Source: Bdellovibrionota bacterium (GTDB taxonomy: Bacteria; Bdellovibrionota_C; UBA2361; JAAYZI01). From it: a stretch of DNA of 64,000 nt. Of this stretch, positions 1 through 64,000 are shown piece after piece; position 1 is the stretch's first letter; the number at the start of each line of letters is the position of its first letter. A program made the position numbers and the translations under genes. Under the pieces are notes generated by a model that worked only from the letters and a program-made list of their open reading frames with translations, did not search any database and had not been told where the DNA came from. Location of the stretch: NCBI GenBank assembly GCA_050950765.1, contig JBMNIF010000001.1, positions 320,001-384,000 on the forward strand. Reading direction: 5' to 3'.

Positions 1-659
1 ACTGGTTGTTGCAATTTTTTAGAGTAAATATAAAGCAAACTCGCCTGCGTTTCCCAAAAATGGTCTTTATTATATCCTCCTTTAGCAAGACTCGACTTTC
101 TCATAGATGTTCTAAGAAATGTAGAATCAATTAACAAAAAATCTTTTCCATGAATAAAACTCTTCATATATTCAGAACGAGCAAATTCATCTTTCCCAAT
201 CGATTGCAAAATATTCGGAATAGCTTTCTTATTAAGAAGAAAATTAAGTTTTTCACTCAACATACTGTTTTCAAAATCATCATTCATGCGTTTAATAGGA
301 GAGCAATGTTTGATCCTGCTGTATGACATCAGCAAAATAGCCTTCCACTTATCTGGAAAATAACACCGAAGTCTTTCAATAATTGTTTTTTGATTGAGGA
401 TAAATTGAGATAAACCATACTCTCTGCACTTAATATTCACAGCAGGTACAAGGCTTCTCTTCTCACTTGGTATAAAACCGTCCTCTTCTGTAATTCGTCC
501 AAGTAATTTACCAGTAACTTTCACGCTCCTTTTCCTCTCAGGGTCATACTTATAGCTGTAGCTATATAGGTAATATCTCCCATTGATAAGACGTACCTCT
601 TTTCCTTTCTCTCGATATTTTGTTGCCCAATCAGGGTGTATTTTTGCTTTCTTTCCCAT
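1..659 (-). CDS. DDE transposase, N-terminal part (runs off the window)
   Basis: Same sequence as the 5' part of ORF 43970..45385 (MGKKAKIHPDW...). Confidence 0.9.
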   Translation of the reverse strand, partial: MGKKAKIHPDWATKYREKGKEVRLINGRYYLYSYSYKYDPERKRSVKVTGKLLGRITEEDGFIPSEKRSLVPAVNIKCREYGLSQFILNQKTIIERLRCYFPDKWKAILLMSYSRIKHCSPIKRMNDDFENSMLSEKLNFLLNKKAIPNILQSIGKDEFARSEYMKSFIHGKDFLLIDSTFLRTSMRKSSLAKGGYNKDHFWETQASLLYIYSKKLQQP

Positions 660-783
660 ACCTAAATACGTATGTCAAAACAACAAAAAAGTCAACCCCC
701 TTTTTTGTTAATTTTTAAAAAATTTCTATAGGTTATAACAATATGTTACTTTATTGTTACGTAAATCAACAGAAAAGTTTGGG
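1..783 (-). mobile_element. IS1634/IS4-like insertion sequence, copy 1 (truncated by the window start)
   Basis: Bases 1-783 match 44727-45508 apart from a 1-nt indel near the terminus; ends in the terminal repeat ...AGAAAAGTTTGGG at 783. Confidence 0.9.
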
Positions 784-865
784 ATTTAAGTTATTAGGGG
801 TATTGGAGTTTTAGTTATAGAATTATATACTACCAAGCATACTGTTTTTTGTCTTATGAGGTTTG

Positions 866-2226
866 ATGCGTGGTCTTAATGCTTGGTTGGGAGTATCCTC
901 CCTATATAAGTGGCGGTTTAGGTACAGCTTGTGAAGGGCTTACTAAGGGGGCTGGCTCGTCTCGGCGTTGAGATTCTTTTTGTTGTTCCTAAGGTTTATG
1001 GGGGTGAAGATACTCCCCATATGTCACTTTTTGATTCATATCTTGGTCGTATCAGTGGGCCGGAACCGCACCGCATAAACTTAGATGAAGAGAAAGAAGA
1101 TCTTGATGATATTGATGATTTGATAGTGACACAGCGTGTGCCCGCTGCTTTGAAGCCGTATTGGACGCCGGATGATTTTAAAAGTTATATCGCAGCTTTG
1201 CATAAAACAAAACCTGCAGCACCACTAGAAGAAAAAGAGAAGAAAGCTAAAAAGAAAAAAAGGGGCAAGCCTGCTGGTGGAAAATATGGAAAAGATATCT
1301 TTCAAGAGGTGGCGCTTTATGCTGAAAATGTTTTAGCAACGTTACAAGAAGAAGAGTTCGATCTGATCCATGCTCATGATTGGATGACATATCCTGCCGG
1401 ACTAGCTTTAAAAAAAGCCACAGGTAGGCCTCTTGTGGTGCATGTTCATAGCTTAGAGTACGATCGGAGTGGTGCTAATGTTGATCCACGTATTTTTGCT
1501 ATTGAAAGGATGGGGATCAGGTCCGCAGATGGTGTAATCGCTGTCAGTAAATATACAAAATGGATCGTGCATCGTGAACACGGGGTGCCGTTAGATAAAA
1601 TTTTTGTGGTTTATAACGGGATCTATCCTAAAAAGGTCGTTGAATATTACAGGAAAGAGTCTGAACTGCAGAGAAAGGTGGTGCTCTTTTTAGGTAGAGT
1701 TACCTTTCAAAAAGGTCCTGAATATTTTGTTGAATTGGCAGCGCGTGTTGTGCCGCATGTGCCAGAGGTTCTCTTTGTCATGGCCGGTACGGGAGATCTA
1801 CTGACAAAGTTGATGGCAAAGGTAAATAGGTTGGGGCTGCAAAAACACTTTCATTTTGCTGGATTTTTAAAGGGAAAAGAGGTCGATCGGATGTTTTCTA
1901 TCGCTGACCTTTATATTATGCCGTCGGTTTCGGAGCCTTTTGGTATTTCAGCTTTAGAAGCTGTTAATTTTGATACACCGGCTATCATTTCAAAACAATC
2001 GGGGGTGGCAGAAGTTTTATCGCATGCTTTAAAGTTTGATTATTGGGACGTTGATACATTGGCGGATTATGTTGTAAACGGGTTGATTCATAAAGATTTA
2101 AGAGCGGATCTGGCTGTAAACTCTAAGCGTGAATTAAAAAAATTGCGTTGGGAAGCTTCTGCTAGAAGCGCTATCGAAGTTTATAATAAAGTTGCTCCGC
2201 ACGTTAAATTAGCGATCGGGGAATAA
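866..2226 (+). CDS. GT4 family glycosyltransferase (glycogen synthase-like); 5' end has apparent +1 frameshifts
   Basis: HAHDW and PSVSEPFGISALEA motifs in ORF 931..2226; the expected N-terminus LMLGWEYPPYISGGLGTACEGLTK is encoded upstream in another frame; adjacent to GH57. Confidence 0.85.
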
Positions 2227-2276
2227 GGTTTGCGGATAAAAATTAAGGGAATACTAACTGTATTTGGCGGGATTAG

Positions 2277-3512
2277 ATGTCTTCAGTTTGCTTTTATTTT
2301 CAAGTTCATCAACCGTATCGATTGCGGCGCTTCAGCTACTTCGATTCGTCAAGAGAACTGAACTATTTTGATGAAGAAGCAAACGCTATTGTATTTCGTA
2401 AGGTGGCTGAAAAGAGCTATCTGCCGACTAATAAAGTTTTGTTAGATCTAATAAAGCGTTTTCGAGGACGCTTTCGTTTTGCTTTTAGTTTGTCGGGTAT
2501 CGTTGTGGAGCAGATGCAGAGATATGCACCTGATGTTCTGGCAAGTTTTCAAGAATTAGTTGCTACCGGTTCAGTTGAAATTCTGGGGGAGACGTATCAC
2601 CACACTTTAGCATCGATCTATGATGAACATGAGTTTTGTGAACAGGTGATGCGTCACGATGAGTTGATGAAATTTATCTTTGGTGCAGAGCCTAAGGTCT
2701 TTCGTAATACAGAGTTGATTTATGATGATAGAATAGGGGAGATGGTTGCTTCCTTAAGGTATCGTGGCATTATCGCAGAGGGTGCGGATGATATCTTAAA
2801 TGGGAGAACACCTAATAAAGTTTATAAAAATCCCTATTCTGGTTTGCCAATTTTAGCGAAAAACTACGCACTTTCCGATGATATCGCCTTTAGGTTTTCT
2901 AACGTAAATTGGAAAGGATACCCGCTTACTCCTGAAAAATTCGCCTATTCTTTACACAGCGTTACAGATAGTGCTCATGTAGTTAATCTCTTCATGGATT
3001 ATGAAACTTTTGGAGAGCATCAGTGGAGTTCTAGCGGAATATTTTCTTTTTTAAATGAGATGCCGAGTGCGGTTTTAAGTGATAGACGGTGGAATTTTTT
3101 AACGCCGAGTGAGGTCATCAACTGTTATGCGCCTGTTGAAGCGCTTCCGTATAAACGTTTAACGTCGTGGGCTGATAAGAATAGAGATCTTTCAGCATGG
3201 TTAGGAAATAGGATACAACGTGCAGCGTTACAGGAGATAGTAGCTTTGGCGCCACATATAAGAAAAATTGATGATCCGCATATTACAACCGTTTGGAGAA
3301 GGCTTCAGACCTCTGATCATTTTTATTATATGTGTACCAGTGGCTCTGAAGATGGAGATGTTCACGCCTATTTTAGTCCGTATCAGAGCCCGTATGATGC
3401 TTTTATTCGTTATATGAATGTGCTTAAGGATTTTAAATGGTGGGTTTTTCAACGTTCAGCAGAGATGGGAGATGTTGATCAGAATCGAGGGGTGTTGAGA
3501 ATTCACTATTGA
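2277..3512 (+). CDS. Glycoside hydrolase family 57 (alpha-amylase-like)
   Basis: FQVHQP, ETYHH, FRNTELIY, DYETFGEHQW and LQTSDHFYYM motifs. Confidence 0.9.
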   Translation: MSSVCFYFQVHQPYRLRRFSYFDSSRELNYFDEEANAIVFRKVAEKSYLPTNKVLLDLIKRFRGRFRFAFSLSGIVVEQMQRYAPDVLASFQELVATGSVEILGETYHHTLASIYDEHEFCEQVMRHDELMKFIFGAEPKVFRNTELIYDDRIGEMVASLRYRGIIAEGADDILNGRTPNKVYKNPYSGLPILAKNYALSDDIAFRFSNVNWKGYPLTPEKFAYSLHSVTDSAHVVNLFMDYETFGEHQWSSSGIFSFLNEMPSAVLSDRRWNFLTPSEVINCYAPVEALPYKRLTSWADKNRDLSAWLGNRIQRAALQEIVALAPHIRKIDDPHITTVWRRLQTSDHFYYMCTSGSEDGDVHAYFSPYQSPYDAFIRYMNVLKDFKWWVFQRSAEMGDVDQNRGVLRIHY

Positions 3513-3530
3513 TTTTAATTTTTTGGTATT

Positions 3531-4148
3531 ATGCAGTTTTATTCGACATCAGTTCAAGAGGCGTTTGCCACATTAGGTTTAGGATCTGAAGCTTCTTTTG
3601 AAGAGGTAAAGAAGAGGTATCGTTCATTATTGAAAAAATATCATCCTGATAAGTTTGCTTTGGATGAAAAAAAAAGAAAGGCAGCGGAAGATAAAACCAT
3701 AGCTTTGAATAATGCTATGGACGATCTTGAAAACTATTTCAAGGACTCAAAGGCACAGCAATCTAGTCGAAGCTATGCTGGTAGCACCTCCTCAACTACT
3801 TCATATTCAGGTAATCGAGGGAGACAGAGAACGCAAAACGAGTACTCGGACGAAGGAGAGACTCGACGTGGCTCCTACGAGAATTATAGTTATAATATCT
3901 TTGAAGATGGTGGAAGCGCTTCTGGAAGACGGTATTACGGAAGAGCTAAAAATCCAGAAACGGCGTATGAAGAGTTTGAAGAGATAAGAAATCGAGAAAG
4001 ACAGTGGTGGGGACGGAGAGGATGCTTACATGCGCTCTTATTTGCTGAATACGGTTGTAATTGGTTTAGTAACTTAGTGATTAGAATAATCTATATTATT
4101 ATTACGTTTATCATATTGTATATACGATACCAGATCGATGAATGGTAA
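3531..4148 (+). CDS. DnaJ-domain protein with C-terminal hydrophobic anchor
   Basis: J-domain with KYHPDK; Ser/Arg-rich linker; C-terminal TM-like segment. Confidence 0.8.
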   Translation: MQFYSTSVQEAFATLGLGSEASFEEVKKRYRSLLKKYHPDKFALDEKKRKAAEDKTIALNNAMDDLENYFKDSKAQQSSRSYAGSTSSTTSYSGNRGRQRTQNEYSDEGETRRGSYENYSYNIFEDGGSASGRRYYGRAKNPETAYEEFEEIRNRERQWWGRRGCLHALLFAEYGCNWFSNLVIRIIYIIITFIILYIRYQIDEW

Positions 4149-4320
4149 ATTTTTAACCTCCGTAGAAATCTAGCTGATTCATTTTTTAGTATCAGCCCGC
4201 TTAATTGTTCCTAGTGGGTAGTAACAAATTTTTAACCTTCGTGAAGACCTAGCTGATCCTGTTTTTAGTTGCAGCCCGCTCTGTCGTTCCTAGTGGGTTA
4301 CAGTAAAATGTCGAACTATC
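4147..4320 (+). repeat. Modular GGGTGGCACCA repeat cluster R1 (degenerate; two A modules)
   Basis: AAATTTTTAACCTxCGT...CTAGCTGAT...CAGCCCG...CCTAGTGGGT occurs twice; matches modules at 7240-8270. Confidence 0.75.
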
Positions 4321-4509
4321 TGCAATAATAAAGCATAGATATATAAAAAGTTCATTTTATCTTTAATATCGCTTTTATTCGAGAATTTTTACCTGCGAAA
4401 AATATAAGCTACTCCTCAATATTTACAAAAATTATGAAAATGGTGTGTTTTTATAAGTATCAAATAAGTGTAAAATAACCATTGGCATATAATTTGGAGA
4501 GATAATCAG

Positions 4510-5769
4510 ATGCTTTTACAGTTTTCCGTTTCAAATTTTAAGTCTATTAAGGAAGAAAGCTACTTTACAGCTATCGCTAATAATGAAAAAGAACACGAGA
4601 ATAATTTGATTAAATATAATAAAACTAGAGTGCTTCCTACACTTGGGTTTTATGGTGCTAACGCATCTGGTAAAAGTAATATCTTTATAGCTATGGAAGT
4701 AGCTATTTCATTCGTTAGAAACTCTCATCTATATCAAGTTAGCGATGAAATTCCACTCTTCCCATTTTCTTTTGATGATAAATATAAAAAAGGTAAAACT
4801 AAAATAGACTTTATATTTGTACATAATAATAAAAAATATGCTTACGGCTTTGTCGCAAATAAAAATAAAGTTTATGAAGAATATTTATATGAATATAAGT
4901 CTTCAAAACCTAGTAAAATATTTGAAAGAACTGATGTTAATAAATATAGCTTCCCTAGAAATCATAGTAAATTAAACGATTATACTAATAAAAATACCGA
5001 TAATAAATTATTTTTAAACACTGCAACTGCTTGGAACGCTGAAGCAACAAAAGATGCGTTTTTGTGGTTTAACGAGATTCAAGTTTTTGGAAAACATCCT
5101 TTTTATTCCGAAAAAAATAGACACACATCTTTAAATTATCTAAGTGAATATAAAAATGATTTAAAGTTTAGAAGCTTTATAAAATCGTTATTACATGAAG
5201 CAGATATTGGAATTGTCGATTACGATGTGCAAAGTGAATTTTACGAGGTTCCATTTTTAGATATTAGCGAAATGGGAGTATCAGTAAAATCACGCAAAGA
5301 GAAAAGAATAAATACGATACATAAAATAAAAAATAGTAAAAGTGGTAAGTATGAACAAAAATATTTAGAGCTTATAGACGAATCGGAAGGAACCCAATTA
5401 TTAATTCTTTATGGACCTTTAATATGGGAGACATTAACTAAAGGTAGGACGATATTGATAGATGAAATAGATAACAGTTTACATATAAGCTTAGCTAAAT
5501 ATTTAATAGAACTCTTCAATAATAAAGAGATAAATAGAAATGGAGCGCAACTAATATTTATTACTCATGATACTAATTTACTAGACTTAGATATCTTTAG
5601 AAAAGACCAGATATATTTTGTTGAGAAAGATGGAGATACTGGGGCGTCTCAAATATATTCCCTAGCAGAGTTTAATTTTGACATGACAAAACCTATAGAT
5701 ATAAGGAAATGTTATTTACACGGACGATTTGGTGCAATGCCATTTATAGGAGAAGGAGTTAAGTGGTAA
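4510..5769 (+). CDS. RloA/AbiLi-like AAA (AAA_21-type) ATPase
   Basis: Walker A GANASGKS, ESEGT signature, Walker B ILIDEID, IFITHD, C-terminal YLHGRFGA; very AT-rich. Confidence 0.85.
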   Translation: MLLQFSVSNFKSIKEESYFTAIANNEKEHENNLIKYNKTRVLPTLGFYGANASGKSNIFIAMEVAISFVRNSHLYQVSDEIPLFPFSFDDKYKKGKTKIDFIFVHNNKKYAYGFVANKNKVYEEYLYEYKSSKPSKIFERTDVNKYSFPRNHSKLNDYTNKNTDNKLFLNTATAWNAEATKDAFLWFNEIQVFGKHPFYSEKNRHTSLNYLSEYKNDLKFRSFIKSLLHEADIGIVDYDVQSEFYEVPFLDISEMGVSVKSRKEKRINTIHKIKNSKSGKYEQKYLELIDESEGTQLLILYGPLIWETLTKGRTILIDEIDNSLHISLAKYLIELFNNKEINRNGAQLIFITHDTNLLDLDIFRKDQIYFVEKDGDTGASQIYSLAEFNFDMTKPIDIRKCYLHGRFGAMPFIGEGVKW

Positions 5770-6410
5770 GGAAAATAAATATAAAAGAGAGAATAAAGAA
5801 GGTTGCCAATCGTGAAGTTCATAAAATTATAATCGTAGGTGGTGAAGGAAAATATCAGTCTGAAAGATGTTATTTAAAAGAGTTAGGGAAACGATATAGA
5901 TTAAGAATTGTTTTTGCAGAAGGAAATGATACAGACCCTGAAAAAATAGTTAAAAATACTATAAGTAAGGTAGATGAAAAAGTAAAAGAAATAAAATTTG
6001 ATAAAGATAAAGAGCTTGCAGTCAGTGTTTTTGATATAGATCTTAAAGAAGAAAAAGAAGAGCAATTAGCAAAGGCTAAAAAACTTGCAAAGAAAAATAA
6101 TATTGAGTTAATAACCTCTAATCCCTGTTTTGAAGTTTGGTATCTTTTGCATTTTAAATATTCAACTAAGCCTTTTAAATCTTCTAAAGAAGTCGTAGAT
6201 GAACTTAAAAAGTTTGATAAATACTATAAAAAAGGTAAGTGTGATTTTGCCATATATGAAAAGGAAATGGATAAGGCTATTAATAATTGTAAAGAATTAG
6301 ATAAACATCATAGGGGGAAAGCATCAGAACGAGTTAAAGAATTTAATAATCCTCAGACGGAAATGTATAAATTAGTCGAAGAGCTTATTAAAGAAGCTAG
6401 TGTGCAATAG
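5763..6410 (+). CDS. rloB: RloB family protein (AbiLii-like)
   Basis: GEG..SE..Y, VFDID, SNPCFEVWYLLHF and NP.T motifs; overlaps the ATPase stop. Confidence 0.85.
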   Translation: MVRKINIKERIKKVANREVHKIIIVGGEGKYQSERCYLKELGKRYRLRIVFAEGNDTDPEKIVKNTISKVDEKVKEIKFDKDKELAVSVFDIDLKEEKEEQLAKAKKLAKKNNIELITSNPCFEVWYLLHFKYSTKPFKSSKEVVDELKKFDKYYKKGKCDFAIYEKEMDKAINNCKELDKHHRGKASERVKEFNNPQTEMYKLVEELIKEASVQ

Positions 6411-6460
6411 CTCTTAGAATATAGCCAAAAAACTAAACTAAACTAAATTTAATATCGTCG

Positions 6461-6648
6461 TCAATTAGGACACCCACTTTTTACCCCGTCAAGATCTAGC
6501 CGATCCGCTTTGCAGTTGCAGCCCGTTCGGTTGTCCCTAGTGGGTGGCAGCAAATTTTTGACCTTCGTCCAGATCTAGCTGATTCATTTTTTAGTATCAG
6601 CCCGCTCGGTCGTTCCTAGTGGGTGGCAGTAGGTGTCTCGGATCCAAC
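6461..6648 (+). repeat. Modular repeat cluster R2
   Basis: CAATTAGGACACCCACTTTT plus two A modules ending CCTAGTGGGTGGCAG. Confidence 0.8.
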
Positions 6649-6649
6649 C

Positions 6650-7171
6650 TTAACTAACAGCAACTTCTTTGTTTCCATTTATATTTTTAATGTATGCGAA
6701 TGCAGAAGTTAAAAAAGTTGATACATCCGTTATGAAAGCTGGATAAGCTTTGATATGAAAATCGAAGATACCCCAGAGAAAGACGCTGAGCATTAAAACA
6801 GCTCTCATATTTTGGACAGACTTTACGTAATAAGTTAAAATAATGAGCGACACTGAAGCGATTATGGGAAGAATGCCAATCCAAGAATTTTTATTAAAAT
6901 AAAGGCCAAATAATATGATAACTATGCATATAGCGAATGTTATAGTTTTAGTTAATTTACCCGTTACTTCTAAAATATGCCTAATTGCCATAGATGAATT
7001 AGCAATAAATCCTGAATAGCCACCTAAAACAAGGTTAGAGAGTGCACAGAACGTGCAAGTTAAAGATATTAGCGTGATCATTTTTTTCTTGTTTTTACTA
7101 AATATAGAAAAAAGAAGAAAAGTAGCACCAGTAAAAGATAAAACCTGACCTAATAGAAATAACTTGTTCAT
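6650..7171 (-). CDS. YgjV-family inner membrane protein
   Basis: 173 aa, highly hydrophobic; LGGYSG and LWGIFD..IKAY pattern typical of YgjV-like proteins. Confidence 0.65.
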   Translation of the reverse strand: MNKLFLLGQVLSFTGATFLLFSIFSKNKKKMITLISLTCTFCALSNLVLGGYSGFIANSSMAIRHILEVTGKLTKTITFAICIVIILFGLYFNKNSWIGILPIIASVSLIILTYYVKSVQNMRAVLMLSVFLWGIFDFHIKAYPAFITDVSTFLTSAFAYIKNINGNKEVAVS

Positions 7172-7242
7172 AACTTAAATAGCCCTTAATAAAAAATAAT
7201 GTATAGCTTAATATAAATGATTTTTTAAAAATAGAGAGGGAT

Positions 7243-8268
7243 CGTCCCTAAAGGGTAGTACCAAATTTTTGACCTAATTAGGACACCCACTTTTACTGGT
7301 GGGTGGCACCAAATTTTTAACCCCCGTAGAGACCTAGCCGATTCGGTTTTTAGTTGCAGCCCGTCCAACCGTCCCTAAAGGGTGGCACCAGATCCAAGCT
7401 TCGTTTCACCGCTCCGCTGCCAATTAGGACACCCACTTTTACTGGTGGGTGGCACCAACGCCCTAAAGGGTGGCACCAAAACTGCCGAATTCTAGCTTTT
7501 GCTAACGTCTTGATATTATTGAATGTTGCGATTTTGAAGTTTGGATGTCCTATTTGCAGAACGTCTGCGACGCTAGTGGGTGGCACCAACGACAGCCCCC
7601 GACAAAGAAGGGTGGCACCAAAACTGTCGAATTCTAGCTTTTGCTAACGTCTTGATATTATTGAATGTTGCGATTTTGAAGTTTGGATGTCCTATTTGCA
7701 GAACGTCTGCGACGCTAAAGGGTGGCACCAAATTTTTAACCCCCGTAGAGACCTAACCAATTTGTTTTTTAGTTACAGCCCGTTCGGCTGTCCCTAGTGG
7801 GTTCAACCGTCCCTAAAGGGTGGCACCAAAACTGTCGAATTCTAGCTTTTGCTAACGTCTTGATATTATTGAATATTGCGATTTTGAAGTTTGGATGTCC
7901 TATTTGCAGAACGTCTGCGACGCTAAAGGGTGGCACCAAATTTTTAACCTCCGTAGAGACCTAGCCGATTCGGTTTTTAGTTGCAGCCCGTCCAACCGTC
8001 CCTAAAGGGTGGCACCAGATCCAAGCTTCGTTTCACCGCTCCGCTGCCAATTAGGACACCCACTTTTACTGGTGGGTGGCACCAAATTTTTACCCACAAA
8101 GACAAAGAAGGGTGGCACCAAATTTCCCCCGACAAAGAAGGGTGGCACCAGATCCAAGCCCAGCCAAATCTGCCTAAAGTGGTGGGTGGCACCAAATTTT
8201 TAACCCCCCCTAGAGACCTAGCCGATTCGGTTTTTAGTTGCACCCCGTTCGGCTGTCCCTAGTGGGTG
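7243..8268 (+). repeat. Modular repeat cluster R3 (about 14 GGGTGGCACCA cores with shuffled modules)
   Basis: Cores are separated by recurring modules: A (AATTTTTAACC..CGTAGAGACCTAGCCGATTCGG..GCAGCCCG), B (..CCAATTAGGACACCCACTTTTACT), C (..GAATTCTAGCTTTTGCTAACGTCTTGATATTATTG..) and short D (..GACAAAGAA). Confidence 0.9.
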
Positions 8269-8277
8269 TTGGCAAAA

Positions 8278-9384
8278 TCAATCTTGTGGTGGCTGCTGCG
8301 GCGAGTCCTGTTTTGGCTCGCTCCACTCAACAAAGACGGTGCTGGCTACCGCTAAAAGGGCTGGACCTAAAAATACCCCTAACACCCCAAAAGAGAGGGC
8401 ACCACCCATAACGCCAAGTAGAACCAAAATCAGAGACATCTTACTACCTTTACTGATAATATATGGTTTTAGAAAGTTATCGACAGAGCTAACTATCAGG
8501 AGCCCCCATAAGATCATAAAAACGCCGCTCCAGATCTGACTATGATAGAAAAGCCAAACTGCGACGCTACCCCAGACTAAGGGGGGACCTACTGGGATAG
8601 GAGAAAATATACAGACTAAAAGCCCTAGCAATGCAGCATTCGGTACACCGAAGATCCAAAATCCGATACCAGCCAATAAGCCTTGAGCTAAAGCAGTTCC
8701 GATAATGCCATAAACAACGCTACGTAAAGTTGATCCTGCCACAAAGAGTAGTTGCCTTGATTTTTCACCTGCTATCTTGGAAACAGCAGATTGTAACCTC
8801 GTAAAAAAAAGTTCGCCGTCACGGTACATAAAAAAAGTTAAAAAGATACTAAGCAACACATAAAATATAGCTTCCCCCGCATAGCTCGTGCCAGCTAATA
8901 AAAAATCTCTACCATAGATAGCTACTTGCTTAAGTATTGATAATAGATAAGGACGACTTCCCGCTAACTCTTGCCACTGTGCATCAAGCCAAGCGCCGAC
9001 AAGGGGAGTTTCTTCAAGCCATGTTGGTGGTGGCGGAAGTCCTTTATCTAAAATCTCCATAGTGGCGCTATAAGCGGATTTGACGTTATCTGCTAATGAC
9101 CAACCAGCGATAACAATCGGTACCACCATTAATATCAGATAACAGGAGATAAGAATTATAGCTGCTAATTGTTTACGATTACCGAGATGATCACATAGCC
9201 AAACAAAAACAGGCCAAGTAACAAGTGCTAAAATAAGTGCCCACAAAATAGCAGCTAAAAACGGCTTAAGAACTAAAAACGTTCCGATAAATAAAGCTGC
9301 AGCCATTACTATTAAAGCGATCTGTTCAAGTCTCTTTGAGGTGCTGACCATAGTAAGATTTTCCCGAAAGGCGTTGATATACAA
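8278..9384 (-). CDS. AI-2E family transporter (YdiK/PerM-like); start probably ATG at 9351
   Basis: Multi-TM protein with SVDNFLKP and GVLGVFLGP motifs. Confidence 0.88.
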   Translation of the reverse strand: MYINAFRENLTMVSTSKRLEQIALIVMAAALFIGTFLVLKPFLAAILWALILALVTWPVFVWLCDHLGNRKQLAAIILISCYLILMVVPIVIAGWSLADNVKSAYSATMEILDKGLPPPPTWLEETPLVGAWLDAQWQELAGSRPYLLSILKQVAIYGRDFLLAGTSYAGEAIFYVLLSIFLTFFMYRDGELFFTRLQSAVSKIAGEKSRQLLFVAGSTLRSVVYGIIGTALAQGLLAGIGFWIFGVPNAALLGLLVCIFSPIPVGPPLVWGSVAVWLFYHSQIWSGVFMILWGLLIVSSVDNFLKPYIISKGSKMSLILVLLGVMGGALSFGVLGVFLGPALLAVASTVFVEWSEPKQDSPQQPPQD

Positions 9385-9589
9385 AGAGGCAGCGCAACAA
9401 TTTTTTTGATGCTCTCCCCTTTTAAATTACTTTTGCTGTACTTTAAAGTGTTAAAGGTATTTTAACAATGATCAGTATAACGAAAGGGGATGTGAAGTTA
9501 AAAAAATCCCCCCAATAAAAAGATAATTGGCTTATTGGATCTCCTGATTGCCTGATTGAAAGGAGAGATAGGGGGTAGAGATCTTAAAT

Positions 9590-9769
9590 TTAGTTCCAGA
9601 TGACATCGGCGGGTATTTTTTGGGTTTCAGGATCTTGTGCCAAATCTTGACACATATTATCAATCATATTGAAAGCACGAGCCAGAATCTCCATATCTTC
9701 TATGGCTAATTCTATCATTTCAAAAGTTTCTTCTTTTTGAATGGAGTCTCTTCTTTCTTTTTTGTCCAT
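9590..9769 (-). CDS. Small acidic hypothetical protein (59 aa, below the ORF-track cutoff)
   Basis: Hand translation MDKKERRDSIQKEETFEMIELAIEDMEILARAFNMIDNMCQDLAQDPETQKIPADVIWN*; AAGG upstream. Confidence 0.45.
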   Translation of the reverse strand: MDKKERRDSIQKEETFEMIELAIEDMEILARAFNMIDNMCQDLAQDPETQKIPADVIWN

Positions 9770-10097
9770 ATAAAAACCTTAAAATATAAGTGCCTGCAAA
9801 AACCTTTTAAGTATGTAGGACAGAAGATGTACTACTACTTAAAATCTCAAAGGTTAAATCGGGTAGATAACCTTGCTCCTCTGATACCTGCAGAGGGCTT
9901 ATTTTATGCAGAATTTACTTTTGCATATTTCAGACCATATGTTATGTCGGTAAAATATTAGATGTGCTTTAGTAAAAATGACCATTTTTATTATAAAGAT
10001 TTCAAGGGCTTAAGATAATAAGAAGATGAGGTAGATCTAAATGCTACATAGTCAATGAAGTGACGAAATAAAAATAAGTAGTTGACTCTTTGACAGT

Positions 10098-10297
10098 AGG
10101 AAAAAATTGCATTGGATCTGGCGTGTACATTTAATACGGTGAGACATTAAAGATAAGTAGTGAGCTTTTTAACGGTGAGGAAAAAATTGCATTGGAACTG
10201 GCGTGTACATTTAATAAGGTGAGACATTAAAGATAAGTAGTGAGCTATTTAACGGTGAGGAAAAAAGTGCATTAGATCTGGTGTTGTGCATTCAATA
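10098..10297. repeat. Tandem repeat, ~80 bp unit x ~2.5
   Basis: AGGAAAAAA(A)TTGCATT..CTGGCGTGTACATTTAAT.GGTGAGACATTAAAGATAAGTAGTGAGCT recurs at ~10098, ~10178 and ~10258. Confidence 0.85.
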
Positions 10298-10366
10298 CAG
10301 AGAGGTAAAAAGTGTCTGTGCATCCTCTCTTCTGTATGTTTTGCGGGGTAGCATATAACGTGAAAC

Positions 10367-11722
10367 TTAATTGAGTTTTATAAAGTTACTTAAGCTTTTA
10401 AGCGCTTGTTGTGCTGTGCGCAAGCGGCGATCTTTTTTGGGAATCTTGTGTCCTTTCTCGTTCCTTTCGGGGAAGGCTTCGTAGGATGGCATAATGCCGA
10501 AATTTATATTCATCGGTTGAAAATCTTTTCTATCAGGATCGCTGATATAATTCATAAGAGAACCTATGGCAGTATCTGCAGGAAATGGTAGAGGTGCTTT
10601 TCCTACAAGTGTTGCCCAAGCGTTTATCCCTGCTACAAGTCCGCTGGCGGTTGATTCAAGATAACCCTCTACACCGCTAAATTGTCCGGCAAAAAATAAC
10701 CCTGCTTGAGTGCGGAGTTCAGCAGTATTTGTTAAGTGCTGCGGTGAATTGATAAAGGTATTACGGTGAACGGATCCGAAGCGAGCAAATTCAGCGTTTT
10801 GAAGACCTGGTAAGGAGCGAAAAATCCGTTCTTGTTCACCTCTTTTCATGCGGGTTTGCATGCCAACCATACTCCACAAAGTACCTGATCTATTATCGGG
10901 GCGTAATTGAAGTGCGGCATAAGGTTGAGCACCTGTTTTCGGATCGACTAGACCTTTTCCTTTTAACGGCCCGAAACGTAAAGTATCTAAACCTCTTTCT
11001 ACCATCTCTTCAATCGGTAAGCAGCCATCAAAGGGAACAGCACCGTCGATCGTATCACTTTCAACTTCAGGGTGACCGCCAAATTTTTCAGCAGTAGCGA
11101 TGTCATGATAGAGCTTTAAATATTGATCTTCAGTGAGAGGCACATTCAGGTAATCATCACCGCCCCCTTTTCCGTAACGAGATTGCTTAAAAAGGTGTGA
11201 AAGATCTAAGGAGTCGTAGTAGAGGATCGGACTAATGGCATCAAAGAAGTGCAATTCAGATTCTCCGCAAAGATCTATAATGCGTGCTGCTAGAGTAGGT
11301 GAGCATAACGGTCCAGCGGCGATAATAACGGGAGTTTCGCGAGTGGCTGGTGGAATCTCCAAAACTTCTTGGGTGCTAACGGTTACCAGTGGGTGTTGGC
11401 GTAGCTTTGAATCGATAATAGAACTGAAGAGGTCACGGTCTACTGCTAAAGCATTTCCTGCTGGAACTGCAGCGCTATCTGCTGCTTGCATGATAAGGGA
11501 GTTGCAGATGCGAAGCTCTTCTTTTAAAAGTCCGACAGCTTGGGATAGCTCAGCACCACGAAAGGAGTTGGAACAGACTAATTCCGCAAAAAGCCCTGTT
11601 TTATGGGCTTTAGTAGTAACAACAGGACGCATCTCGTATAAATCAACTTTAATTCCGCGATTTACTAATTGCCAAGTTGCTTCACAACCACTTAGCCCTG
11701 CTCCAACAACTGTTACTCTCAT
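10367..11722 (-). CDS. trmFO: Methylenetetrahydrofolate--tRNA-(uracil-54) methyltransferase
   Basis: GAGLSGCEA, AELVCSNS, LRFGPLK, GVEGYLES and FQPMNINFG motifs. Confidence 0.95.
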   Translation of the reverse strand: MRVTVVGAGLSGCEATWQLVNRGIKVDLYEMRPVVTTKAHKTGLFAELVCSNSFRGAELSQAVGLLKEELRICNSLIMQAADSAAVPAGNALAVDRDLFSSIIDSKLRQHPLVTVSTQEVLEIPPATRETPVIIAAGPLCSPTLAARIIDLCGESELHFFDAISPILYYDSLDLSHLFKQSRYGKGGGDDYLNVPLTEDQYLKLYHDIATAEKFGGHPEVESDTIDGAVPFDGCLPIEEMVERGLDTLRFGPLKGKGLVDPKTGAQPYAALQLRPDNRSGTLWSMVGMQTRMKRGEQERIFRSLPGLQNAEFARFGSVHRNTFINSPQHLTNTAELRTQAGLFFAGQFSGVEGYLESTASGLVAGINAWATLVGKAPLPFPADTAIGSLMNYISDPDRKDFQPMNINFGIMPSYEAFPERNEKGHKIPKKDRRLRTAQQALKSLSNFIKLN

Positions 11723-12443
11723 ATTCAGACCTTAAAGCTCATTTAAAAATTAAGATAAAAATAGGGGTTAAATATTAACTTCATGGGAGTAGCGAGATAT
11801 ACCTGAAAGTTGTGTATGAAGGAAGATGGGTTGAGCACCTCTTTCATAAGTAGTGTAGCCTTTGTTGTATAACAATAAACAATAAGGAGGCACTACAACT
11901 ATGGAAAGTAATGTATTTATCTTAGGAAGTCTACACCAAACAAGCGACTCCCTCTCTTATAACTTCCTCGAGCCCAGATCATTTTTTTAAGTTTCCAGCT
12001 TTTAAAAAGCTTCTATCTCTTATTTCAATCAAACACTTTAATCGTAAATCTTTAGTTTAGATCATTTTTAAAAAGCTTCCAGCTTTAAAAAGGTGTCACC
12101 TGAAAGGTAGTAGTGGTACTCCTTAATATTTTAAAAAAGTTAACTCTTCGTGGTGGATAAATTTACCTAGAAACTTCACCAAACTCGGAAGGCAACTTAG
12201 AGATAGAGCGAAAAAAAGATCATAGTAGTAGATTTAGAGGCGAAACTAAATGTTGTTATAGAAAGTTTTAATACCCTCAGAGAGAAGAGGGTAATACACA
12301 CAATATTTATTTATGAGAGGTGTGTAATAGAGTCTTGAATATTAAGATCAGAGAAAAAGTCCGGAGTAGATCTAAATAACAGAGCATAAAAAGATGGTAT
12401 AAGCGGTGCTAAGTTTTATTTTATTATAAGTGTATTTTGTAGC

Positions 12444-14354
12444 TTAATTTATCTCTATAACAGATGCATTAAATGGGATATTCCAATCAAGAGAAAAAAT
12501 TCCCTCCGGCATCGATATCGTTTTTTCACCTGACAACCTTCCAACTATTGAAGCACCCGTTTGCAACCTTCCATTTATGGAGGTGGGAACTTGACCAGCA
12601 GGATATTTAATAACAGAAGAATCTGGTATCTCTTTATCTCCAATTTTTAGTTTGCCCTTTTGATTGTGAAAAATTGTAATAGTGTAACCTTCCTTAATAT
12701 TTTCACGACTAATATTGAGGCGTTTTTTTGCTAAAAGTGCAGCTAGCTCCGGCTTGTCGATCTTCGGAATCTGCGGAAGTTGAAGGGGGATAGTTGCTAT
12801 CAAGGAGGGGCGATTTTCTAAGCTTGGAGTCGTTACCGATTTTAAACTTCGAATTATATTCAGGTCTGACCTTAATAACGATTTAGTGAAAGTAGCAATC
12901 GTTAAAACCGATTTTGATTTATCATAAAGAGCTATCGCAGAAGCCGCTGATGTGTATGAGAGGCTTCCTAGCTGTTTATAACGTGCAACTACTGAACTGA
13001 AACGGAAGTTCCATTTTAAAACTTCTCTTCTGTTATAGACGACTCGATCATCCATACGCATGGAGAAGCTCTGCCCGACATCCAAAGCAAAGCAGGAGGT
13101 GTTAAACGATCGGGATGGATTTATCAGTTGAAAATCTTTGACTATACGAATATCAGTTAATTCTTGTGGAATCGCAGCTGTTAAGGTGGGGCTAAACTTT
13201 ATGGAAGCATCAATGATTGTGGATAACCTACAATACTGTGTCGTTGGAATGTAGGATATCACTAAACGCGCCAGCGGAGTCTTTTCGATTATCTCTTCTG
13301 TGTCTGTTAGTAGATCTCGAATTGATTCCAATTTAACCTTATCCGTAGTTGTTAGTAGCTCTTTAAAAAGAGCTACTTCTATGGAGGTGGAAGAAGGTTG
13401 ATTAAAATCTCTCTGTGAAGCTGTTTTTTTATCATCCATTATTCTCACAAAAACGCCATTGATCGGAACTCCTTTCCCGTTGACCAGTATCGTCCCGATA
13501 TCTCCATAAACTTTCTCGTTCGCTTCTTTAACGGGTGTTGGAGTAGCTTGTGGTGTAGTAGTTGGGGCAGCTTCTGGAGTAGCATCTTTAAGGTCTGTTT
13601 GTTGAGTAAGTGCTTCAGTAGCCACTGCTACTGTGGATAATGTGCGGTGTCTGATATCTATTATTAGATAGGTACTAACAACGCCAATTGATATAAAAGC
13701 CGCAACGATACCTATAACTCGACCTGTTTCTGAAAAATCAAGACGCTTTACAACTTTGCAACCACTGATCAGATCATGAAAAGTCTGACGATCTTTATTA
13801 CGGAAACTTAAAAGACACCCTATAAATAGTGATAAAATTGAGAGAATTTTTGCTAAATTACGTAGGAGCGTGGTGGCAAAATTACACCGAAGACCTGTTA
13901 GGTCAGTTACGTAGATACCAAGGAGACTTTTTCCTAAAGTAGATCTTGAGGGAGAAGCTTCAGCTATCGCACCATAAAGCGCCCCCAGTAATAAGATGTA
14001 AATTATCCATATTATAGGTGTTAAAAAAAACGGAATGGTAGTGAGTGAAGCCGTGTCTGAAACAAACACTTTAATCAGATGAATTGCAACGATATCAGGA
14101 TAGATTAAAAAGCCGAAGATATCTAAGATCTGTGCGCAACCTTGAATCAATATCGCTAGAAGCGCCGTATCTAACAACCAAGCAAAAAGGCGTAATGTAG
14201 CGCTCGCCGGAATATAAAGATCTGAAACAGATGAATCGCTCTCACTTTGTCCATCAATTAGAATATCAGATGAGGCTAAGGAACGGGTCGTCTCCCCCAA
14301 GTTAGGACGTAAGTTTTTCTTATTTTGATAACGAGATCGAAAATCGGTAGCCAT
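12444..14354 (-). CDS. RDD-family membrane protein with large C-terminal extracytoplasmic domain
   Basis: RLFAWLLD, TLGKSLLGI and QTFHDLISG RDD motifs; Thr/Pro-rich linker. Confidence 0.75.
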   Translation of the reverse strand: MATDFRSRYQNKKNLRPNLGETTRSLASSDILIDGQSESDSSVSDLYIPASATLRLFAWLLDTALLAILIQGCAQILDIFGFLIYPDIVAIHLIKVFVSDTASLTTIPFFLTPIIWIIYILLLGALYGAIAEASPSRSTLGKSLLGIYVTDLTGLRCNFATTLLRNLAKILSILSLFIGCLLSFRNKDRQTFHDLISGCKVVKRLDFSETGRVIGIVAAFISIGVVSTYLIIDIRHRTLSTVAVATEALTQQTDLKDATPEAAPTTTPQATPTPVKEANEKVYGDIGTILVNGKGVPINGVFVRIMDDKKTASQRDFNQPSSTSIEVALFKELLTTTDKVKLESIRDLLTDTEEIIEKTPLARLVISYIPTTQYCRLSTIIDASIKFSPTLTAAIPQELTDIRIVKDFQLINPSRSFNTSCFALDVGQSFSMRMDDRVVYNRREVLKWNFRFSSVVARYKQLGSLSYTSAASAIALYDKSKSVLTIATFTKSLLRSDLNIIRSLKSVTTPSLENRPSLIATIPLQLPQIPKIDKPELAALLAKKRLNISRENIKEGYTITIFHNQKGKLKIGDKEIPDSSVIKYPAGQVPTSINGRLQTGASIVGRLSGEKTISMPEGIFSLDWNIPFNASVIEIN

Positions 14355-14572
14355 TAAGAAAACGTTTTTATATACAAAAACAATAAATAAATTTACGACA
14401 TTGCTACGAGCGCAGGAGCTTTTATTATGGTAACTAACTTATTGAAATTAGGTCAATAGATTAGTTATCTTACTAAAAACCCCCTGCGACTCTATCGGAA
14501 TATTCGTAAATTTTCTAAAGTCCCTTGAATTTTTAAAACAGATTATCTTTCGGCTATTTTAAAAATAGATCT

Positions 14573-15469
14573 CTAATCACACCGTTCTGAAGTGTTTGTG
14601 ACGGTGTAAGTGATGACCTCTCCATTATTCAATGTAACTTCAACTACCACATTGTTAGGATAGTCGCCGCCTGCTTTAGAAAACCTAAAGTGCGCTCGGT
14701 CTCCTCCAGCATCAGGATTGGCTAGCCCAGAGGCGCGTCCTTCCTCGAGTTCATTTCCGTTGGCATCTTTTAAAACAACTTTTTCAATTAAAGTCGATAT
14801 GTCTGACGGTAAGATTACAACTAACTTTCCGTTACTATCAGAAACAGGCTTCCAAAGGAATCCGCCACTACCATCCATGCTTGTGCCGTTAGATGTGGAG
14901 GATGATTTTGTGGTTGTAGTAGTGTTTGATAGGCCGTGTGCGGAGGTATCAGCTGTTTGAGAACCATCGTTAAACGCTTCTATCCTCAACCTCGCCATCT
15001 CCAAAGCAGAATCCATCGACATTATAGCGATGGTTGGATCGTTTTCACTACCGCGACCATCGTAGAGCGCTTCGAGATTATCATCCAACTGTGCACCTTC
15101 AAAGGCTTCAGCATGCACCTGATCTGCCTCTTCTTTGCTTAAAGATTCACTAGCCACCATTTTAGATAAGGCGTTCTTAGCAGCTGTTTCGTAAGAGACA
15201 TACCCATCAGCACGTTGAATTAATCCTTTTTCCGTTTCTAACAATTCTTGATACTCAGCAGCAGCATCGTTCCCTTTGAGTTTTGCAATTCGTTCTGTAA
15301 GAAGGGAGGCAAATAATTCCTCTTCATTAACATTATTTGCCGAGTCAGGTTGCACCAACCCACTCAGAATTGAATTAAAATCAGAGGAGTCATTGCTTAG
15401 TAATTCCCTTACATAGCTTCCAACCTCTTGAATTCCTTTAGCGGCAAGTAATCCTGTAACAACGTCCAT
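14573..15469 (-). CDS. Hypothetical protein
   Basis: 298 aa ORF with AAGGA SD; acidic helical N-part, Thr/Ser linker, beta-rich C-terminal domain (GFLWKPVS). Confidence 0.7.
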   Translation of the reverse strand: MDVVTGLLAAKGIQEVGSYVRELLSNDSSDFNSILSGLVQPDSANNVNEEELFASLLTERIAKLKGNDAAAEYQELLETEKGLIQRADGYVSYETAAKNALSKMVASESLSKEEADQVHAEAFEGAQLDDNLEALYDGRGSENDPTIAIMSMDSALEMARLRIEAFNDGSQTADTSAHGLSNTTTTTKSSSTSNGTSMDGSGGFLWKPVSDSNGKLVVILPSDISTLIEKVVLKDANGNELEEGRASGLANPDAGGDRAHFRFSKAGGDYPNNVVVEVTLNNGEVITYTVTNTSERCD

Positions 15470-15581
15470 ATTGATTTCCTTATCAAAAATAGCGGCAATT
15501 ATTGCTAATTGACCTAGTCCAATAAAATTTAATGCAGAAATAATGCCAAAACTAAGAGATGGGGGGAGAGCCTAAAAAAGG

Positions 15582-15992
15582 CTACCGAGAAAAGTAAGAG
15601 ACCGCTTGGTATAAATTTTTACTGTATGAGAGAGGGTCCGCACCTTTGATAATGTAGCAGTTTGCTCTTGCAGCGTAGCTGCTATTGATATGGTCTGCTA
15701 AGTCTGAAGTGGAAACGATAATCACGGGAAGAACCATTTCAGACGAGAAACTTCTAAGTTCATTTAAGACATCGATGCCGCTTTTATGATCGAGTTTAAG
15801 ATCGATAATAGCTAAATTAAACGGTTGATCATCAGGTGCTGCATTTTTGAAGGCTTCATTGATTAGATTGATAGCTGTATCAGCAGAGCCACTCTCTATT
15901 ATCTCTACGGGGTGAGGTAACTTTTTTACTGCCCGAGAAGCAACAAGACGGTGAGCGCAATCATCATCAACCAAGAGGATTTTTACCTTCAT
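15582..15992 (-). CDS. Single-domain response regulator (Rcp/CheY-like)
   Basis: ILLVDDD, DLKL, VSTS and ANCYIIK motifs. Confidence 0.9.
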   Translation of the reverse strand: MKVKILLVDDDCAHRLVASRAVKKLPHPVEIIESGSADTAINLINEAFKNAAPDDQPFNLAIIDLKLDHKSGIDVLNELRSFSSEMVLPVIIVSTSDLADHINSSYAARANCYIIKGADPLSYSKNLYQAVSYFSR

Positions 15993-17464
15993 TGTTCGTC
16001 CTTTTTTTGAATCAGTTTGTTATCATCGGGAGCTTCAAAAAAAGAATCCTCCACCAGTGGTAAGACGACTTTAAAGGTACTACCTACACCGACTTCACTT
16101 TGTACAGAGACATCACCACGTAAGCAGGAGACTAACTTTTTAACGCAAGCTAATCCGATTCCAGAACCTTCAATATCTTTACTGTGCGCACGTTGGAAGG
16201 GGCGAAATATATCTTGTAAGCGATTAGAAGGGATGCCTAAACCGTTATCTTTTACTAAAAACTGAACGTAACGTGGAGAGATGTATGTTGCTGTTATTGA
16301 GATCTCTAATTTGCGTTCAGGAGAGCGGTATTTTATAGCATTACCTATTAAGTTACTGAAGATCTGATAAAGCTTTAAACGATCTCCAAGCACTTCCGGC
16401 ATCGCCGGAGTAACGGAGATACTTCCCTCTACTGCTGAAAGTTGCGGTGTGATCTCATTACAGATATCTTGCAATAAGGAATTAATATTCACAACTTCTT
16501 CCGCTGATTCTCCTATGCCGACACGCGAATAATCGACAACACTCTGTACTAGCTGCTCCAATCTATCTGTGGCGGCATTGATATGTTGGATTATCTCCCA
16601 CGTTGATGATTCTGTCGTAATTTGCAGGTCTTCCTGCAAGATCTGCATCATGCCCTTTATGGTAAAGATCGGTGCCTTTAAATCGTGAGAGATCATGTAG
16701 CTAAAATCTTCTAAATCCCGATTTTTCTCCTCAATCTGTTGTTGCCTTCGAATTAGGCTGGTGACATCGAATGTGATTGAAAGAGATGAAGTTAAATCTC
16801 CATGATCATCCATGATCGGAACCGTTCTTGTTTCTGCCCACATCTCTATGCCAGTTCTGTGATAGAAACGGTACCTAAACTGGAACGCTTCTCCGCAGGA
16901 GCAGATGCGCAAAGCTTTTTTATAATCCTCTCTATCATCGGGATGGATAATTTCAAGAAAGAAATCGGAATCTTTTACGCTGTAGATTTTTTCAAGTTTA
17001 AAGCCTGTTAAAACTTCCGTATAAGGGCTGCAATATGCGATGTGTCCGGAGGCATCTCTGATTACGATAGCTGCTGCTAAGTTCTCTGTTAAGACCTCAT
17101 AACGATCAACTAGCATATCTGTTTCGTCACTTAGCTCTTCAATGGTGTGTTGATTGTACTCTAAAATCTGTGAATGCGCTTTTAGTAGGGTATTTAGTTG
17201 TGGGAAAAGAGGATCAGTCACTTCTTTTGAGGATAAGAGCCCTTCAGATGTTATCTTAGTGGTGGCTTTGAGAACCCGCCCCGCTAGAAAGAGAAAAGTT
17301 ATTAAGACACCACACAAAAAAGCAAGTAATGAATTGAATGGAGTCTCGAAAAATAGGAGATAACTTAGAAAAAACGTGACTAATAATGTAGCGATAAAAA
17401 ATATCAGATACCTGTTACTTGAGTTCTTCCAAAAACTATCTGCATTTTTATCTGTTTTTATCAT
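15989..17464 (-). CDS. PAS-domain sensor histidine kinase
   Basis: Two TM segments, PAS (IHPDD), H-box SHDLKAP, N-box NLIGNAIKY, DNGLGI and GSGIGL. Confidence 0.93.
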   Translation of the reverse strand: MIKTDKNADSFWKNSSNRYLIFFIATLLVTFFLSYLLFFETPFNSLLAFLCGVLITFLFLAGRVLKATTKITSEGLLSSKEVTDPLFPQLNTLLKAHSQILEYNQHTIEELSDETDMLVDRYEVLTENLAAAIVIRDASGHIAYCSPYTEVLTGFKLEKIYSVKDSDFFLEIIHPDDREDYKKALRICSCGEAFQFRYRFYHRTGIEMWAETRTVPIMDDHGDLTSSLSITFDVTSLIRRQQQIEEKNRDLEDFSYMISHDLKAPIFTIKGMMQILQEDLQITTESSTWEIIQHINAATDRLEQLVQSVVDYSRVGIGESAEEVVNINSLLQDICNEITPQLSAVEGSISVTPAMPEVLGDRLKLYQIFSNLIGNAIKYRSPERKLEISITATYISPRYVQFLVKDNGLGIPSNRLQDIFRPFQRAHSKDIEGSGIGLACVKKLVSCLRGDVSVQSEVGVGSTFKVVLPLVEDSFFEAPDDNKLIQKKDEQ

Positions 17465-17503
17465 TCATCCTCTTTCTACATTTTTTCACGTTATATTTCT
17501 ATG

Positions 17504-18451
17504 TTATAGGTTTGGACGAAGATAGAGATTTTTTTCAACCTCAAAAGACCTCTGGATATTCTGCAAAATATCGTATTTTTCGGCAAGCGGGATTCCAAGA
17601 TAGGTAAAGATAGCATCTAATTTTTTAGCAGCACGATTACGAAATCTGATAAAATTGTTCGGATGCCCCAAGCCTAAAGCGTGTGCTACGGTATCAGCTG
17701 CCCAAATTAAATTTGGTAAAGTAATCTCATTTTTTGCTGCCGCTGAAAGATCTTCAGGTGGGGTGTGGTGATTTCTAATGACGCTCGTTATATCAGGGCT
17801 AAAATTCCACTTTTCTGCGATAAGTTGCCCTACTTCAGTATGGTTAAAAACAAAAACCTCTTCTTCTGCTCCGCAAAAATCACGTTCGTTATTGATAGCA
17901 GCACTGTTAATCTCGCAATAGACCTGCTCCGCACGTTGTAAGAGTAGCAGCTTGCCGATATCGTGCAGCAAGCCACTCAAAAAAGCAGAATCTTTTTTGG
18001 GGTGTCCGATCCTATCTCCTAAAATCTTTGCAGCTAAACCTGTGGCGATATCGTTAATCCAAAATTGTAAGCGTGCCGGATTTTTTGAGGGGAAAAGGTC
18101 TGATAACGTAGTGGCACTTAATAGATCACGTAGTTCGTTTACTCCTAGTACATTAACGCACGCCTCTATGTTATCGCTGCGCTTCCCACGATCGAAGTAG
18201 ACAGAGTTCGCAATTTTTAGTACCCGCGCAGAAAGCGCTTCATCTGATTCAATTACCTCTATAAAATCTCTAGCAGAAGCGTTAGGGTCTACGGATAGTT
18301 TAAAAGCTCTCTGAGCAGAGCTCGCCATAGTTGGAATGCCGTATCGCCCGATGACAGACAAGATAGCAGAAGAGATCTCTCGAGTCAGTTCGGGCGTACC
18401 CACCTTAGGTGTGTTTTTCTTTGTAGAAAAAAATTTTCCAAATAAGACCAT
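17504..18451 (-). CDS. HDOD domain protein
   Basis: LSARVLKIANS, GLLHDIGKL, HTEVG...WNF and IRNHH motifs. Confidence 0.9.
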   Translation of the reverse strand: MVLFGKFFSTKKNTPKVGTPELTREISSAILSVIGRYGIPTMASSAQRAFKLSVDPNASARDFIEVIESDEALSARVLKIANSVYFDRGKRSDNIEACVNVLGVNELRDLLSATTLSDLFPSKNPARLQFWINDIATGLAAKILGDRIGHPKKDSAFLSGLLHDIGKLLLLQRAEQVYCEINSAAINNERDFCGAEEEVFVFNHTEVGQLIAEKWNFSPDITSVIRNHHTPPEDLSAAAKNEITLPNLIWAADTVAHALGLGHPNNFIRFRNRAAKKLDAIFTYLGIPLAEKYDILQNIQRSFEVEKNLYLRPNL

Positions 18452-18452
18452 A

Positions 18453-19004
18453 CTACTCTATAACTGTAATCCAGACAGAGGCTTCTGAGGCGTATTTCGG
18501 ATCTGAAGGCTCGAATTCAACACTATCATCTATTAGTGGATCGTTCACATCCGCATCAACTCCGACCTCTCCGCTCCTTATAGTGGACATCCCTTCGAGT
18601 TCAAATCTTAACTCACCATATTGAGACTCGCCGAAACTCTTATGACTGAGGAAAAACACTAAGAACCTTCCGGCTTTGACGAACTCTCCCGAGGCGATGT
18701 CAATATCAGGATCGAGGTGATACTCTTTGTCTTCAATTCTTAAAGAAGCAGAGTTTTGTACATAAGAAAAAGCTGACGGATGGTATATCTTAAGCAAGAT
18801 GCCATCTTTATGGAGATCTGAGATCGTAATCTTTATAGAGGTGCGGTCTCCCGTGTCGATGGTTGTTGGACTGGCGCTGATAGAGACATGTGCTGCGCCG
18901 ATAAAATCATCATCACCACCGCTGCTACCACACCCTGTTAGTGTAAGTGCAGAGGCTAAAGTAATTAAAGAGAGGAGAGAAGTTTTTAAAAAAGCAGTAT
19001 TCAT
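18453..19004 (-). CDS. Putative lipoprotein
   Basis: Signal peptide with LTGC lipobox. Confidence 0.7.
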   Translation of the reverse strand: MNTAFLKTSLLSLITLASALTLTGCGSSGGDDDFIGAAHVSISASPTTIDTGDRTSIKITISDLHKDGILLKIYHPSAFSYVQNSASLRIEDKEYHLDPDIDIASGEFVKAGRFLVFFLSHKSFGESQYGELRFELEGMSTIRSGEVGVDADVNDPLIDDSVEFEPSDPKYASEASVWITVIE

Positions 19005-19328
19005 AAAGAGACCCCATAAAAACGTAGCCGTATATACCTTGCTTAGTGTTCCAAGTCTTTTACAAAGTACAAGGTGAAGAAGTAAGTAAACATTTAATCC
19101 CTACAATTGTTAATTATTTTATTAATCTTCACAAGATAGAAAGTGTAGGGTTGGGAGCGCGTTATGGTTCATAATTTAATGTCACTCTGCGAAAAGGGCT
19201 CAGAATATTTTAGGAAGGTGTGTTGCTGCATAATTCCGCAGACAAAATACCTTTGCTATTGCTCTTTAAGATTAAAATTAAGTAGACTTGTTTTTTAGTT
19301 TTACCGGTAAAATATTGATTAAAAGCAC

Positions 19329-21170
19329 TTGTGGAGACGTTTTGTTATGTTCAATACGGTTACAGACTCTTGTCCTGCCTGTAAAAAGATCGCTACTCTT
19401 TTTAAAAAGTGTACGGCGTTAAATATAATCTGTGCAGCTATCTGCCTTTTTGAAGGGTGGCGCTTTGTTCAAAGTGTAAAACAGTATTGGTTTAATCCAC
19501 TTGTTTCAACAGATGATGCCTTACAACAGGCGTTTTCATTTTATAACGTCTATCATCCCCAGATCTTTGAAGGAGATCTGATTGCTGAGATGATGCGGGG
19601 ATATTTAGCACCTCTGCACTATCTACTTGGGTACGGGATTACTCTACTCACGAAAGATCCTGTCGTGACGTGTCACTGGATGATGTTGCTTCAACTTGTT
19701 TTAACGCTCACCTTCATTTTTCTCTCCATCCGTTTTGTAGCTGGTTTTGCCCCTGCCGCCTTAGGGGTGGCGTGGTTTATCCATACCCGTCCTGTGATGC
19801 AACGTATTACGGGAGGATTGCCGCGAGGTTGGGCAGCAGCTGTGATTGTAGCGGTTTTTTACTTTATGTTGACAAAGAGACACAAAGCCGTGCTAGTGGC
19901 GTTACTGTGTGGCTGCTTATTACATCCGCCTGCAACGTTAATTGCTGCCGCTATGTATGGAATCTATTTAGTGTTGAGTCTTATCTCTAAAAATGAGCGA
20001 AAAGCGGCTTTTAGAAGGCTGCTTATATACGTGGCCTTATCTCCTCTTTATATCGCCGTTACCTATTTTGTTGTTAGCCGCCCTGAGCATATCGGGCAGA
20101 TGGTTGATTTTAAAACCGCTTCTGCTATGCCGGAGTTTGGAAGTCCGCACGGCAGGTTTACCTTTCTTCCGTTAGCTTCGATCAAATGGGACTTGTTGCA
20201 GTTTGGATTTCAACCGTTCTTTCATTATCTTTATAAACCGAAGTTCGTCTGGGGAGATTATTCTATCATCCTTCTTGGCTGGAAGCGGTGGCTGCTTTGG
20301 CTGATCCCTTTCTCATTTTTAACTTTACTTTTCTTTGATTGGCGTAAGAAAAGGCGTTTAAATCTTCAGATTGTTGCACTTTTTTCTGCGATTATCTTGG
20401 TTTATTTAGCATCACGCCTTCTCGCTTTTAAACTGTATGTTCCTAATAGGCATTTGCAGTTTCCCTTAACGGTAGCTTTAATAATCGCTTTCTGCACCTT
20501 GCTCTGGAGTGTTCTTAATAGATCTGAAGATGGTAAAAGCTCTACCTTTAAAGATGCGTGGTTATCGTTTTTAGGTATGTTCTTATTAGGCGGCGTTGTT
20601 CTACTTGGTACAGGTGGCGGGATGTATGGCGACGCTAATTTTAATTACTCGCTTTATAAAAAAGGCAAGATCTTTGCGTGGATTAGAAAAAACACTGCGC
20701 CCACTGCACTGATAGCAGGACATCCGACTCATATCGATGCTATGCAGCTTTTTGGAATGCGTAAAGCTTTTGTTACAACGGAAACGACACATCCCTTTTA
20801 TCCTGAATATTATAAGGAGATGAAGAGGCGTTACATTATTTCGTTGCGTGCGCATTACGCTAGAGATTGGCAGGAGTTTGTAGACCTCTTAGATCCGGAG
20901 GGGATCGATTATTTTGTTTTTAGTAGGAAACGTTTTTATCCAGAGGTGCTGATGAAAGAGAGATCTCTGATCTTCGCACCGTTAAATGAATTAGCGGCAG
21001 AGCTGACCTCTTATGATTTGCAGGAGTATCTTTATAAGAAGTTGCCGAGAGAGGTTGATCTAGAAGAGGCTCCTTTTATGCTTTTTAAAGATGAGCAGTC
21101 GGCACTGATAGATATTAAAGTATTAAAAGAATGGTTAGCGGCAGGAAAGGCGCTTGATGATGTTAAATAA
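19329..21170 (+). CDS. Multi-pass membrane protein, possibly GT-C-like
   Basis: 613 aa, many TM helices, loop motif STDDALQQ; overlaps the downstream glycosyltransferase. Confidence 0.6.
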   Translation: MWRRFVMFNTVTDSCPACKKIATLFKKCTALNIICAAICLFEGWRFVQSVKQYWFNPLVSTDDALQQAFSFYNVYHPQIFEGDLIAEMMRGYLAPLHYLLGYGITLLTKDPVVTCHWMMLLQLVLTLTFIFLSIRFVAGFAPAALGVAWFIHTRPVMQRITGGLPRGWAAAVIVAVFYFMLTKRHKAVLVALLCGCLLHPPATLIAAAMYGIYLVLSLISKNERKAAFRRLLIYVALSPLYIAVTYFVVSRPEHIGQMVDFKTASAMPEFGSPHGRFTFLPLASIKWDLLQFGFQPFFHYLYKPKFVWGDYSIILLGWKRWLLWLIPFSFLTLLFFDWRKKRRLNLQIVALFSAIILVYLASRLLAFKLYVPNRHLQFPLTVALIIAFCTLLWSVLNRSEDGKSSTFKDAWLSFLGMFLLGGVVLLGTGGGMYGDANFNYSLYKKGKIFAWIRKNTAPTALIAGHPTHIDAMQLFGMRKAFVTTETTHPFYPEYYKEMKRRYIISLRAHYARDWQEFVDLLDPEGIDYFVFSRKRFYPEVLMKERSLIFAPLNELAAELTSYDLQEYLYKKLPREVDLEEAPFMLFKDEQSALIDIKVLKEWLAAGKALDDVK

Positions 21171-23385
21171 GAAACAGATCCATATTATCACTTTAGGAGT
21201 GTTTTCCTTTATTGTGGCTGTTTTTGCCTGCGGGGTAGGGTATCATGGCTATTTTACGCCGCAATCTGCTTTAGGAGTTTTTAGTAAGATACATGGAGAT
21301 TCTTGGCTTGAAGACGGGGCTGCCATGTCATTTAGTGGCTTGGCAGAACGGGGTAATCGGGTTGATCTAAGATTTACAGGTTGGTATCCGAAAGGTCTAC
21401 CACCTGCTAAGATCAGAGCTTCTGTGTGTGGTGATGTTGTTGCTGAGTTTGATGCCTTACCAAACTTAGTTCAGTCGGTTTACCTAAAAGGCACTTGTGA
21501 GCCGAGAGAGGTAACCTTTAAAATCCTAAACCCCTTTCAGGTTTCAGCAAAAGATTCCAGACAGTTGGGAGCGCAACTAATCTCAGCAAAAGTTACTTCA
21601 CGGCTGGGAGTGCCGATCGTTAACTTAAAAAGTATAACGTCTGTTGGTATAGTAATTTTTATCCTGACCATTCTTACATATTGTGTACTGTTATCGTTTT
21701 CCACTAAAGCCACCTGTTTTGCTCTTCTTACGCCGATCTGTGCGATCTTCTGTTTTGAAAGTGCGACCCTTGAGAGACCTGATAAATTAATCGCCATCGG
21801 ATTATTTTGTGGCGCTGTCCTCGCTGGAATGTTGCTCAGGAAGAAAGATTTTGATCCTAAAGATCAATCTTGTCACTGTTGTATTCGTTACCTCCTTATC
21901 TTTGCACTTTTAACGGCAGCATCTTTACGGTTTTATGGTATAACCTTCGGACTCCCTGCTAATTATCATCCTGATGAGGTTCCTAAATATAATGCGATCA
22001 TGTCCATGTATAACGGAGGGACTTTAGATCCGAACTATTTTAAACATCCAAGCTTACTTCTTTACTCTACATATTTTGCAAATGTAGTGGTGCATTACTT
22101 TTTAAGTTTGTTTGGTAGCGCGCGCGAGTGGGGTGAAACTTTGATTTTATCGGGTAGGTTTGTCAGTGCTACTGCTGGAACGTTATCAGTTTTTTTTGTT
22201 TACATTATAGGGAAAAGGCTTTTTTCAAGAGGAACAGGTCTTATCGCAGCTTGGATTTTGGCGGTGCTGCCGTTACACGTAACTTGCAGCAGGTATGTTA
22301 AAGAAGATGCGTTATTAACCTGCTTTGTTTTAGCAACAGTTGTTGTTGTATTAAAAGCAGTTTATGAAGATAAAAAATATTTAATGCTTGTAGCGGGGCT
22401 ACTTGCTGGTGGGTCGGCAGGGGTAAAATATTCTGGAGCGCTTTCTGCTTTTATTTTAATAGCGGCACCATTTCTTAAGTCACGCTCTTTTAAGCCTGAT
22501 AAAACATATACCTTTTTAACAGTGTTGGCACTCTGTTTTGTGCCGTTAGGATTTCTGATCTCTACACCTTACAGTGTGCTTAATTCGACACAATTTTTAC
22601 GCGATTTTAATTATGAAAAAAACCATATGCAGAAGGGGCACTTTGTCTCGATTGATGCGTGGTCATATTTTTGGATGTATCATTTTAAACGAAGCATTAT
22701 TCCAGGAGTCTCTTTACCGATAGCGTTGTTAGGTGCAGCGGGGATCGGAGTTTTGTTGCGGAGATTTAAGATCAATGGACTTTATCTAATAGCGCTCTTT
22801 TTGCTCTACTATCTTCCGGCAGAATATGTGAAAGCAAAACCGGCGCCGCAGCCGGAGCGTTATATTTTACCGTGTTTGCCATTTATTGCGCTACTGGCAG
22901 CTGTTACTATACAAACGCTTTGTGATAAGTACAAAAAACTTTTGCCGTATTGCGTTTTACTCTTACTACTGCCTCCGTTTATTAGGAGTGTAAACCTTGC
23001 CTCCGAGATAAAGTATGATACCAGAGAAAAGATGCGCGATTGGATCCATCTCAATCTTCCTGATCAAAGTACAATAGCGATTGATATGAAAGCTTATGCC
23101 ATGCCGTTTTCTGACGATCGGATTAAAGTATTTGAATTGGATAGAAAAACTATTATTGAACAACTTGATGTTAAGAGGTTAAGACGTTCAGAGGGTGATT
23201 ACCTCTTGATTTCCAGCCTTTTTTACGATCGTTATTTTAGTCAAAGAGAGGCGAACCCTGCTGTGAGAGAAGTGTTTAGAAACCTAAAAAGAAGGCTTCG
23301 TCTCGTGCATAAAGAAAAACCGAAGTACGGGACTTACGGCTTTCACAATCCGAAACTACTACTGTTCTCGATACACGATTCGTAA
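21154..23385 (+). CDS. ArnT/PMT-like (GT-C) membrane glycosyltransferase
   Basis: YHPDE, F.HPSL, GVKY and ERYILP motifs; many TM helices. Confidence 0.8.
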   Translation: MMMLNKKQIHIITLGVFSFIVAVFACGVGYHGYFTPQSALGVFSKIHGDSWLEDGAAMSFSGLAERGNRVDLRFTGWYPKGLPPAKIRASVCGDVVAEFDALPNLVQSVYLKGTCEPREVTFKILNPFQVSAKDSRQLGAQLISAKVTSRLGVPIVNLKSITSVGIVIFILTILTYCVLLSFSTKATCFALLTPICAIFCFESATLERPDKLIAIGLFCGAVLAGMLLRKKDFDPKDQSCHCCIRYLLIFALLTAASLRFYGITFGLPANYHPDEVPKYNAIMSMYNGGTLDPNYFKHPSLLLYSTYFANVVVHYFLSLFGSAREWGETLILSGRFVSATAGTLSVFFVYIIGKRLFSRGTGLIAAWILAVLPLHVTCSRYVKEDALLTCFVLATVVVVLKAVYEDKKYLMLVAGLLAGGSAGVKYSGALSAFILIAAPFLKSRSFKPDKTYTFLTVLALCFVPLGFLISTPYSVLNSTQFLRDFNYEKNHMQKGHFVSIDAWSYFWMYHFKRSIIPGVSLPIALLGAAGIGVLLRRFKINGLYLIALFLLYYLPAEYVKAKPAPQPERYILPCLPFIALLAAVTIQTLCDKYKKLLPYCVLLLLLPPFIRSVNLASEIKYDTREKMRDWIHLNLPDQSTIAIDMKAYAMPFSDDRIKVFELDRKTIIEQLDVKRLRRSEGDYLLISSLFYDRYFSQREANPAVREVFRNLKRRLRLVHKEKPKYGTYGFHNPKLLLFSIHDS

Positions 23386-23422
23386 TGCTTTGTAAGACAA
23401 TAACGAGTAGCGGTGTCGGGAG

Positions 23423-24478
23423 TTAACCTTGAAATGCTGCTGCTGGCATAAAATCTTCATCTGAAATCGAATCAGTTGGTAACGTCTCACTGATATATTG
23501 AACCAGATATTTAGATCTCTCTGAAAAACAATCAGCACTTTCCAGATCCCAATCGGTTATCTGAGTATAGACGATACACTCTCTATTTCTAAGGAGGGGT
23601 AGTACTCCGCAGAATGATAGACCGTGATCTTCTAAATACTGGCAAAAGTCAGGGCAGGATGGGTCTTTCATACTGACGAAAAAGAGGTTTGGAACTGATG
23701 GCGAAAGATAATCGCTAATAACATTAAAATTAGTAAGTAGACTCGGAGTTATATATACATGAGAAAAACCTTGTCCGTAATATCTGCGAGCTTCGCAAGC
23801 TCTAATATCGGTTGGAACTGCAAAATATTCACCAGCGACTGATTGAAAAGACCTCTTTAGTCCACTTCCGTTATAGAGATACTTACAAGCTTCAAGGTGC
23901 TTTTGTGGAACGTATAAAGTTTCTGTCTCGGAAGGAATTTGAGATTGAGGGGAGAGGATTTTTTGAGCGAAAATAGCGTTTCGTCTTTTGGTGATATCTT
24001 TTGATTGTGGAGCTGCTCTGAAATAGTGGGGGAAGATAGCAGTTTCGAGTAGTCCGAAGGTATCACTCGCCACCTGTTGATAGCGACGCTCTTTAGACAT
24101 CAATAAGGCGTAAACACTACTCCAACGGTGACGCTCCGCCTGTTTTTTTACCATCTGCCAAGCCACCTCAGCCAGTTGGTCAATAAGGTAGAGGTGTTGA
24201 GGGTCTACTGCTGGAAAAGTTACTTGCACACTGTTACTTAGTTTACGATCTGGTTGAATGGCGAGGTGTGCGATGATTTTATTATTCATCAAAGCTAAGA
24301 TGCTGGAGAAGCGGGTACTAATTCGTCTACTCCAAAATTGCATATCATAAACGCCCTGTTCTGGAAAACTTTGACCGTATTCTGCCGTGAAAAGTTTGAT
24401 GATATTACGAATCTCAATTTCATTATCGGGGTTTCCTGCTTTTATACGAACATCTTTTAACTCATTATTCTGCTGCAT
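23423..24478 (-). CDS. Hypothetical protein, possible GNAT-like fold
   Basis: 351 aa ORF; AVDPQH and GLSFCGVLP segments reminiscent of acetyltransferase-like proteins. Confidence 0.55.
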   Translation of the reverse strand: MQQNNELKDVRIKAGNPDNEIEIRNIIKLFTAEYGQSFPEQGVYDMQFWSRRISTRFSSILALMNNKIIAHLAIQPDRKLSNSVQVTFPAVDPQHLYLIDQLAEVAWQMVKKQAERHRWSSVYALLMSKERRYQQVASDTFGLLETAIFPHYFRAAPQSKDITKRRNAIFAQKILSPQSQIPSETETLYVPQKHLEACKYLYNGSGLKRSFQSVAGEYFAVPTDIRACEARRYYGQGFSHVYITPSLLTNFNVISDYLSPSVPNLFFVSMKDPSCPDFCQYLEDHGLSFCGVLPLLRNRECIVYTQITDWDLESADCFSERSKYLVQYISETLPTDSISDEDFMPAAAFQG

Positions 24479-24839
24479 AGGGCAAAAGCCTCTCTCAAAT
24501 ACGTATTGTCTAAATTAAAATAGATATCTTTATATTTTTTAGAGTAGTTCGAGAGAATCAAACTTGCTACTCTTATCAAAGCTTCTTTTTGGTGTTAAAA
24601 CCTTCCCGTTACACCGTGCAACAGACTCAAGCAGATGGCAAAGAGGCACGAAAAACGGTTAACGTCATATTGTTGGCAATTCTATTTTGCCATTACGTTT
24701 ATTGCAATGTAGTATAGGCAAATATGTAGATTGAACTCAAATTGGGCGTAAAAAACATTGTAATAATAACTTATTATCCACAGAATGATCGTTCAAGGGG
24801 TCTCTCTTTTAATTAGGAAAAGATCATAGGAAAAGATTA

Positions 24840-26507
24840 GTGGCTGAAAAATTAAAGGGAAATACAAAAGGCTTATCTCTCTCTCAGATTAAGAGGGTGG
24901 AGAAGCTTTTTAATAGAAAAATTCAACAAGATGAGGTTGTATCTCCTGAGTTTGCGCGAGAGCTTTATGAGGCGGCAGAGAGTTTAGGGCGACGCATCGG
25001 TGTCTTGATAACAAGGGAAGGAGAGATTGCAGAGGTTATTTTAGGCACTAAAAATATTATATATCTCCCCGATCTTGGACGCTCTCGTTTAGGGGGTGCT
25101 CGTTTGCGACGCTTACGTTTCGTTTTTAGCGATCTCTCTATCAATGCAAAGCAAGTTATCCCGTCTGATGTCTATATTGACTTGGAAAAATTAAGGTTAG
25201 ATCTAGTGGCGGGCGTTAAGGTGGAGAAAGGCAAGGTTAGACTTGCTTACGCTTATAACGTACCGGAGAGGGGGGCTGATAATCGTGCAGTTAAAACGGA
25301 AGTAATTGAAAATTTAGCTGCGGGCACCCTTAATTTTTCGGAATTTATTGAAAACTTGGAAGGGGAGTTCTCTCGGAAAAGTTTACATGTAGCGCAAGGA
25401 AAAGATCGGGCTGTTCTTGTAGGGGTGTATCCTAAGAATGCTAAAAATGTAGAAGATTCGATGAACGAATTGCAGGAGCTGGCAAAAACGGCGGGTGTGC
25501 AAGTTATAGATAAGATCTTTCAGCGCAGGGATCCGGATCCGCGAACGTTACTTGGAAAGGGAAAACTTGAAGAGGTGGTCCTGCACTGTTTGCGGTGTGA
25601 TGCGGAGATTATTATTTTTGATACTGAATTAACGCCGTCACAGTGGCGAGTTATTACAAATAGTACGGATCTGCGTGTCTTGGATCGCAGTATGTTGATC
25701 TTAGATATCTTCTCTCAACGTGCAAGGAGTAGTGACGGACGTTTACAGGTGGAGTTAGCGCAATTAAAATATAATTTACCACGTTTAGTAGAAAAAGATG
25801 CGGGGCTTTCTCGTTTAACAGGTGGAATCGGTGGTAGAGGTCCAGGGGAAACGAAATTAGAGATTGGGCGGCGTCGTTCGAGAGAAAAAATTCGTGATAT
25901 AGAATTACAGATAGAGAAGTTTGCTAAGCAGCGAGCTTTAAAAAGACAGCAACGTAACATAAAAGAGATCCCGTTGGTGGCGTTACTCGGATACACCAAT
26001 GTTGGAAAGTCCACTCTCTTTAACGCATTAACAGATAGCTCCGTTCTGGCAGAGTCAAAACTTTTTGCCACCTTAGATCTTTCGCAGCGTAGATTGTTTC
26101 TGCCTGCTGTTGCGGAGGATGTTGATGGTGAAGGAAAAGCTATTTTTGAGGATCGGGGACGTACTGTAATTTTAGTTGATACGGTAGGGTTTATTCGAGA
26201 CCTGCCGGAGGAATTAACAGTTGCGTTTAAAGCCACTCTGGAAGAGGCGGAGGGAGCAGCGCTACTGTTGCATGTGCTGGATGCTTCAGATCCGGAGATC
26301 GCTTTAAGAAAACAGGCGGTAGATAAAATTATCTCGGATATGAATTTAGCGGATACTCCGCAGTTGATAGTTTTAAATAAAACGGATCGGATTTCAGAAG
26401 AGGAGGCTACTTTATTAGAAAAAGAGTATGGTGCCGTTGCAGTTTCTGCCTTATCAAAAAAAGGTCTGCCACTATTGTTAGGCAAGTTGGGAAGTTGCCT
26501 TAAGTAG
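24840..26507 (+). CDS. hflX: GTPase HflX with N-terminal extension
   Basis: LQVELAQL, GPGETKLE, GYTNVGKS, LFATLD, DTVGFI and NKTD motifs. Confidence 0.95.
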   Translation: MAEKLKGNTKGLSLSQIKRVEKLFNRKIQQDEVVSPEFARELYEAAESLGRRIGVLITREGEIAEVILGTKNIIYLPDLGRSRLGGARLRRLRFVFSDLSINAKQVIPSDVYIDLEKLRLDLVAGVKVEKGKVRLAYAYNVPERGADNRAVKTEVIENLAAGTLNFSEFIENLEGEFSRKSLHVAQGKDRAVLVGVYPKNAKNVEDSMNELQELAKTAGVQVIDKIFQRRDPDPRTLLGKGKLEEVVLHCLRCDAEIIIFDTELTPSQWRVITNSTDLRVLDRSMLILDIFSQRARSSDGRLQVELAQLKYNLPRLVEKDAGLSRLTGGIGGRGPGETKLEIGRRRSREKIRDIELQIEKFAKQRALKRQQRNIKEIPLVALLGYTNVGKSTLFNALTDSSVLAESKLFATLDLSQRRLFLPAVAEDVDGEGKAIFEDRGRTVILVDTVGFIRDLPEELTVAFKATLEEAEGAALLLHVLDASDPEIALRKQAVDKIISDMNLADTPQLIVLNKTDRISEEEATLLEKEYGAVAVSALSKKGLPLLLGKLGSCLK

Positions 26508-26945
26508 GGTGTTGCCCACCTTCTGATTTAGGCTTTGTAGTCAGTGCCACTTATGTTTTTAGAGGTAAGATTTTAAACTTTTTACAATTAAATTACTTAA
26601 ATAAGTTAAGGGCGTTAGCGACCGCTTAAGGCTTGGCTAAGAGTGGGTGTGTCTTTTTTGGGATATAAACGTGTTGCCTTAAAAATAAATTAGACTAAGA
26701 GGAGGAGTTGAAGTACTATCCTAGTGGCGATCTTTTTCTAAAGATTAAAAAATTAGTTAAGTAGAAGAGAAAAAATAAAGTGCTCTCGCATGACAGTTTT
26801 TATATCTCTGTGATGTGAGGGCGCACGGCAAAAATAAAGGTAATTTAGAAAGGTTTTTATACTGCTTGCGTGTCTCTCTATGGCAGCTCCTAAAAGTGTT
26901 AATGGAGCTATTACATCCATAACCTTGTTCATAAAGGAAACTATC

Positions 26946-27053
26946 ATGAACGTGAAAAGATTAGAAGACACCGTGCTTTTAGGCGGTGGCGGGTTTGAAA
27001 ACATGGAAAGATGAGAGAGCTGCGCGTTGCGCAACAACGCTCTAATTGAGTAA
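26946..27053 (+). pseudogene. Vestigial cassette 1 ORF (MNVKRLEDTVLLGGGGFENMER*ESCALRNNALIE*)
   Basis: AAAGGA SD, ATG at 26946, internal TGA, in-frame TAA abutting the trailer palindrome as in cassette 3. Confidence 0.5.
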
Positions 27054-27672
27054 ACCATCGTGCGATGGTTGTTTTCCGCAAAAACTGATTAGGAAAGGAG
27101 GTAATATGAGGTTAGAGAGCCAGAGAGGGAATGTAATCTTAACTCTGGCTCTCACCTGATAGGTTTCAAGTGTTTGCTGTGTGGCTCTCTAACCTTTTTA
27201 ATCTTCTTTAATCTTCATCTATAAGGTGTGTCTTTTTTTCTTTCATCGTGTGTTCTGCTTCTACAATTAAGGACGCTTAAACTTTACATTAAACTTTTTA
27301 CAATTAAATTACTTAAATAAGTTAAGGGCGTTAGGGATCGCTTAAGGCTTGGGTAAGAGAGGGTGTTTCTTTTTTTGGGATATAAATTAAAATTAGACTA
27401 AGAAGAAGGGATGGAATAAGATCCTGCCGGTGATCTTTATCTAAAGTTCCCCTAAAGATTAAAAAATTAGTTAGGTAGAAGAGAAAAAATAAAGTGCTCT
27501 CGCATGACAGTTTTTATATCTCTGTGATGGGAGGGCACACGGCAAAAATAAAGGTAATTTAGAAAGGTTTTATACTGCTTGCGTGCACCTCTCTATGGCA
27601 GCTCCTAAAAGTGTTAATGGAGCTATTTTCGGTAAAAACTCTTTTATAAGATTCCTTAGGAGGTACTTAACT

Positions 27673-28178
27673 ATGGATACTAAAAGAGAACGCCAACGGA
27701 AATTGTTGGAGAAAGCATGGGAAGAAAACCCAGCTCTGTTTGTTTATTGTTTGGTCATTGTGGTTGCTGAGAAAGCTCTCAAACTTGTGGGTAACAACAA
27801 TTTCGAAAGCCCAGTCTTACCAAGATCGCCTGACAACGAAGGCGAGTTTGCAATTGAACTGTGTCGAGTTAAAGAAGGTGTGGTTGTGAACTGCAAAGGT
27901 CAATCCGCACCATTCTTCGACTACAAGTTCCCGCGATCAGCGCTCGACTTTCTGTTCAAAATTGGTTCGGATGTGTTGTTGACGTTGATGATGAACGCCC
28001 CCCAGATTGCTGCGCAGCGACCCTTGAGGAACAAAATACAAAAAACCTGCGTGTATTTATTCTGTTCGCCAGACAACTGCAGAGTGATAAGAAATCCTTA
28101 GCTCAATTCGTTCTGCAGTTCGCGGATCCCCTTGAGAAGATGTTGTCTACCTTCCTCGTAAAAGCAAAAACTGATTAG
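27673..28178 (+). CDS. Cassette 2 hypothetical protein, probably frameshifted at C6 (27998-28003)
   Basis: TAGGAGGT SD before ATG 27673; as written it stops at 28101, but the alternative frame continues to TAG 28176-28178 inside the trailer. Confidence 0.6.
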
Positions 28179-28744
28179 GAAAGGAGGTAATATGAGGTTA
28201 GAGAGCCAGAGGGGAGATGTAATCTTACTCTGGCTCTCACCTGATAGGTTTCAAGTGTTTGCTGTGTGGCTCTCTAACCTTTTTAATCTTCATCTATAAG
28301 GTGTGTCTTTTTTTTCTTTTATCTTGTGTTCTGCTTCTACAATTAAGGACGCTTAAACTTTACATTAAACTTTTTACAATTAAATTACTTAAATAAGTTA
28401 AGGGCGTTAGCGACCGCTTAAGGCTTGGGTAAGAGTGGGTGTGTCTTTTTTTGGGGATATAAATTAAAATTAGACTAAGAAGAAGGGATGGAATAAGATC
28501 CTGCCGGTGATCTTTATCTAAAGTTCCCCTAAAGATTAAAAAATTAGTTAGGTAGAAGAGAAAAAATAAAGTGCTCTCGCATGACAGTTTTTATACCTCT
28601 GTGATGGGAGGGCACACGGCAAAAATAAAGGTAATTTAGAAAGGTTTTATACTGCTTGCGTGCACCTCTCTATGGCAGCTCCTAAAAGTGTTAAAGGAGC
28701 TATTACATCCATAACCTTTTTATAAGATCCTCTAGGAGGTGACT

Positions 28745-29209
28745 ATGCGTAACATCAGAGGAGAGCTCCAATGGGAATTGTTGGAGAAAGCGCGGGAAGA
28801 CAGGGAATGCTTGGGGGACTCGTCTTCCCGAGAAGAGGCCCAAAAAGCGGTTTTCAGGCTCTTTGGGGTTCTTGAGGAATATGAGCTCAGGGGAGACGCC
28901 AAGTTTACGTTTCTCCGTAGCAGAAAGTTGAAAGTCGACTTTGATGGCGGAGGCTCTACTGGGGTAGTGCATATATTCTTCCGCAATCCTGATACGAACG
29001 AGAAGATCCTTCACGTCGGAATTATGCGTGAAACGCTTGGATTCATGCTTGCGAATTTGAAGGGCTCAAAGCCTAATGAGTTTGATGGACTCTTTAAAAA
29101 ATACAAGAACAGCCTGAACAACCTCCTCATTTTCGCCGTATCACTGGAGATAGCGGAGATCGTGGAGCTGCTTAATGAAGCTCTCGATTCCCGTGATTCC
29201 GTTGAGTAG
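28745..29209 (+). CDS. Cassette 3 hypothetical protein (154 aa)
   Basis: TAGGAGGT SD before ATG 28745; stop abuts the palindrome at 29210. Confidence 0.75.
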   Translation: MRNIRGELQWELLEKAREDRECLGDSSSREEAQKAVFRLFGVLEEYELRGDAKFTFLRSRKLKVDFDGGGSTGVVHIFFRNPDTNEKILHVGIMRETLGFMLANLKGSKPNEFDGLFKKYKNSLNNLLIFAVSLEIAEIVELLNEALDSRDSVE

Positions 29210-29789
29210 ACCATCGTGCGATGGTGGTCCGCAAGAACTGATTGTAGAAAAGGTGATAAAGAGCCAGAGGGAGTATGCAATCTTAACTCTGGCTCTCACC
29301 TGATAGGTTTCAAGTGTTTGCTGTGTGGCTCTCTAACCTTTTAATCTTCATCTATAAAGCGTGGCTTTTTTTATCTTGTGATCTGCTTCTACAATTAAGG
29401 ACGCTTAAACTTTACATTAAACTTTTTACAATTGAATTACTTAAATAAGTTAAGGGCGTTAGCGACCGCTTAAGGTTTGGGTAAGAGTGGGTGTGTCTTT
29501 TTTTTAGATATAAATTAAAATTAGACTAAGAAGAAGGGATGGAATAAGATCCTGCCGGTGATCTTTATCTAAAGTTCCCCTAAAGATTAAAAAATTAGTT
29601 AGGTAGAAGAGAAAAAATAAAGTGCTCTCGCATGACAGTTTTTATATCTCTGTGATGGGAGGGCACACGGCAAAAATAAAGGTAATTTAGAAAGGTTTTT
29701 ATACTGCTTGCGTGCACCTCTCTATGGCAGCTCCTAAAAGTGTTAAAGGAGCTATTTTCGGTAAAAACTCTGATGTTAGGAGTTAGGAT

Positions 29790-30650
29790 ATGACTAAAAG
29801 TAGAAGTAATTCGACACCTAAGCCAGACTTGGGTCAGTGGTTGGCAGATGTGCGAACACAGGTGTCAAAATTCGAGGAAGCGCTAAGAGAAGCCGTAAGT
29901 AATCTGCTGGAACTCCTTAACCAAGTACCAGAAGAGGCACAACAACAGGCATCGGAAGCGTCGGAAGAACAGGCTTTGGAGCAGGAGCTAAAACAGACGC
30001 TGGAATCTTTGCTGGAACAGCTGCAACAGGCGTCAGGAGCAGAGGCGCTGGCAGATATGCTGGCAAAGGGAAGCGAGCTGATGAGCACTCAGTTGCAGAA
30101 TCGGCTGATGGCAACGATGGGATGGCTAATACATGGAAATGTATCAATGTCGACGCTAATCCAAGCGCTGCCGCTGCTATCGGAAAAAGAGCTGCAGCTT
30201 CAACTAGTACTTAAAGCTGGGTTGATACTGAGAAAACGACTGCTTCTGCAACAACTGCTGGAAAAGGCGGAAGAGATGCAGAAGGAGTTAAAACCTCGAG
30301 CACAGGAAAGCTTACTTCCCTCTCTCGCAATCCTTGCATTGGTTGGGGAGGTTGCAGCAAGTGCTTTGAAGAGAAGTGACTACCATGAGGATACGAAGAT
30401 CTCCGTACCTTTTGGGGACAACCCTCAAGAGCAATTCGAAATCAACATCACGTTTGCCACGCTTCGCCTTGTAGGGGAAACGGGGTGGGACATTTTATTG
30501 ATGTCGTTGCTCCTCGAAGAAAAATCTTATGAAGTCACTCTCAGATCGAGTAGCCAGCAAAGTCTACAAGAACTTCGTTCTCTCGCCGAACAAGTGGATC
30601 CAGAATTGGCGAAGCAGTTGATCACTGCTTTCGTAGAGCGGATCTCATAG
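29790..30650 (+). CDS. Cassette 4 hypothetical protein (Leu/Glu/Gln-rich, helical)
   Basis: 286 aa; AGGAG upstream; begins right after the conserved leader. Confidence 0.75.
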   Translation: MTKSRSNSTPKPDLGQWLADVRTQVSKFEEALREAVSNLLELLNQVPEEAQQQASEASEEQALEQELKQTLESLLEQLQQASGAEALADMLAKGSELMSTQLQNRLMATMGWLIHGNVSMSTLIQALPLLSEKELQLQLVLKAGLILRKRLLLQQLLEKAEEMQKELKPRAQESLLPSLAILALVGEVAASALKRSDYHEDTKISVPFGDNPQEQFEINITFATLRLVGETGWDILLMSLLLEEKSYEVTLRSSSQQSLQELRSLAEQVDPELAKQLITAFVERIS

Positions 30651-31298
30651 TGACTCGAGTCCTTGATTGTTAGTGCTCTTGCTGCGTAGACCATCGCGCG
30701 ATGGTTGTTTTCCGCAAAAACTGATTAGGAAAGGAGGTAATATGAGGTTAGAGAGCCAGAGGGAGTATGTAATCTTAACTCTGGCTCTCACCTGATAGGT
30801 TTCAAGTGTTTGCTGTGTGGCTCTCTAACCTTTTAATCTTTATCTATAAGGTGCGTCTTTTTTCTTTTATCTTGTGATCTGCTTCTACAATTAAGGACGC
30901 TTAAACTTTACATTAAACTTTTTACAATTAAATTACTTAAATAAGTTAAGGGCGTTAGGGCCGCTTAAGGCTTGGGTTAAGAGTGGGTGTGCCTTTTTTT
31001 TAGATATAAACGTGTTGCCTTAAAAATAAATTAGACTAAGGGGAGGAGTTGGAGTAAAGTCGTGGTGATAGTCTTCTCCCTGAAGATTAGAAAAAATTTG
31101 GTTAAGTAGAAGAAAAAGTAAGTGTTCTCTCATGACAGTTTTTTACATCTCTGTGATGGGAGAACACGGCGAAAACAAAAGGTAGAAAGGTTTTTATATA
31201 GTTTATGTTCTCCAAAAAAAATCGTTAAAGACAGCTTCTGTAATATGAATTTGCAGTAAGCTAGTCTGTCACCTTGTTCAACTTCCTTTTGCACTTAT

Positions 31299-31781
31299 GT
31301 GCTGGAAAGGACTTTCATGCAAAAGACGTTTCAGCCACCGGAAACGAAAAAGACCACTTCTCAAGTATTCCTTCACCTTCTCATGGAAATTCTGGGATTC
31401 TTGAACCAAATTGAGCCTAGTGCCGATACCCCCGTTGTTTTGTTGTGCCAAAGGCAAGATGGGAATACGCTGGCGGAAATCACGGCTGAAAAGCCTAACG
31501 CCTCGAAATACATCCTGCGCGCCAAACACGGCAATGACACTTTTACCTTTTCACTTTCTCTCGACCTGCTTGAAGAACTTTGCAAAAAGAGTTCGGACGG
31601 ATTGGAAGAATTGGCGAAAGAAATTGAGCGTGCCCGTCGGGTCCGTCGGGAAAAGGTATCGGGAAAGTGTACTGTGGCGGATGGAATCTTGGCAAAGCTT
31701 CTTCCGTTGATGGATCGAATGGACAATGCCGGTCTTCTGCGTAAGTTGGGTAATGGCTTTAAGATCGTCAAAGAAAGTTGA
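31299..31781 (+). CDS. Cassette 5 hypothetical protein (start possibly ATG 31317)
   Basis: 160 aa ORF after the diverged fifth leader; AAAGGA before ATG 31317. Confidence 0.65.
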   Translation: MLERTFMQKTFQPPETKKTTSQVFLHLLMEILGFLNQIEPSADTPVVLLCQRQDGNTLAEITAEKPNASKYILRAKHGNDTFTFSLSLDLLEELCKKSSDGLEELAKEIERARRVRREKVSGKCTVADGILAKLLPLMDRMDNAGLLRKLGNGFKIVKES

Positions 31782-31864
31782 CCTTCCATTCCTGTAGCCA
31801 CTAACTAGAAAGGAGGAAAATCCAGTTTAGTGACGAAGGGGGAAATTGAAAGAAAGTTGAAAAA

Positions 31865-31963
31865 GGCTAGCGGTGTCATGACAGAATCTTTTGGATACGA
31901 TTTAATTGGTGATTAGGGGGATTAAGGGGGAATTGAGATGGCTAGCGGTGTCATGACAGAATC
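31865..31963. repeat. Two identical 24-bp direct repeats containing the palindrome TGTCATGACA
   Basis: GGCTAGCGGTGTCATGACAGAATC at 31865-31888 and 31940-31963. Confidence 0.85.
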
Positions 31964-32298
31964 CTCAAATGACGATCACCAAAAAGGGGGAAGAGGTTGG
32001 AGAGTCAGGGAGCTAGAGAGGAGGTATTTTTCCCTGCTTCACGGCGGTTCTTATCTTGAGCCTACCTTATGGCCGCCGTGAACTCCAACCCTTTTAATCT
32101 AACTTCTTTGTGCTATTCCTTCAAAAAATTACTTCTTAAAGGTATGGAGTAAATATTCTTCACCACACCAGATATTACGGTTCGAAATATTAAGATATTG
32201 TTTGTTTTTTCGCCGCCACTGTTAATTATTTACAAATGTTGCTATATTTCTTCTCACTTGCTGAAAGTTCAGCCGTATATTTTTGAAAGGAAACATCT

Positions 32299-32877
32299 AT
32301 GGGTAAATCATTAAAAGGAACGAAAACAGAGCAGAACCTCTTAAAATCTTTTGCCGGAGAGTCTCAGGCAAGAAACAGATATACATATTTTTCAAGTGTT
32401 GCTGCCAAAGAAGGCTATAAGCAGATCTCTCTTATCTTTGAAGAGACAGCTGATCACGAAAAAGAACATGCAAAACGGATGTTTAAATACCTAGAAGGTG
32501 GCGATCTTGAAATAACCTCTACTTATCCTGCTGGTAAAATCGGGACAACTTTAGAAAATCTTGAAGCTGCCGCTTGCGGTGAAAACGAAGAGTGGTCTCA
32601 ACTTTATCCCGAGTTTGCAGCTGTCGCCAGATCTGAAGGATTCGAAGATATCGCAGAGATGTACGAAGCGATCTGCGTCGCTGAAAAACAACATGAAAAA
32701 CGGTATCGTGCTTTGGCAGATAACATCAAAAACGGAGTTGTCTTCAAAAAAGACGGTAAGATCTTCTGGAGATGCCTAAACTGCGGTTATATCCATGAAG
32801 GTGATACCGCTCCTGTTGTTTGCCCAGCCTGCGTGCATCCGCAAGCTCATTTCGAAGAGTTGGCTGAAAATTGGTAG
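32299..32877 (+). CDS. rbr: Rubrerythrin
   Basis: FAGESQARNRY, EKEHAKR, EKQHE and C-terminal WRCLNCGY...CPACVHP. Confidence 0.95.
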   Translation: MGKSLKGTKTEQNLLKSFAGESQARNRYTYFSSVAAKEGYKQISLIFEETADHEKEHAKRMFKYLEGGDLEITSTYPAGKIGTTLENLEAAACGENEEWSQLYPEFAAVARSEGFEDIAEMYEAICVAEKQHEKRYRALADNIKNGVVFKKDGKIFWRCLNCGYIHEGDTAPVVCPACVHPQAHFEELAENW

Positions 32878-32928
32878 AGAGTAACGCTATGCACAAATAG
32901 ACCGTTTGAAGTCTGTGCATAGTAATTT

Positions 32929-32956
32929 TAAGGGCACGTCTTTAGGGGGTGCCCTT
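32929..32956 (+). terminator. Probable intrinsic terminator after rbr
   Basis: AAGGGCAC...GTGCCCTT inverted repeat. Confidence 0.5.
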
Positions 32957-33589
32957 CTCCCCAACTCCCGAGTCTTTTGAAGTTTTTTAGTTGTTTAGTT
33001 GAAATTCGTTCATTGTAAAGATCTAGCTCGGTTTAAATTATTAGAGCCATCATATGCCGTAGTCCATCTGATAACGTAAAAAGTTTGGCATGTTAGAGTT
33101 ATCTCATTTGATTTATTATATTTTTTTAAATAATCCTCAATAGTTAATCGACTAAATAGACGACTCAAAAAAAGTTTAGGGCTTCAGTTTTTAATATAAG
33201 AATATAAAAAAAATCTATTTAATTTAAAAAGTTAGAAACACCTTAGCGATAAGTAGCGATATCTGTTTGCTGACATTGGCGCTTTGCACTGGCATTGCGT
33301 CAACAAGGTTATGCTGAATGTTTCACAATAAATAATCGAATTCGATTATCGTGAGGATTTAGTGTGTCTAAAAGTGCAAAAAACAATCTGTCTATCTGTC
33401 ACAGTGGCTTTTACGCTTACGGTGATTTGTAGCAGTGCATATATATTGTTGCTTAGTTGTATTGGCTTCTCACTAACTTAGAGGGAGTCAAGATAATTAC
33501 AGCATAGAAAACGTTGCGATTATACTTTTAGTGTAGTTGCCAACAAACAACAACTAGTACTAGCTTTTGCTAGTTAGAAAGGTTTCATC

Positions 33590-34576
33590 ATGAAACTAGA
33601 CAAAGACTGCGCCCTAAATGGGCTACTTGCCTTCTGCATCGTTTTTGGATCTGTGTTTGCGTATGAAGGCGCGAAATACTTTGCGCCATACATAAAGGGC
33701 ACGAATCGGGTTCAATCCGTTGCTCAACAGAGCGGCGAGTCCGACGATGAACCGAGCGGCGAGTTCGACGATAAATCGAACGGCGTGCTTGGCGAGATGT
33801 CCTTCGATATCCTTGACGAGGATGTTCTCGACGGTCTCCAATCCCAACAAGGCGACACCGCCTCTGAACGAGGCGTTGCGTCGGGGGGGCCTGTCGCCAC
33901 GGTGGAGTGCGGTAGCGACCTTAGCCCTGAAGAGAGGGAGGAAGTGGCGCGCTTTATTAGTGGGCTTGTCCTCAAAATGAAGCTAGCTGACCCCTTCGAA
34001 GATCCCCCTGCGGAGTTCTCCACGGGGGACTGCGTCGCTGAATTGGCGAAATCAATCAAACGTCTCGCTTGGTGGACTGAGGCTATCGGTGATTTCTCCG
34101 AGGCGTTCTTGGATAATGATCCTAAAGTCGCTGCCACGTTACGTGGTACGGCGCAAGCTTTCAAGGTTATGACCACCAAGGTCGAGCGTCTGGAAGCAAT
34201 CGTCGAGGAAAAAGGCGACGACTCCTTAAAGGATCCTGAAGCGTTACAGTGCGCCGCTGCAATCAAAATTGCCGCTTGGTGGATCGATAGATCCTTCAGT
34301 GACGTTAGATGTAGTGACCCAGAACGTGTTGGATTCGATGGGAATGTCGGCTTGCTGTTCTCGTTCTGTGAAACAATTCTCGAAAGAGCGTCGCAATATC
34401 AAGAACGACAAGAATGGAAGCCTGGTGACCTGTTGTCAGGTTGTGGGGCATGCGTTTCTAGCTTAACAGTCGAGGAGATTCCTGAGTCTACGACGACGGA
34501 TCCCACGCCTATGACGATGGTTCCTGAGTCTACGACGATGGTTCCTGAGTCTGCTGCGAATGCCCTTGCACTCTAG
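33590..34576 (+). CDS. Hypothetical exported/anchored acidic protein with C-terminal PEST(T) repeats
   Basis: N-terminal hydrophobic helix, several Cys residues, CCTGAGTCT repeated 3x near the 3' end; GC-richer than its flanks. Confidence 0.7.
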   Translation: MKLDKDCALNGLLAFCIVFGSVFAYEGAKYFAPYIKGTNRVQSVAQQSGESDDEPSGEFDDKSNGVLGEMSFDILDEDVLDGLQSQQGDTASERGVASGGPVATVECGSDLSPEEREEVARFISGLVLKMKLADPFEDPPAEFSTGDCVAELAKSIKRLAWWTEAIGDFSEAFLDNDPKVAATLRGTAQAFKVMTTKVERLEAIVEEKGDDSLKDPEALQCAAAIKIAAWWIDRSFSDVRCSDPERVGFDGNVGLLFSFCETILERASQYQERQEWKPGDLLSGCGACVSSLTVEEIPESTTTDPTPMTMVPESTTMVPESAANALAL

Positions 34577-34606
34577 ACGATGTTTATCGTCAGCAACAAC
34601 CTTTTT

Positions 34607-34636
34607 GAAGCTCTCCTCGGAGGGCTTCATTTCTTT
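34607..34636 (+). terminator. Intrinsic terminator-like hairpin
   Basis: GAAGCTCTCC-TC-GGAGGGCTTC followed by ATTTCTTT. Confidence 0.55.
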
Positions 34637-34881
34637 AGTGCGTTATTTATTGCAAGGATTGTAAGGTGAGATCTAAAGGGAGTAGAACGCCATCTGCCTT
34701 GATTAGGTGAGATTAGATTTAGTAATTTAGATAGGTAAGTCTTATTAAATAAACAGAGATTAATTTTATACAGTGAGCTGTATGAGATTTGATTTTAGTG
34801 ATCTGTTTTAAATTATTAGAGTTGTTACGTGTATGTTTTCTTTGTATGGCGGTGTGGAAGGCTTAGCACGTTAGTGCACCT

Positions 34882-35535
34882 CTATTCGATAAGATCGTAA
34901 TCGATATTTCCCATACAGCACGGGCATAATAAATAGCGAACTCCTACCTTGTCGTTACCGATCCAATCTGCAATATAAGGTTCAACCCAGCCATCTTTTA
35001 TGCAGTATACGGAGTTGGCGGGGGGAGTGGAATCGTTTGTAATGGTCTGAAAAGATCTGCACTCTATCGTTGCATCAAGTGCATAATAACACTCTTCTGC
35101 GTGTCGCCACTCATCTTGTAAGGTTGAAACTTCTTCGGCTCCAGCATTATAGCTCATAGCGGTTTGAGGGCGTGTTTTTTTACGATCCTGTAAGATCCTA
35201 TACTGATAAAAGCGGCTAATAAAAAAACGACGCAACTCATGATAAGGGACGGCACGAAGTTGAAAATCGGAATATGTACCTTCAAAAACCTCTCCCGAAA
35301 GGGGGTGTATAAAATGATTTGCGGCATCCTTAAAAATAAATGATCCATCATAGGAAGGAGTATCAATTTTGTACGCAAGATAGATCACATCACTGGCGCT
35401 TTGCCAATTAGATAATAGGGCTCCTAAAAATATAAAATCTCGAGTTAAGGGCGGAGGTAGACCATCACGAAAATAACTACACGTGATGTCAGGTGGGGTG
35501 TATAGATCTGATGAAAAAATCGTGCTTTCAAGCAT
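34882..35535 (-). CDS. Hypothetical protein
   Basis: 217 aa ORF with C-terminal CPCC. Confidence 0.55.
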   Translation of the reverse strand: MLESTIFSSDLYTPPDITCSYFRDGLPPPLTRDFIFLGALLSNWQSASDVIYLAYKIDTPSYDGSFIFKDAANHFIHPLSGEVFEGTYSDFQLRAVPYHELRRFFISRFYQYRILQDRKKTRPQTAMSYNAGAEEVSTLQDEWRHAEECYYALDATIECRSFQTITNDSTPPANSVYCIKDGWVEPYIADWIGNDKVGVRYLLCPCCMGNIDYDLIE

Positions 35536-35665
35536 ACCTTTAAGATCGGTATGCTTGAGGGTAAACTTAACTTTTTAGCGGCTATTTTCTACGGTATCAC
35601 CAATAATCTGATAAAGTAACCCGTACTAGAAATATCGATAGCTGTAATATAAGGGCAAAGGGAGT

Positions 35666-35905
35666 CTACGCTAAATCACTTAAAGACATGCCATATTTCT
35701 TTAATGTGGCTTGTAGACCAAACTTATCAATCGTGCGAATAACACGAGTTGAAATTTTGAGTGTAACATAGCGTTTTTCCTCAGGAATATACACTCGCTT
35801 GACCTGCAAATTCGGTTGGAAAAGGTGCTTTGTACGATTTTTAGCGTGACTTACACGGTTACCGCTCTGACGAGAAGTTCCTGAAATTTGACAACGACGA
35901 GCCAT
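35666..35905 (-). CDS. rpmB: 50S ribosomal protein L28
   Basis: MARRCQISG..GNRVSHA..TKH.F.PNLQ. Confidence 0.95.
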   Translation of the reverse strand: MARRCQISGTSRQSGNRVSHAKNRTKHLFQPNLQVKRVYIPEEKRYVTLKISTRVIRTIDKFGLQATLKKYGMSLSDLA

Positions 35906-36242
35906 AACTAATCTCTCTCTTTTTTGTTTAAGTACTTATTTTAACAATGTAAATAATAAAATGTAAATAATAATACGACCACCTCTCAAAGGTAGTAAGG
36001 ACGTCGACAATGTGAGCAACCACGCTAACACCACCTGAGAGTGGTGGAGACTATGCAGTAATTATGCAAAAAAAGCAAGCCCGTAGAGTTTTTTGAGGGT
36101 GAGGAGGGTAAGTGGCTTAGGGCTTATCTGGATGATGTCGCCAAGCATTTTTTTACATTTTTACTAAAAAGTTATGTATAATTAGTAATGACACTTAGGA
36201 GTCAAAATCGAAGTGTGAGAAATATTATAAAAGTTTGCGGCA

Positions 36243-36881
36243 CTAGACGCTTAGCGCGCGCCAACAGGAATCGGCTATCTCACCTGCCAAAGCGCTCGGA
36301 GAATGCTTACTGTAACTATCCAGCCAGTCACGAACAAAGGAAAGGGGGATGCCGAAGAGGATGCTCCAGATAACATCAGCGCGGAGCGGTCTAATCTTCC
36401 CCTCTCTAATCCCGTTTTTTATAGTTTTCGTCAGTTTTCTGCCGAGGTCATCGTAACCGACTTTAGTCGGATGACGAATTTCACCCGTTATAAATTCGTT
36501 GTGTCTGCAAAGCCACATGTACTTTGAAAGTTGGTGGTTCAATTCGGAAAATTCAAGAAAAGATCTTACTAATGTTTTAACGACATCCTCTACATCGTCT
36601 TTATTTTTAATAGAGTTAAAAAGGGTAGCTCTGAAAGAGGTTAGCCCTTCATTATATAGAGAGACTGCAACGTTCTCTTTGTTTTTAAAGTTATGATAAA
36701 TCGATCCGACACTACACTTCGATTCGCGACTTAGATCGGGTACATTGGTGTTGAAATAGCCCTGTTCAACAAACAGCTTTAAAGCCGCTGCCATTATTCT
36801 TTCACGAGGGCTAAATGAGGTAAAATCGACTTTTGGTTTTTCTGTTGCAGCTTGTGCTTCAGAGTTCTGTTTCCCTTCCAT
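36243..36881 (-). CDS. TetR/AcrR family transcriptional regulator
   Basis: RERIMAAALKLFVEQGY...SVGSIYHNFKNKE HTH. Confidence 0.92.
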   Translation of the reverse strand: MEGKQNSEAQAATEKPKVDFTSFSPRERIMAAALKLFVEQGYFNTNVPDLSRESKCSVGSIYHNFKNKENVAVSLYNEGLTSFRATLFNSIKNKDDVEDVVKTLVRSFLEFSELNHQLSKYMWLCRHNEFITGEIRHPTKVGYDDLGRKLTKTIKNGIREGKIRPLRADVIWSILFGIPLSFVRDWLDSYSKHSPSALAGEIADSCWRALSV

Positions 36882-36908
36882 GGGCGCAGTTATACTCTTG
36901 ATTGATGG

Positions 36909-37065
36909 AAAGTGTAAAGATCTGCTAAGACCGCGATATATATCAGTAGTGAATACAAACCTTTCAATAAAAAGTGTAAGGAACTGCTAGGGTTGTGATA
37001 TATCAGCAGAGAATACAAACCTTTCAAACCTTTCAATAAAAAGTCTAGGGGTCTGCTAAGGCCCT
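36909..37065. repeat. Imperfect tandem repeat (~60 bp) upstream of the TetR gene
   Basis: AAAGTGTAA..CTGCTA.G...ATATCAG...GAATACAAACCTTTCAA recurs about 2.5 times. Confidence 0.7.
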
Positions 37066-37122
37066 CGCTGTACAAGATATTTTACCTTGCTAGGGCACGA
37101 TGTTTTAACTTATAACACCACT

Positions 37123-37242
37123 ATGAGTGGAGACGGGAAGATATTATATCGTATATTTATTGGCTTGGTTGCTTCAGCTGTCGTACTAGTACTTGTATTT
37201 ACGATCGTGTTCGTTGTGCTTCTCTTTCGTAGTCTGTTCTAA
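37123..37242 (+). CDS. Possible 39-aa single-TM small protein
   Basis: MSGDGKILYRIFIGLVASAVVLVLVFTIVFVVLLFRSLF*; no clear SD. Confidence 0.35.
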   Translation: MSGDGKILYRIFIGLVASAVVLVLVFTIVFVVLLFRSLF

Positions 37243-37257
37243 GTTGGAAATAAGAAA

Positions 37258-37550
37258 ATATAAGAGAACGAACAAGGACTTTTTAATAATATTTTTCCTT
37301 TGCAGAAAACCTTTTTTAAACCTTTTGGAAAGAGCTTTTGGGTATAAGAGGACGAGGACTTTTTAGTGATGTTTTTCCTTTGCAGAAGACCTTTTTTAAA
37401 CCTTTCGGAAAGGGCTTTTGAGTATAAGAGAACAAAGGCTTTTCAGTGATATTTTTCTTTGCAGAAGACCTTTATAAAAACCTTTTCGGAAAGAGCTTTC
37501 GAGTATAAAAGAACAAAGGCTTTTCAGTAATATTTTTTCTGAAAAGCCTT
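37258..37550. repeat. Imperfect tandem repeat, ~80 bp unit x ~3.5
   Basis: TATAAGAG..AAGG.CTTTT..TATTTTT.CTTTGCAGAA.ACCTTT..AAACCTTT.GGAAAG.GCTTT recurs. Confidence 0.8.
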
Positions 37551-37585
37551 TGTGCTGATCTAGCTTTGACTCTTACGTCTTTCGA

Positions 37586-38281
37586 TCAGACGGTAATGAG
37601 ATTATATGTAACAGCCATACGCACTAAATCTGCGTTATTTCTAGCTTTTAATTTGCGTAAGATGTTGCTGCGGTGCGTATCGACCGTTCTAATACTGATA
37701 TGAAGCTTTTCTCCGATCTCTCTGTTGCTCATACCGTTTGCTAAGTGTTTTGTAATCTCGAGCTCCCTTTTTGTTAAAACGGAAAGGGGAGAGTTCTCCA
37801 GTGGCTCTCTTTCCGCTATAAGGGGCGCTATCACTTCAGGGCTTAAATAAGTTTTTCCTTTTAAAACTGATGAAATTGCGAAAAGTAGCTCCTCCGTATC
37901 GGCATTTTTAGGGATAAAACCCTTTGCTCCGGCGTGTAGTGCAGCGCTAACGTATTTACCTTTATCGTTTGCAGAGAGGATTAAAACAGGTGGCATCTGG
38001 TCGTGTTTAAATTGTGCCTCCATCGCTTTTAATGTTTCCACACCATCAAGTCGTGGCATACAGGCATCCATTATGATCAGATCCGGATGTTGATCTGATT
38101 TTAGTAGCTCAAGAAGTTGCTCGCCATCTTCAGCTTGAGCTACAACGTTGAAATCTCCTCTATTTTCTAAAAGTTCGCATAATGCCTGACGTACGATAGC
38201 GTGATCGTCTGCAACAATAAGATTAACCATAAAAACCCCCATGATGAAACAGTATCCGGTTGTAGGGTGGTAATACGTCAT
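37586..38281 (-). CDS. NarL/FixJ-type response regulator (REC + LuxR HTH)
   Basis: ADDHAIVR, MDACMP, GAKGFIPK and LTKRELEI...TVDTHRSNILRKL motifs. Confidence 0.93.
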   Translation of the reverse strand: MTYYHPTTGYCFIMGVFMVNLIVADDHAIVRQALCELLENRGDFNVVAQAEDGEQLLELLKSDQHPDLIIMDACMPRLDGVETLKAMEAQFKHDQMPPVLILSANDKGKYVSAALHAGAKGFIPKNADTEELLFAISSVLKGKTYLSPEVIAPLIAEREPLENSPLSVLTKRELEITKHLANGMSNREIGEKLHISIRTVDTHRSNILRKLKARNNADLVRMAVTYNLITV

Positions 38282-38494
38282 TTTCTTAGTTAAACTTTAG
38301 CTCTTGAGAAGATTTTTTTAGAAATATTTCGTAAGTGTTGAATCTGACGACGTGTTGTTTAAAGCCTTGAAAAGACAGATAGCTGCGCCAGTGGGAACGG
38401 CTTAAGTTAAATTAAAAAGCTCAATTTAGGGCAGAAAAAAAGAACGCTTAGTAGGTTTATGGCAGTCCTAAGCGTTCTTATTATCTAGAGTTTA

Positions 38495-38806
38495 TTATCT
38501 CTCTTTCTTGGGGATCTCTATCCGCATGCTGCCGCAGGTATCTCGACAAAGAACCGCAACATCACCCAAGTTGATAAAAAAGTTTGTCCCTTCAATACTG
38601 ACTTCAACGGGGAAGTTCTCTGAACCTTGCGTCGCTAACTTTCTCATCCCTGTGGCGATCTGATTAAAGCCGTTAGATAAACGTAAGATCGTTCCACTTT
38701 TTAAGATAATAGTAGCACCGTCTCCGGCATAAGCTGCCTCCGGATTTTGAAAGAAAAAGGTTAGGGTTAATAAAATAAGGATTATTTTTTTCATAACGTT
38801 CTCCAT
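38495..38806 (-). CDS. Small exported hypothetical protein
   Basis: MKKIILILLTL..AYA signal peptide. Confidence 0.65.
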   Translation of the reverse strand: MENVMKKIILILLTLTFFFQNPEAAYAGDGATIILKSGTILRLSNGFNQIATGMRKLATQGSENFPVEVSIEGTNFFINLGDVAVLCRDTCGSMRIEIPKKER

Positions 38807-38815
38807 AATAAAATA

Positions 38816-41800
38816 TTAAAAGATAAACGAAACTTTAGGCTGCTTAGTCGTGCCTTTTAAAGAAAACGGAACTGCGACGACACGTTGCTGTGTTTTCGAG
38901 ATGATCTTTCCTAGCACGGGGATGTGCTCTGAGACCTTGCCGATCGTTCTAAGTGGGATCACACGTCCTCTGCCGCGGATCTCACCTGTCTTAAGGTTGA
39001 TGGTGACACGCCTAAGGTTTATCGATAAAAAAGGCCCATCAAACTTAGCTTCTTGTAAAGTTAAAAATAATCCCTTAAGTGCGAACTTAATATTTATCTC
39101 AGAGAACGGCACTCCGGAGCTTTGCGAAAGCCATTTCTCTGCTGTAAAATAAGAGAGGATCTGCAGCAAGATCGGTTGATTTACAATATTGACACTTTTA
39201 ACCTTAATGTTTCCGACGATATCTTGCAGGTCGATCATATTTTTATCTTTAGTCTCTATATTTGCTATTAAACTTCCGTTACGTACATCTGAAGTATCGC
39301 TGAACAGTCTAACTAAGGCACCAGCATCATCTGCTTTGATAGTGATCTTTTGTGGCGTTGAGTTAGAGAGTAATCTTATATTTAAATCACCCTTCTTTGA
39401 AAGATACGAAGTGATCTGAAGATCTTTCCAGATCTTTGCTGTTCTAATGGCGTTTAGTTTTAGGTTAGTAAAGTTTCTTTCCCCTAATAAAAATGTTCCT
39501 AAGTCGGCTGTTAAATTAAGTGTGGTAGGAAAAGGATCTCGCGACTGCGTGTATTTTTTAAGGTTAACTTGTTGTGGCTCTGATTTTTTAGGGGTAAGAG
39601 CTAGCTTTCGTCCCTTTATATCAAGGGTGTTCGCACTGTATTTAAGTTTTGATAGATCTGTTTCGGCAACGTGTAATCTTGATATTTGAAGCGTTGATTT
39701 TGAGGGGTCTCTAATGTCAATTGTGCCGTTACCGAGAAGGTTTAAAGAGGGGGCTTTTAGATCAAAGTTCTGGAAGGAGAGTAGTTTGTTGGCACCTTGA
39801 TATGTTGCAGCAGTTGTTAGGGTGAGGTCTGAGGCGTGAGGCTTTTTATATTTTAATAACGGTATCTCAAGTGCAGTGTCTTTAAATGTAATAGTACCTG
39901 AAATATCCCAAGCTGTTTTTGATCGGCGGGAGAGTTGCAGGTCTAGTGGTGAAGGGGAGTTGTTGAATTTAAGAGTAACGTAGTCGTTAGAGAGTGGTGT
40001 TAAATAATCTGCAAGGTTTAGCTTGCCCGTAGCGGAGATCTTTAATCTATCTCCAAAAGATGCCATCTTTTCTGAAACTTTAAATTTTAACTTATTTTTT
40101 TGCAGGTAGCCCGTTCCTGAAACTGAAAAATCATTGTGAAGGATCTTTAGATCTGCTGTTGGTGCCGTGAAGGTATATTTTTTTCTGTTGGTGTCTTTTA
40201 AGGTAAAGGTGGCGGCGCTTAATTTGGTGTTGATATCGAAATCTACATCTTGGAGACGGATGTCTTCGTTCAATAGAAAGGAAAGAGCTATTTTACTGTG
40301 GTGTTGACCTGAAAAATCTAAGGGATCGGCTTCAGCAATTTCTGTTATAACGGTAGTTACTTCATTTATTAGCCCTTGCATAATAGCTTCAATCTTTAAA
40401 GTTTCAGTACCATCTGCCAAAACATCTCCGATAGAAACAGTTAAATCATTTATCTCTTGAGTGAGGATATTACCTTTGCTTGAAGTGATAGAGATGTTTC
40501 CGCGATCCATCGAGAAGTGTCCAGAAAGACCTTCTGCTGTTGGTGCGTTTGGAGCGTAAAGTACGGAAAGCCCGTCATAATCAAAATCTGCTTTTAAAAG
40601 AGTTTCTGGGGAGTCTTCTGCAAAAGAGAGCGTTGTTGATAGGGGAGTGCGCACCTTTATGGTTGCATTATAAATCGCTGCTTTATTTAGACGGTTAGCA
40701 AGCCACTCGTAAAGGTTCGGATTCTCTTTTCTTGGAATGTAGATAGGGATCTGATCAATATTAAAATCGGAGAATGAAGTTTCAAGTTCAAGGTAGGGGA
40801 TATCGTTCTCTCTCTTTTTTATTACGAAGTTGTTTGAAGCGATTATACCATTTTGATCCTTGATGGTAAGAACGCCTGAGAAGAGGTGATCTTGTGGTGA
40901 AATATGGAGATCGAGATCGATATCATCAAAGAGAAGAGGTGCATCGAAGATCTGTGGGGATGTTATCTTAGCATGGTGTAGATCGCTTTCAATTAAGATG
41001 TCTTCTAAATTATCTTCAAGGGTGAGTCGTGCTGAAGCGGAGACCCTTCCCGAAGCTTTAAAAACATTAAAAAATTCTTCTGGAATGTAATTATCAAAAG
41101 CATCCAAATTCTTAAATGCTAATGATGCTTTTATTTTGGCATAATCTTCACCCTCTTTTAGTGTTATTAGAAGGGTCAGGGGGATGGTGGCATCTTCCCG
41201 TTTTAGTGTTAGCTCTGTGCTGATAATAAGTTTTGATGAGTTGAGCCGATTCTCTAAAGAGGCTTCTTTAATCTCTGCTCTCCAAGCATCACCTAGTATC
41301 TGATCTTTAAAGAGCACTTGTGCCGTATCGATCTGAACCCCTTGCAGAGATTGCAGTTCGGAGGGGAGCTTGCTGCTGGATTGCTGCAACATTTTTAAGG
41401 CATCAAAGAAATTGATGGCTTCAGATGGTGGTGCGGTAGTTGTGGAGTTGCGACGTTGGGTGTCGGAAAAGGGTCTGCCTGAAATAAAAAGACCGGTGTC
41501 ATCACGAATGATGTTGATAGTGGGGTGATTGATAATAATATATCGTGGTGCGATTTTGCCGTGAAGAAAGCTCTTTATATCAAGTGTTGCTGAGACCCGC
41601 CCTAAAAGAGTTTCTTCTGAAGTTTCTGCTTTTATAATCTTAGTATCCGTTGCAGTAACTTTGAAGCCACTGTCAAAGGTTAGAAGTATAGAGGTTGCTT
41701 CAACTCTAAAGGTGTCAAAAGAAAGGGTGCTGGCGGGTATAAATTGAGTTAGGGGGATCCCGACGAAGAATAGTAGTAGGGAGAGGATAGTGATAACACT

Positions 41801-41869
41801 TAATCCCGCGAGAGTTAAAATCAGAAGTATGTAACGTAAAATTTTTTTCACAGAGACGATTTTTAACAT
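38816..41869 (-). CDS. AsmA-like/YhdP (DUF3971-type) periplasmic bridge protein
   Basis: 1017 aa, N-terminal TM, beta-rich, C-terminal IPVLGKII...F.LKG...P.V typical of the AsmA_2 end. Confidence 0.75.
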   Translation of the reverse strand: MLKIVSVKKILRYILLILTLAGLSVITILSLLLFFVGIPLTQFIPASTLSFDTFRVEATSILLTFDSGFKVTATDTKIIKAETSEETLLGRVSATLDIKSFLHGKIAPRYIIINHPTINIIRDDTGLFISGRPFSDTQRRNSTTTAPPSEAINFFDALKMLQQSSSKLPSELQSLQGVQIDTAQVLFKDQILGDAWRAEIKEASLENRLNSSKLIISTELTLKREDATIPLTLLITLKEGEDYAKIKASLAFKNLDAFDNYIPEEFFNVFKASGRVSASARLTLEDNLEDILIESDLHHAKITSPQIFDAPLLFDDIDLDLHISPQDHLFSGVLTIKDQNGIIASNNFVIKKRENDIPYLELETSFSDFNIDQIPIYIPRKENPNLYEWLANRLNKAAIYNATIKVRTPLSTTLSFAEDSPETLLKADFDYDGLSVLYAPNAPTAEGLSGHFSMDRGNISITSSKGNILTQEINDLTVSIGDVLADGTETLKIEAIMQGLINEVTTVITEIAEADPLDFSGQHHSKIALSFLLNEDIRLQDVDFDINTKLSAATFTLKDTNRKKYTFTAPTADLKILHNDFSVSGTGYLQKNKLKFKVSEKMASFGDRLKISATGKLNLADYLTPLSNDYVTLKFNNSPSPLDLQLSRRSKTAWDISGTITFKDTALEIPLLKYKKPHASDLTLTTAATYQGANKLLSFQNFDLKAPSLNLLGNGTIDIRDPSKSTLQISRLHVAETDLSKLKYSANTLDIKGRKLALTPKKSEPQQVNLKKYTQSRDPFPTTLNLTADLGTFLLGERNFTNLKLNAIRTAKIWKDLQITSYLSKKGDLNIRLLSNSTPQKITIKADDAGALVRLFSDTSDVRNGSLIANIETKDKNMIDLQDIVGNIKVKSVNIVNQPILLQILSYFTAEKWLSQSSGVPFSEINIKFALKGLFLTLQEAKFDGPFLSINLRRVTINLKTGEIRGRGRVIPLRTIGKVSEHIPVLGKIISKTQQRVVAVPFSLKGTTKQPKVSFIF

Positions 41870-42074
41870 ATAAAAATTTATTCAACACTAAGCTTTATTT
41901 AAGAACAAGAGAGGGAGGTTTTTTCTTGTAAACAATGGCTGAAAGGTAATTTTCGGGATCGGGGGCTGGTATTAATCAGCAAATTAAATTAAGATCGCTC
42001 GCTGTCGGGTTTGCTCTGCAATAATGGCGGAGGAGCCGATTGATTCGGAAATTTATTCAGGTAAGGATATAAAC

Positions 42075-42776
42075 ATGATTTATTCTCATGAAGTTCAAAA
42101 TATGTGCCCTGTTGCAAAAGGGTGCAATCATGGACCAGCTCCAATTCCAGAAGAGGGGAAATGGGTACAGGTTAAGGAGGTAAAAGATATTTCAGGTCTG
42201 ACTCACGGTGTTGGTTGGTGTGCTCCACAGCAAGGCGCTTGTAAGTTGACCCTTAATATTAAGGATGGAATTATTGAAGAAGCTCTTGTAGAAACTATCG
42301 GCTGTTCCGGAATGACTCATTCAGCGGCTATGGCTTCTGAAATTTTAGTTGGCAAAACTATTCTCGAAGCGTTGAATACCGACCTTGTTTGCGATGCTAT
42401 TAACACTGCTATGCGAGAACTCTTCTTGCAGATCGTGTATGGACGTTCTCAATCTGCTTTTTCAGAAGGTGGCTTGCCAGTTGGTGCTGGCTTGGAGGAT
42501 CTCGGCAAGGGTTTGAGAACTCAGGTTGGAACGATGTATGCCACTAAGGTCAAAGGTCCCCGTTATTTGGAGACGGCTGAAGGGTATGTCAGTAAAGTTT
42601 TTCTTGATGCAGAGGGAGAGATCTGCGGTTATCAATTCGTACGGTTAGGCGTCATGATGGATCTTATCAAAAAGGGTACAGATGCAAATGAAGCTTTAGC
42701 TAAAGCGACAGGCTCTTACGGTCGCACAACCCCAGAAGATGGTGCTGTAAAGAGCATCGATCCACGTAAAGAATAA
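42075..42776 (+). CDS. NifU/IscU-like Fe-S scaffold protein (GGGtGRT partner)
   Basis: HGVGWCAPQQGACK, GCSGMTHSAAMA and LVCDAIN motifs; AAGGA SD before ATG 42075. Confidence 0.85.
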   Translation: MIYSHEVQNMCPVAKGCNHGPAPIPEEGKWVQVKEVKDISGLTHGVGWCAPQQGACKLTLNIKDGIIEEALVETIGCSGMTHSAAMASEILVGKTILEALNTDLVCDAINTAMRELFLQIVYGRSQSAFSEGGLPVGAGLEDLGKGLRTQVGTMYATKVKGPRYLETAEGYVSKVFLDAEGEICGYQFVRLGVMMDLIKKGTDANEALAKATGSYGRTTPEDGAVKSIDPRKE

Positions 42777-42797
42777 AGAAATTAAGGAGAATTCAAC

Positions 42798-43793
42798 ATG
42801 GCATTGTTTGAATCGTATGATCGTCGTGAACCGCAGATCTTAAAGACACTGAAAGAGTATGGCATTAACTCTATCGAGGAGTGTCTTGAAATCTGCAAAG
42901 CTAAGGGGTTTAACCCTTATGAAATTACAAAAGGCATACAACCGATTGCATTTGAAAATGCAGCTTGGGCGTATACTGTTGGTGCAGCTATCGCCATCAA
43001 AAAAGGGTGTAAAAAAGCTGCTGATGCTGCCATTGCTATCGGGGAGGGGTTGCAAAGCTTCTGTATTCTAGGTTCCGTAGCGGATGATAGAAAAGTTGGG
43101 CTTGGGCACGGTAATTTGGCTTCAATGTTGTTGAGAGAAGAGACAAAGTGTTTCTGTTTCTTAGCGGGGCATGAATCTTTTGCAGCAGCAGAGGGCGCTA
43201 TCGGTATTGCTAATTCTGCTAACAAAGTTCGTAAAACACCCCTTAAGGTTTGTTTAAACGGACTTGGAAAAGATGCTGCTTATATTATCAGCCGCATTAA
43301 CGGTTTTACTTATGTGCAGACCAAGTTTGATTATGCCACAGGTAAACTCACCATTGTTAAGGAGGTTCCTTTTTCTAAAGGACCGAAAGCGGAAGTGCGT
43401 TGTTATGGTGTTGATGATGTGCGTGAAGGTGTAGCGGTCATGTGGCAGGAGGGGGTTGATGTTTCTATTACTGGAAATTCAACTAATCCTACTCGCTTTC
43501 AACATCCCGTAGCTGGTACCTATAAGAAAGAGTGTGTTGATAAGGGGAAAAAGTATTTTTCAGTTGCTTCAGGTGGTGGTACTGGACGTACATTACATCC
43601 TGACAATATGGCTGCAGGCCCTGCCTCTTACGGTATGACCGATACTATGGGAAGGATGCACTCTGATGCTCAGTTTGCAGGATCTTCTTCCGTACCGGCG
43701 CACGTGGAGATGATGGGGCTAATCGGAATGGGCAATAACCCTATGGTAGGTGCGACGGTAGCTGTCGCAGTTGCTATTGAGGAAGCTGCCTGA
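42798..43793 (+). CDS. GGGtGRT family protein
   Basis: ASGGGTGRTLHPDN signature; AAGGAG SD. Confidence 0.92.
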   Translation: MALFESYDRREPQILKTLKEYGINSIEECLEICKAKGFNPYEITKGIQPIAFENAAWAYTVGAAIAIKKGCKKAADAAIAIGEGLQSFCILGSVADDRKVGLGHGNLASMLLREETKCFCFLAGHESFAAAEGAIGIANSANKVRKTPLKVCLNGLGKDAAYIISRINGFTYVQTKFDYATGKLTIVKEVPFSKGPKAEVRCYGVDDVREGVAVMWQEGVDVSITGNSTNPTRFQHPVAGTYKKECVDKGKKYFSVASGGGTGRTLHPDNMAAGPASYGMTDTMGRMHSDAQFAGSSSVPAHVEMMGLIGMGNNPMVGATVAVAVAIEEAA

Positions 43794-43943
43794 TCCCTGT
43801 ACTAGCTATAAAACTTAAGATAACGGGGCGCTTTCTGATAAAGGTTTCTGATAAACCTTTTTTATGCTCATAAAGCCGCCCCATTTTTTTACCTTCGTAG
43901 AAACCTAGCCGATCCGTTTTGCAGTTGCAGCCCGTCTTTCAAC

Positions 43944-45508
43944 CCCAAACTTTCCCCTTTTTACGTATGTTAAGTAAGTAACAGTTCGGCTATTTTTAGC
44001 TCTGCTTTAGTTTGCTCGGCTAAATACCAAGAGTCCCCAAGCCTAACTTTTTTAATTTCAGATAACCTTCTGATAGCATCTTCTAATGATATTGAAGTCG
44101 AAAGTTTATGTTTTTTTATTGTTTTTAATATTTCATAGCTCCACTGTATTGCTATGTGATTCACGAACATCCATCCCTGAAATTTATCATCATCACTCAT
44201 ATATGAAGCATCTGCTTTTAAAACAGTTTTTAACGTATCAAAAGATTGTTCAATAGATAGTCGCATTTTGTATAACGTGTATATTTCTTCTGCGGATGAG
44301 TCCAAATTTGAAAAGAATGCAACAGTTCCTAGCCTCACTTTTTTTAAATCAACATCTGTTAAATTGTATTTTTCTGGATGAGATATTGTTAATGAAACTA
44401 AGTTATTTTCCTCTTCACCTGCTAAAAACGGGTCTCTAAACAGATATATAAATCCATTCCCAATCTTATATTTTTTATATCTTAAGTACGTTTTATTATA
44501 TTCAATAACGTTCCTGCTTGTTTCTATTCCATCATAGTCTATAAGAGAGCTATTTCTACGCAATGGAATAACAAAGCTAAGTTTATTCTCTATAAGATCT
44601 TTAACGTTAGACTCTGAATAGAAACCCTTATCTGCAATAATAGTAGCATCACCAATTTCTGATTCTTGGATAGTTAAAGATAGAGCTTTTACATCTCTTA
44701 TATTCCCAGCCAATAACCTATAATAGACTGGTTGTTGCAATTTTTTAGAGTAAATATAAAGCAAACTCGCCTGCGTTTCCCAAAAATGGTCTTTATTATA
44801 TCCTCCTTTAGCAAGACTCGACTTTCTCATAGATGTTCTAAGAAATGTAGAATCAATTAACAAAAAATCTTTTCCATGAATAAAACTCTTCATATATTCA
44901 GAACGAGCAAATTCATCTTTCCCAATCGATTGCAAAATATTCGGAATAGCTTTCTTATTAAGAAGAAAATTAAGTTTTTCACTCAACATACTGTTTTCAA
45001 AATCATCATTCATGCGTTTAATAGGAGAGCAATGTTTGATCCTGCTGTATGACATCAGCAAAATAGCCTTCCACTTATCTGGAAAATAACACCGAAGTCT
45101 TTCAATAATTGTTTTTTGATTGAGGATAAATTGAGATAAACCATACTCTCTGCACTTAATATTCACAGCAGGTACAAGGCTTCTCTTCTCACTTGGTATA
45201 AAACCGTCCTCTTCTGTAATTCGTCCAAGTAATTTACCAGTAACTTTCACGCTCCTTTTCCTCTCAGGGTCATACTTATAGCTGTAGCTATATAGGTAAT
45301 ATCTCCCATTGATAAGACGTACCTCTTTTCCTTTCTCTCGATATTTTGTTGCCCAATCAGGGTGTATTTTTGCTTTCTTTCCCATACCTAAATACGTATG
45401 TCAAAACAACAAAAAAGTCAACCCCCTTTTTTGTTAATTTTTAAAAAATTTCTATAGGTTATAACAATATGTTACTTTATTGTTACGTAAATCACAGAAA
45501 AGTTTGGG
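43944..45508 (-). mobile_element. Complete IS1634/IS4-like insertion sequence (1565 bp) with 6-bp TSD TTCAAC
   Basis: Imperfect TIRs CCCAAACTTT..TTACGTA / TACGTAA..AAAGTTTGGG; TTCAAC at 43938-43943 and 45509-45514. Confidence 0.92.
43970..45385 (-). CDS. DDE transposase (IS1634/IS4 superfamily)
   Basis: LLIDST, IIADKGFYS and Y..R..IEQSF..LK catalytic motifs. Confidence 0.92.
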   Translation of the reverse strand: MGKKAKIHPDWATKYREKGKEVRLINGRYYLYSYSYKYDPERKRSVKVTGKLLGRITEEDGFIPSEKRSLVPAVNIKCREYGLSQFILNQKTIIERLRCYFPDKWKAILLMSYSRIKHCSPIKRMNDDFENSMLSEKLNFLLNKKAIPNILQSIGKDEFARSEYMKSFIHGKDFLLIDSTFLRTSMRKSSLAKGGYNKDHFWETQASLLYIYSKKLQQPVYYRLLAGNIRDVKALSLTIQESEIGDATIIADKGFYSESNVKDLIENKLSFVIPLRRNSSLIDYDGIETSRNVIEYNKTYLRYKKYKIGNGFIYLFRDPFLAGEEENNLVSLTISHPEKYNLTDVDLKKVRLGTVAFFSNLDSSAEEIYTLYKMRLSIEQSFDTLKTVLKADASYMSDDDKFQGWMFVNHIAIQWSYEILKTIKKHKLSTSISLEDAIRRLSEIKKVRLGDSWYLAEQTKAELKIAELLLT

Positions 45509-45895
45509 TTCAACCGGTGGGCGGTCGTCCTTGGTGGGTGGCACCAAAACCACCAAATGTTAAGTTTTCGCTAACATTTTGATATTATTAGCTATCGTAA
45601 TTTTAGAGTCTTGTAGCACTAGTGGGTGGCACCAAAAAGTCGAATTCTAAACTTTTGCTAACATCTTGATATTATTGAATGTTGTAATTTTAGAGTCTTT
45701 TAGCTCTGGTGGGTGGAACCGTCCTTGAAGGGTGGCACCAAATTCCCAGCCACCAGAACTAAGCCTGCTCAGTTATTCTTGGTGGGTGGTACCAAATTTT
45801 TAACCTCCGTAAAGATCTAGCTGATCCGCTTTGCAGTTGCAGCCCGTCTTTCAACCGGTGGGCAACTGTCCCTGAAGGGTGGCACCAAATTAAAC

Positions 45896-46629
45896 TTATC
45901 TACTCTCGCGTCTGCGTTCTTCTTCTTCAGTCCGCATTTTCCAATTATGCTCTTCAAGCCACATATCAAATATTTCATCTTTGTTCATTGTGACTTCGTT
46001 TTTTTTAATCCTATCATCACTCTCTGGAAATAAGACCTTACACTTTGTCTCTTTAGAAAATTGGTTAAATTTGAATATCTCTTTATCAGTTAAAGAAGAG
46101 CATTCTCTTAAATCAAGTTGTTTTAAATTTGCATAATAAATTCCTTGAATCCCATGAGGGAGATGATGTTCACTAACTATAACTAGCTTCTCTAAGGTTT
46201 CTATATACATGCATGCCCAGCATACTTCATCAAATAGAGAATTATGTATTCTGTCTGAAGTGGTTATTTCGAGAGTTCTAAGTCCTGTAAATTTTCTTAA
46301 CTCATCTCCCAGTATATTTACTTGGTCGCTATAGTCTCCGGTTTTTAAAGTTAGTTTTTCTAAACTTGAAAATGTTTCTGCAATAGGATTGATTTTTTCT
46401 TTAAAAGTTTCTTCATTATTAAGCCAAGCAGCAAGCTTTTTAAAGTCAAGAGTTAAGCTAACTACTTCACCAAGTTTATTAGTTTCTATATCTTCAGCTT
46501 TAATACCTGATTCTTTTAAAACTTTGAAATGTTCTGGGCAAACTTGCTTGCCGTCATAATCTATTAATTTGGGGACTGTGAGTTCCTCCCCCCCCTCTCA
46601 TCTTTTGGAGTTTTTTCAAATAGTTGCAT
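45896..46629 (-). pseudogene. Leucine-rich-repeat-like protein frameshifted at a G8 tract
   Basis: GAGAGG SD and ATG 46629; G8 (C8 on + strand, 46588-46595) leads to an early stop, while G9 joins an open frame continuing into ORF 45896..46210; LxxLxL repeats. Confidence 0.7.
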
Positions 46630-46761
46630 AATTTCCTCTCATATTTTAGAATTATTTTTACAATCGAAAGCATGATTCTAGAGCAATTTTCTAAAATCAC
46701 TATTAGCATATTCTAACACAAACTAGTTTTGCTTCTTAAAAGTTGCAATAGACTCTTCTTA

Positions 46762-47345
46762 CTGAAGGGTGGCACCAAATTTTTAACCTCCGTCCAGATC
46801 TAGCTGATCCCGCTTTTTAGTTGCAGCCCGTCTTTCAACCGGTGGGCGGTCGTCCTTGAAGGGTGGCACCTGCTTTTTAAGCCCCTTCCAATTAGGACAC
46901 CCACTTTTTGCTGAAGGGTGGCACCAAATTTTTAACCTCCGTAAGGATCTAGCCGATCCGTTTTGCAATTTTATCCCGTTCGGTCGTCCCTGAAGGGTGG
47001 CACCAAATTTTTTACCTCCGTCCAGATCTAGCTGATCCCGTTTTTTAGTTGCAGCCAGTCTTTCAACCGGTGGGCAACCGTCCCTGAAGGGTGGCACCAA
47101 AAAGCCGAATTCTAAACTTTTGCTAACGTCTTGATATTATTAGATGTTGTAATTTTAGACTCTTTTAGCTCTGGTGGGTGGCACCTGCTTTTTAAGCCCC
47201 TTCCAATTAGGACACCCACTTTTTACTGAAGGGTGGCACCAAATTTTTGACCCCAAATTTTTGACCTCCGTCCAGATCTAGCTGAGCCCGTTTTTTAGTT
47301 GCAGCCCGTCTTTCAACCGGTGGCAACCGTCCTTGGTGGGTGGCG
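46762..47345 (+). repeat. Modular repeat cluster R5
   Basis: Multiple GAAGGGTGGCACCA cores with A, B and C modules. Confidence 0.9.
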
Positions 47346-47396
47346 CTCTTACTGCTGGGGTGGGGGGTCGTCACTGGCGGGGGGCGGCATTAGAAT

Positions 47397-48809
47397 TTAA
47401 CGGTGCCTCGTTTGTAAGGTTGAAACGATATCACCTAAAGTGATCCCCTTTTCTTCTAGCAAAACCAAAAGGTGATAAAGTAGATCTGAAACTTCGCCAT
47501 TAAGAGCTTCCTTTCCCTGAGCGAGGGCAGCAACTATCACTTCTACCGCTTCTTCACCGACCTTTTCTGTAATCTTCGGCACCCCTTTTTGAAAAAGGTT
47601 ACAGGTGTAGGAGGCTTCTTTAGGGTTACGCTTACGCTCTGCAATCAATTCCTGTAAAGAGAGGAGAAATTGTAACGGATGTTGAAAAGTTACCTCCCCA
47701 AAACAGCTCTTACTACCACTATGACAGGTCGGACCAGCCGGATCTGCTAAAATAAGGAGGGTATCTTTATCACAATCATGAAAGATGTTTTTTAAAAGTA
47801 AAAAATTAGAGGAGGTCTCGCCTTTCACCCATAAACGATTTTGAGAGCGACTGAAAAAGGTAACTTTGCCGCTTTCTAGAGTTTTTAACAAAGCTTCCTG
47901 ATTCATGTAGCCTAACATTAAAACTTCTCCGCTCTTGTAGTGCTGTATTACAGCGGGGATAAGTCCGTCACCTTTCGTAAAATCAAGATCTGCAATGTTA
48001 AATTTTGAGTTCAAAGCGCCTTCCAAAGTTTCTAAAGATCCGTTTTTAGGCGGAGTTATTTTAACAGGAACGTTTTCATCTGCTAAGTACCTCTTGAGCC
48101 CTGAAATTGAAAGCTCTCCAAAGTGAAAGATACCAGCTGCTAAGGCGGCATCAGCACGCCCTTTTGTTAAAACTTCAAGGAAGTGTTCTTTTTTTCCAGC
48201 TCCACCTGAGGCAATGACAGGGATGTGACAAGCGTTTGAAACACTTTGCGTCAACTCTACATCAAAGCCCTGCTTTGTCCCGTCACAATCCATGCTAGTT
48301 AATAATATCTCACCTGCACCACGCGCTTCCGCTTCTTTTGCCCATTCAATTACATCTTTGCCTGTGGCGTTGCGACCACCATGTGTATAAACTTCCCAAC
48401 CTTTTGAAGTACGTTTTGCATCAATGGCAATTACAACACACTTACTACCAAAGCGATCGGCTAGGGCAGTGATAATAGCAGGATCTTTAACAGCAGCTGT
48501 GTTGATGCCGATCTTATTCGCACCCGCTTCTAATAAAGCGATGCCATCTTCAAGGGATTGTACACCACCTCCAACGATAAACGGGATATCAATTTCCGCA
48601 GCGATCTTTTTTACCAGATCGCGTAACGTCTCTCGTTTTTCGAGAGTTGCTGTAATATCTAAAAAAACGAGTTCATCAGCACCGTGCTCCACGTATGTTT
48701 TTGCTAGTTCTACGGGATCGCCAGCATCAATCAGATTAACGAAGTTTACTCCCTTAACGGTCCTGCCATCTTTAATATCAAGACACGGTATGATGCGTTT
48801 TATTAGCAT
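47397..48809 (-). CDS. hisF: HisF-HisIE fusion (IGP synthase cyclase + PR-AMP cyclohydrolase/PR-ATP pyrophosphatase)
   Basis: RIIPCLD...[10 protein letters not shown]...DGTKQG (HisF), then [20 protein letters not shown] (HisI) and [16 protein letters not shown] (HisE) in one frame. Confidence 0.92.
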
Positions 48810-48833
48810 ATTAAAAATCCTTACAAATTCACT

Positions 48834-49691
48834 TTAATATTTTTTTAATAACATAGCACTCCAACCCTCTGCCTTGCGGATCTCCTTACGTTCCCAGAGC
48901 GGATCTGTGTAGCGCGAGAGTTCGGGGAGGTCTGCACTATGAAATCCTGAAATAAGTAGCCAAGCGCCGTGCTTAGTTGCTTTATACAGTACGTCATGCA
49001 GCTTTTCCAGTAATTCGGCGTAGAGGTTTGCTATAACTAGATCGTATTCACCATTAAACCATGAGGCGGCATCTGCTTGGCAGACAGAGACACTCGAAGT
49101 GACATTATTTAAAGTGACGTTTTCAATAGCATTAGCTACCGCATCGGGGTCGTTATCAAAAGCGTCTACGCTAGCATTAAAAAGTTTGGAGGCGGCAATG
49201 GCTAAAAGTCCACTACCTGTTCCGACATCGAGGACACGTTTAGGGCAGCACTTTTTTAGATCTTCATTTTGTAAGATTGCAGTAGCTTGATTTGTTGTGG
49301 CGTGATGTCCTGTTCCAAAGCCGCAACCAGGGATAATGTAGATCTCTTGTGCGGTGGCTTGAGGTAGCGCCTGCCCCTGTTCCAAACTCAGAACGGGGAT
49401 GATAGTGAGATTATTTATTTCAAGTTTCTGCCAAACCTCTTCACACTTTTGCACCCAATTCGTTGCAGGAACAGGTTCAGCAGAGATAATTTTTAAAGGA
49501 AGTGAGGTGACGTTTTTCGAAAATGAAGCTAGCCCATCTTTCGTTGCTTGCAAAAAACATTGAATTTGATGGTTTTCTAAAAGCTCCGTGCCGGAAGCCC
49601 CCAGATCAATTAACTCACACCCTAAAAGGTCTAAGTCCGCTGTGCTATCTGCTTCTAAAAGGATTGACCACCAAATAATATCGCTCTGCAT
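48834..49691 (-). CDS. prmA: Ribosomal protein L11 methyltransferase
   Basis: PGCGFGTGHHATT, LDVGTGSGLLAI and DLVIANL motifs. Confidence 0.9.
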   Translation of the reverse strand: MQSDIIWWSILLEADSTADLDLLGCELIDLGASGTELLENHQIQCFLQATKDGLASFSKNVTSLPLKIISAEPVPATNWVQKCEEVWQKLEINNLTIIPVLSLEQGQALPQATAQEIYIIPGCGFGTGHHATTNQATAILQNEDLKKCCPKRVLDVGTGSGLLAIAASKLFNASVDAFDNDPDAVANAIENVTLNNVTSSVSVCQADAASWFNGEYDLVIANLYAELLEKLHDVLYKATKHGAWLLISGFHSADLPELSRYTDPLWERKEIRKAEGWSAMLLKKY

Positions 49692-49730
49692 ATTTATCTC
49701 TATAATCGATTTATAATGAAGTTGTTCAAG

Positions 49731-50210
49731 CTAGTCCAACAACTCGACGGAATTATCCGATCCAAGCATTAGATCAAGTTGTAACGGTTCTTGTCCTGAA
49801 TGAAAATCAGGATATACGAACTCTCCCTCTCCAATAGCACTTTTTATCGTTATTTTAATTGAATCAGTTGCGGCTTGGACGATCTGCAAAGAATAGCTAC
49901 CACTTTGATCGCAAGTTGTGCTGTTTGTACCTTGTGAAGTTTCAAATGTAATAGTGGCGGCACTTAAAGGCTTGGCTCTCCAGTCTAGAATCTGACCCGT
50001 AACGGTGAAGGCAGAAGCTTGAATTGGAGATGGACTCTCTATTTTTGCTAATTCTGAAGAGGTAGAAGGTGTTGTTGATATCTCTTCTTTTGCAGTACAC
50101 CCTATAATAAAAAACGGTATGACAAATAAAGCTTGTGCAAGTAACGACAGCCGAACTTTATCAAAGGAAAGGGAGAGGTATCTTTTTTTATTTTTAGCAC
50201 TACGCATCAT
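49731..50210 (-). CDS. Putative lipoprotein with carboxypeptidase-regulatory-like beta domain
   Basis: IIGC lipobox-like; VTGQILD..PL..ATI..T.D.SG.Y pattern. Confidence 0.6.
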   Translation of the reverse strand: MMRSAKNKKRYLSLSFDKVRLSLLAQALFVIPFFIIGCTAKEEISTTPSTSSELAKIESPSPIQASAFTVTGQILDWRAKPLSAATITFETSQGTNSTTCDQSGSYSLQIVQAATDSIKITIKSAIGEGEFVYPDFHSGQEPLQLDLMLGSDNSVELLD

Positions 50211-50717
50211 TATCTATCTACCTTAGTTAATACTACTCAATCTTTATTCTTATTTAATACTCCAAGCCGTTAGAGATGGGAAAGGGGAAAACTCTAATTT
50301 ATTGATTGTGATCTCGTTTAGATCTTTGCTAATGGAGAAAAAAGAAGGTAAAAACCTCAACAATCTTTTTCAGATAATTTGTAGTGATGTTAGTCAGATA
50401 GCTCGGATAGTGAACGCCCTTAAACGGTTAAAACCTTGTGTTTTGTTTTCTCAAGATGTATAGGGTGTTGCGATTCCATTGTTGTTGATCGTATCTCTCC
50501 TCTTAAAAAAGTGAGGTAGGGGCGGAGAGCGTGTTTTGATGTATACGCTTCAAAGTCTATCTATTGACCTATTCGTGATAGCGATAGCATAAATAGCTCT
50601 GACTTCTTGTGCGGTCTCGGTCTGTTTCGAGGCGGTTATGCCGAGTGTTTAGCCGCTGAAATAATGCTCTCCGAGTAATTTGTTTTTGTTTTTGTAAGTT
50701 TTTTTGAGGATAAGCTG

Positions 50718-51779
50718 ATGCTTCCTTTTTCGTTTAAACATGTTTGTATCGAATCGTATGCTCTGCATTTGCCGGAGAAAATTGTTACTTCTGATGAAAT
50801 TGAAAAGAATTTTGCCAATCTTTATGAAAGATTGAGTATACCGATGGGAACGTTGGAGCGTTTAAGCGGTATTAAGGAGCGTAGGTTTTTTGGTGATGAT
50901 GAAACTCCCAGTCAGGTTGCGACGATAGCGGGGAAGAAAGCCATTGAAAAGATCGGATTCGATAAGGAGCATCTCAAAGCACTCTTTAACTGTTCTGTCA
51001 CGCGTGATTATTTTGAACCAGCGACAGCTGTGATCGTGCATAACGCCTTAGGCTTTTCAGAAGATACTATTGCACTTGATATTACTAACGCCTGTATCGG
51101 ATTTTCGCACGGTATGGTGACACTCGCCAATATGATTGAAAGTGGAGCGCTGAAAGCAGGGCTAGTAGTTGCGGGAGAGAATATTTCGCGTATTACAAAT
51201 GCGACTTATAAATTCATTGAAGAGAATCAGAGCGTTGACCGCACAGAATTCTTGCAACTGATGGCGACTTTTACGTTAGGGAGTGGTGCTGTTGCTATGG
51301 TGTTGGCGCATGATAGTATCGCAACGACAAAACATAGACTTGTTTCGTGCGTTTCAAGGGCAGCTTCTGTTTGTCATAAGATGTGTATGGGTAATGGCGA
51401 TTTCTGTTTTAATCAGGTGGTGGATCTTAATCCGATTATGCACACTGATTCACATCCGTTAATGGCTAATGCTGCCGAATTGGGCGGACGAACTTGGGCG
51501 GATCTCTCGGCGGCGACTGGTTGGTCGGTTGATGATGTTGATAATATCTTTTGTCATCAAGTCGGTAAGGCTGTTAACACTGGCTTTTATAAAACGATGG
51601 GACTTCCGATGGAGAAGGAGTACACCGTTTATCAAAAGTATGGAAATATGATCTCAGCAGCAATGCCAGCTGCGCTCTTTTCTGCGGCTGAAGAGGGATG
51701 TATTAAGCCAGGAACTAAGAATGTGTTAACTGCTTTCGGTAGTGGATTAAATGCACTCTTTACCGGACTGATCTGGTAA
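50718..51779 (+). CDS. oleA: OleA thiolase-fold acyl-CoA condensing enzyme
   Basis: DYFEPATA (Glu), DITNACIG (Cys), T.GSGA.A, CHQVG (His) and YGN motifs; context with oleBC and oleD. Confidence 0.88.
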   Translation: MLPFSFKHVCIESYALHLPEKIVTSDEIEKNFANLYERLSIPMGTLERLSGIKERRFFGDDETPSQVATIAGKKAIEKIGFDKEHLKALFNCSVTRDYFEPATAVIVHNALGFSEDTIALDITNACIGFSHGMVTLANMIESGALKAGLVVAGENISRITNATYKFIEENQSVDRTEFLQLMATFTLGSGAVAMVLAHDSIATTKHRLVSCVSRAASVCHKMCMGNGDFCFNQVVDLNPIMHTDSHPLMANAAELGGRTWADLSAATGWSVDDVDNIFCHQVGKAVNTGFYKTMGLPMEKEYTVYQKYGNMISAAMPAALFSAAEEGCIKPGTKNVLTAFGSGLNALFTGLIW

Positions 51780-51814
51780 AAGATTCACTCTACAATTAAA
51801 GAGGTGATAGATTT

Positions 51815-54358
51815 ATGCGACAGGCGGAACTTAAGAAGCTGCTCCCTTATTCTTCGCAGTTTATCGATATTTCCGGATTTAAAATGCATTACCTTGATGA
51901 AGGTAGTGGTCCAGTAGTTCTGTTGTTGCACGGCAATCCGACATGGTGTTTTTATTATCGTAATCTGATAGCAGAATTAAAAGATAAGTTTCGTGTGATC
52001 GCACTTGATTTTATCGGTTGTGGTTTATCGGATCATCCAACTGATGCGCATTTTAGGGTTGAGCATAGAATTGAACATTTGAAGGAGTTTATTGATAAAC
52101 TCGGCTTGGATCGATTTTCACTCGTCATGCACGATTGGGGCGGTTCTATCGGAACTGCTTATGCTGTGCGTAATCCGGAAAAGATTGAAAAGTTGGTTTA
52201 TTTAAATACTACTTTAACTGAGACGGAGACCCTACCACTCATAATTAAAAAAGCTGCTAGACCCTTTTTTGGAAAGTTTCTTACTAAATATTCGAAGTGG
52301 TTTTTGCACGTTACAACTACGCTTGGTGTAACGAAAAAATTACCTAAAAATGTTAAGAAGGCGTACCTGCACCCTTATCGTACGATAGCTAAGCGTACTG
52401 CTATTTGGGATTTTGTGGCTGACATCCCTTTCGGTGAGAGCTATCAAGGGTATAGTAGTATGCTGGAATTAGCGGAGATGTTGCCTCGTTTGCAGAATGT
52501 GCCTGTTCAGATAGTGTGGGGGCTTAAAGATCCGTGCTTCCATAGGGGGATGTTAAATAAAGTTGCTGCGCATTTTCCGCAAGCTTATATTTTGGAGATC
52601 CCTGATGCGTCGCACCTTGTTTTAGAAGATGCTCCGCAACTAGCGTGTTCAACGATAAAGAATTTTTTATTAGCTTCGCCTGCTGAAGAACAAAACCATC
52701 GACACGATAGACCGAATGAGGTGAACGTTTTATATAGTCACTTTTTAAAAATACGTGACCTTAGGAAACAGTGTAACGCCATAATGGTGCCGAGCTTTTT
52801 GGGCGATCCTGTTAAGTATGCACAGGTAACATATGAGGCGTTAAATAATCTTGTAAATCAGTATCAACGTGGTTTGGCAGAGGCTGGATTGCGCTGCGGA
52901 GACAAGGTAATCATGCTAGTTTCTCCAGGGATAGATTTCTTGGCGTTAAGTTATGCGGTAATGGGGCGCGGAGGAATTCCGATCTTCTTAGATCCAGGCA
53001 TGGGGCTCAAAAAACTTTTAAAATGTATAGAAGATGCTGCGCCGGAGGGATTTATCGTTTCGCCAAAAGCACATCTGCTAAGACTGGCAAAGCCAGGGAT
53101 CTTTCACAAAGCGAAGTTTTACGTTACGGCGAGTGAATGGTTTCCTTTTGCAGGACTGACTACCTCTTTTATGAAGAAGTATTCAGCTAAGCCACTTCCG
53201 GAAGTTACCTCTTCAGGAACGTGTTTAATTGCTTATACTTCAGGAGCGACGGGAGATCCTAAAGGGGTGATTTTTACTGATTCAATGATAGCGGATCAAT
53301 TAAGGATCTTTAAAGATGTTTTCGGATTCTCGGCGGAGAATGGAGAGAAAGACCTGCCGCTTCTTCCAGTGTTTTCGCTTTTTACTGTGGCGTTAGGGGT
53401 TTGCAGTGTTTTTCCGCCTGTAAATCCGGCGAAGCCTCTTGAGTTGGAGCCGCATAAAATAGTGCGTTTAATAAATGATCTGCAGATAGCGTATTCGTTC
53501 GGTTCTCCAGCGTTGTGGAATAAGATCTCTGAATATTGTGTGCGTAGTAGTAATAGGTTGCCGTCACTGCGTAAAATTTTTATGGCGGGAGCGCCCGTGC
53601 AGAGGGTGACATTGGAACGTTTGAAGGACTTACTCGATGATGGAGAGGCAACAACTCCTTACGGCGCTACGGAAGCTTTGCCTGTCACTTTAATTACGAT
53701 GGATCAGATTTTAAATGCGCAGCCGTGTTGTGCTACGAGTGGTGAGTGCGGTGTTTTAGTTGGGAAACAGATTGCTAGTATGCGAGTGGGGGTGATCGCT
53801 TCAGTTGCGGAGGCTATTCCTGATATTTCAGATGTAAAGTGGTTGCCGAACTATCAGATCGGTGAGGTCGTTGTCTCGGGAGCTAATGTTAGTCCGGAGT
53901 ACTTTGAAAATCCGCAAGCTACAAAATTAGCTAAGATAAAAGATGGTGATACTTTTTGGCATCGTATGGGAGATATGGGGTACCTTGATGCTGAAGGGAA
54001 TTTATATTTTTGTGGAAGAAAGGCGCATGTCGTAAGTTGTAAGGGGCGTACCTATTACAGTGTGCCGACGGAGAAGGTTTTTAATGCGCATCCGAAAGTT
54101 GCACGTAGTGCTTTGATTCCTGTGGAGGGTGGGCAAGATGTTGGCATTGTAGTGGAGCCGTATCCTCAATATTGGCAAGAGCTGCCTCAGATAAAAGAGC
54201 GCTTTTTAAAAGAGCTGGCAGATCTGGCAGGGGCGAATCCGATCACTGCTGATATAAAAAAGTTTTTCTTCTATAAATCTTTTCCTGTTGATGGTCGCCA
54301 TAACGCCAAGATCTTTCGTGATCGTTTAGCAGAGTTAATAGCAGACGAAAAATGTTAA
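51815..54358 (+). CDS. oleBC: OleB-OleC fusion (beta-lactone decarboxylase + beta-lactone synthetase)
   Basis: N-terminal HLD-like alpha/beta hydrolase (LHGNPTW, MHDWGG); C-terminal AMP-binding domain (YTSGATGDPKG, TPYGATEALP, WHRMGD, FPVDGRHNAKI). Confidence 0.88.
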   Translation: MRQAELKKLLPYSSQFIDISGFKMHYLDEGSGPVVLLLHGNPTWCFYYRNLIAELKDKFRVIALDFIGCGLSDHPTDAHFRVEHRIEHLKEFIDKLGLDRFSLVMHDWGGSIGTAYAVRNPEKIEKLVYLNTTLTETETLPLIIKKAARPFFGKFLTKYSKWFLHVTTTLGVTKKLPKNVKKAYLHPYRTIAKRTAIWDFVADIPFGESYQGYSSMLELAEMLPRLQNVPVQIVWGLKDPCFHRGMLNKVAAHFPQAYILEIPDASHLVLEDAPQLACSTIKNFLLASPAEEQNHRHDRPNEVNVLYSHFLKIRDLRKQCNAIMVPSFLGDPVKYAQVTYEALNNLVNQYQRGLAEAGLRCGDKVIMLVSPGIDFLALSYAVMGRGGIPIFLDPGMGLKKLLKCIEDAAPEGFIVSPKAHLLRLAKPGIFHKAKFYVTASEWFPFAGLTTSFMKKYSAKPLPEVTSSGTCLIAYTSGATGDPKGVIFTDSMIADQLRIFKDVFGFSAENGEKDLPLLPVFSLFTVALGVCSVFPPVNPAKPLELEPHKIVRLINDLQIAYSFGSPALWNKISEYCVRSSNRLPSLRKIFMAGAPVQRVTLERLKDLLDDGEATTPYGATEALPVTLITMDQILNAQPCCATSGECGVLVGKQIASMRVGVIASVAEAIPDISDVKWLPNYQIGEVVVSGANVSPEYFENPQATKLAKIKDGDTFWHRMGDMGYLDAEGNLYFCGRKAHVVSCKGRTYYSVPTEKVFNAHPKVARSALIPVEGGQDVGIVVEPYPQYWQELPQIKERFLKELADLAGANPITADIKKFFFYKSFPVDGRHNAKIFRDRLAELIADEKC

Positions 54359-54710
54359 AGTGCTGTGCCCCTTGTAGTAGTTGTGAGATCGCTTTAGTGC
54401 GAGAGGGTGTGAGAGTAGTTTTTTAAGTGAGTGGGGGAGATATGAAGTGCATAGTTTTTGGTGGTGGCTTCCTCTGCTCGGTAAAAACACTTTGTTGAAA
54501 TTTTTTTCTGTTGATGGGGTGGTATAACGCTAAGATCTTTCGTGATCGTTTAGCACAGTTAGTAGCAGACGAAAAATGTTAAAGTGCTGTGCCCCTTGTA
54601 GTAGTTGTGAGATCGCTTTAGTGCGAGAGGGTGTGAGAGTAGTTTTTTAAGTGAGTGGGGGGGAGATATGAAGTGCATAGTTTTTGGTGGAGGCGGCTTT
54701 CTTGGTAAGG
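54279..54710 (+). repeat. Tandem duplication (~226 bp) of the oleBC end, spacer and oleD start
   Basis: AAGATCTTTCGTGATCGTTTAGCA..GACGAAAAATGTTAAAGTGCTG...GAGATATGAAGTGCATAGTTTTTGGTGG occurs twice, with ATGs at 54442 and 54668. Confidence 0.9.
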
Positions 54711-55645
54711 CACTTTGTCGATCTTTAGTAGAGGCAGGTTATGAAGTTGTTTCGGTGTCGCGTGGCAACTATCCTGAGTTGAAAGATCTTGGTGTGCAGT
54801 GTGTGCAGCGGGATATTAGTAATCCTCTAAATGATTGTGAAGCTTTTAGTGGTGCAGAGGTGGTGTTTCATACTGCGGCGAAAGTTTCGATGTGGGGGGA
54901 TTATCAAGATTTCTTTCGAGTGAACGTTACAGGAACGCTTAATATTATTGAGGCGTGTCGGAAGTTTGGTATTAAACGGTTAGTTTATACCAGTTCTCCG
55001 AGTGTGATTGCTGACGAAACGGATCTTAAAGGAGTTGATGAGAGCTATCCTTATCCTGCCAAACATATAGCGCACTATCCGGCAACGAAGATGTTAGCCG
55101 AGAAAAAGGTTTTAGAAGCTAACGGTGCAGATCTTCAAACGGTAGTATTGAGACCGCATCTAATTTGGGGCATGGGAGACACAAATTTAATTCCAGCTGT
55201 ATTGGAGAAGGCGCGCGCTGGGAAATTGGTTTGTGTAGGATCTGGGGATAATGTAGTTGATTTAACTTTTATTAAAGATTGCGTAACGGCGCATCTGTGT
55301 GCGGCGAAGGCGCTAAGTACGAATCCTGTATGTAGGGGAAAGGCGTATTTTATCTCGCAAGGGGATCCTGTGAAGCTTTGGGATTGGATTGATGAGATCC
55401 TTGTTAGAAACGGCTTGCCGAAAGTTTCAAAGAGTGTGCCGTATCGGTTGGCTTATTATGGTGCGGGGGTGATGGAACTTCTTGCAAAGATCGGTTTATT
55501 GAAAGAGCCACTTTTTACAAGATTTCTAATATCAGAGATGGCGACTGATCACTATTTTAATATTGAAGCAGCCAAGCGAGATCTAGGCTACCTCCCGTCT
55601 TGTTCTATGGCAGAGGCGCTGGATTTAACCTATCCGCGCGCGTAG
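54668..55645 (+). CDS. oleD: OleD 2-alkyl-3-oxoalkanoate reductase (extended SDR)
   Basis: GGGGFLG, FHTAAK, YTSSPSV, YPATK and LRPHLIWG motifs. Confidence 0.88.
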   Translation: MKCIVFGGGGFLGKALCRSLVEAGYEVVSVSRGNYPELKDLGVQCVQRDISNPLNDCEAFSGAEVVFHTAAKVSMWGDYQDFFRVNVTGTLNIIEACRKFGIKRLVYTSSPSVIADETDLKGVDESYPYPAKHIAHYPATKMLAEKKVLEANGADLQTVVLRPHLIWGMGDTNLIPAVLEKARAGKLVCVGSGDNVVDLTFIKDCVTAHLCAAKALSTNPVCRGKAYFISQGDPVKLWDWIDEILVRNGLPKVSKSVPYRLAYYGAGVMELLAKIGLLKEPLFTRFLISEMATDHYFNIEAAKRDLGYLPSCSMAEALDLTYPRA

Positions 55646-55651
55646 CTCGAG

Positions 55652-56535
55652 AATTTGGTGCCACCCTTCAGCTAAAAGTGGGTGTCCTAATTGAAAATTT
55701 GGTGCCACCCTTCAGTTTGGGCAGATCTAGCAATTTTAGCTGCGGCTGTCGCTGGTGCCACCCACCAGTAAAAAGTGGGTGTCCTAATTGGCAACGGGGT
55801 TAAAAACTGGTGCCACCCATTAATACCGCAGACGCTCTAAAACTACCTAACTAATAATATCAAGACGTTAGCAAAAGCTTAAAATTTGGCAGTTTTGGTG
55901 CCACCCTTCAGGGACGCTAGGACGGGCTGCAACTAAAAAACAAATTGGTTAGATCTTTACGAGGGTTAAAAATTTGGTGCCACCCTTCAGTTTGGGCAGA
56001 TCTAGCAATTTTAGCTGCGGCTGTCGCTGGTGCCACCCACCAGTAAAAAGTGGGTGTCCTAATTGGCAACGGGGTTAAAAACTGGTGCCACCCATTAATA
56101 CCGCAGACGCTCTAAAACTACCCTAACTAATAATATCAAGACGTTAGCAAAAGCTTAAATTTGGCAGTTTTGGTGCCACCCTTCAGTTTGGGCAGATCTA
56201 GCAATTTTAGCTGCGGCTGTCGCTGGTGCTACCCTTCAGCAAAAAGTGGGTGTCCTAATTGGCAATGGGGTTAAAAACTGGTGCCACCCATTAATACCGC
56301 AGACGCTCTAAAACTACCCTAGTTAATAATATCAGGACGTTAGCAAAAGCTTAAATTTGGCAGTTTTGGTGCCACCCACCAGTAAGACGGGATCTGGTAG
56401 ATTTAGCTAGCTTGCAACTGGTGCCACCCTTCAGGGACGATTGTTTAAAGTGGGTGTCCTAATTGGCAGCAGGGCTTGGATTTGGTGCCACCCTTCAGGA
56501 ATTTTTTCCCTCCCTGCAAGGTGGGTGGCACCAGT
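55652..56535 (-). repeat. Modular repeat cluster R6 (reverse orientation, TGGTGCCACCC cores)
   Basis: Many TGGTGCCACCC cores with reverse-complement A/B/C modules and an extra module (TTCAGTTTGGGCAGATCTAGCAATTTTAGCTGCGGC); last core at ~56524 is inverted. Confidence 0.9.
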
Positions 56536-56694
56536 GTTTATGTATTTTTTTTGTAAAAAATATGTATCCTTTTTGTATTACTATCATCAAACTAACTATG
56601 GATGGAGAGAGGAGTGTAGGGTAAGAACGTATAATAAAATGCTAATCATGCGATTTTATTGGGTATTTTTATGTTCTTCTAAGAGAGTGTGGAT

Positions 56695-56982
56695 ATGATA
56701 GAGTTTAATGATGATCAGCTCCTGATTTTTGAAAAAGAGCGTATCGAATGCGCCGATGTTTTGTCTTTATTAGGAGACCTGCACGACGATGAATTGCCTG
56801 AAGTTTTAAAAGAACGTGTAGAGCACCACATCGCAGAATGCGAATATTGCAGAACAGTAAGAGACGAGTATGAGCTGACCATCTTTATTGCACATCAATT
56901 ACAGCAAACTGAAATCCCGTTAGATGTTCATAACAGACTTAGGGAGAGCCTTAATCGCAGACTCGGATTGAATCTTAAATAG
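56695..56982 (+). CDS. Small zf-HC2 (ZAS) anti-sigma-like protein
   Basis: C..V...L....D.EL.......VEHHIAECEYC (HxxxCxxC). Confidence 0.8.
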   Translation: MIEFNDDQLLIFEKERIECADVLSLLGDLHDDELPEVLKERVEHHIAECEYCRTVRDEYELTIFIAHQLQQTEIPLDVHNRLRESLNRRLGLNLK

Positions 56983-57742
56983 TTTTTGGTGCCACCCTTC
57001 AGGGACGATTGAGCGGGCTGCAACTAAAAAACAAATTGGTTAGGTCTCTACGGAGGTCAAAAATTTGGTGCCACCCATTAATACCGCAGACGCTTTAAAA
57101 GTACCCTAACTAATAATATCAAGACGTTAGCAAAAGCTTAAATTTGGCAGTTTTGGTGCCACCCTTCAGTTTGGGCAGATCTAGCAATTTTAGCTGCGGC
57201 TGTCGCTGGTGCCACCCACCAGTAAAAAGTGGGTGTCCTAATTGGTAGCAGGGCTTGGATTTGGCGTTAAAAACTGGTGCCACCCATTAATACCGCAGAC
57301 GCTCTAAAACTACCCTAACTAATAATATCAAGACGTTAGCAAAAGCTTAAATTTGGCAGTTTTGGTGCCACCCTTCAGTTTGGGCAGATCTAGCAATTTT
57401 AGCTGCGGCTGTCGCTGGTGCTACCCTTCAGCAAAAAGTGGGTGTCCTAATTGGTAGCAGGGCTTGGATTTGGTGCCACCCTTCAGGGACGATTGAGTGG
57501 GCTGCAACTAAAAAACAAATTGGTTAGGTCTCTACGGAGGTCAAAAATTTGGTGCCACCCTTCAGGGACGATTGAGCGAGCTGCAACTAAAAAACAAATT
57601 GGTTAGGTCTCTACGGAGGTCAAAAATTTGGTGCCACCCTTCAGTAAGACGCCCCCACTAGGGACGGTTGAACGGGCTGATACTGAAAAGCGAATCAGCT
57701 AGATTTTTACGAAGGTAAAAAGTGCCACCCTTCAGCTAAAAG
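56983..57742 (-). repeat. Modular repeat cluster R7 (reverse orientation)
   Basis: Begins immediately after the TAG of the zf-HC2 gene; multiple TGGTGCCACCC cores. Confidence 0.9.
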
Positions 57743-57832
57743 TGGTCAAACTTAGCCTACCGCAAGGGTAGCGTCGAATTTGGCTTATATCTTTTTTATT
57801 ATTGTTTTTGAGCGCAAAATATTATACCGATT

Positions 57833-58519
57833 ATGAAGAAACCTTTAAACAGGGGAGAAAAAATGTTTACTTTTAGAAAGTTAATATCTTATTGCTTGAT
57901 TTTAATAGTTTTTTCAGCTTGTTCTGCACGGGAAAGTAGTCATGTTGTTGCTCCGAAGTATACCAGAGCAAGTCAGCAAGGGCATAAGCGATCTATCTCG
58001 GTTGCACTCGGTAAGGTTGAAAACAGGTCGCAATATATGGTTGGTGTCTTTTTCTCCGGTAATAGCAAACTGACTACACAGGCAAAGCAGATGCTGACAA
58101 TGCACTTAGCACAAAGTGGTTGCTTTGATGTTAGAGACAGAAATAATTTGGATGAAGGTGCGGCTGAAGCAAAATATCTGGGGAAAAAGGTGAAGATAGC
58201 AGGTGCCGAATATATTATTACTGGTGCTGTGACCGAATTCGGACGAAGAGAGCTCGGTTCATCCAGTAGTATCTTTGCAAAATCAAAACGTCAAATAATG
58301 TATGCAAACTTTTCAATTTCGTTGGTTAATGCACTTGATTCTCGCGTGATCTCATCAGCTTCCGGAGCTGGTGAAGTGCAGCTTTCAACAAAAGAAGTTC
58401 TTGGTTTTGGCTCTAAAGCAGGTTATGACACCACCCTTGCAGATAAGGTATTAGATCTAGCAATAAGGGAAGCCGTTGATAACCTCATCATCGATTTAGA
58501 AGGACGGGGCATACTTTAA
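57833..58519 (+). CDS. CsgG/HfaB family lipoprotein
   Basis: FSAC lipobox; F.V.DR, ITGAVTEFGR and GYDTTL.DKVL..AI motifs. Confidence 0.85.
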   Translation: MKKPLNRGEKMFTFRKLISYCLILIVFSACSARESSHVVAPKYTRASQQGHKRSISVALGKVENRSQYMVGVFFSGNSKLTTQAKQMLTMHLAQSGCFDVRDRNNLDEGAAEAKYLGKKVKIAGAEYIITGAVTEFGRRELGSSSSIFAKSKRQIMYANFSISLVNALDSRVISSASGAGEVQLSTKEVLGFGSKAGYDTTLADKVLDLAIREAVDNLIIDLEGRGIL

Positions 58520-58884
58520 TGCGAGCTGCAATTTATACTATTATATTAATGTTGCTTTTTACGGGTTGTGCTGATAAGCGCTATACTCCTTCACTTTATT
58601 ATTGGCCTACCTATTCTTCTGTTGTAAAGGAACAGGTACTAACGCCAGAACAATTTGATAGTGAAAAAAATGCAACGCTATTAATTGAAGATTACGCAAA
58701 AAGAGGGGATGCAGTTACCCCTCCAGGTGTAAATATATATATCGCTTATCTTTTAATTATGAATGGCAAGTTGGAAGAAGCAAAAAAATATTTCATTAAA
58801 GAAGCAGAGCTATTCCCCGAATCAAAGGTTTGGATCGATAATATTATAGAGAATAATCTGTCAGAGCTGAAAGAAGCTACATAA
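58519..58884 (+). CDS. DUF4810-like lipoprotein
   Basis: FTGC lipobox; LYYW..Y, PPG and E..LFPES motifs; context. Confidence 0.8.
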   Translation: MRAAIYTIILMLLFTGCADKRYTPSLYYWPTYSSVVKEQVLTPEQFDSEKNATLLIEDYAKRGDAVTPPGVNIYIAYLLIMNGKLEEAKKYFIKEAELFPESKVWIDNIIENNLSELKEAT

Positions 58885-58937
58885 ATTTAGTCTCTGTTGC
58901 GAGTCGTCATAATAGATAATGTTGCAGGATAAAAAAG

Positions 58938-59624
58938 TTGATGTATTTCAAGGTGAAAATATTACTTACAAAGGCTACTTTCTTGGGAGTCTTGTTTTCT
59001 TTTTCGGCGTGTTCTGCAAGACATGATTTCGTTACATATAGAGAAAACATGCCGCAGTCGATTCTGATCTTGCCGCCTCTGAATGAAAGTAATGAAGTTG
59101 TTTTGCCGGACATAGCTTTAACTCTTATTCCAGAATATGTAGCTGAGTCTGGATATTACGCCTTTCCACCGTTAGTGGTGCAGGATTATTTTAGATCTAA
59201 TGGCGCGCCTTCTGCTGCTGAGATAAATGAAATTCCATATCAGACCCTGCGGGAGGTCTTTGGCGCCGATGCAGCTTTAAAAATAACTATAAAAAAATAT
59301 TCTTATCGCTATTTTGTACTTTATGCCGGTTGGGATTACAAATTAGAACTTTCATTAATCTCATTAAAAACAGGTGTAGAACTTTGGAAAAGACGGGTTC
59401 ATGTTGAAGATGCTGCGGGAGGTTCTGGCAATCCGGTTAGAAGTGCCATTAATGCAGCAGTTCATGCTGCAATAGCTTCAGCATCTAACAAACAGAATAT
59501 AATGGTTAAGTTGACCAATAAGGCACTCAATGTCGCCATAAGAAACAGGAGGAGTGGGATGTTGCTAGGAGATCGTCGTCCGAACAAGGATCTGGACAAA
59601 AGAGGTTTGGTTAAAAAGCAATAG
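58938..59624 (+). CDS. DUF799/GNA1162-like lipoprotein
   Basis: FSAC lipobox; P.SILILPP.NES, E.GYY.FP and FGADA motifs. Confidence 0.8.
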   Translation: MMYFKVKILLTKATFLGVLFSFSACSARHDFVTYRENMPQSILILPPLNESNEVVLPDIALTLIPEYVAESGYYAFPPLVVQDYFRSNGAPSAAEINEIPYQTLREVFGADAALKITIKKYSYRYFVLYAGWDYKLELSLISLKTGVELWKRRVHVEDAAGGSGNPVRSAINAAVHAAIASASNKQNIMVKLTNKALNVAIRNRRSGMLLGDRRPNKDLDKRGLVKKQ

Positions 59625-59762
59625 GCTGTCCTCCTTGTTTTGTCAGATCTTCACCTTGCTTCTTAAGCTTTTAGCACAGTTTCATATGTTTTGTTGGTGA
59701 ATTAGATCTAGACTCTTTTTTTGGTTGGAAGTATTGGCATAAGTTGGTTATAGTCTACCCTT

Positions 59763-62534
59763 ATGAATGCTTCCACTAATGATACCAATAACAAGGTATA
59801 TCTAATTGATGGCTCAGGATATATCTTTCGTGCTTACTATGCTGTACGAGGGCTGACAACAAGTCACGGGTTCCCGACAAATGCGTTGTACGGCTTTACG
59901 AAGATGTTACTTAAATTATTACTTACACCTGATGCTTCACGGGTGATCGTCTGCTTCGATGTCAGTAAAGATACTTTTAGAAAAGAGCTCTTCCCACAAT
60001 ATAAAGCTAACAGATCGGAATGTCCTGAAGATTTAGTGCCGCAGTTACCTTTTTTTAGAGAGATCTCGGTTGCCTTAGGATTGCGTGTAGCAGAAAAAGA
60101 GGGATTTGAAGCCGATGATATTATCGGAACGTTGGCAAAACGATTTGTTGCTACTGGATCTGAAGTTGTAATCGTCAGTGCAGATAAAGATTTAATGCAG
60201 TTGGTAACGGATAAAGTTACGATTTGGGACACCATGAAAGATGCAAAATATGGTGTTGCTGAAGTTCAAGAAAAAATGGGAGTGCCACCGGAATTAGTTG
60301 TAGACCTCTTGGGTTTAATGGGAGACTCCTCAGATAATATTCCTGGTCTTGCAGGTGTCGGTCCTAAAACAGCGCTACAATTGATTGAAAGGTATGGCAG
60401 TGTTGAAGGTGTTATCGCTTCAGCAAAAGAGATCTCGCAAGATAAAACTATTAGAAATAGGGCAAAGATCTCGCAGCAGATTGAAAGTGATGTTGAGACT
60501 TTGCGCATGAGCAAAACGTTAGCAACTATTGATTGCCAAGCTTCTGTAGATATCAGAGATGCAACGCAGGTTGTAAGCGTTGAAGATGTTGATGATGAGT
60601 TTTTACTTAATCTTGTATGTCGTACAGAACCTGCTTATGAAACGTTGCAAGAGTTGATTGAGAAGCTCGAATTCGCATCGTTGTTTCAAGCAACAAATTT
60701 TGATTTCTCAAAAAAGCAGGGGAAGGTTTCTACTGTTGGTGAATATAAAACTATTTTTAAGAGCAATTTTGAGACTTGGTTGGCTGAGTTTAAACAACAA
60801 ACGGCCTTTGCTTTCGATATTGAAACTACGGCACTGAATGTTTTTGATCTGGATCTAGTAGGTATATCTTTCTGCTGGGATGATGAAAAAGCAAGCTATA
60901 TCCCGTTGGGGCATAAAGAAAATGAATCGGGAGAAGAACAGGTCTCAATTGAAGAATTGATTAAAGCCATTTCACCACACTTAAAAGATCCTCTCATAAA
61001 AAAATACGGACAAAACTTAAAGTTCGATATAAAGGTGCTTTCACGTTACGGTGTTGAGGTAGAGGGAGTGGCGTTTGATACGATGTTGGCTTCGTATCTT
61101 TTAAATTCTGATGGCATAGATCATACGCTGGGGGCTTTAGCGTTGCGTTATTTGGGGGTGACACCTTCTGAATATGAAGATGTTACCAAAGGCTTGCAAG
61201 ACTTCTCTTTTACAAAGATAGCAGCTGCTACGCAGTATGCTGCTGAAGATGCGCATTTGGCGTGGTTATTAACAGCAGGGCTTTTACCCATGATTAAAGA
61301 TCGGGGCTTGCTACACTTGATGGAGGATATCGAGTTGCCGTTGATATCAGTGTTAGCAAAGATGGAGTTGCGCGGGATAAAACTAGACGTTGAAGTGCTG
61401 CAAGCTATGTCAAAAGTTTTAGAGGAGCGTTTAGCACTTTTGATAAAAGATATCTATGAACTTGCGGGAACAGAATTTAATATTAATTCTCCGAAACAGT
61501 TGTCGGAGATCCTTTACAATAAATTACAGATACCGACGAAAGGGGTGCGTAAAATAAAAACAGGATATTCTACGGATTCAGAGACGTTGGAATTTCTTAG
61601 CATTCAACATGATTTACCTCGTTATCTGTTAGAATACAGAATGTTGCATAAATTAAAGAGCACCTATGTTGATGCTTTACCGGCGCAAGTTTCTCCTAAA
61701 ACAAACAGACTACACACACAGTTTAATCAGATGGTAACGGGCACGGGACGTTTATCAAGTTCAGATCCGAATCTGCAAAATATTCCCATTCAAACAGAAG
61801 AGGGGCGAAGTGTTAGAAAAGCTTTTGTTGCAGAAGAGGGACGGTGTTTAATTTCAGCTGATTATTCGCAGATTGAATTGCGAGTTTTAGCGCACCTTAG
61901 TGGCGATGAAAATCTGATTCAAGCTTTTGAAAATGGTGTTGATATCCATGCGCAAACAGCGCGGGAGGTGTTGGAGATAGCCCCTGAAGTTGAAGTAACG
62001 GCGCAAGAAAGACGGATCGGTAAAACTATTAATTTCGGTGTGATCTACGGTATGAGTGCCTTTAGGTTGGGGGAGGATTTAGGAATACCAGTGCGTGTTG
62101 CAAAAAAATATATAGATGATTACTTCGAATATTTTCATGGTGTAAAAGAATTCTTTGATGAAGTTGAAAGTAGCGCCGAAAAAGACGGGTATGTAACGAC
62201 ACTTTTTGGAAGAAGGCGTGTTATTAGTGATATCGATAGCACGGGACGAGATAAAGGATTCTTAAAAAGGGTTGCTATTAATGCTCCGATTCAGGGAACT
62301 GCTGCTGATATTATTAAGTTGGCGATGGTGAGGCTTGAAGCGATATTAACTGAAAAGAGATTGCCCGCAGAGATGATTTTGCAGATTCATGATGAGTTAT
62401 TATTCGAGTGTGACGTAGCATATCAGGAGGATGTGGAGGCGCTTGTTCGTAAAGAAATGGAAGAAATAATACCACTTAGGGTGCCATTGCGCGTTAGTAT
62501 CGGATGTGGGCATAATTGGTATGAGGCACATTGA
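59763..62534 (+). CDS. polA: DNA polymerase I
   Basis: LIDGS, GDSSDNIPG, FDIETT, TGRLSSSDPNLQNIP, ADYSQIELR and LQIHDEL motifs. Confidence 0.97.
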   Translation: MNASTNDTNNKVYLIDGSGYIFRAYYAVRGLTTSHGFPTNALYGFTKMLLKLLLTPDASRVIVCFDVSKDTFRKELFPQYKANRSECPEDLVPQLPFFREISVALGLRVAEKEGFEADDIIGTLAKRFVATGSEVVIVSADKDLMQLVTDKVTIWDTMKDAKYGVAEVQEKMGVPPELVVDLLGLMGDSSDNIPGLAGVGPKTALQLIERYGSVEGVIASAKEISQDKTIRNRAKISQQIESDVETLRMSKTLATIDCQASVDIRDATQVVSVEDVDDEFLLNLVCRTEPAYETLQELIEKLEFASLFQATNFDFSKKQGKVSTVGEYKTIFKSNFETWLAEFKQQTAFAFDIETTALNVFDLDLVGISFCWDDEKASYIPLGHKENESGEEQVSIEELIKAISPHLKDPLIKKYGQNLKFDIKVLSRYGVEVEGVAFDTMLASYLLNSDGIDHTLGALALRYLGVTPSEYEDVTKGLQDFSFTKIAAATQYAAEDAHLAWLLTAGLLPMIKDRGLLHLMEDIELPLISVLAKMELRGIKLDVEVLQAMSKVLEERLALLIKDIYELAGTEFNINSPKQLSEILYNKLQIPTKGVRKIKTGYSTDSETLEFLSIQHDLPRYLLEYRMLHKLKSTYVDALPAQVSPKTNRLHTQFNQMVTGTGRLSSSDPNLQNIPIQTEEGRSVRKAFVAEEGRCLISADYSQIELRVLAHLSGDENLIQAFENGVDIHAQTAREVLEIAPEVEVTAQERRIGKTINFGVIYGMSAFRLGEDLGIPVRVAKKYIDDYFEYFHGVKEFFDEVESSAEKDGYVTTLFGRRRVISDIDSTGRDKGFLKRVAINAPIQGTAADIIKLAMVRLEAILTEKRLPAEMILQIHDELLFECDVAYQEDVEALVRKEMEEIIPLRVPLRVSIGCGHNWYEAH

Positions 62535-62643
62535 TTGTGAGGTGTGTGTGTAAGTGTAGCGCCTTAGAAGTTAAATAATTTTGAGGCAGTGTTGGGTAGG
62601 TTATAACGTGTTTGCACGAGGATTGTTTCATAAAAAAAAGAAG

Positions 62644-63402
62644 GTGACGTCTGCTAAGCGAGAGAGTCCGGACGATATTGCATTGGTTGAACGTGCCAAG
62701 CACGGTGATAAGGATGCCTATAAAATTCTCGTTGAAAAATATCAGAAGAGGGTTTTCTCGATAGCTTATGAAGTGACGCGCTCTTTTGAGGATGCTGAGG
62801 ATGTGGCGCAAGAAACTTTTGTTAAGGCTTATCTTTCACTGCGTAATTTTAAAGGGGAGTCCTCTTTTTATACTTGGTTGTATCGCATCGCTTATAATAT
62901 GTCGATTGATGTTAGGCGTCGTTGTAGTAGACGTGGTAGTCATGTTGAGTTTGAAGAGTCAGAATCTGCTGCTGCTTATGTAGCGAACTCAGCAGGTGGA
63001 GCGGCTTTTGTTGAGCCTGTTACGGCGTTGGCTCGGAAGGAAGAGGCTAAAAAAATCAGTGCGGCATTGGAGAAACTTTCGGAAGAGCATCGTGCTATAA
63101 TTCTCTTGAGGGAAGTTGAGGGGCTTTCTTATGATGAGATAGCGGAGACGTTGAAGATTCAAAAAGGCACAGTTATGAGTAGGATCTTTTATGCACGTAA
63201 GCAGTTGCAAAAATCGTTGATTGATCTTGCTCCAAACTTGGGGAAGTCTTTAGAAAAGGGAGGTGCTGCTGACTGTGAAAGGGTTTTAATGAGTGATGAT
63301 TTTGTAAAAAAAGAAGGTTGTAAGGAAAAATTGAATAAAAATAAGGCGATATACGTCAATGCAGGGAGTGCAAGGAGTGAAGTCGGAGTGGGGAACTTAT
63401 GA
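62644..63402 (+). CDS. ECF RNA polymerase sigma factor (RpoE-like); start uncertain, GTG 62644 likely
   Basis: DAEDVAQETFVKAY, FYTWLYRIA.N and LSYDEIA..GTVMSR motifs. Confidence 0.9.
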   Translation: MTSAKRESPDDIALVERAKHGDKDAYKILVEKYQKRVFSIAYEVTRSFEDAEDVAQETFVKAYLSLRNFKGESSFYTWLYRIAYNMSIDVRRRCSRRGSHVEFEESESAAAYVANSAGGAAFVEPVTALARKEEAKKISAALEKLSEEHRAIILLREVEGLSYDEIAETLKIQKGTVMSRIFYARKQLQKSLIDLAPNLGKSLEKGGAADCERVLMSDDFVKKEGCKEKLNKNKAIYVNAGSARSEVGVGNL

Positions 63403-64000
63403 AAAACGAAGATTTCGAATTAACTGACAAACAGAAAGTGTTATTGCAACGTTTTTTTGATGATGAATGTGTCTTTCTTACTAAGTGGGCAGCAAGGAAA
63501 CTTATTAGAAACAATGAGTCAGCACGATCTTATATAGCTGATTTGCAACGAGTAAATAGTGCGCTTTGTCGTGACTTTGAAGATGTTGAAAAGAATTATA
63601 AAGTTGACCTATGGGAAGGTGTTGCTCGTAGGATTGAACAGGAAAATAGGGCAGCGATCTTTTTAGGAGAGCGGAAGGAGGGTACTGAAAAACGACAGGT
63701 TAGTAATTTTTGGTGGAGCTTTTCAGGAGTTACTGTAACTATGGCGGCGGGGGTGGTTTCTTTTATGTTAGCAAGTCAGCCGACGCCTCCTTCTTTTGAA
63801 CAAGATCATTCGCCTAATCAGCCGCAACTCTTTAGCACTCCACTTAATGGTGCAGCTCCCAATATTGCTAATGTTTCATTTGGGGATACTTCCGACAACT
63901 CTTTTCAGAGACCGTTACACTTTGCTGATGATTCTGCGGTGGAGGTTGATTGGATTAAAAGTGATGGTAGAGTTTCTCTTATTAGGGGACGATCTCCTAA
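63399..64000 (+). CDS. Probable transmembrane anti-sigma factor (partial, runs off the window)
   Basis: ATG overlaps the sigma stop (ATGA); MKNEDFE..LQRFFDDEC..DLWEGVARRI followed by a hydrophobic segment. Confidence 0.65.
   Translation, partial: MKNEDFELTDKQKVLLQRFFDDECVFLTKWAARKLIRNNESARSYIADLQRVNSALCRDFEDVEKNYKVDLWEGVARRIEQENRAAIFLGERKEGTEKRQVSNFWWSFSGVTVTMAAGVVSFMLASQPTPPSFEQDHSPNQPQLFSTPLNGAAPNIANVSFGDTSDNSFQRPLHFADDSAVEVDWIKSDGRVSLIRGRSP

Follow-up and report, generated by a model that had tools for sequence, protein, structure and literature searches.

Organization of the hflX-rbr interval

The stretch of DNA analysed here (the window, 64,000 nucleotides, whose coordinates and plus strand are used for the features below) comes from an uncultured bioreactor bacterium and carries five co-oriented units between hflX and rbr, each with the order leader, SD sequence, ORF and trailer; the cargo genes are of unknown function. 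The original prediction, made from the sequence alone, had named these two genes as neighbours of the array, and both are borne out by Pfam: hflX (24840-26507, 555 aa) matches GTP-bdg_N (6.5e-29), GTP-bdg_M (3.8e-26) and MMR_HSR1 (1.8e-17), and the rubrerythrin gene rbr (32299-32877) matches Rubrerythrin (2.4e-29) and RUBY_RBDX (4.1e-15).

Leader 1 (26573-26912) is of an outer subtype, matching leader 2 at 85.6% over 354 nt by BLASTN and scoring 219.5 bits with covariance model R1, and it has in common with leader 5 a 12-nt insertion and further variants at informative columns. From the sequence and its frame translations the cargo of cassette 1 is vestigial, with 22 codons and a stop (26946-27014) and about 13 more codons, out of frame, ahead of the trailer stop; the 137-nt remnant in which it sits (26913-27049) looks like an internally deleted ORF. 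Linker 1-2 (27050-27642), delimited by repeats, BLASTN and folding, comprises trailer 1, a junction of about 50 nt and leader 2; its trailer carries a hairpin at the stop codon (ACCATCG..CGATGGT), and the long closing stem, GGTTAGAGAGCC..GGCTCTCTAACC, is followed by a T-run. Cargo c2 (27673-28101) encodes 142 aa from an ATG behind AGGAGG, or 168 aa as called in other assemblies from an upstream ATG, and is followed by linker 2-3 (28164-28719; trailer 2 and leader 3, from repeats and BLASTN), in which trailer 2 has no stop-codon hairpin. Cargo c3 (28745-29209, 154 aa) ends in a TAG that forms the opening triplet of conserved trailer 3 and lies within linker 3-4 (29207-29771; trailer 3 and leader 4, from repeats, BLASTN and folding). 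The helix-rich c4 (29790-30650, 286 aa) is separated by linker 4-5 (30686-31227; trailer 4 and leader 5, from BLASTN, folding and contigs) from c5 (31317-31781, 154 aa). Trailer 5 (31794-32102, from sequence and contigs) is diverged, and its closing stem, GGTTGGAG..CTCCAACC then TTTTAATCT, is of the same design as in the other trailers.

Conserved frames and diverged ORFs

A repeat search of positions 25000-34000 identified 13 families of direct repeats, with two to five copies spaced 714-1501 nt apart. The original prediction had proposed a BLASTN search of the linker against the whole genome; with 27040-27675 as the query, this returned the four further copies in the array (93.9% over 589 nt, 90.5% over 600 nt, 82.5% over 544 nt and 85.6% over 354 nt) and a sixth, solo unit outside the window, on the minus strand of the same contig and 295 kb away (G000:C1:50747-52008), with a leader at 78.4% over 296 nt and a trailer at 75.2% over 129 nt. 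Together with the alignments, these searches confirm the five-unit organization that had been claimed.

Pairwise global alignments gave 0.72-0.98 matches per shorter sequence for the leaders and 0.62-0.99 for the trailers. The ORFs gave 0.31-0.66, which is within the range of shuffled controls (means of 0.34-0.53, maxima of 0.59-0.67), and they are thus at chance level; no pair of cargo ORFs, c2 included, was found by BLASTP at E<=1e-3. The absence of alignable identity noted earlier therefore stands, with the exception of 40 nt at 85% near the 5′ ends of c2 and c3, and we note that translations of c2, c3 and the solo ORF have an N-terminal 'LLEKA/LLERA' helix in common. The ORFs are also GC-richer than the linkers, as had been claimed (0.45-0.49 versus 0.36-0.37). 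The description of the linkers as nearly identical is appropriate for the three inner ones, with inner leaders 97-98% identical, but not for leaders 1 and 5 and trailer 5, which are clearly more diverged.

A comparison of units 2 and 3 shows 93-100% identity in the leader, 60-70% across the SD sequence and the first ~21 codons, and chance level thereafter. The left edges of conservation lie 30-90 nt ahead of the ATG and differ between units; on the right the edge is at GTAG in four units but is shifted by 30 nt further on in c2. Most informative columns of the five leaders agree with a single tree, ((2,4),3),(1,5), and only a few conflict with it, several of these in T-runs.

Signals in the frames

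The leader folds at -92.5 kcal/mol on the plus strand (z -2.4) and at -64.8 on the minus strand (z -1.95), and the trailer fold has a z of -3.07, equalled by none of 200 shuffles. Predicted pairs that still pair despite changes on both sides number 3 of 71 in the leader and 4 of 30 in the trailer, and a search for a known RNA family matching the frames found none; we infer that the leader acts as RNA. On the minus strand, a T-run follows the central leader hairpin. Promoter-like hexamers are present in only three of the five leaders, and their total in the region, seven, does not exceed the 8.6 expected from shuffles. The leader model also has two weak but correctly placed matches ahead of an orphan pair, F7, with E values of 0.002 and 0.009 within the locus and 0.015 and 0.068 over 41.5 kb. 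Every cargo ORF has an SD sequence at the proper distance and a coding pattern in which GC1 exceeds GC2.

Cargo proteins

All five intact cargo ORFs (c2-c5 and the solo ORF) are orphans and extreme codon-usage outliers. Only the query itself was recovered for c3 among 5.8 billion clusters, for c4 by HMMER among 1.84 billion representatives, and for the solo ORF in a database search; database and six-frame searches make c2 an orphan, with matches in none of 100 relatives in the latter, and the sole match to c5 is a single variant at 90%. No cargo match reaches the cut-off in Pfam, PHROGs, NCBIfam or PADLOC. The AF2 model of c3 is of low confidence (pLDDT 50.5); that of c5 (pLDDT 72.4) has a helix, four strands and further helices, and structure comparison gave no fold match for it.

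Cargo GC3 is 0.50-0.57 against a genome mean of 0.35, at or above the 99.6th percentile of 1,472 ORFs, and the codon index is in the lowest 0-0.5%. The bias is opposite in direction to that of ribosomal-protein genes; for example, GAC usage is 0.45 in the cargo, 0.17 in the genome and 0.12 in ribosomal-protein genes, and TTC usage is 0.58, 0.23 and 0.33, respectively.

The array in other samples

Contigs from RNA runs (X7 and X9) map to c4, c5, trailer 5 and the cassette-1 remnant, covering 29790-30727 in the c4 region and 31198/9-31794/31827 over c5; none from these two runs lies on 30728-31197, which is most of leader 5. In X7 record 12 the cassette-1 remnant is joined to a trailer, with a loose end before 30686. 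In X9 record 28, matches to 31198-31227 and 31794-31827 flank 533 different letters, and X7 record 14 has the same joint; the segment of alternative cargo has its left edge at 31227/31228 and its right edge at 31794. Both RNA contigs begin 30 nt ahead of the divergence between the two cargo forms, and such a shared start would be expected of a k-mer graph artefact no less than of a true 5′ end. The DNA run X8 has both pieces of c5 as well as a contig in which unlike sequence runs into trailer 5 at 31794; the final 30 letters of that sequence do not occur in this genome. In all, contigs of two RNA runs and one DNA run have other cargo at the cassette-5 flanks. On these contigs the alternative cargo could be either an allele at cassette 5 or a further paralogous unit carried by a different strain.

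Between strains, c5 is identical at 138 of 154 residues, with the reading frame kept in the variant, and the ORF of the adjoining F3 unit at 315 of 328, a difference that points to fast change of the c5 protein; the longest contig recorded for the two variants is 5,599 nt, and they presumably share one contig. The frames themselves were found in none of 150 relatives, of which the nearest have HflX proteins only 52-61% identical, and all observations on them rest on one species.

Proteins identical to c2-c5 occur in other assemblies (NCBI, JGI and Logan; 1-5 contigs each), six DNA runs contain 0.65-0.89 of the sampled words, and X4 contigs tile 29790-32900, the uniquely placed ones without differences. 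Mis-assembly had been named as grounds for rejecting the array, and it is true that 0.5 kb repeats assemble poorly and that short-read contigs break within the linkers; but with these independent copies, and with the array internal to a 544-kb contig of a genome in five contigs, a collapsed or chimeric repeat is exceedingly improbable.

A model for the array and its alternatives

The explanation that we favor, and to which we give an even chance, is that the frames are constrained regulatory modules homogenized by ordinary homologous recombination, in self-contained transcription units, and that the cargo ORFs are in part old, fast-diverging paralogues and in part replaced alleles. The interval would thus hold five such transcription units, with the solo sixth elsewhere on the contig. 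Each would begin with an AT-rich promoter-like start and a folded leader of about 300 nt ending in a hairpin and ribosome-binding site, continue with one lineage-specific orphan ORF, and end in a 3′ module with a small stop-codon hairpin and a long closing stem and U-run, predicted to be terminator-like. The frames, each about 0.55 kb of trailer and leader, would be under purifying selection and, because they are long direct repeats, could recombine by ordinary homologous recombination, whether by gene conversion, unequal crossing-over, allelic replacement after DNA uptake, or pop-out and re-insertion of an ORF plus one linker. Such recombination would keep the frames alike while the ORFs between them stay different, and no dedicated recombinase would be needed; c2, c3 and the solo ORF, with their common N-terminal helix, would be among the old paralogues. 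We infer that recombination between frames is the cause of both frame homogenization and cargo swapping. The leader columns mostly fit one tree, which counts against recombining modules.

The original prediction had offered either a cassette system with exchangeable cargo in a fixed scaffold or homogenized modules driving a fast-evolving gene family. Exchange is favored by the foreign codon usage and the alternative cargo of cassette 5, and homogenization retains support from the identity step between units 2 and 3 and the common N-terminal helix; the two are probably faces of one process. A dedicated system is not supported. Chromosomal integron arrays likewise have co-oriented orphans of foreign composition between conserved folded repeats, and a true site-specific analogue, with a recombinase encoded elsewhere or another enzyme acting on the folded trailer or leader, would account for the different cargo between the same cassette-5 flanks and for the near-empty cassette with its 137-nt remnant. 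The genome also has six identical copies of an ORF of 332-350 aa with a Y1-transposase-like domain, and enzymes of this type act on hairpin DNA. However, the edges of conservation vary between units on both sides, the repeat search found no terminal inverted repeats at the units, and the linkers have no attC-like sites and no similarity to the genome's IS copies or to phage and plasmid records; a linker match to an IS end had been named beforehand as counting against the prediction. In the trailer palindrome the order is GTT...AAC, opposite to that of the consensus attC core, consistent with the earlier statement that the linkers are unlike attC. The genome's three tyrosine recombinases are all on contigs other than that of the array, no integron integrase scores above 49.8 bits (cut-off 265), and no reverse transcriptase was found in a genome search; the reported lack of an adjacent recombinase extends, in profile searches, to the whole contig. 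We regard a dedicated system as unlikely.

A plain old tandem family without exchange, in which ancient paralogues under relaxed or diversifying selection are set in strongly constrained RNA or DNA frames and the alternative cargo is a very diverged allele or paralogue, is a minority possibility. It fits the helix common to c2, c3 and the solo ORF, the 60-70% zone across the c2/c3 start, the single leader tree, the ORFs of families F3 and F6, still 39-41% identical despite flanks at 85-98%, and the c5 and c3 models (the latter of low confidence), both of which run helix, four strands, helices. Yet the identity step is abrupt, residents should have drifted to the codon usage of the genome whereas all are in its extreme tail, and leaders 97-98% identical beside chance-level ORFs would, without conversion or replacement, require a rate difference well over tenfold inside a single duplication unit. 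Remnants of a phage or mobile element, as moron- or PeSL-like units with the codon usage of a viral donor, are very unlikely: the foreign codon usage of all families, the autonomous promoter-gene-terminator form of every unit and the phage origin of the PeSL precedent agree with this, but none of the five cargos matches PHROGs, the linker and c4 are unmatched in 50,697 phage records, an IMG/VR pattern search gave no match, F1 units have no CRISPR-spacer-like match in this genome, and the units are scattered over three contigs, with housekeeping genes as neighbours here. That the linkers are themselves the functional genes in tandem (small or antisense RNAs, or protein-binding DNA), with the ORFs as minor passengers, seems more doubtful still. 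In its favor, conservation resides in the linkers, the central hairpin with its minus-strand T-run resembles the terminator of an antisense transcript, and most of leader 5 has no RNA contig; but RNA-run contigs map to the ORFs, which stay open for up to 286 codons with well-spaced SD sequences and a coding pattern, the 90% variant of c5 retains its frame, and the leader folds far better on the plus strand.

Comparison with known systems

The closest published analogue of the recombining modules is the set of promoter-early stem-loop (PeSL) regulatory cassettes of T4-type phages, which exchange ORFans via homologous recombination and give rise to mini-circles (Arbiol et al. 2010, PMC2839356; Comeau et al. 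2014, PMC4122927). Both systems have composite terminator-plus-promoter modules between ORFans, each running from a gene's stop codon as far as the SD sequence and start of its successor, and a dedicated recombinase is absent from PeSL as it is, on the favored reading, from the array. Through recombination of PeSL modules, closely related strains come to differ by deletion, insertion or replacement of unrelated ORFs, and circles of an ORF plus a module can be freed; swapping and circles are described for PeSL and predicted for the array. The PeSL cassettes are in a phage hyperplastic region and the module is a short promoter/stem-loop motif, whereas the array lies among the housekeeping genes of a bacterial chromosome, with linkers of ~0.55 kb and a folded leader of ~300 nt; the array genome further differs in having several unrelated flank families and cargo with a common codon-usage anomaly.

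The recombinase-associated immunity-gene arrays of Bacteroidales (rAID-1; Ross et al., bioRxiv 10.1101/471110) have a conserved XerD-family recombinase at the head and many recognizable immunity homologues. The hflX-rbr array, in contrast, has no adjacent recombinase and its cargo matches no family.

Chromosomal integron arrays and CALINs have attC repeats, such as the Vibrio VCRs, and resemble the array in their co-oriented, mostly orphan ORFs of atypical composition with conserved folded repeats between them. The array differs in lacking IntI and the attC core order, in linkers four to ten times longer than integron repeats, and in units with their own promoter-like start and terminator, whereas integron cassettes are promoterless behind a common Pc. 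Marconi et al. (1996) reportedly described an 'upstream homology box' common to ospE/ospF-related genes of Borrelia, a paralogous family in which, similarly, the upstream non-coding region is better conserved than the coding region; those genes are recognizable lipoprotein paralogues on plasmids, whereas the array loci are chromosomal, most of the ORFs are unalignable, and both 5′ and 3′ frames are conserved. Phage morons are likewise autonomous promoter-gene-terminator units inserted between other genes, but they are in prophages and have no common long frame, unlike the array units.

A genome-wide class of framed orphan genes

A conserved upstream flank combined with a diverged protein is found for 16 of 42 high-GC3 ORFs but only 14 of 1,798 others (odds ratio 78, p 2.6e-20), and none of the 27 ORFs with both flank and protein conserved is high in GC3. 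The framed high-GC3 ORFs form at least nine flank families in the genome, with a third-position bias that differs by family, F1 being G3-rich and F2-F6 C3-rich; the foreign-looking codon usage of the cargo across all families is unaccounted for by the recombining-module model. One example adjoins the array: the F3 unit (33246-34644) has a 341-nt leader, a 328-aa high-GC3 orphan ORF (33590-34576), a stop-codon hairpin and a terminator. Its paralogue at G000:C3:201876-203097 has a leader at 85% over 341 nt, a trailer at 84% over 68 nt or 78% over 99 nt, and a protein at 39-40%.

With at least eight other flank families here and PeSL as a published analogue, the suggestion of a possibly undescribed system is not upheld. 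The hflX-rbr array is the largest member of a genome-wide class framing high-GC3 orphan genes, and our guess is that the cargo proteins serve a fast-moving conflict, in effector- or immunity-like roles.

Organization of the array

The genome (2.64 Mb in five contigs, approximately 40% G+C and 94% complete) carries the array on contig C1, bordered on the left by hflX (24840–26507) and on the right by the rubrerythrin gene rbr (32299–32877), both assigned by Pfam. Repeat searching identifies 13 direct-repeat families within it, each with no more than five copies and with spacings of about 0.7–1.5 kb, and the sequence and its alignments reveal five co-oriented units with the order leader, SD, ORF, trailer, closing stem and T-run. 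The trailer starts close to the stop codon or with it, as GTAG or GTAA followed by ACCATCG..CGATGGT, and its long closing stem, GGTTAGAGAGCC...GGCTCTCTAACC, precedes the T-run. Four units contain substantial cargo ORFs, c2 (27673–28101), c3 (28745–29209), c4 (29790–30650) and c5 (31317–31781), and in the first all that is left is a remnant of 137 nt, in which an ORF of 22 codons lies.

The linkers, each composed of a trailer and the next leader, are 540–590 nt long. A BLASTN search of the whole genome with one of them returns the other four array copies at 82.5–93.9% identity, together with a solo sixth unit on the minus strand at C1:50747–52008 that frames a 246-aa ORF. In pairwise alignments the leaders are 0.72–0.98 alike and the trailers 0.62–0.99, whereas the ORF pairs are 0.31–0.66 alike, which is within the range of shuffled controls, and BLASTP among the cargo ORFs finds no pair at E≤1e-3. 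The original prediction of a five-unit array with conserved linkers and unalignable ORFs is thus borne out by the repeat search, by BLASTN and by comparison with shuffles.

Units 2 and 3 are 93–100% identical up to 27624 and 60–70% identical across the SD and approximately the first 21 codons, after which identity falls to chance level; c2, c3 and the solo ORF have an N-terminal helix in common. The edges of conservation vary between units. All four internal linkers have an identical junction where the trailer meets the following leader; this junction is missing at the left end of the array and in the solo unit, as expected from amplification or insertion by recombination inside linkers.

We also note that GGCTAGCGGTGTCATGACAGAATC occurs twice within trailer 5, at 31866–31889 and 31941–31964, a direct repeat which the other trailers do not have, and that a 40-nt piece of the promoter-like start of the leader (82.5% identity) lies on the minus strand at C1:54470–54505, between two ATPase-like genes and 2.5 kb from the solo unit.

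Orphan cargo genes of unusual composition

Searches of collections of 5.8 and 1.84 billion sequences with c3, c4 and the solo ORF return only self-matches, and c5 has a single variant on record, identical at 138 of 154 residues. A six-frame search for c2 finds it in none of 100 relatives. None of the cargos reaches the cut-off in Pfam, PHROGs, NCBIfam or PADLOC (for PHROGs, no match for any of five cargos), Atlas searches with c4 and c5 give no usable match, and the best PDB sequence match to c4 has an E value of 0.045. Two metagenome loci, L024 and L025, had appeared to encode c5 relatives (36–38% identity over about 70 residues), but the likeness reduces to one octapeptide that c5 has in common with an unrelated protein of 262 aa, and neither locus has a leader or a trailer. 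The AF2 model of c5 (pLDDT 72.4) consists of a helix, four strands and further helices, and that of c3 is of low confidence (pLDDT 50.5). The fold comparison proposed at the outset yielded no convincing structural neighbor for the c5 model, with no Foldseek match at E≤0.001 and a best VIA-align Z of 4.9, within noise.

The five intact cargos are set apart by their composition. Their GC3 values of 0.50–0.57 lie at or above the 99.6th percentile of the 1,472 ORFs of at least 200 aa in this genome (mean 0.349, sd 0.045), and they occupy the lowest 0–0.5% of the codon-usage index; hflX and rbr are ordinary. NNC is preferred over NNT and TTA is avoided; because the ribosomal-protein operon has the opposite preference, this is not a signature of high expression. 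Import from a pool of higher G+C content is a possible source of the bias, as are a recombination hot spot with biased gene conversion and selection on the mRNA.

Past an A-run and a C-run in c2 (27960–28167), a second frame is open for about 45 codons to a TAG in the conserved trailer. We considered a frameshift, but the same stop is present in other assemblies (P0006), so that the lesion, if there is one at all, must be old. c2 may be an old frameshifted gene.

A genome-wide class of framed ORFs

The array is not a one-off design, since similar frames are seen in seven further families and in F3, a family directly adjacent to it. These emerged from listing high-GC3 ORFs and clustering their upstream flanks. 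If the array and the solo unit are designated flank family F1, the others are F2 (C2:625–629 kb), F3 (window 33246–34644, with a partner at C3:201876–203097), F4 (C2:1025–1027 kb), F5 (C2:1157–1160 kb), F6 (C3:682–687 kb) and an orphan pair, F7 (C1:33.5–35.6 kb), with F8 (C2:535–537 kb) and F9 (C3:77–79 kb) emerging from an all-ORF control. Within F2–F6 the upstream flanks are 85–98% identical over 120–390 nt and the downstream flanks 84–98% identical, while the proteins are either unalignable or 36–41% identical. In every family the codon usage of the cargo looks foreign to the genome, third codon positions being C3-rich in F2–F6 and G3-rich in F1. None of 14 further ORFs of the class has a Pfam match.

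The F3 unit lies directly behind rbr and has a 341-nt leader at 85% identity to that of its paralogue, a high-GC3 ORF of 328 aa whose N-terminus forms a hydrophobic anchor, and a hairpin with terminator at its stop codon; the two F3 proteins are 39–40% identical. Both F6 proteins have signal-peptide-like N-termini. The F7 leaders give weak matches, in the correct place and on the correct strand, to R1, a covariance model of the F1 leader core; they have a purine-rich box in common with F1 and a hairpin with different letters. No k-mer is common to the leaders of different families above the level of random sets, and the families thus have no obvious common promoter motif.

The control covered 1,840 plausible ORFs and scored an upstream flank as conserved when at least 180 nt at 75% identity or more reached within 120 nt of the ATG. 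Thirty ORFs combine a conserved flank with a diverged protein, and they include 16 of 42 high-GC3 ORFs versus 14 of the 1,798 others (odds ratio 78, p 2.6e-20), the latter 14 being for the most part IS insertions or members of these same families with a GC3 slightly below that of their partners. Among the 27 ORFs in which both flank and protein are conserved, not one is high-GC3.

Distribution of the frames

R1 recovers the six copies in their own genome. The comparison with related genomes that was proposed with the original prediction came back empty, with no R1 match in 150 relatives and no linker match by BLASTN in 40, the nearest genomes compared being distant (HflX 52–61% identical). A pattern scan for the leader hairpin finds none in JGI metagenome contigs, GTDB genome contigs or IMG/VR, from which records of near-identical genomes were possibly excluded, and phage and plasmid records contain no linker match. 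In these searches the frames are thus specific to the lineage. The gene order in relatives says little about the locus: in none of nine loci does rbr lie within 1.5 kb downstream of hflX.

The frames as probable regulatory modules

Several features would fit a leader that acts at the RNA level. The leader, which reaches about 250 nt upstream of an SD-proximal hairpin, has a predicted folding energy of −92.5 kcal/mol on the plus strand (z −2.4) and −64.8 on the minus strand, and the trailer folds with a z of −3.07 and contains terminator-like stems. Of the 71 leader pairs predicted by RNAalifold, 3 show compensatory changes, as do 4 of the 30 pairs predicted for the trailer. By eye, paired changes preserve the SD-proximal hairpin and the trailer stems in the solo unit and in unit 5, for example GAGCCA/TGGCTC versus GAGTCA/TGACTC. 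An element of the leader is predicted to pair with the SD in four of the six units, with z below −2 in just two. An Rfam 15 scan of the array gives no match at E≤1, the weak match to sau-6072 (E 0.18) lying outside it at 34592–34634, and nine loci of the class give none at E≤0.1. The leader, about 300 nt long, is a candidate for a new structured RNA.

Sigma-70-like hexamers (TTTACA-16-TAAATT) are present in three of the five leaders; such sites are not commoner in the region than in shuffled sequence, and the promoter is therefore a putative one. In unit 5 the promoter-like site lies at about 30907–30934. One further candidate was dropped. A 17–35-codon ORF (MRLESQ...) with a strong SD, overlapping the closing stem at 27104–27157 in trailer 1, 28192–28299 in trailer 2 and 30742–30795 in trailer 4, is missing in trailer 3 and the solo unit. 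The central hairpin, as a putative minus-strand terminator, is weaker in F7.

Expression and strain variation

Parts of the stretch occur in 24 public runs from bioreactor and digester samples, eight of which are RNA libraries; they include the DNA runs X1–X6 and X8, in which the locus is present, and the metatranscriptomes X7 and X9–X11. We compared 29790–32900, which includes a single linker, with contigs from two RNA runs and two DNA runs. The RNA-run contigs cover c4, c5 and trailer 5 as far as 31978, and the cassette-1 remnant via a loose end; the segment 30728–31197 is represented by no contig from either RNA run, which is at most a weak hint of a 5′ end.

A 597-nt contig of RNA run X9 (record 28) matches 31198–31227 and 31794–31827 with 533 other letters in between, compared with 566 nt for the reference c5 segment, and record 14 of RNA run X7 has the same joint. 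DNA run X8 contains c5 pieces as well as a contig that enters trailer 5 exactly at 31794 from unlike sequence, the last 30 letters of which are not found in the array's own genome. The community thus holds a second cargo between the cassette-5 flanks, either at this slot in another strain or as an extra unit. The two RNA contigs start alike, 30 nt before the point of divergence, a position that an artefact of the k-mer graph would explain as well as a true 5′ end would. Proteins identical to c2–c5 are on record from other assemblies in a protein collection, and in one strain c5 is changed at 16 of 154 residues and the neighboring F3 ORF at six residues and by one 7-residue indel.

Comparison with known systems and a model for exchange

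The array can be compared with several known systems. Integron attC sites are imperfect palindromes of 57–141 nt with cores RYYYAAC ... GTTRRRY; the trailer palindrome GGTTAGAGAGCC ... GGCTCTCTAACC is, by eye, reversed, its 5′ arm carrying GTT and its 3′ arm AAC, as anticipated in the judgment that the linkers are unlike attC. Cassettes of integrons and CALINs are also promoterless with short spacers, whereas the array has 540–590-nt linkers with predicted terminator-like stems and promoter-like hexamers in three of five leaders, and the best match to an integron integrase in the genome scores 49.8 bits against a TIGR02249 cut-off of 265. The rAID-1 arrays are described as headed by a conserved XerD-family tyrosine recombinase (bioRxiv 10.1101/471110); the three PF00589 recombinases of this genome are on C2 and C3, with none on the array's contig, C1. 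Many cargo genes of rAID-1 are homologues of known immunity genes; the array cargos are below threshold in Pfam, NCBIfam and PADLOC, and for c5 the best fold match has a noise-level Z of 4.9. A diversity-generating retroelement would consist of a reverse transcriptase with template and variable repeats, and the genome has no PF00078 match. The absence of an adjacent integrase, recombinase or reverse transcriptase, noted at the outset, thus holds in these profile searches. The repeat search found no terminal inverted repeats of the MITE or IS type, the sole inverted pair being that between two trailer hairpins; within the genome the linker matches only its own six copies and no IS, and it matches nothing in phage and plasmid records. 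No spacer-like match to F1 units was found in the genome that would indicate CRISPR self-targeting.

Mobile and repeated elements do occur elsewhere in the genome. A DDE transposase gene (PF01609, 1.6e-21) occupies 43970–45385 within a 1.9-kb repeat that occurs in multiple copies. It lies 12 kb downstream, not next to the array, and has no sequence in common with the linkers. An ORF of 332–350 aa is present in six near-identical copies (C2:7795, C2:892855, C2:1186722, C3:211452, C5:8074 and C1:184936) inside 1.6–1.9-kb repeats, with weak matches to Y1 transposases (PF01797, 31.9–32.5 bits); these copies may represent an active IS, or else a transposase of the REP-associated kind that goes with the short repeats. 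A 70–80-nt interspersed repeat forms arrays on all contigs, with hundreds of copies in total, including 6478–8268, 46760–47344 and 55691–57745 in the window.

The closest parallel is with the PeSL of T4-type phages, terminator-plus-promoter modules between ORFans through which homologous recombination exchanges genes, with mini-circles (PMC2839356; PMC4122927), and which are located in hyperplastic regions of these genomes (PMC2839356). The array has, in silico, the corresponding parts: the stop codon lies in the trailer, the closing stem with its T-run comes next, and AT-rich hexamers that resemble a promoter are followed by the SD and the ATG, with orphan cargos between the modules. PeSL swap ORFs between close strains; the 533-nt alternative cargo that contigs of X7, X9 and X8 show at the cassette-5 flanks may reflect a comparable swap or an extra unit elsewhere. 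However, the array is chromosomal, between hflX and rbr, none of five cargos has a PHROG match, and phage records gave no match. By analogy, it would be a variant of a design known in phages, one that is chromosomal, has long leaders and comprises several families.

The identity steps between units 2 and 3, together with the N-terminal helix common to c2, c3 and the solo ORF, suggest an old gene family with recently reset linkers. The simplest explanation for the resetting would be that direct repeats of 0.5 kb undergo gene conversion or unequal crossing-over, and amplification or insertion may proceed by recombination inside linkers. Most of the variation among the five leaders is compatible with a single tree, ((2,4),3),(1,5), with few columns in conflict, and the case for recombination therefore comes from the contrast in rates and the mosaic steps. 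We favor RecA-type exchange over a site-specific system, because there is neither a reverse transcriptase nor an integron integrase, C1 encodes no recombinase, and the edges of conservation vary. The best-supported mechanism is that the conserved regulatory frames recombine with one another while the orphan genes they enclose turn over fast. The original prediction of a new cassette system survives only in part: recombining conserved frames agree with the identity steps, and site-specific machinery does not agree with the varying edges or the lack of an integrase or recombinase on C1. A broader proposal, to which we give rather little credence, is a chromosomal 'expression-socket' system, an integrase-free functional analogue of the integron in which at least nine families of long, folded frames would be landing pads where orphan ORFs of foreign composition are captured and exchanged among the strains of a population, and in which the leader RNA would also gate their translation.

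If the frames are expression modules and double as homology arms, this free-living bacterium would possess a 'plug-and-play' pool of fast-turning orphan genes that needs no dedicated recombinase, a form of ORFan exchange documented in print so far mainly for T4-type phages. The combination of a conserved frame, orphan status and foreign codon usage, with its odds ratio of 78, offers a computable signature by which such gene pools may be sought in other genomes.
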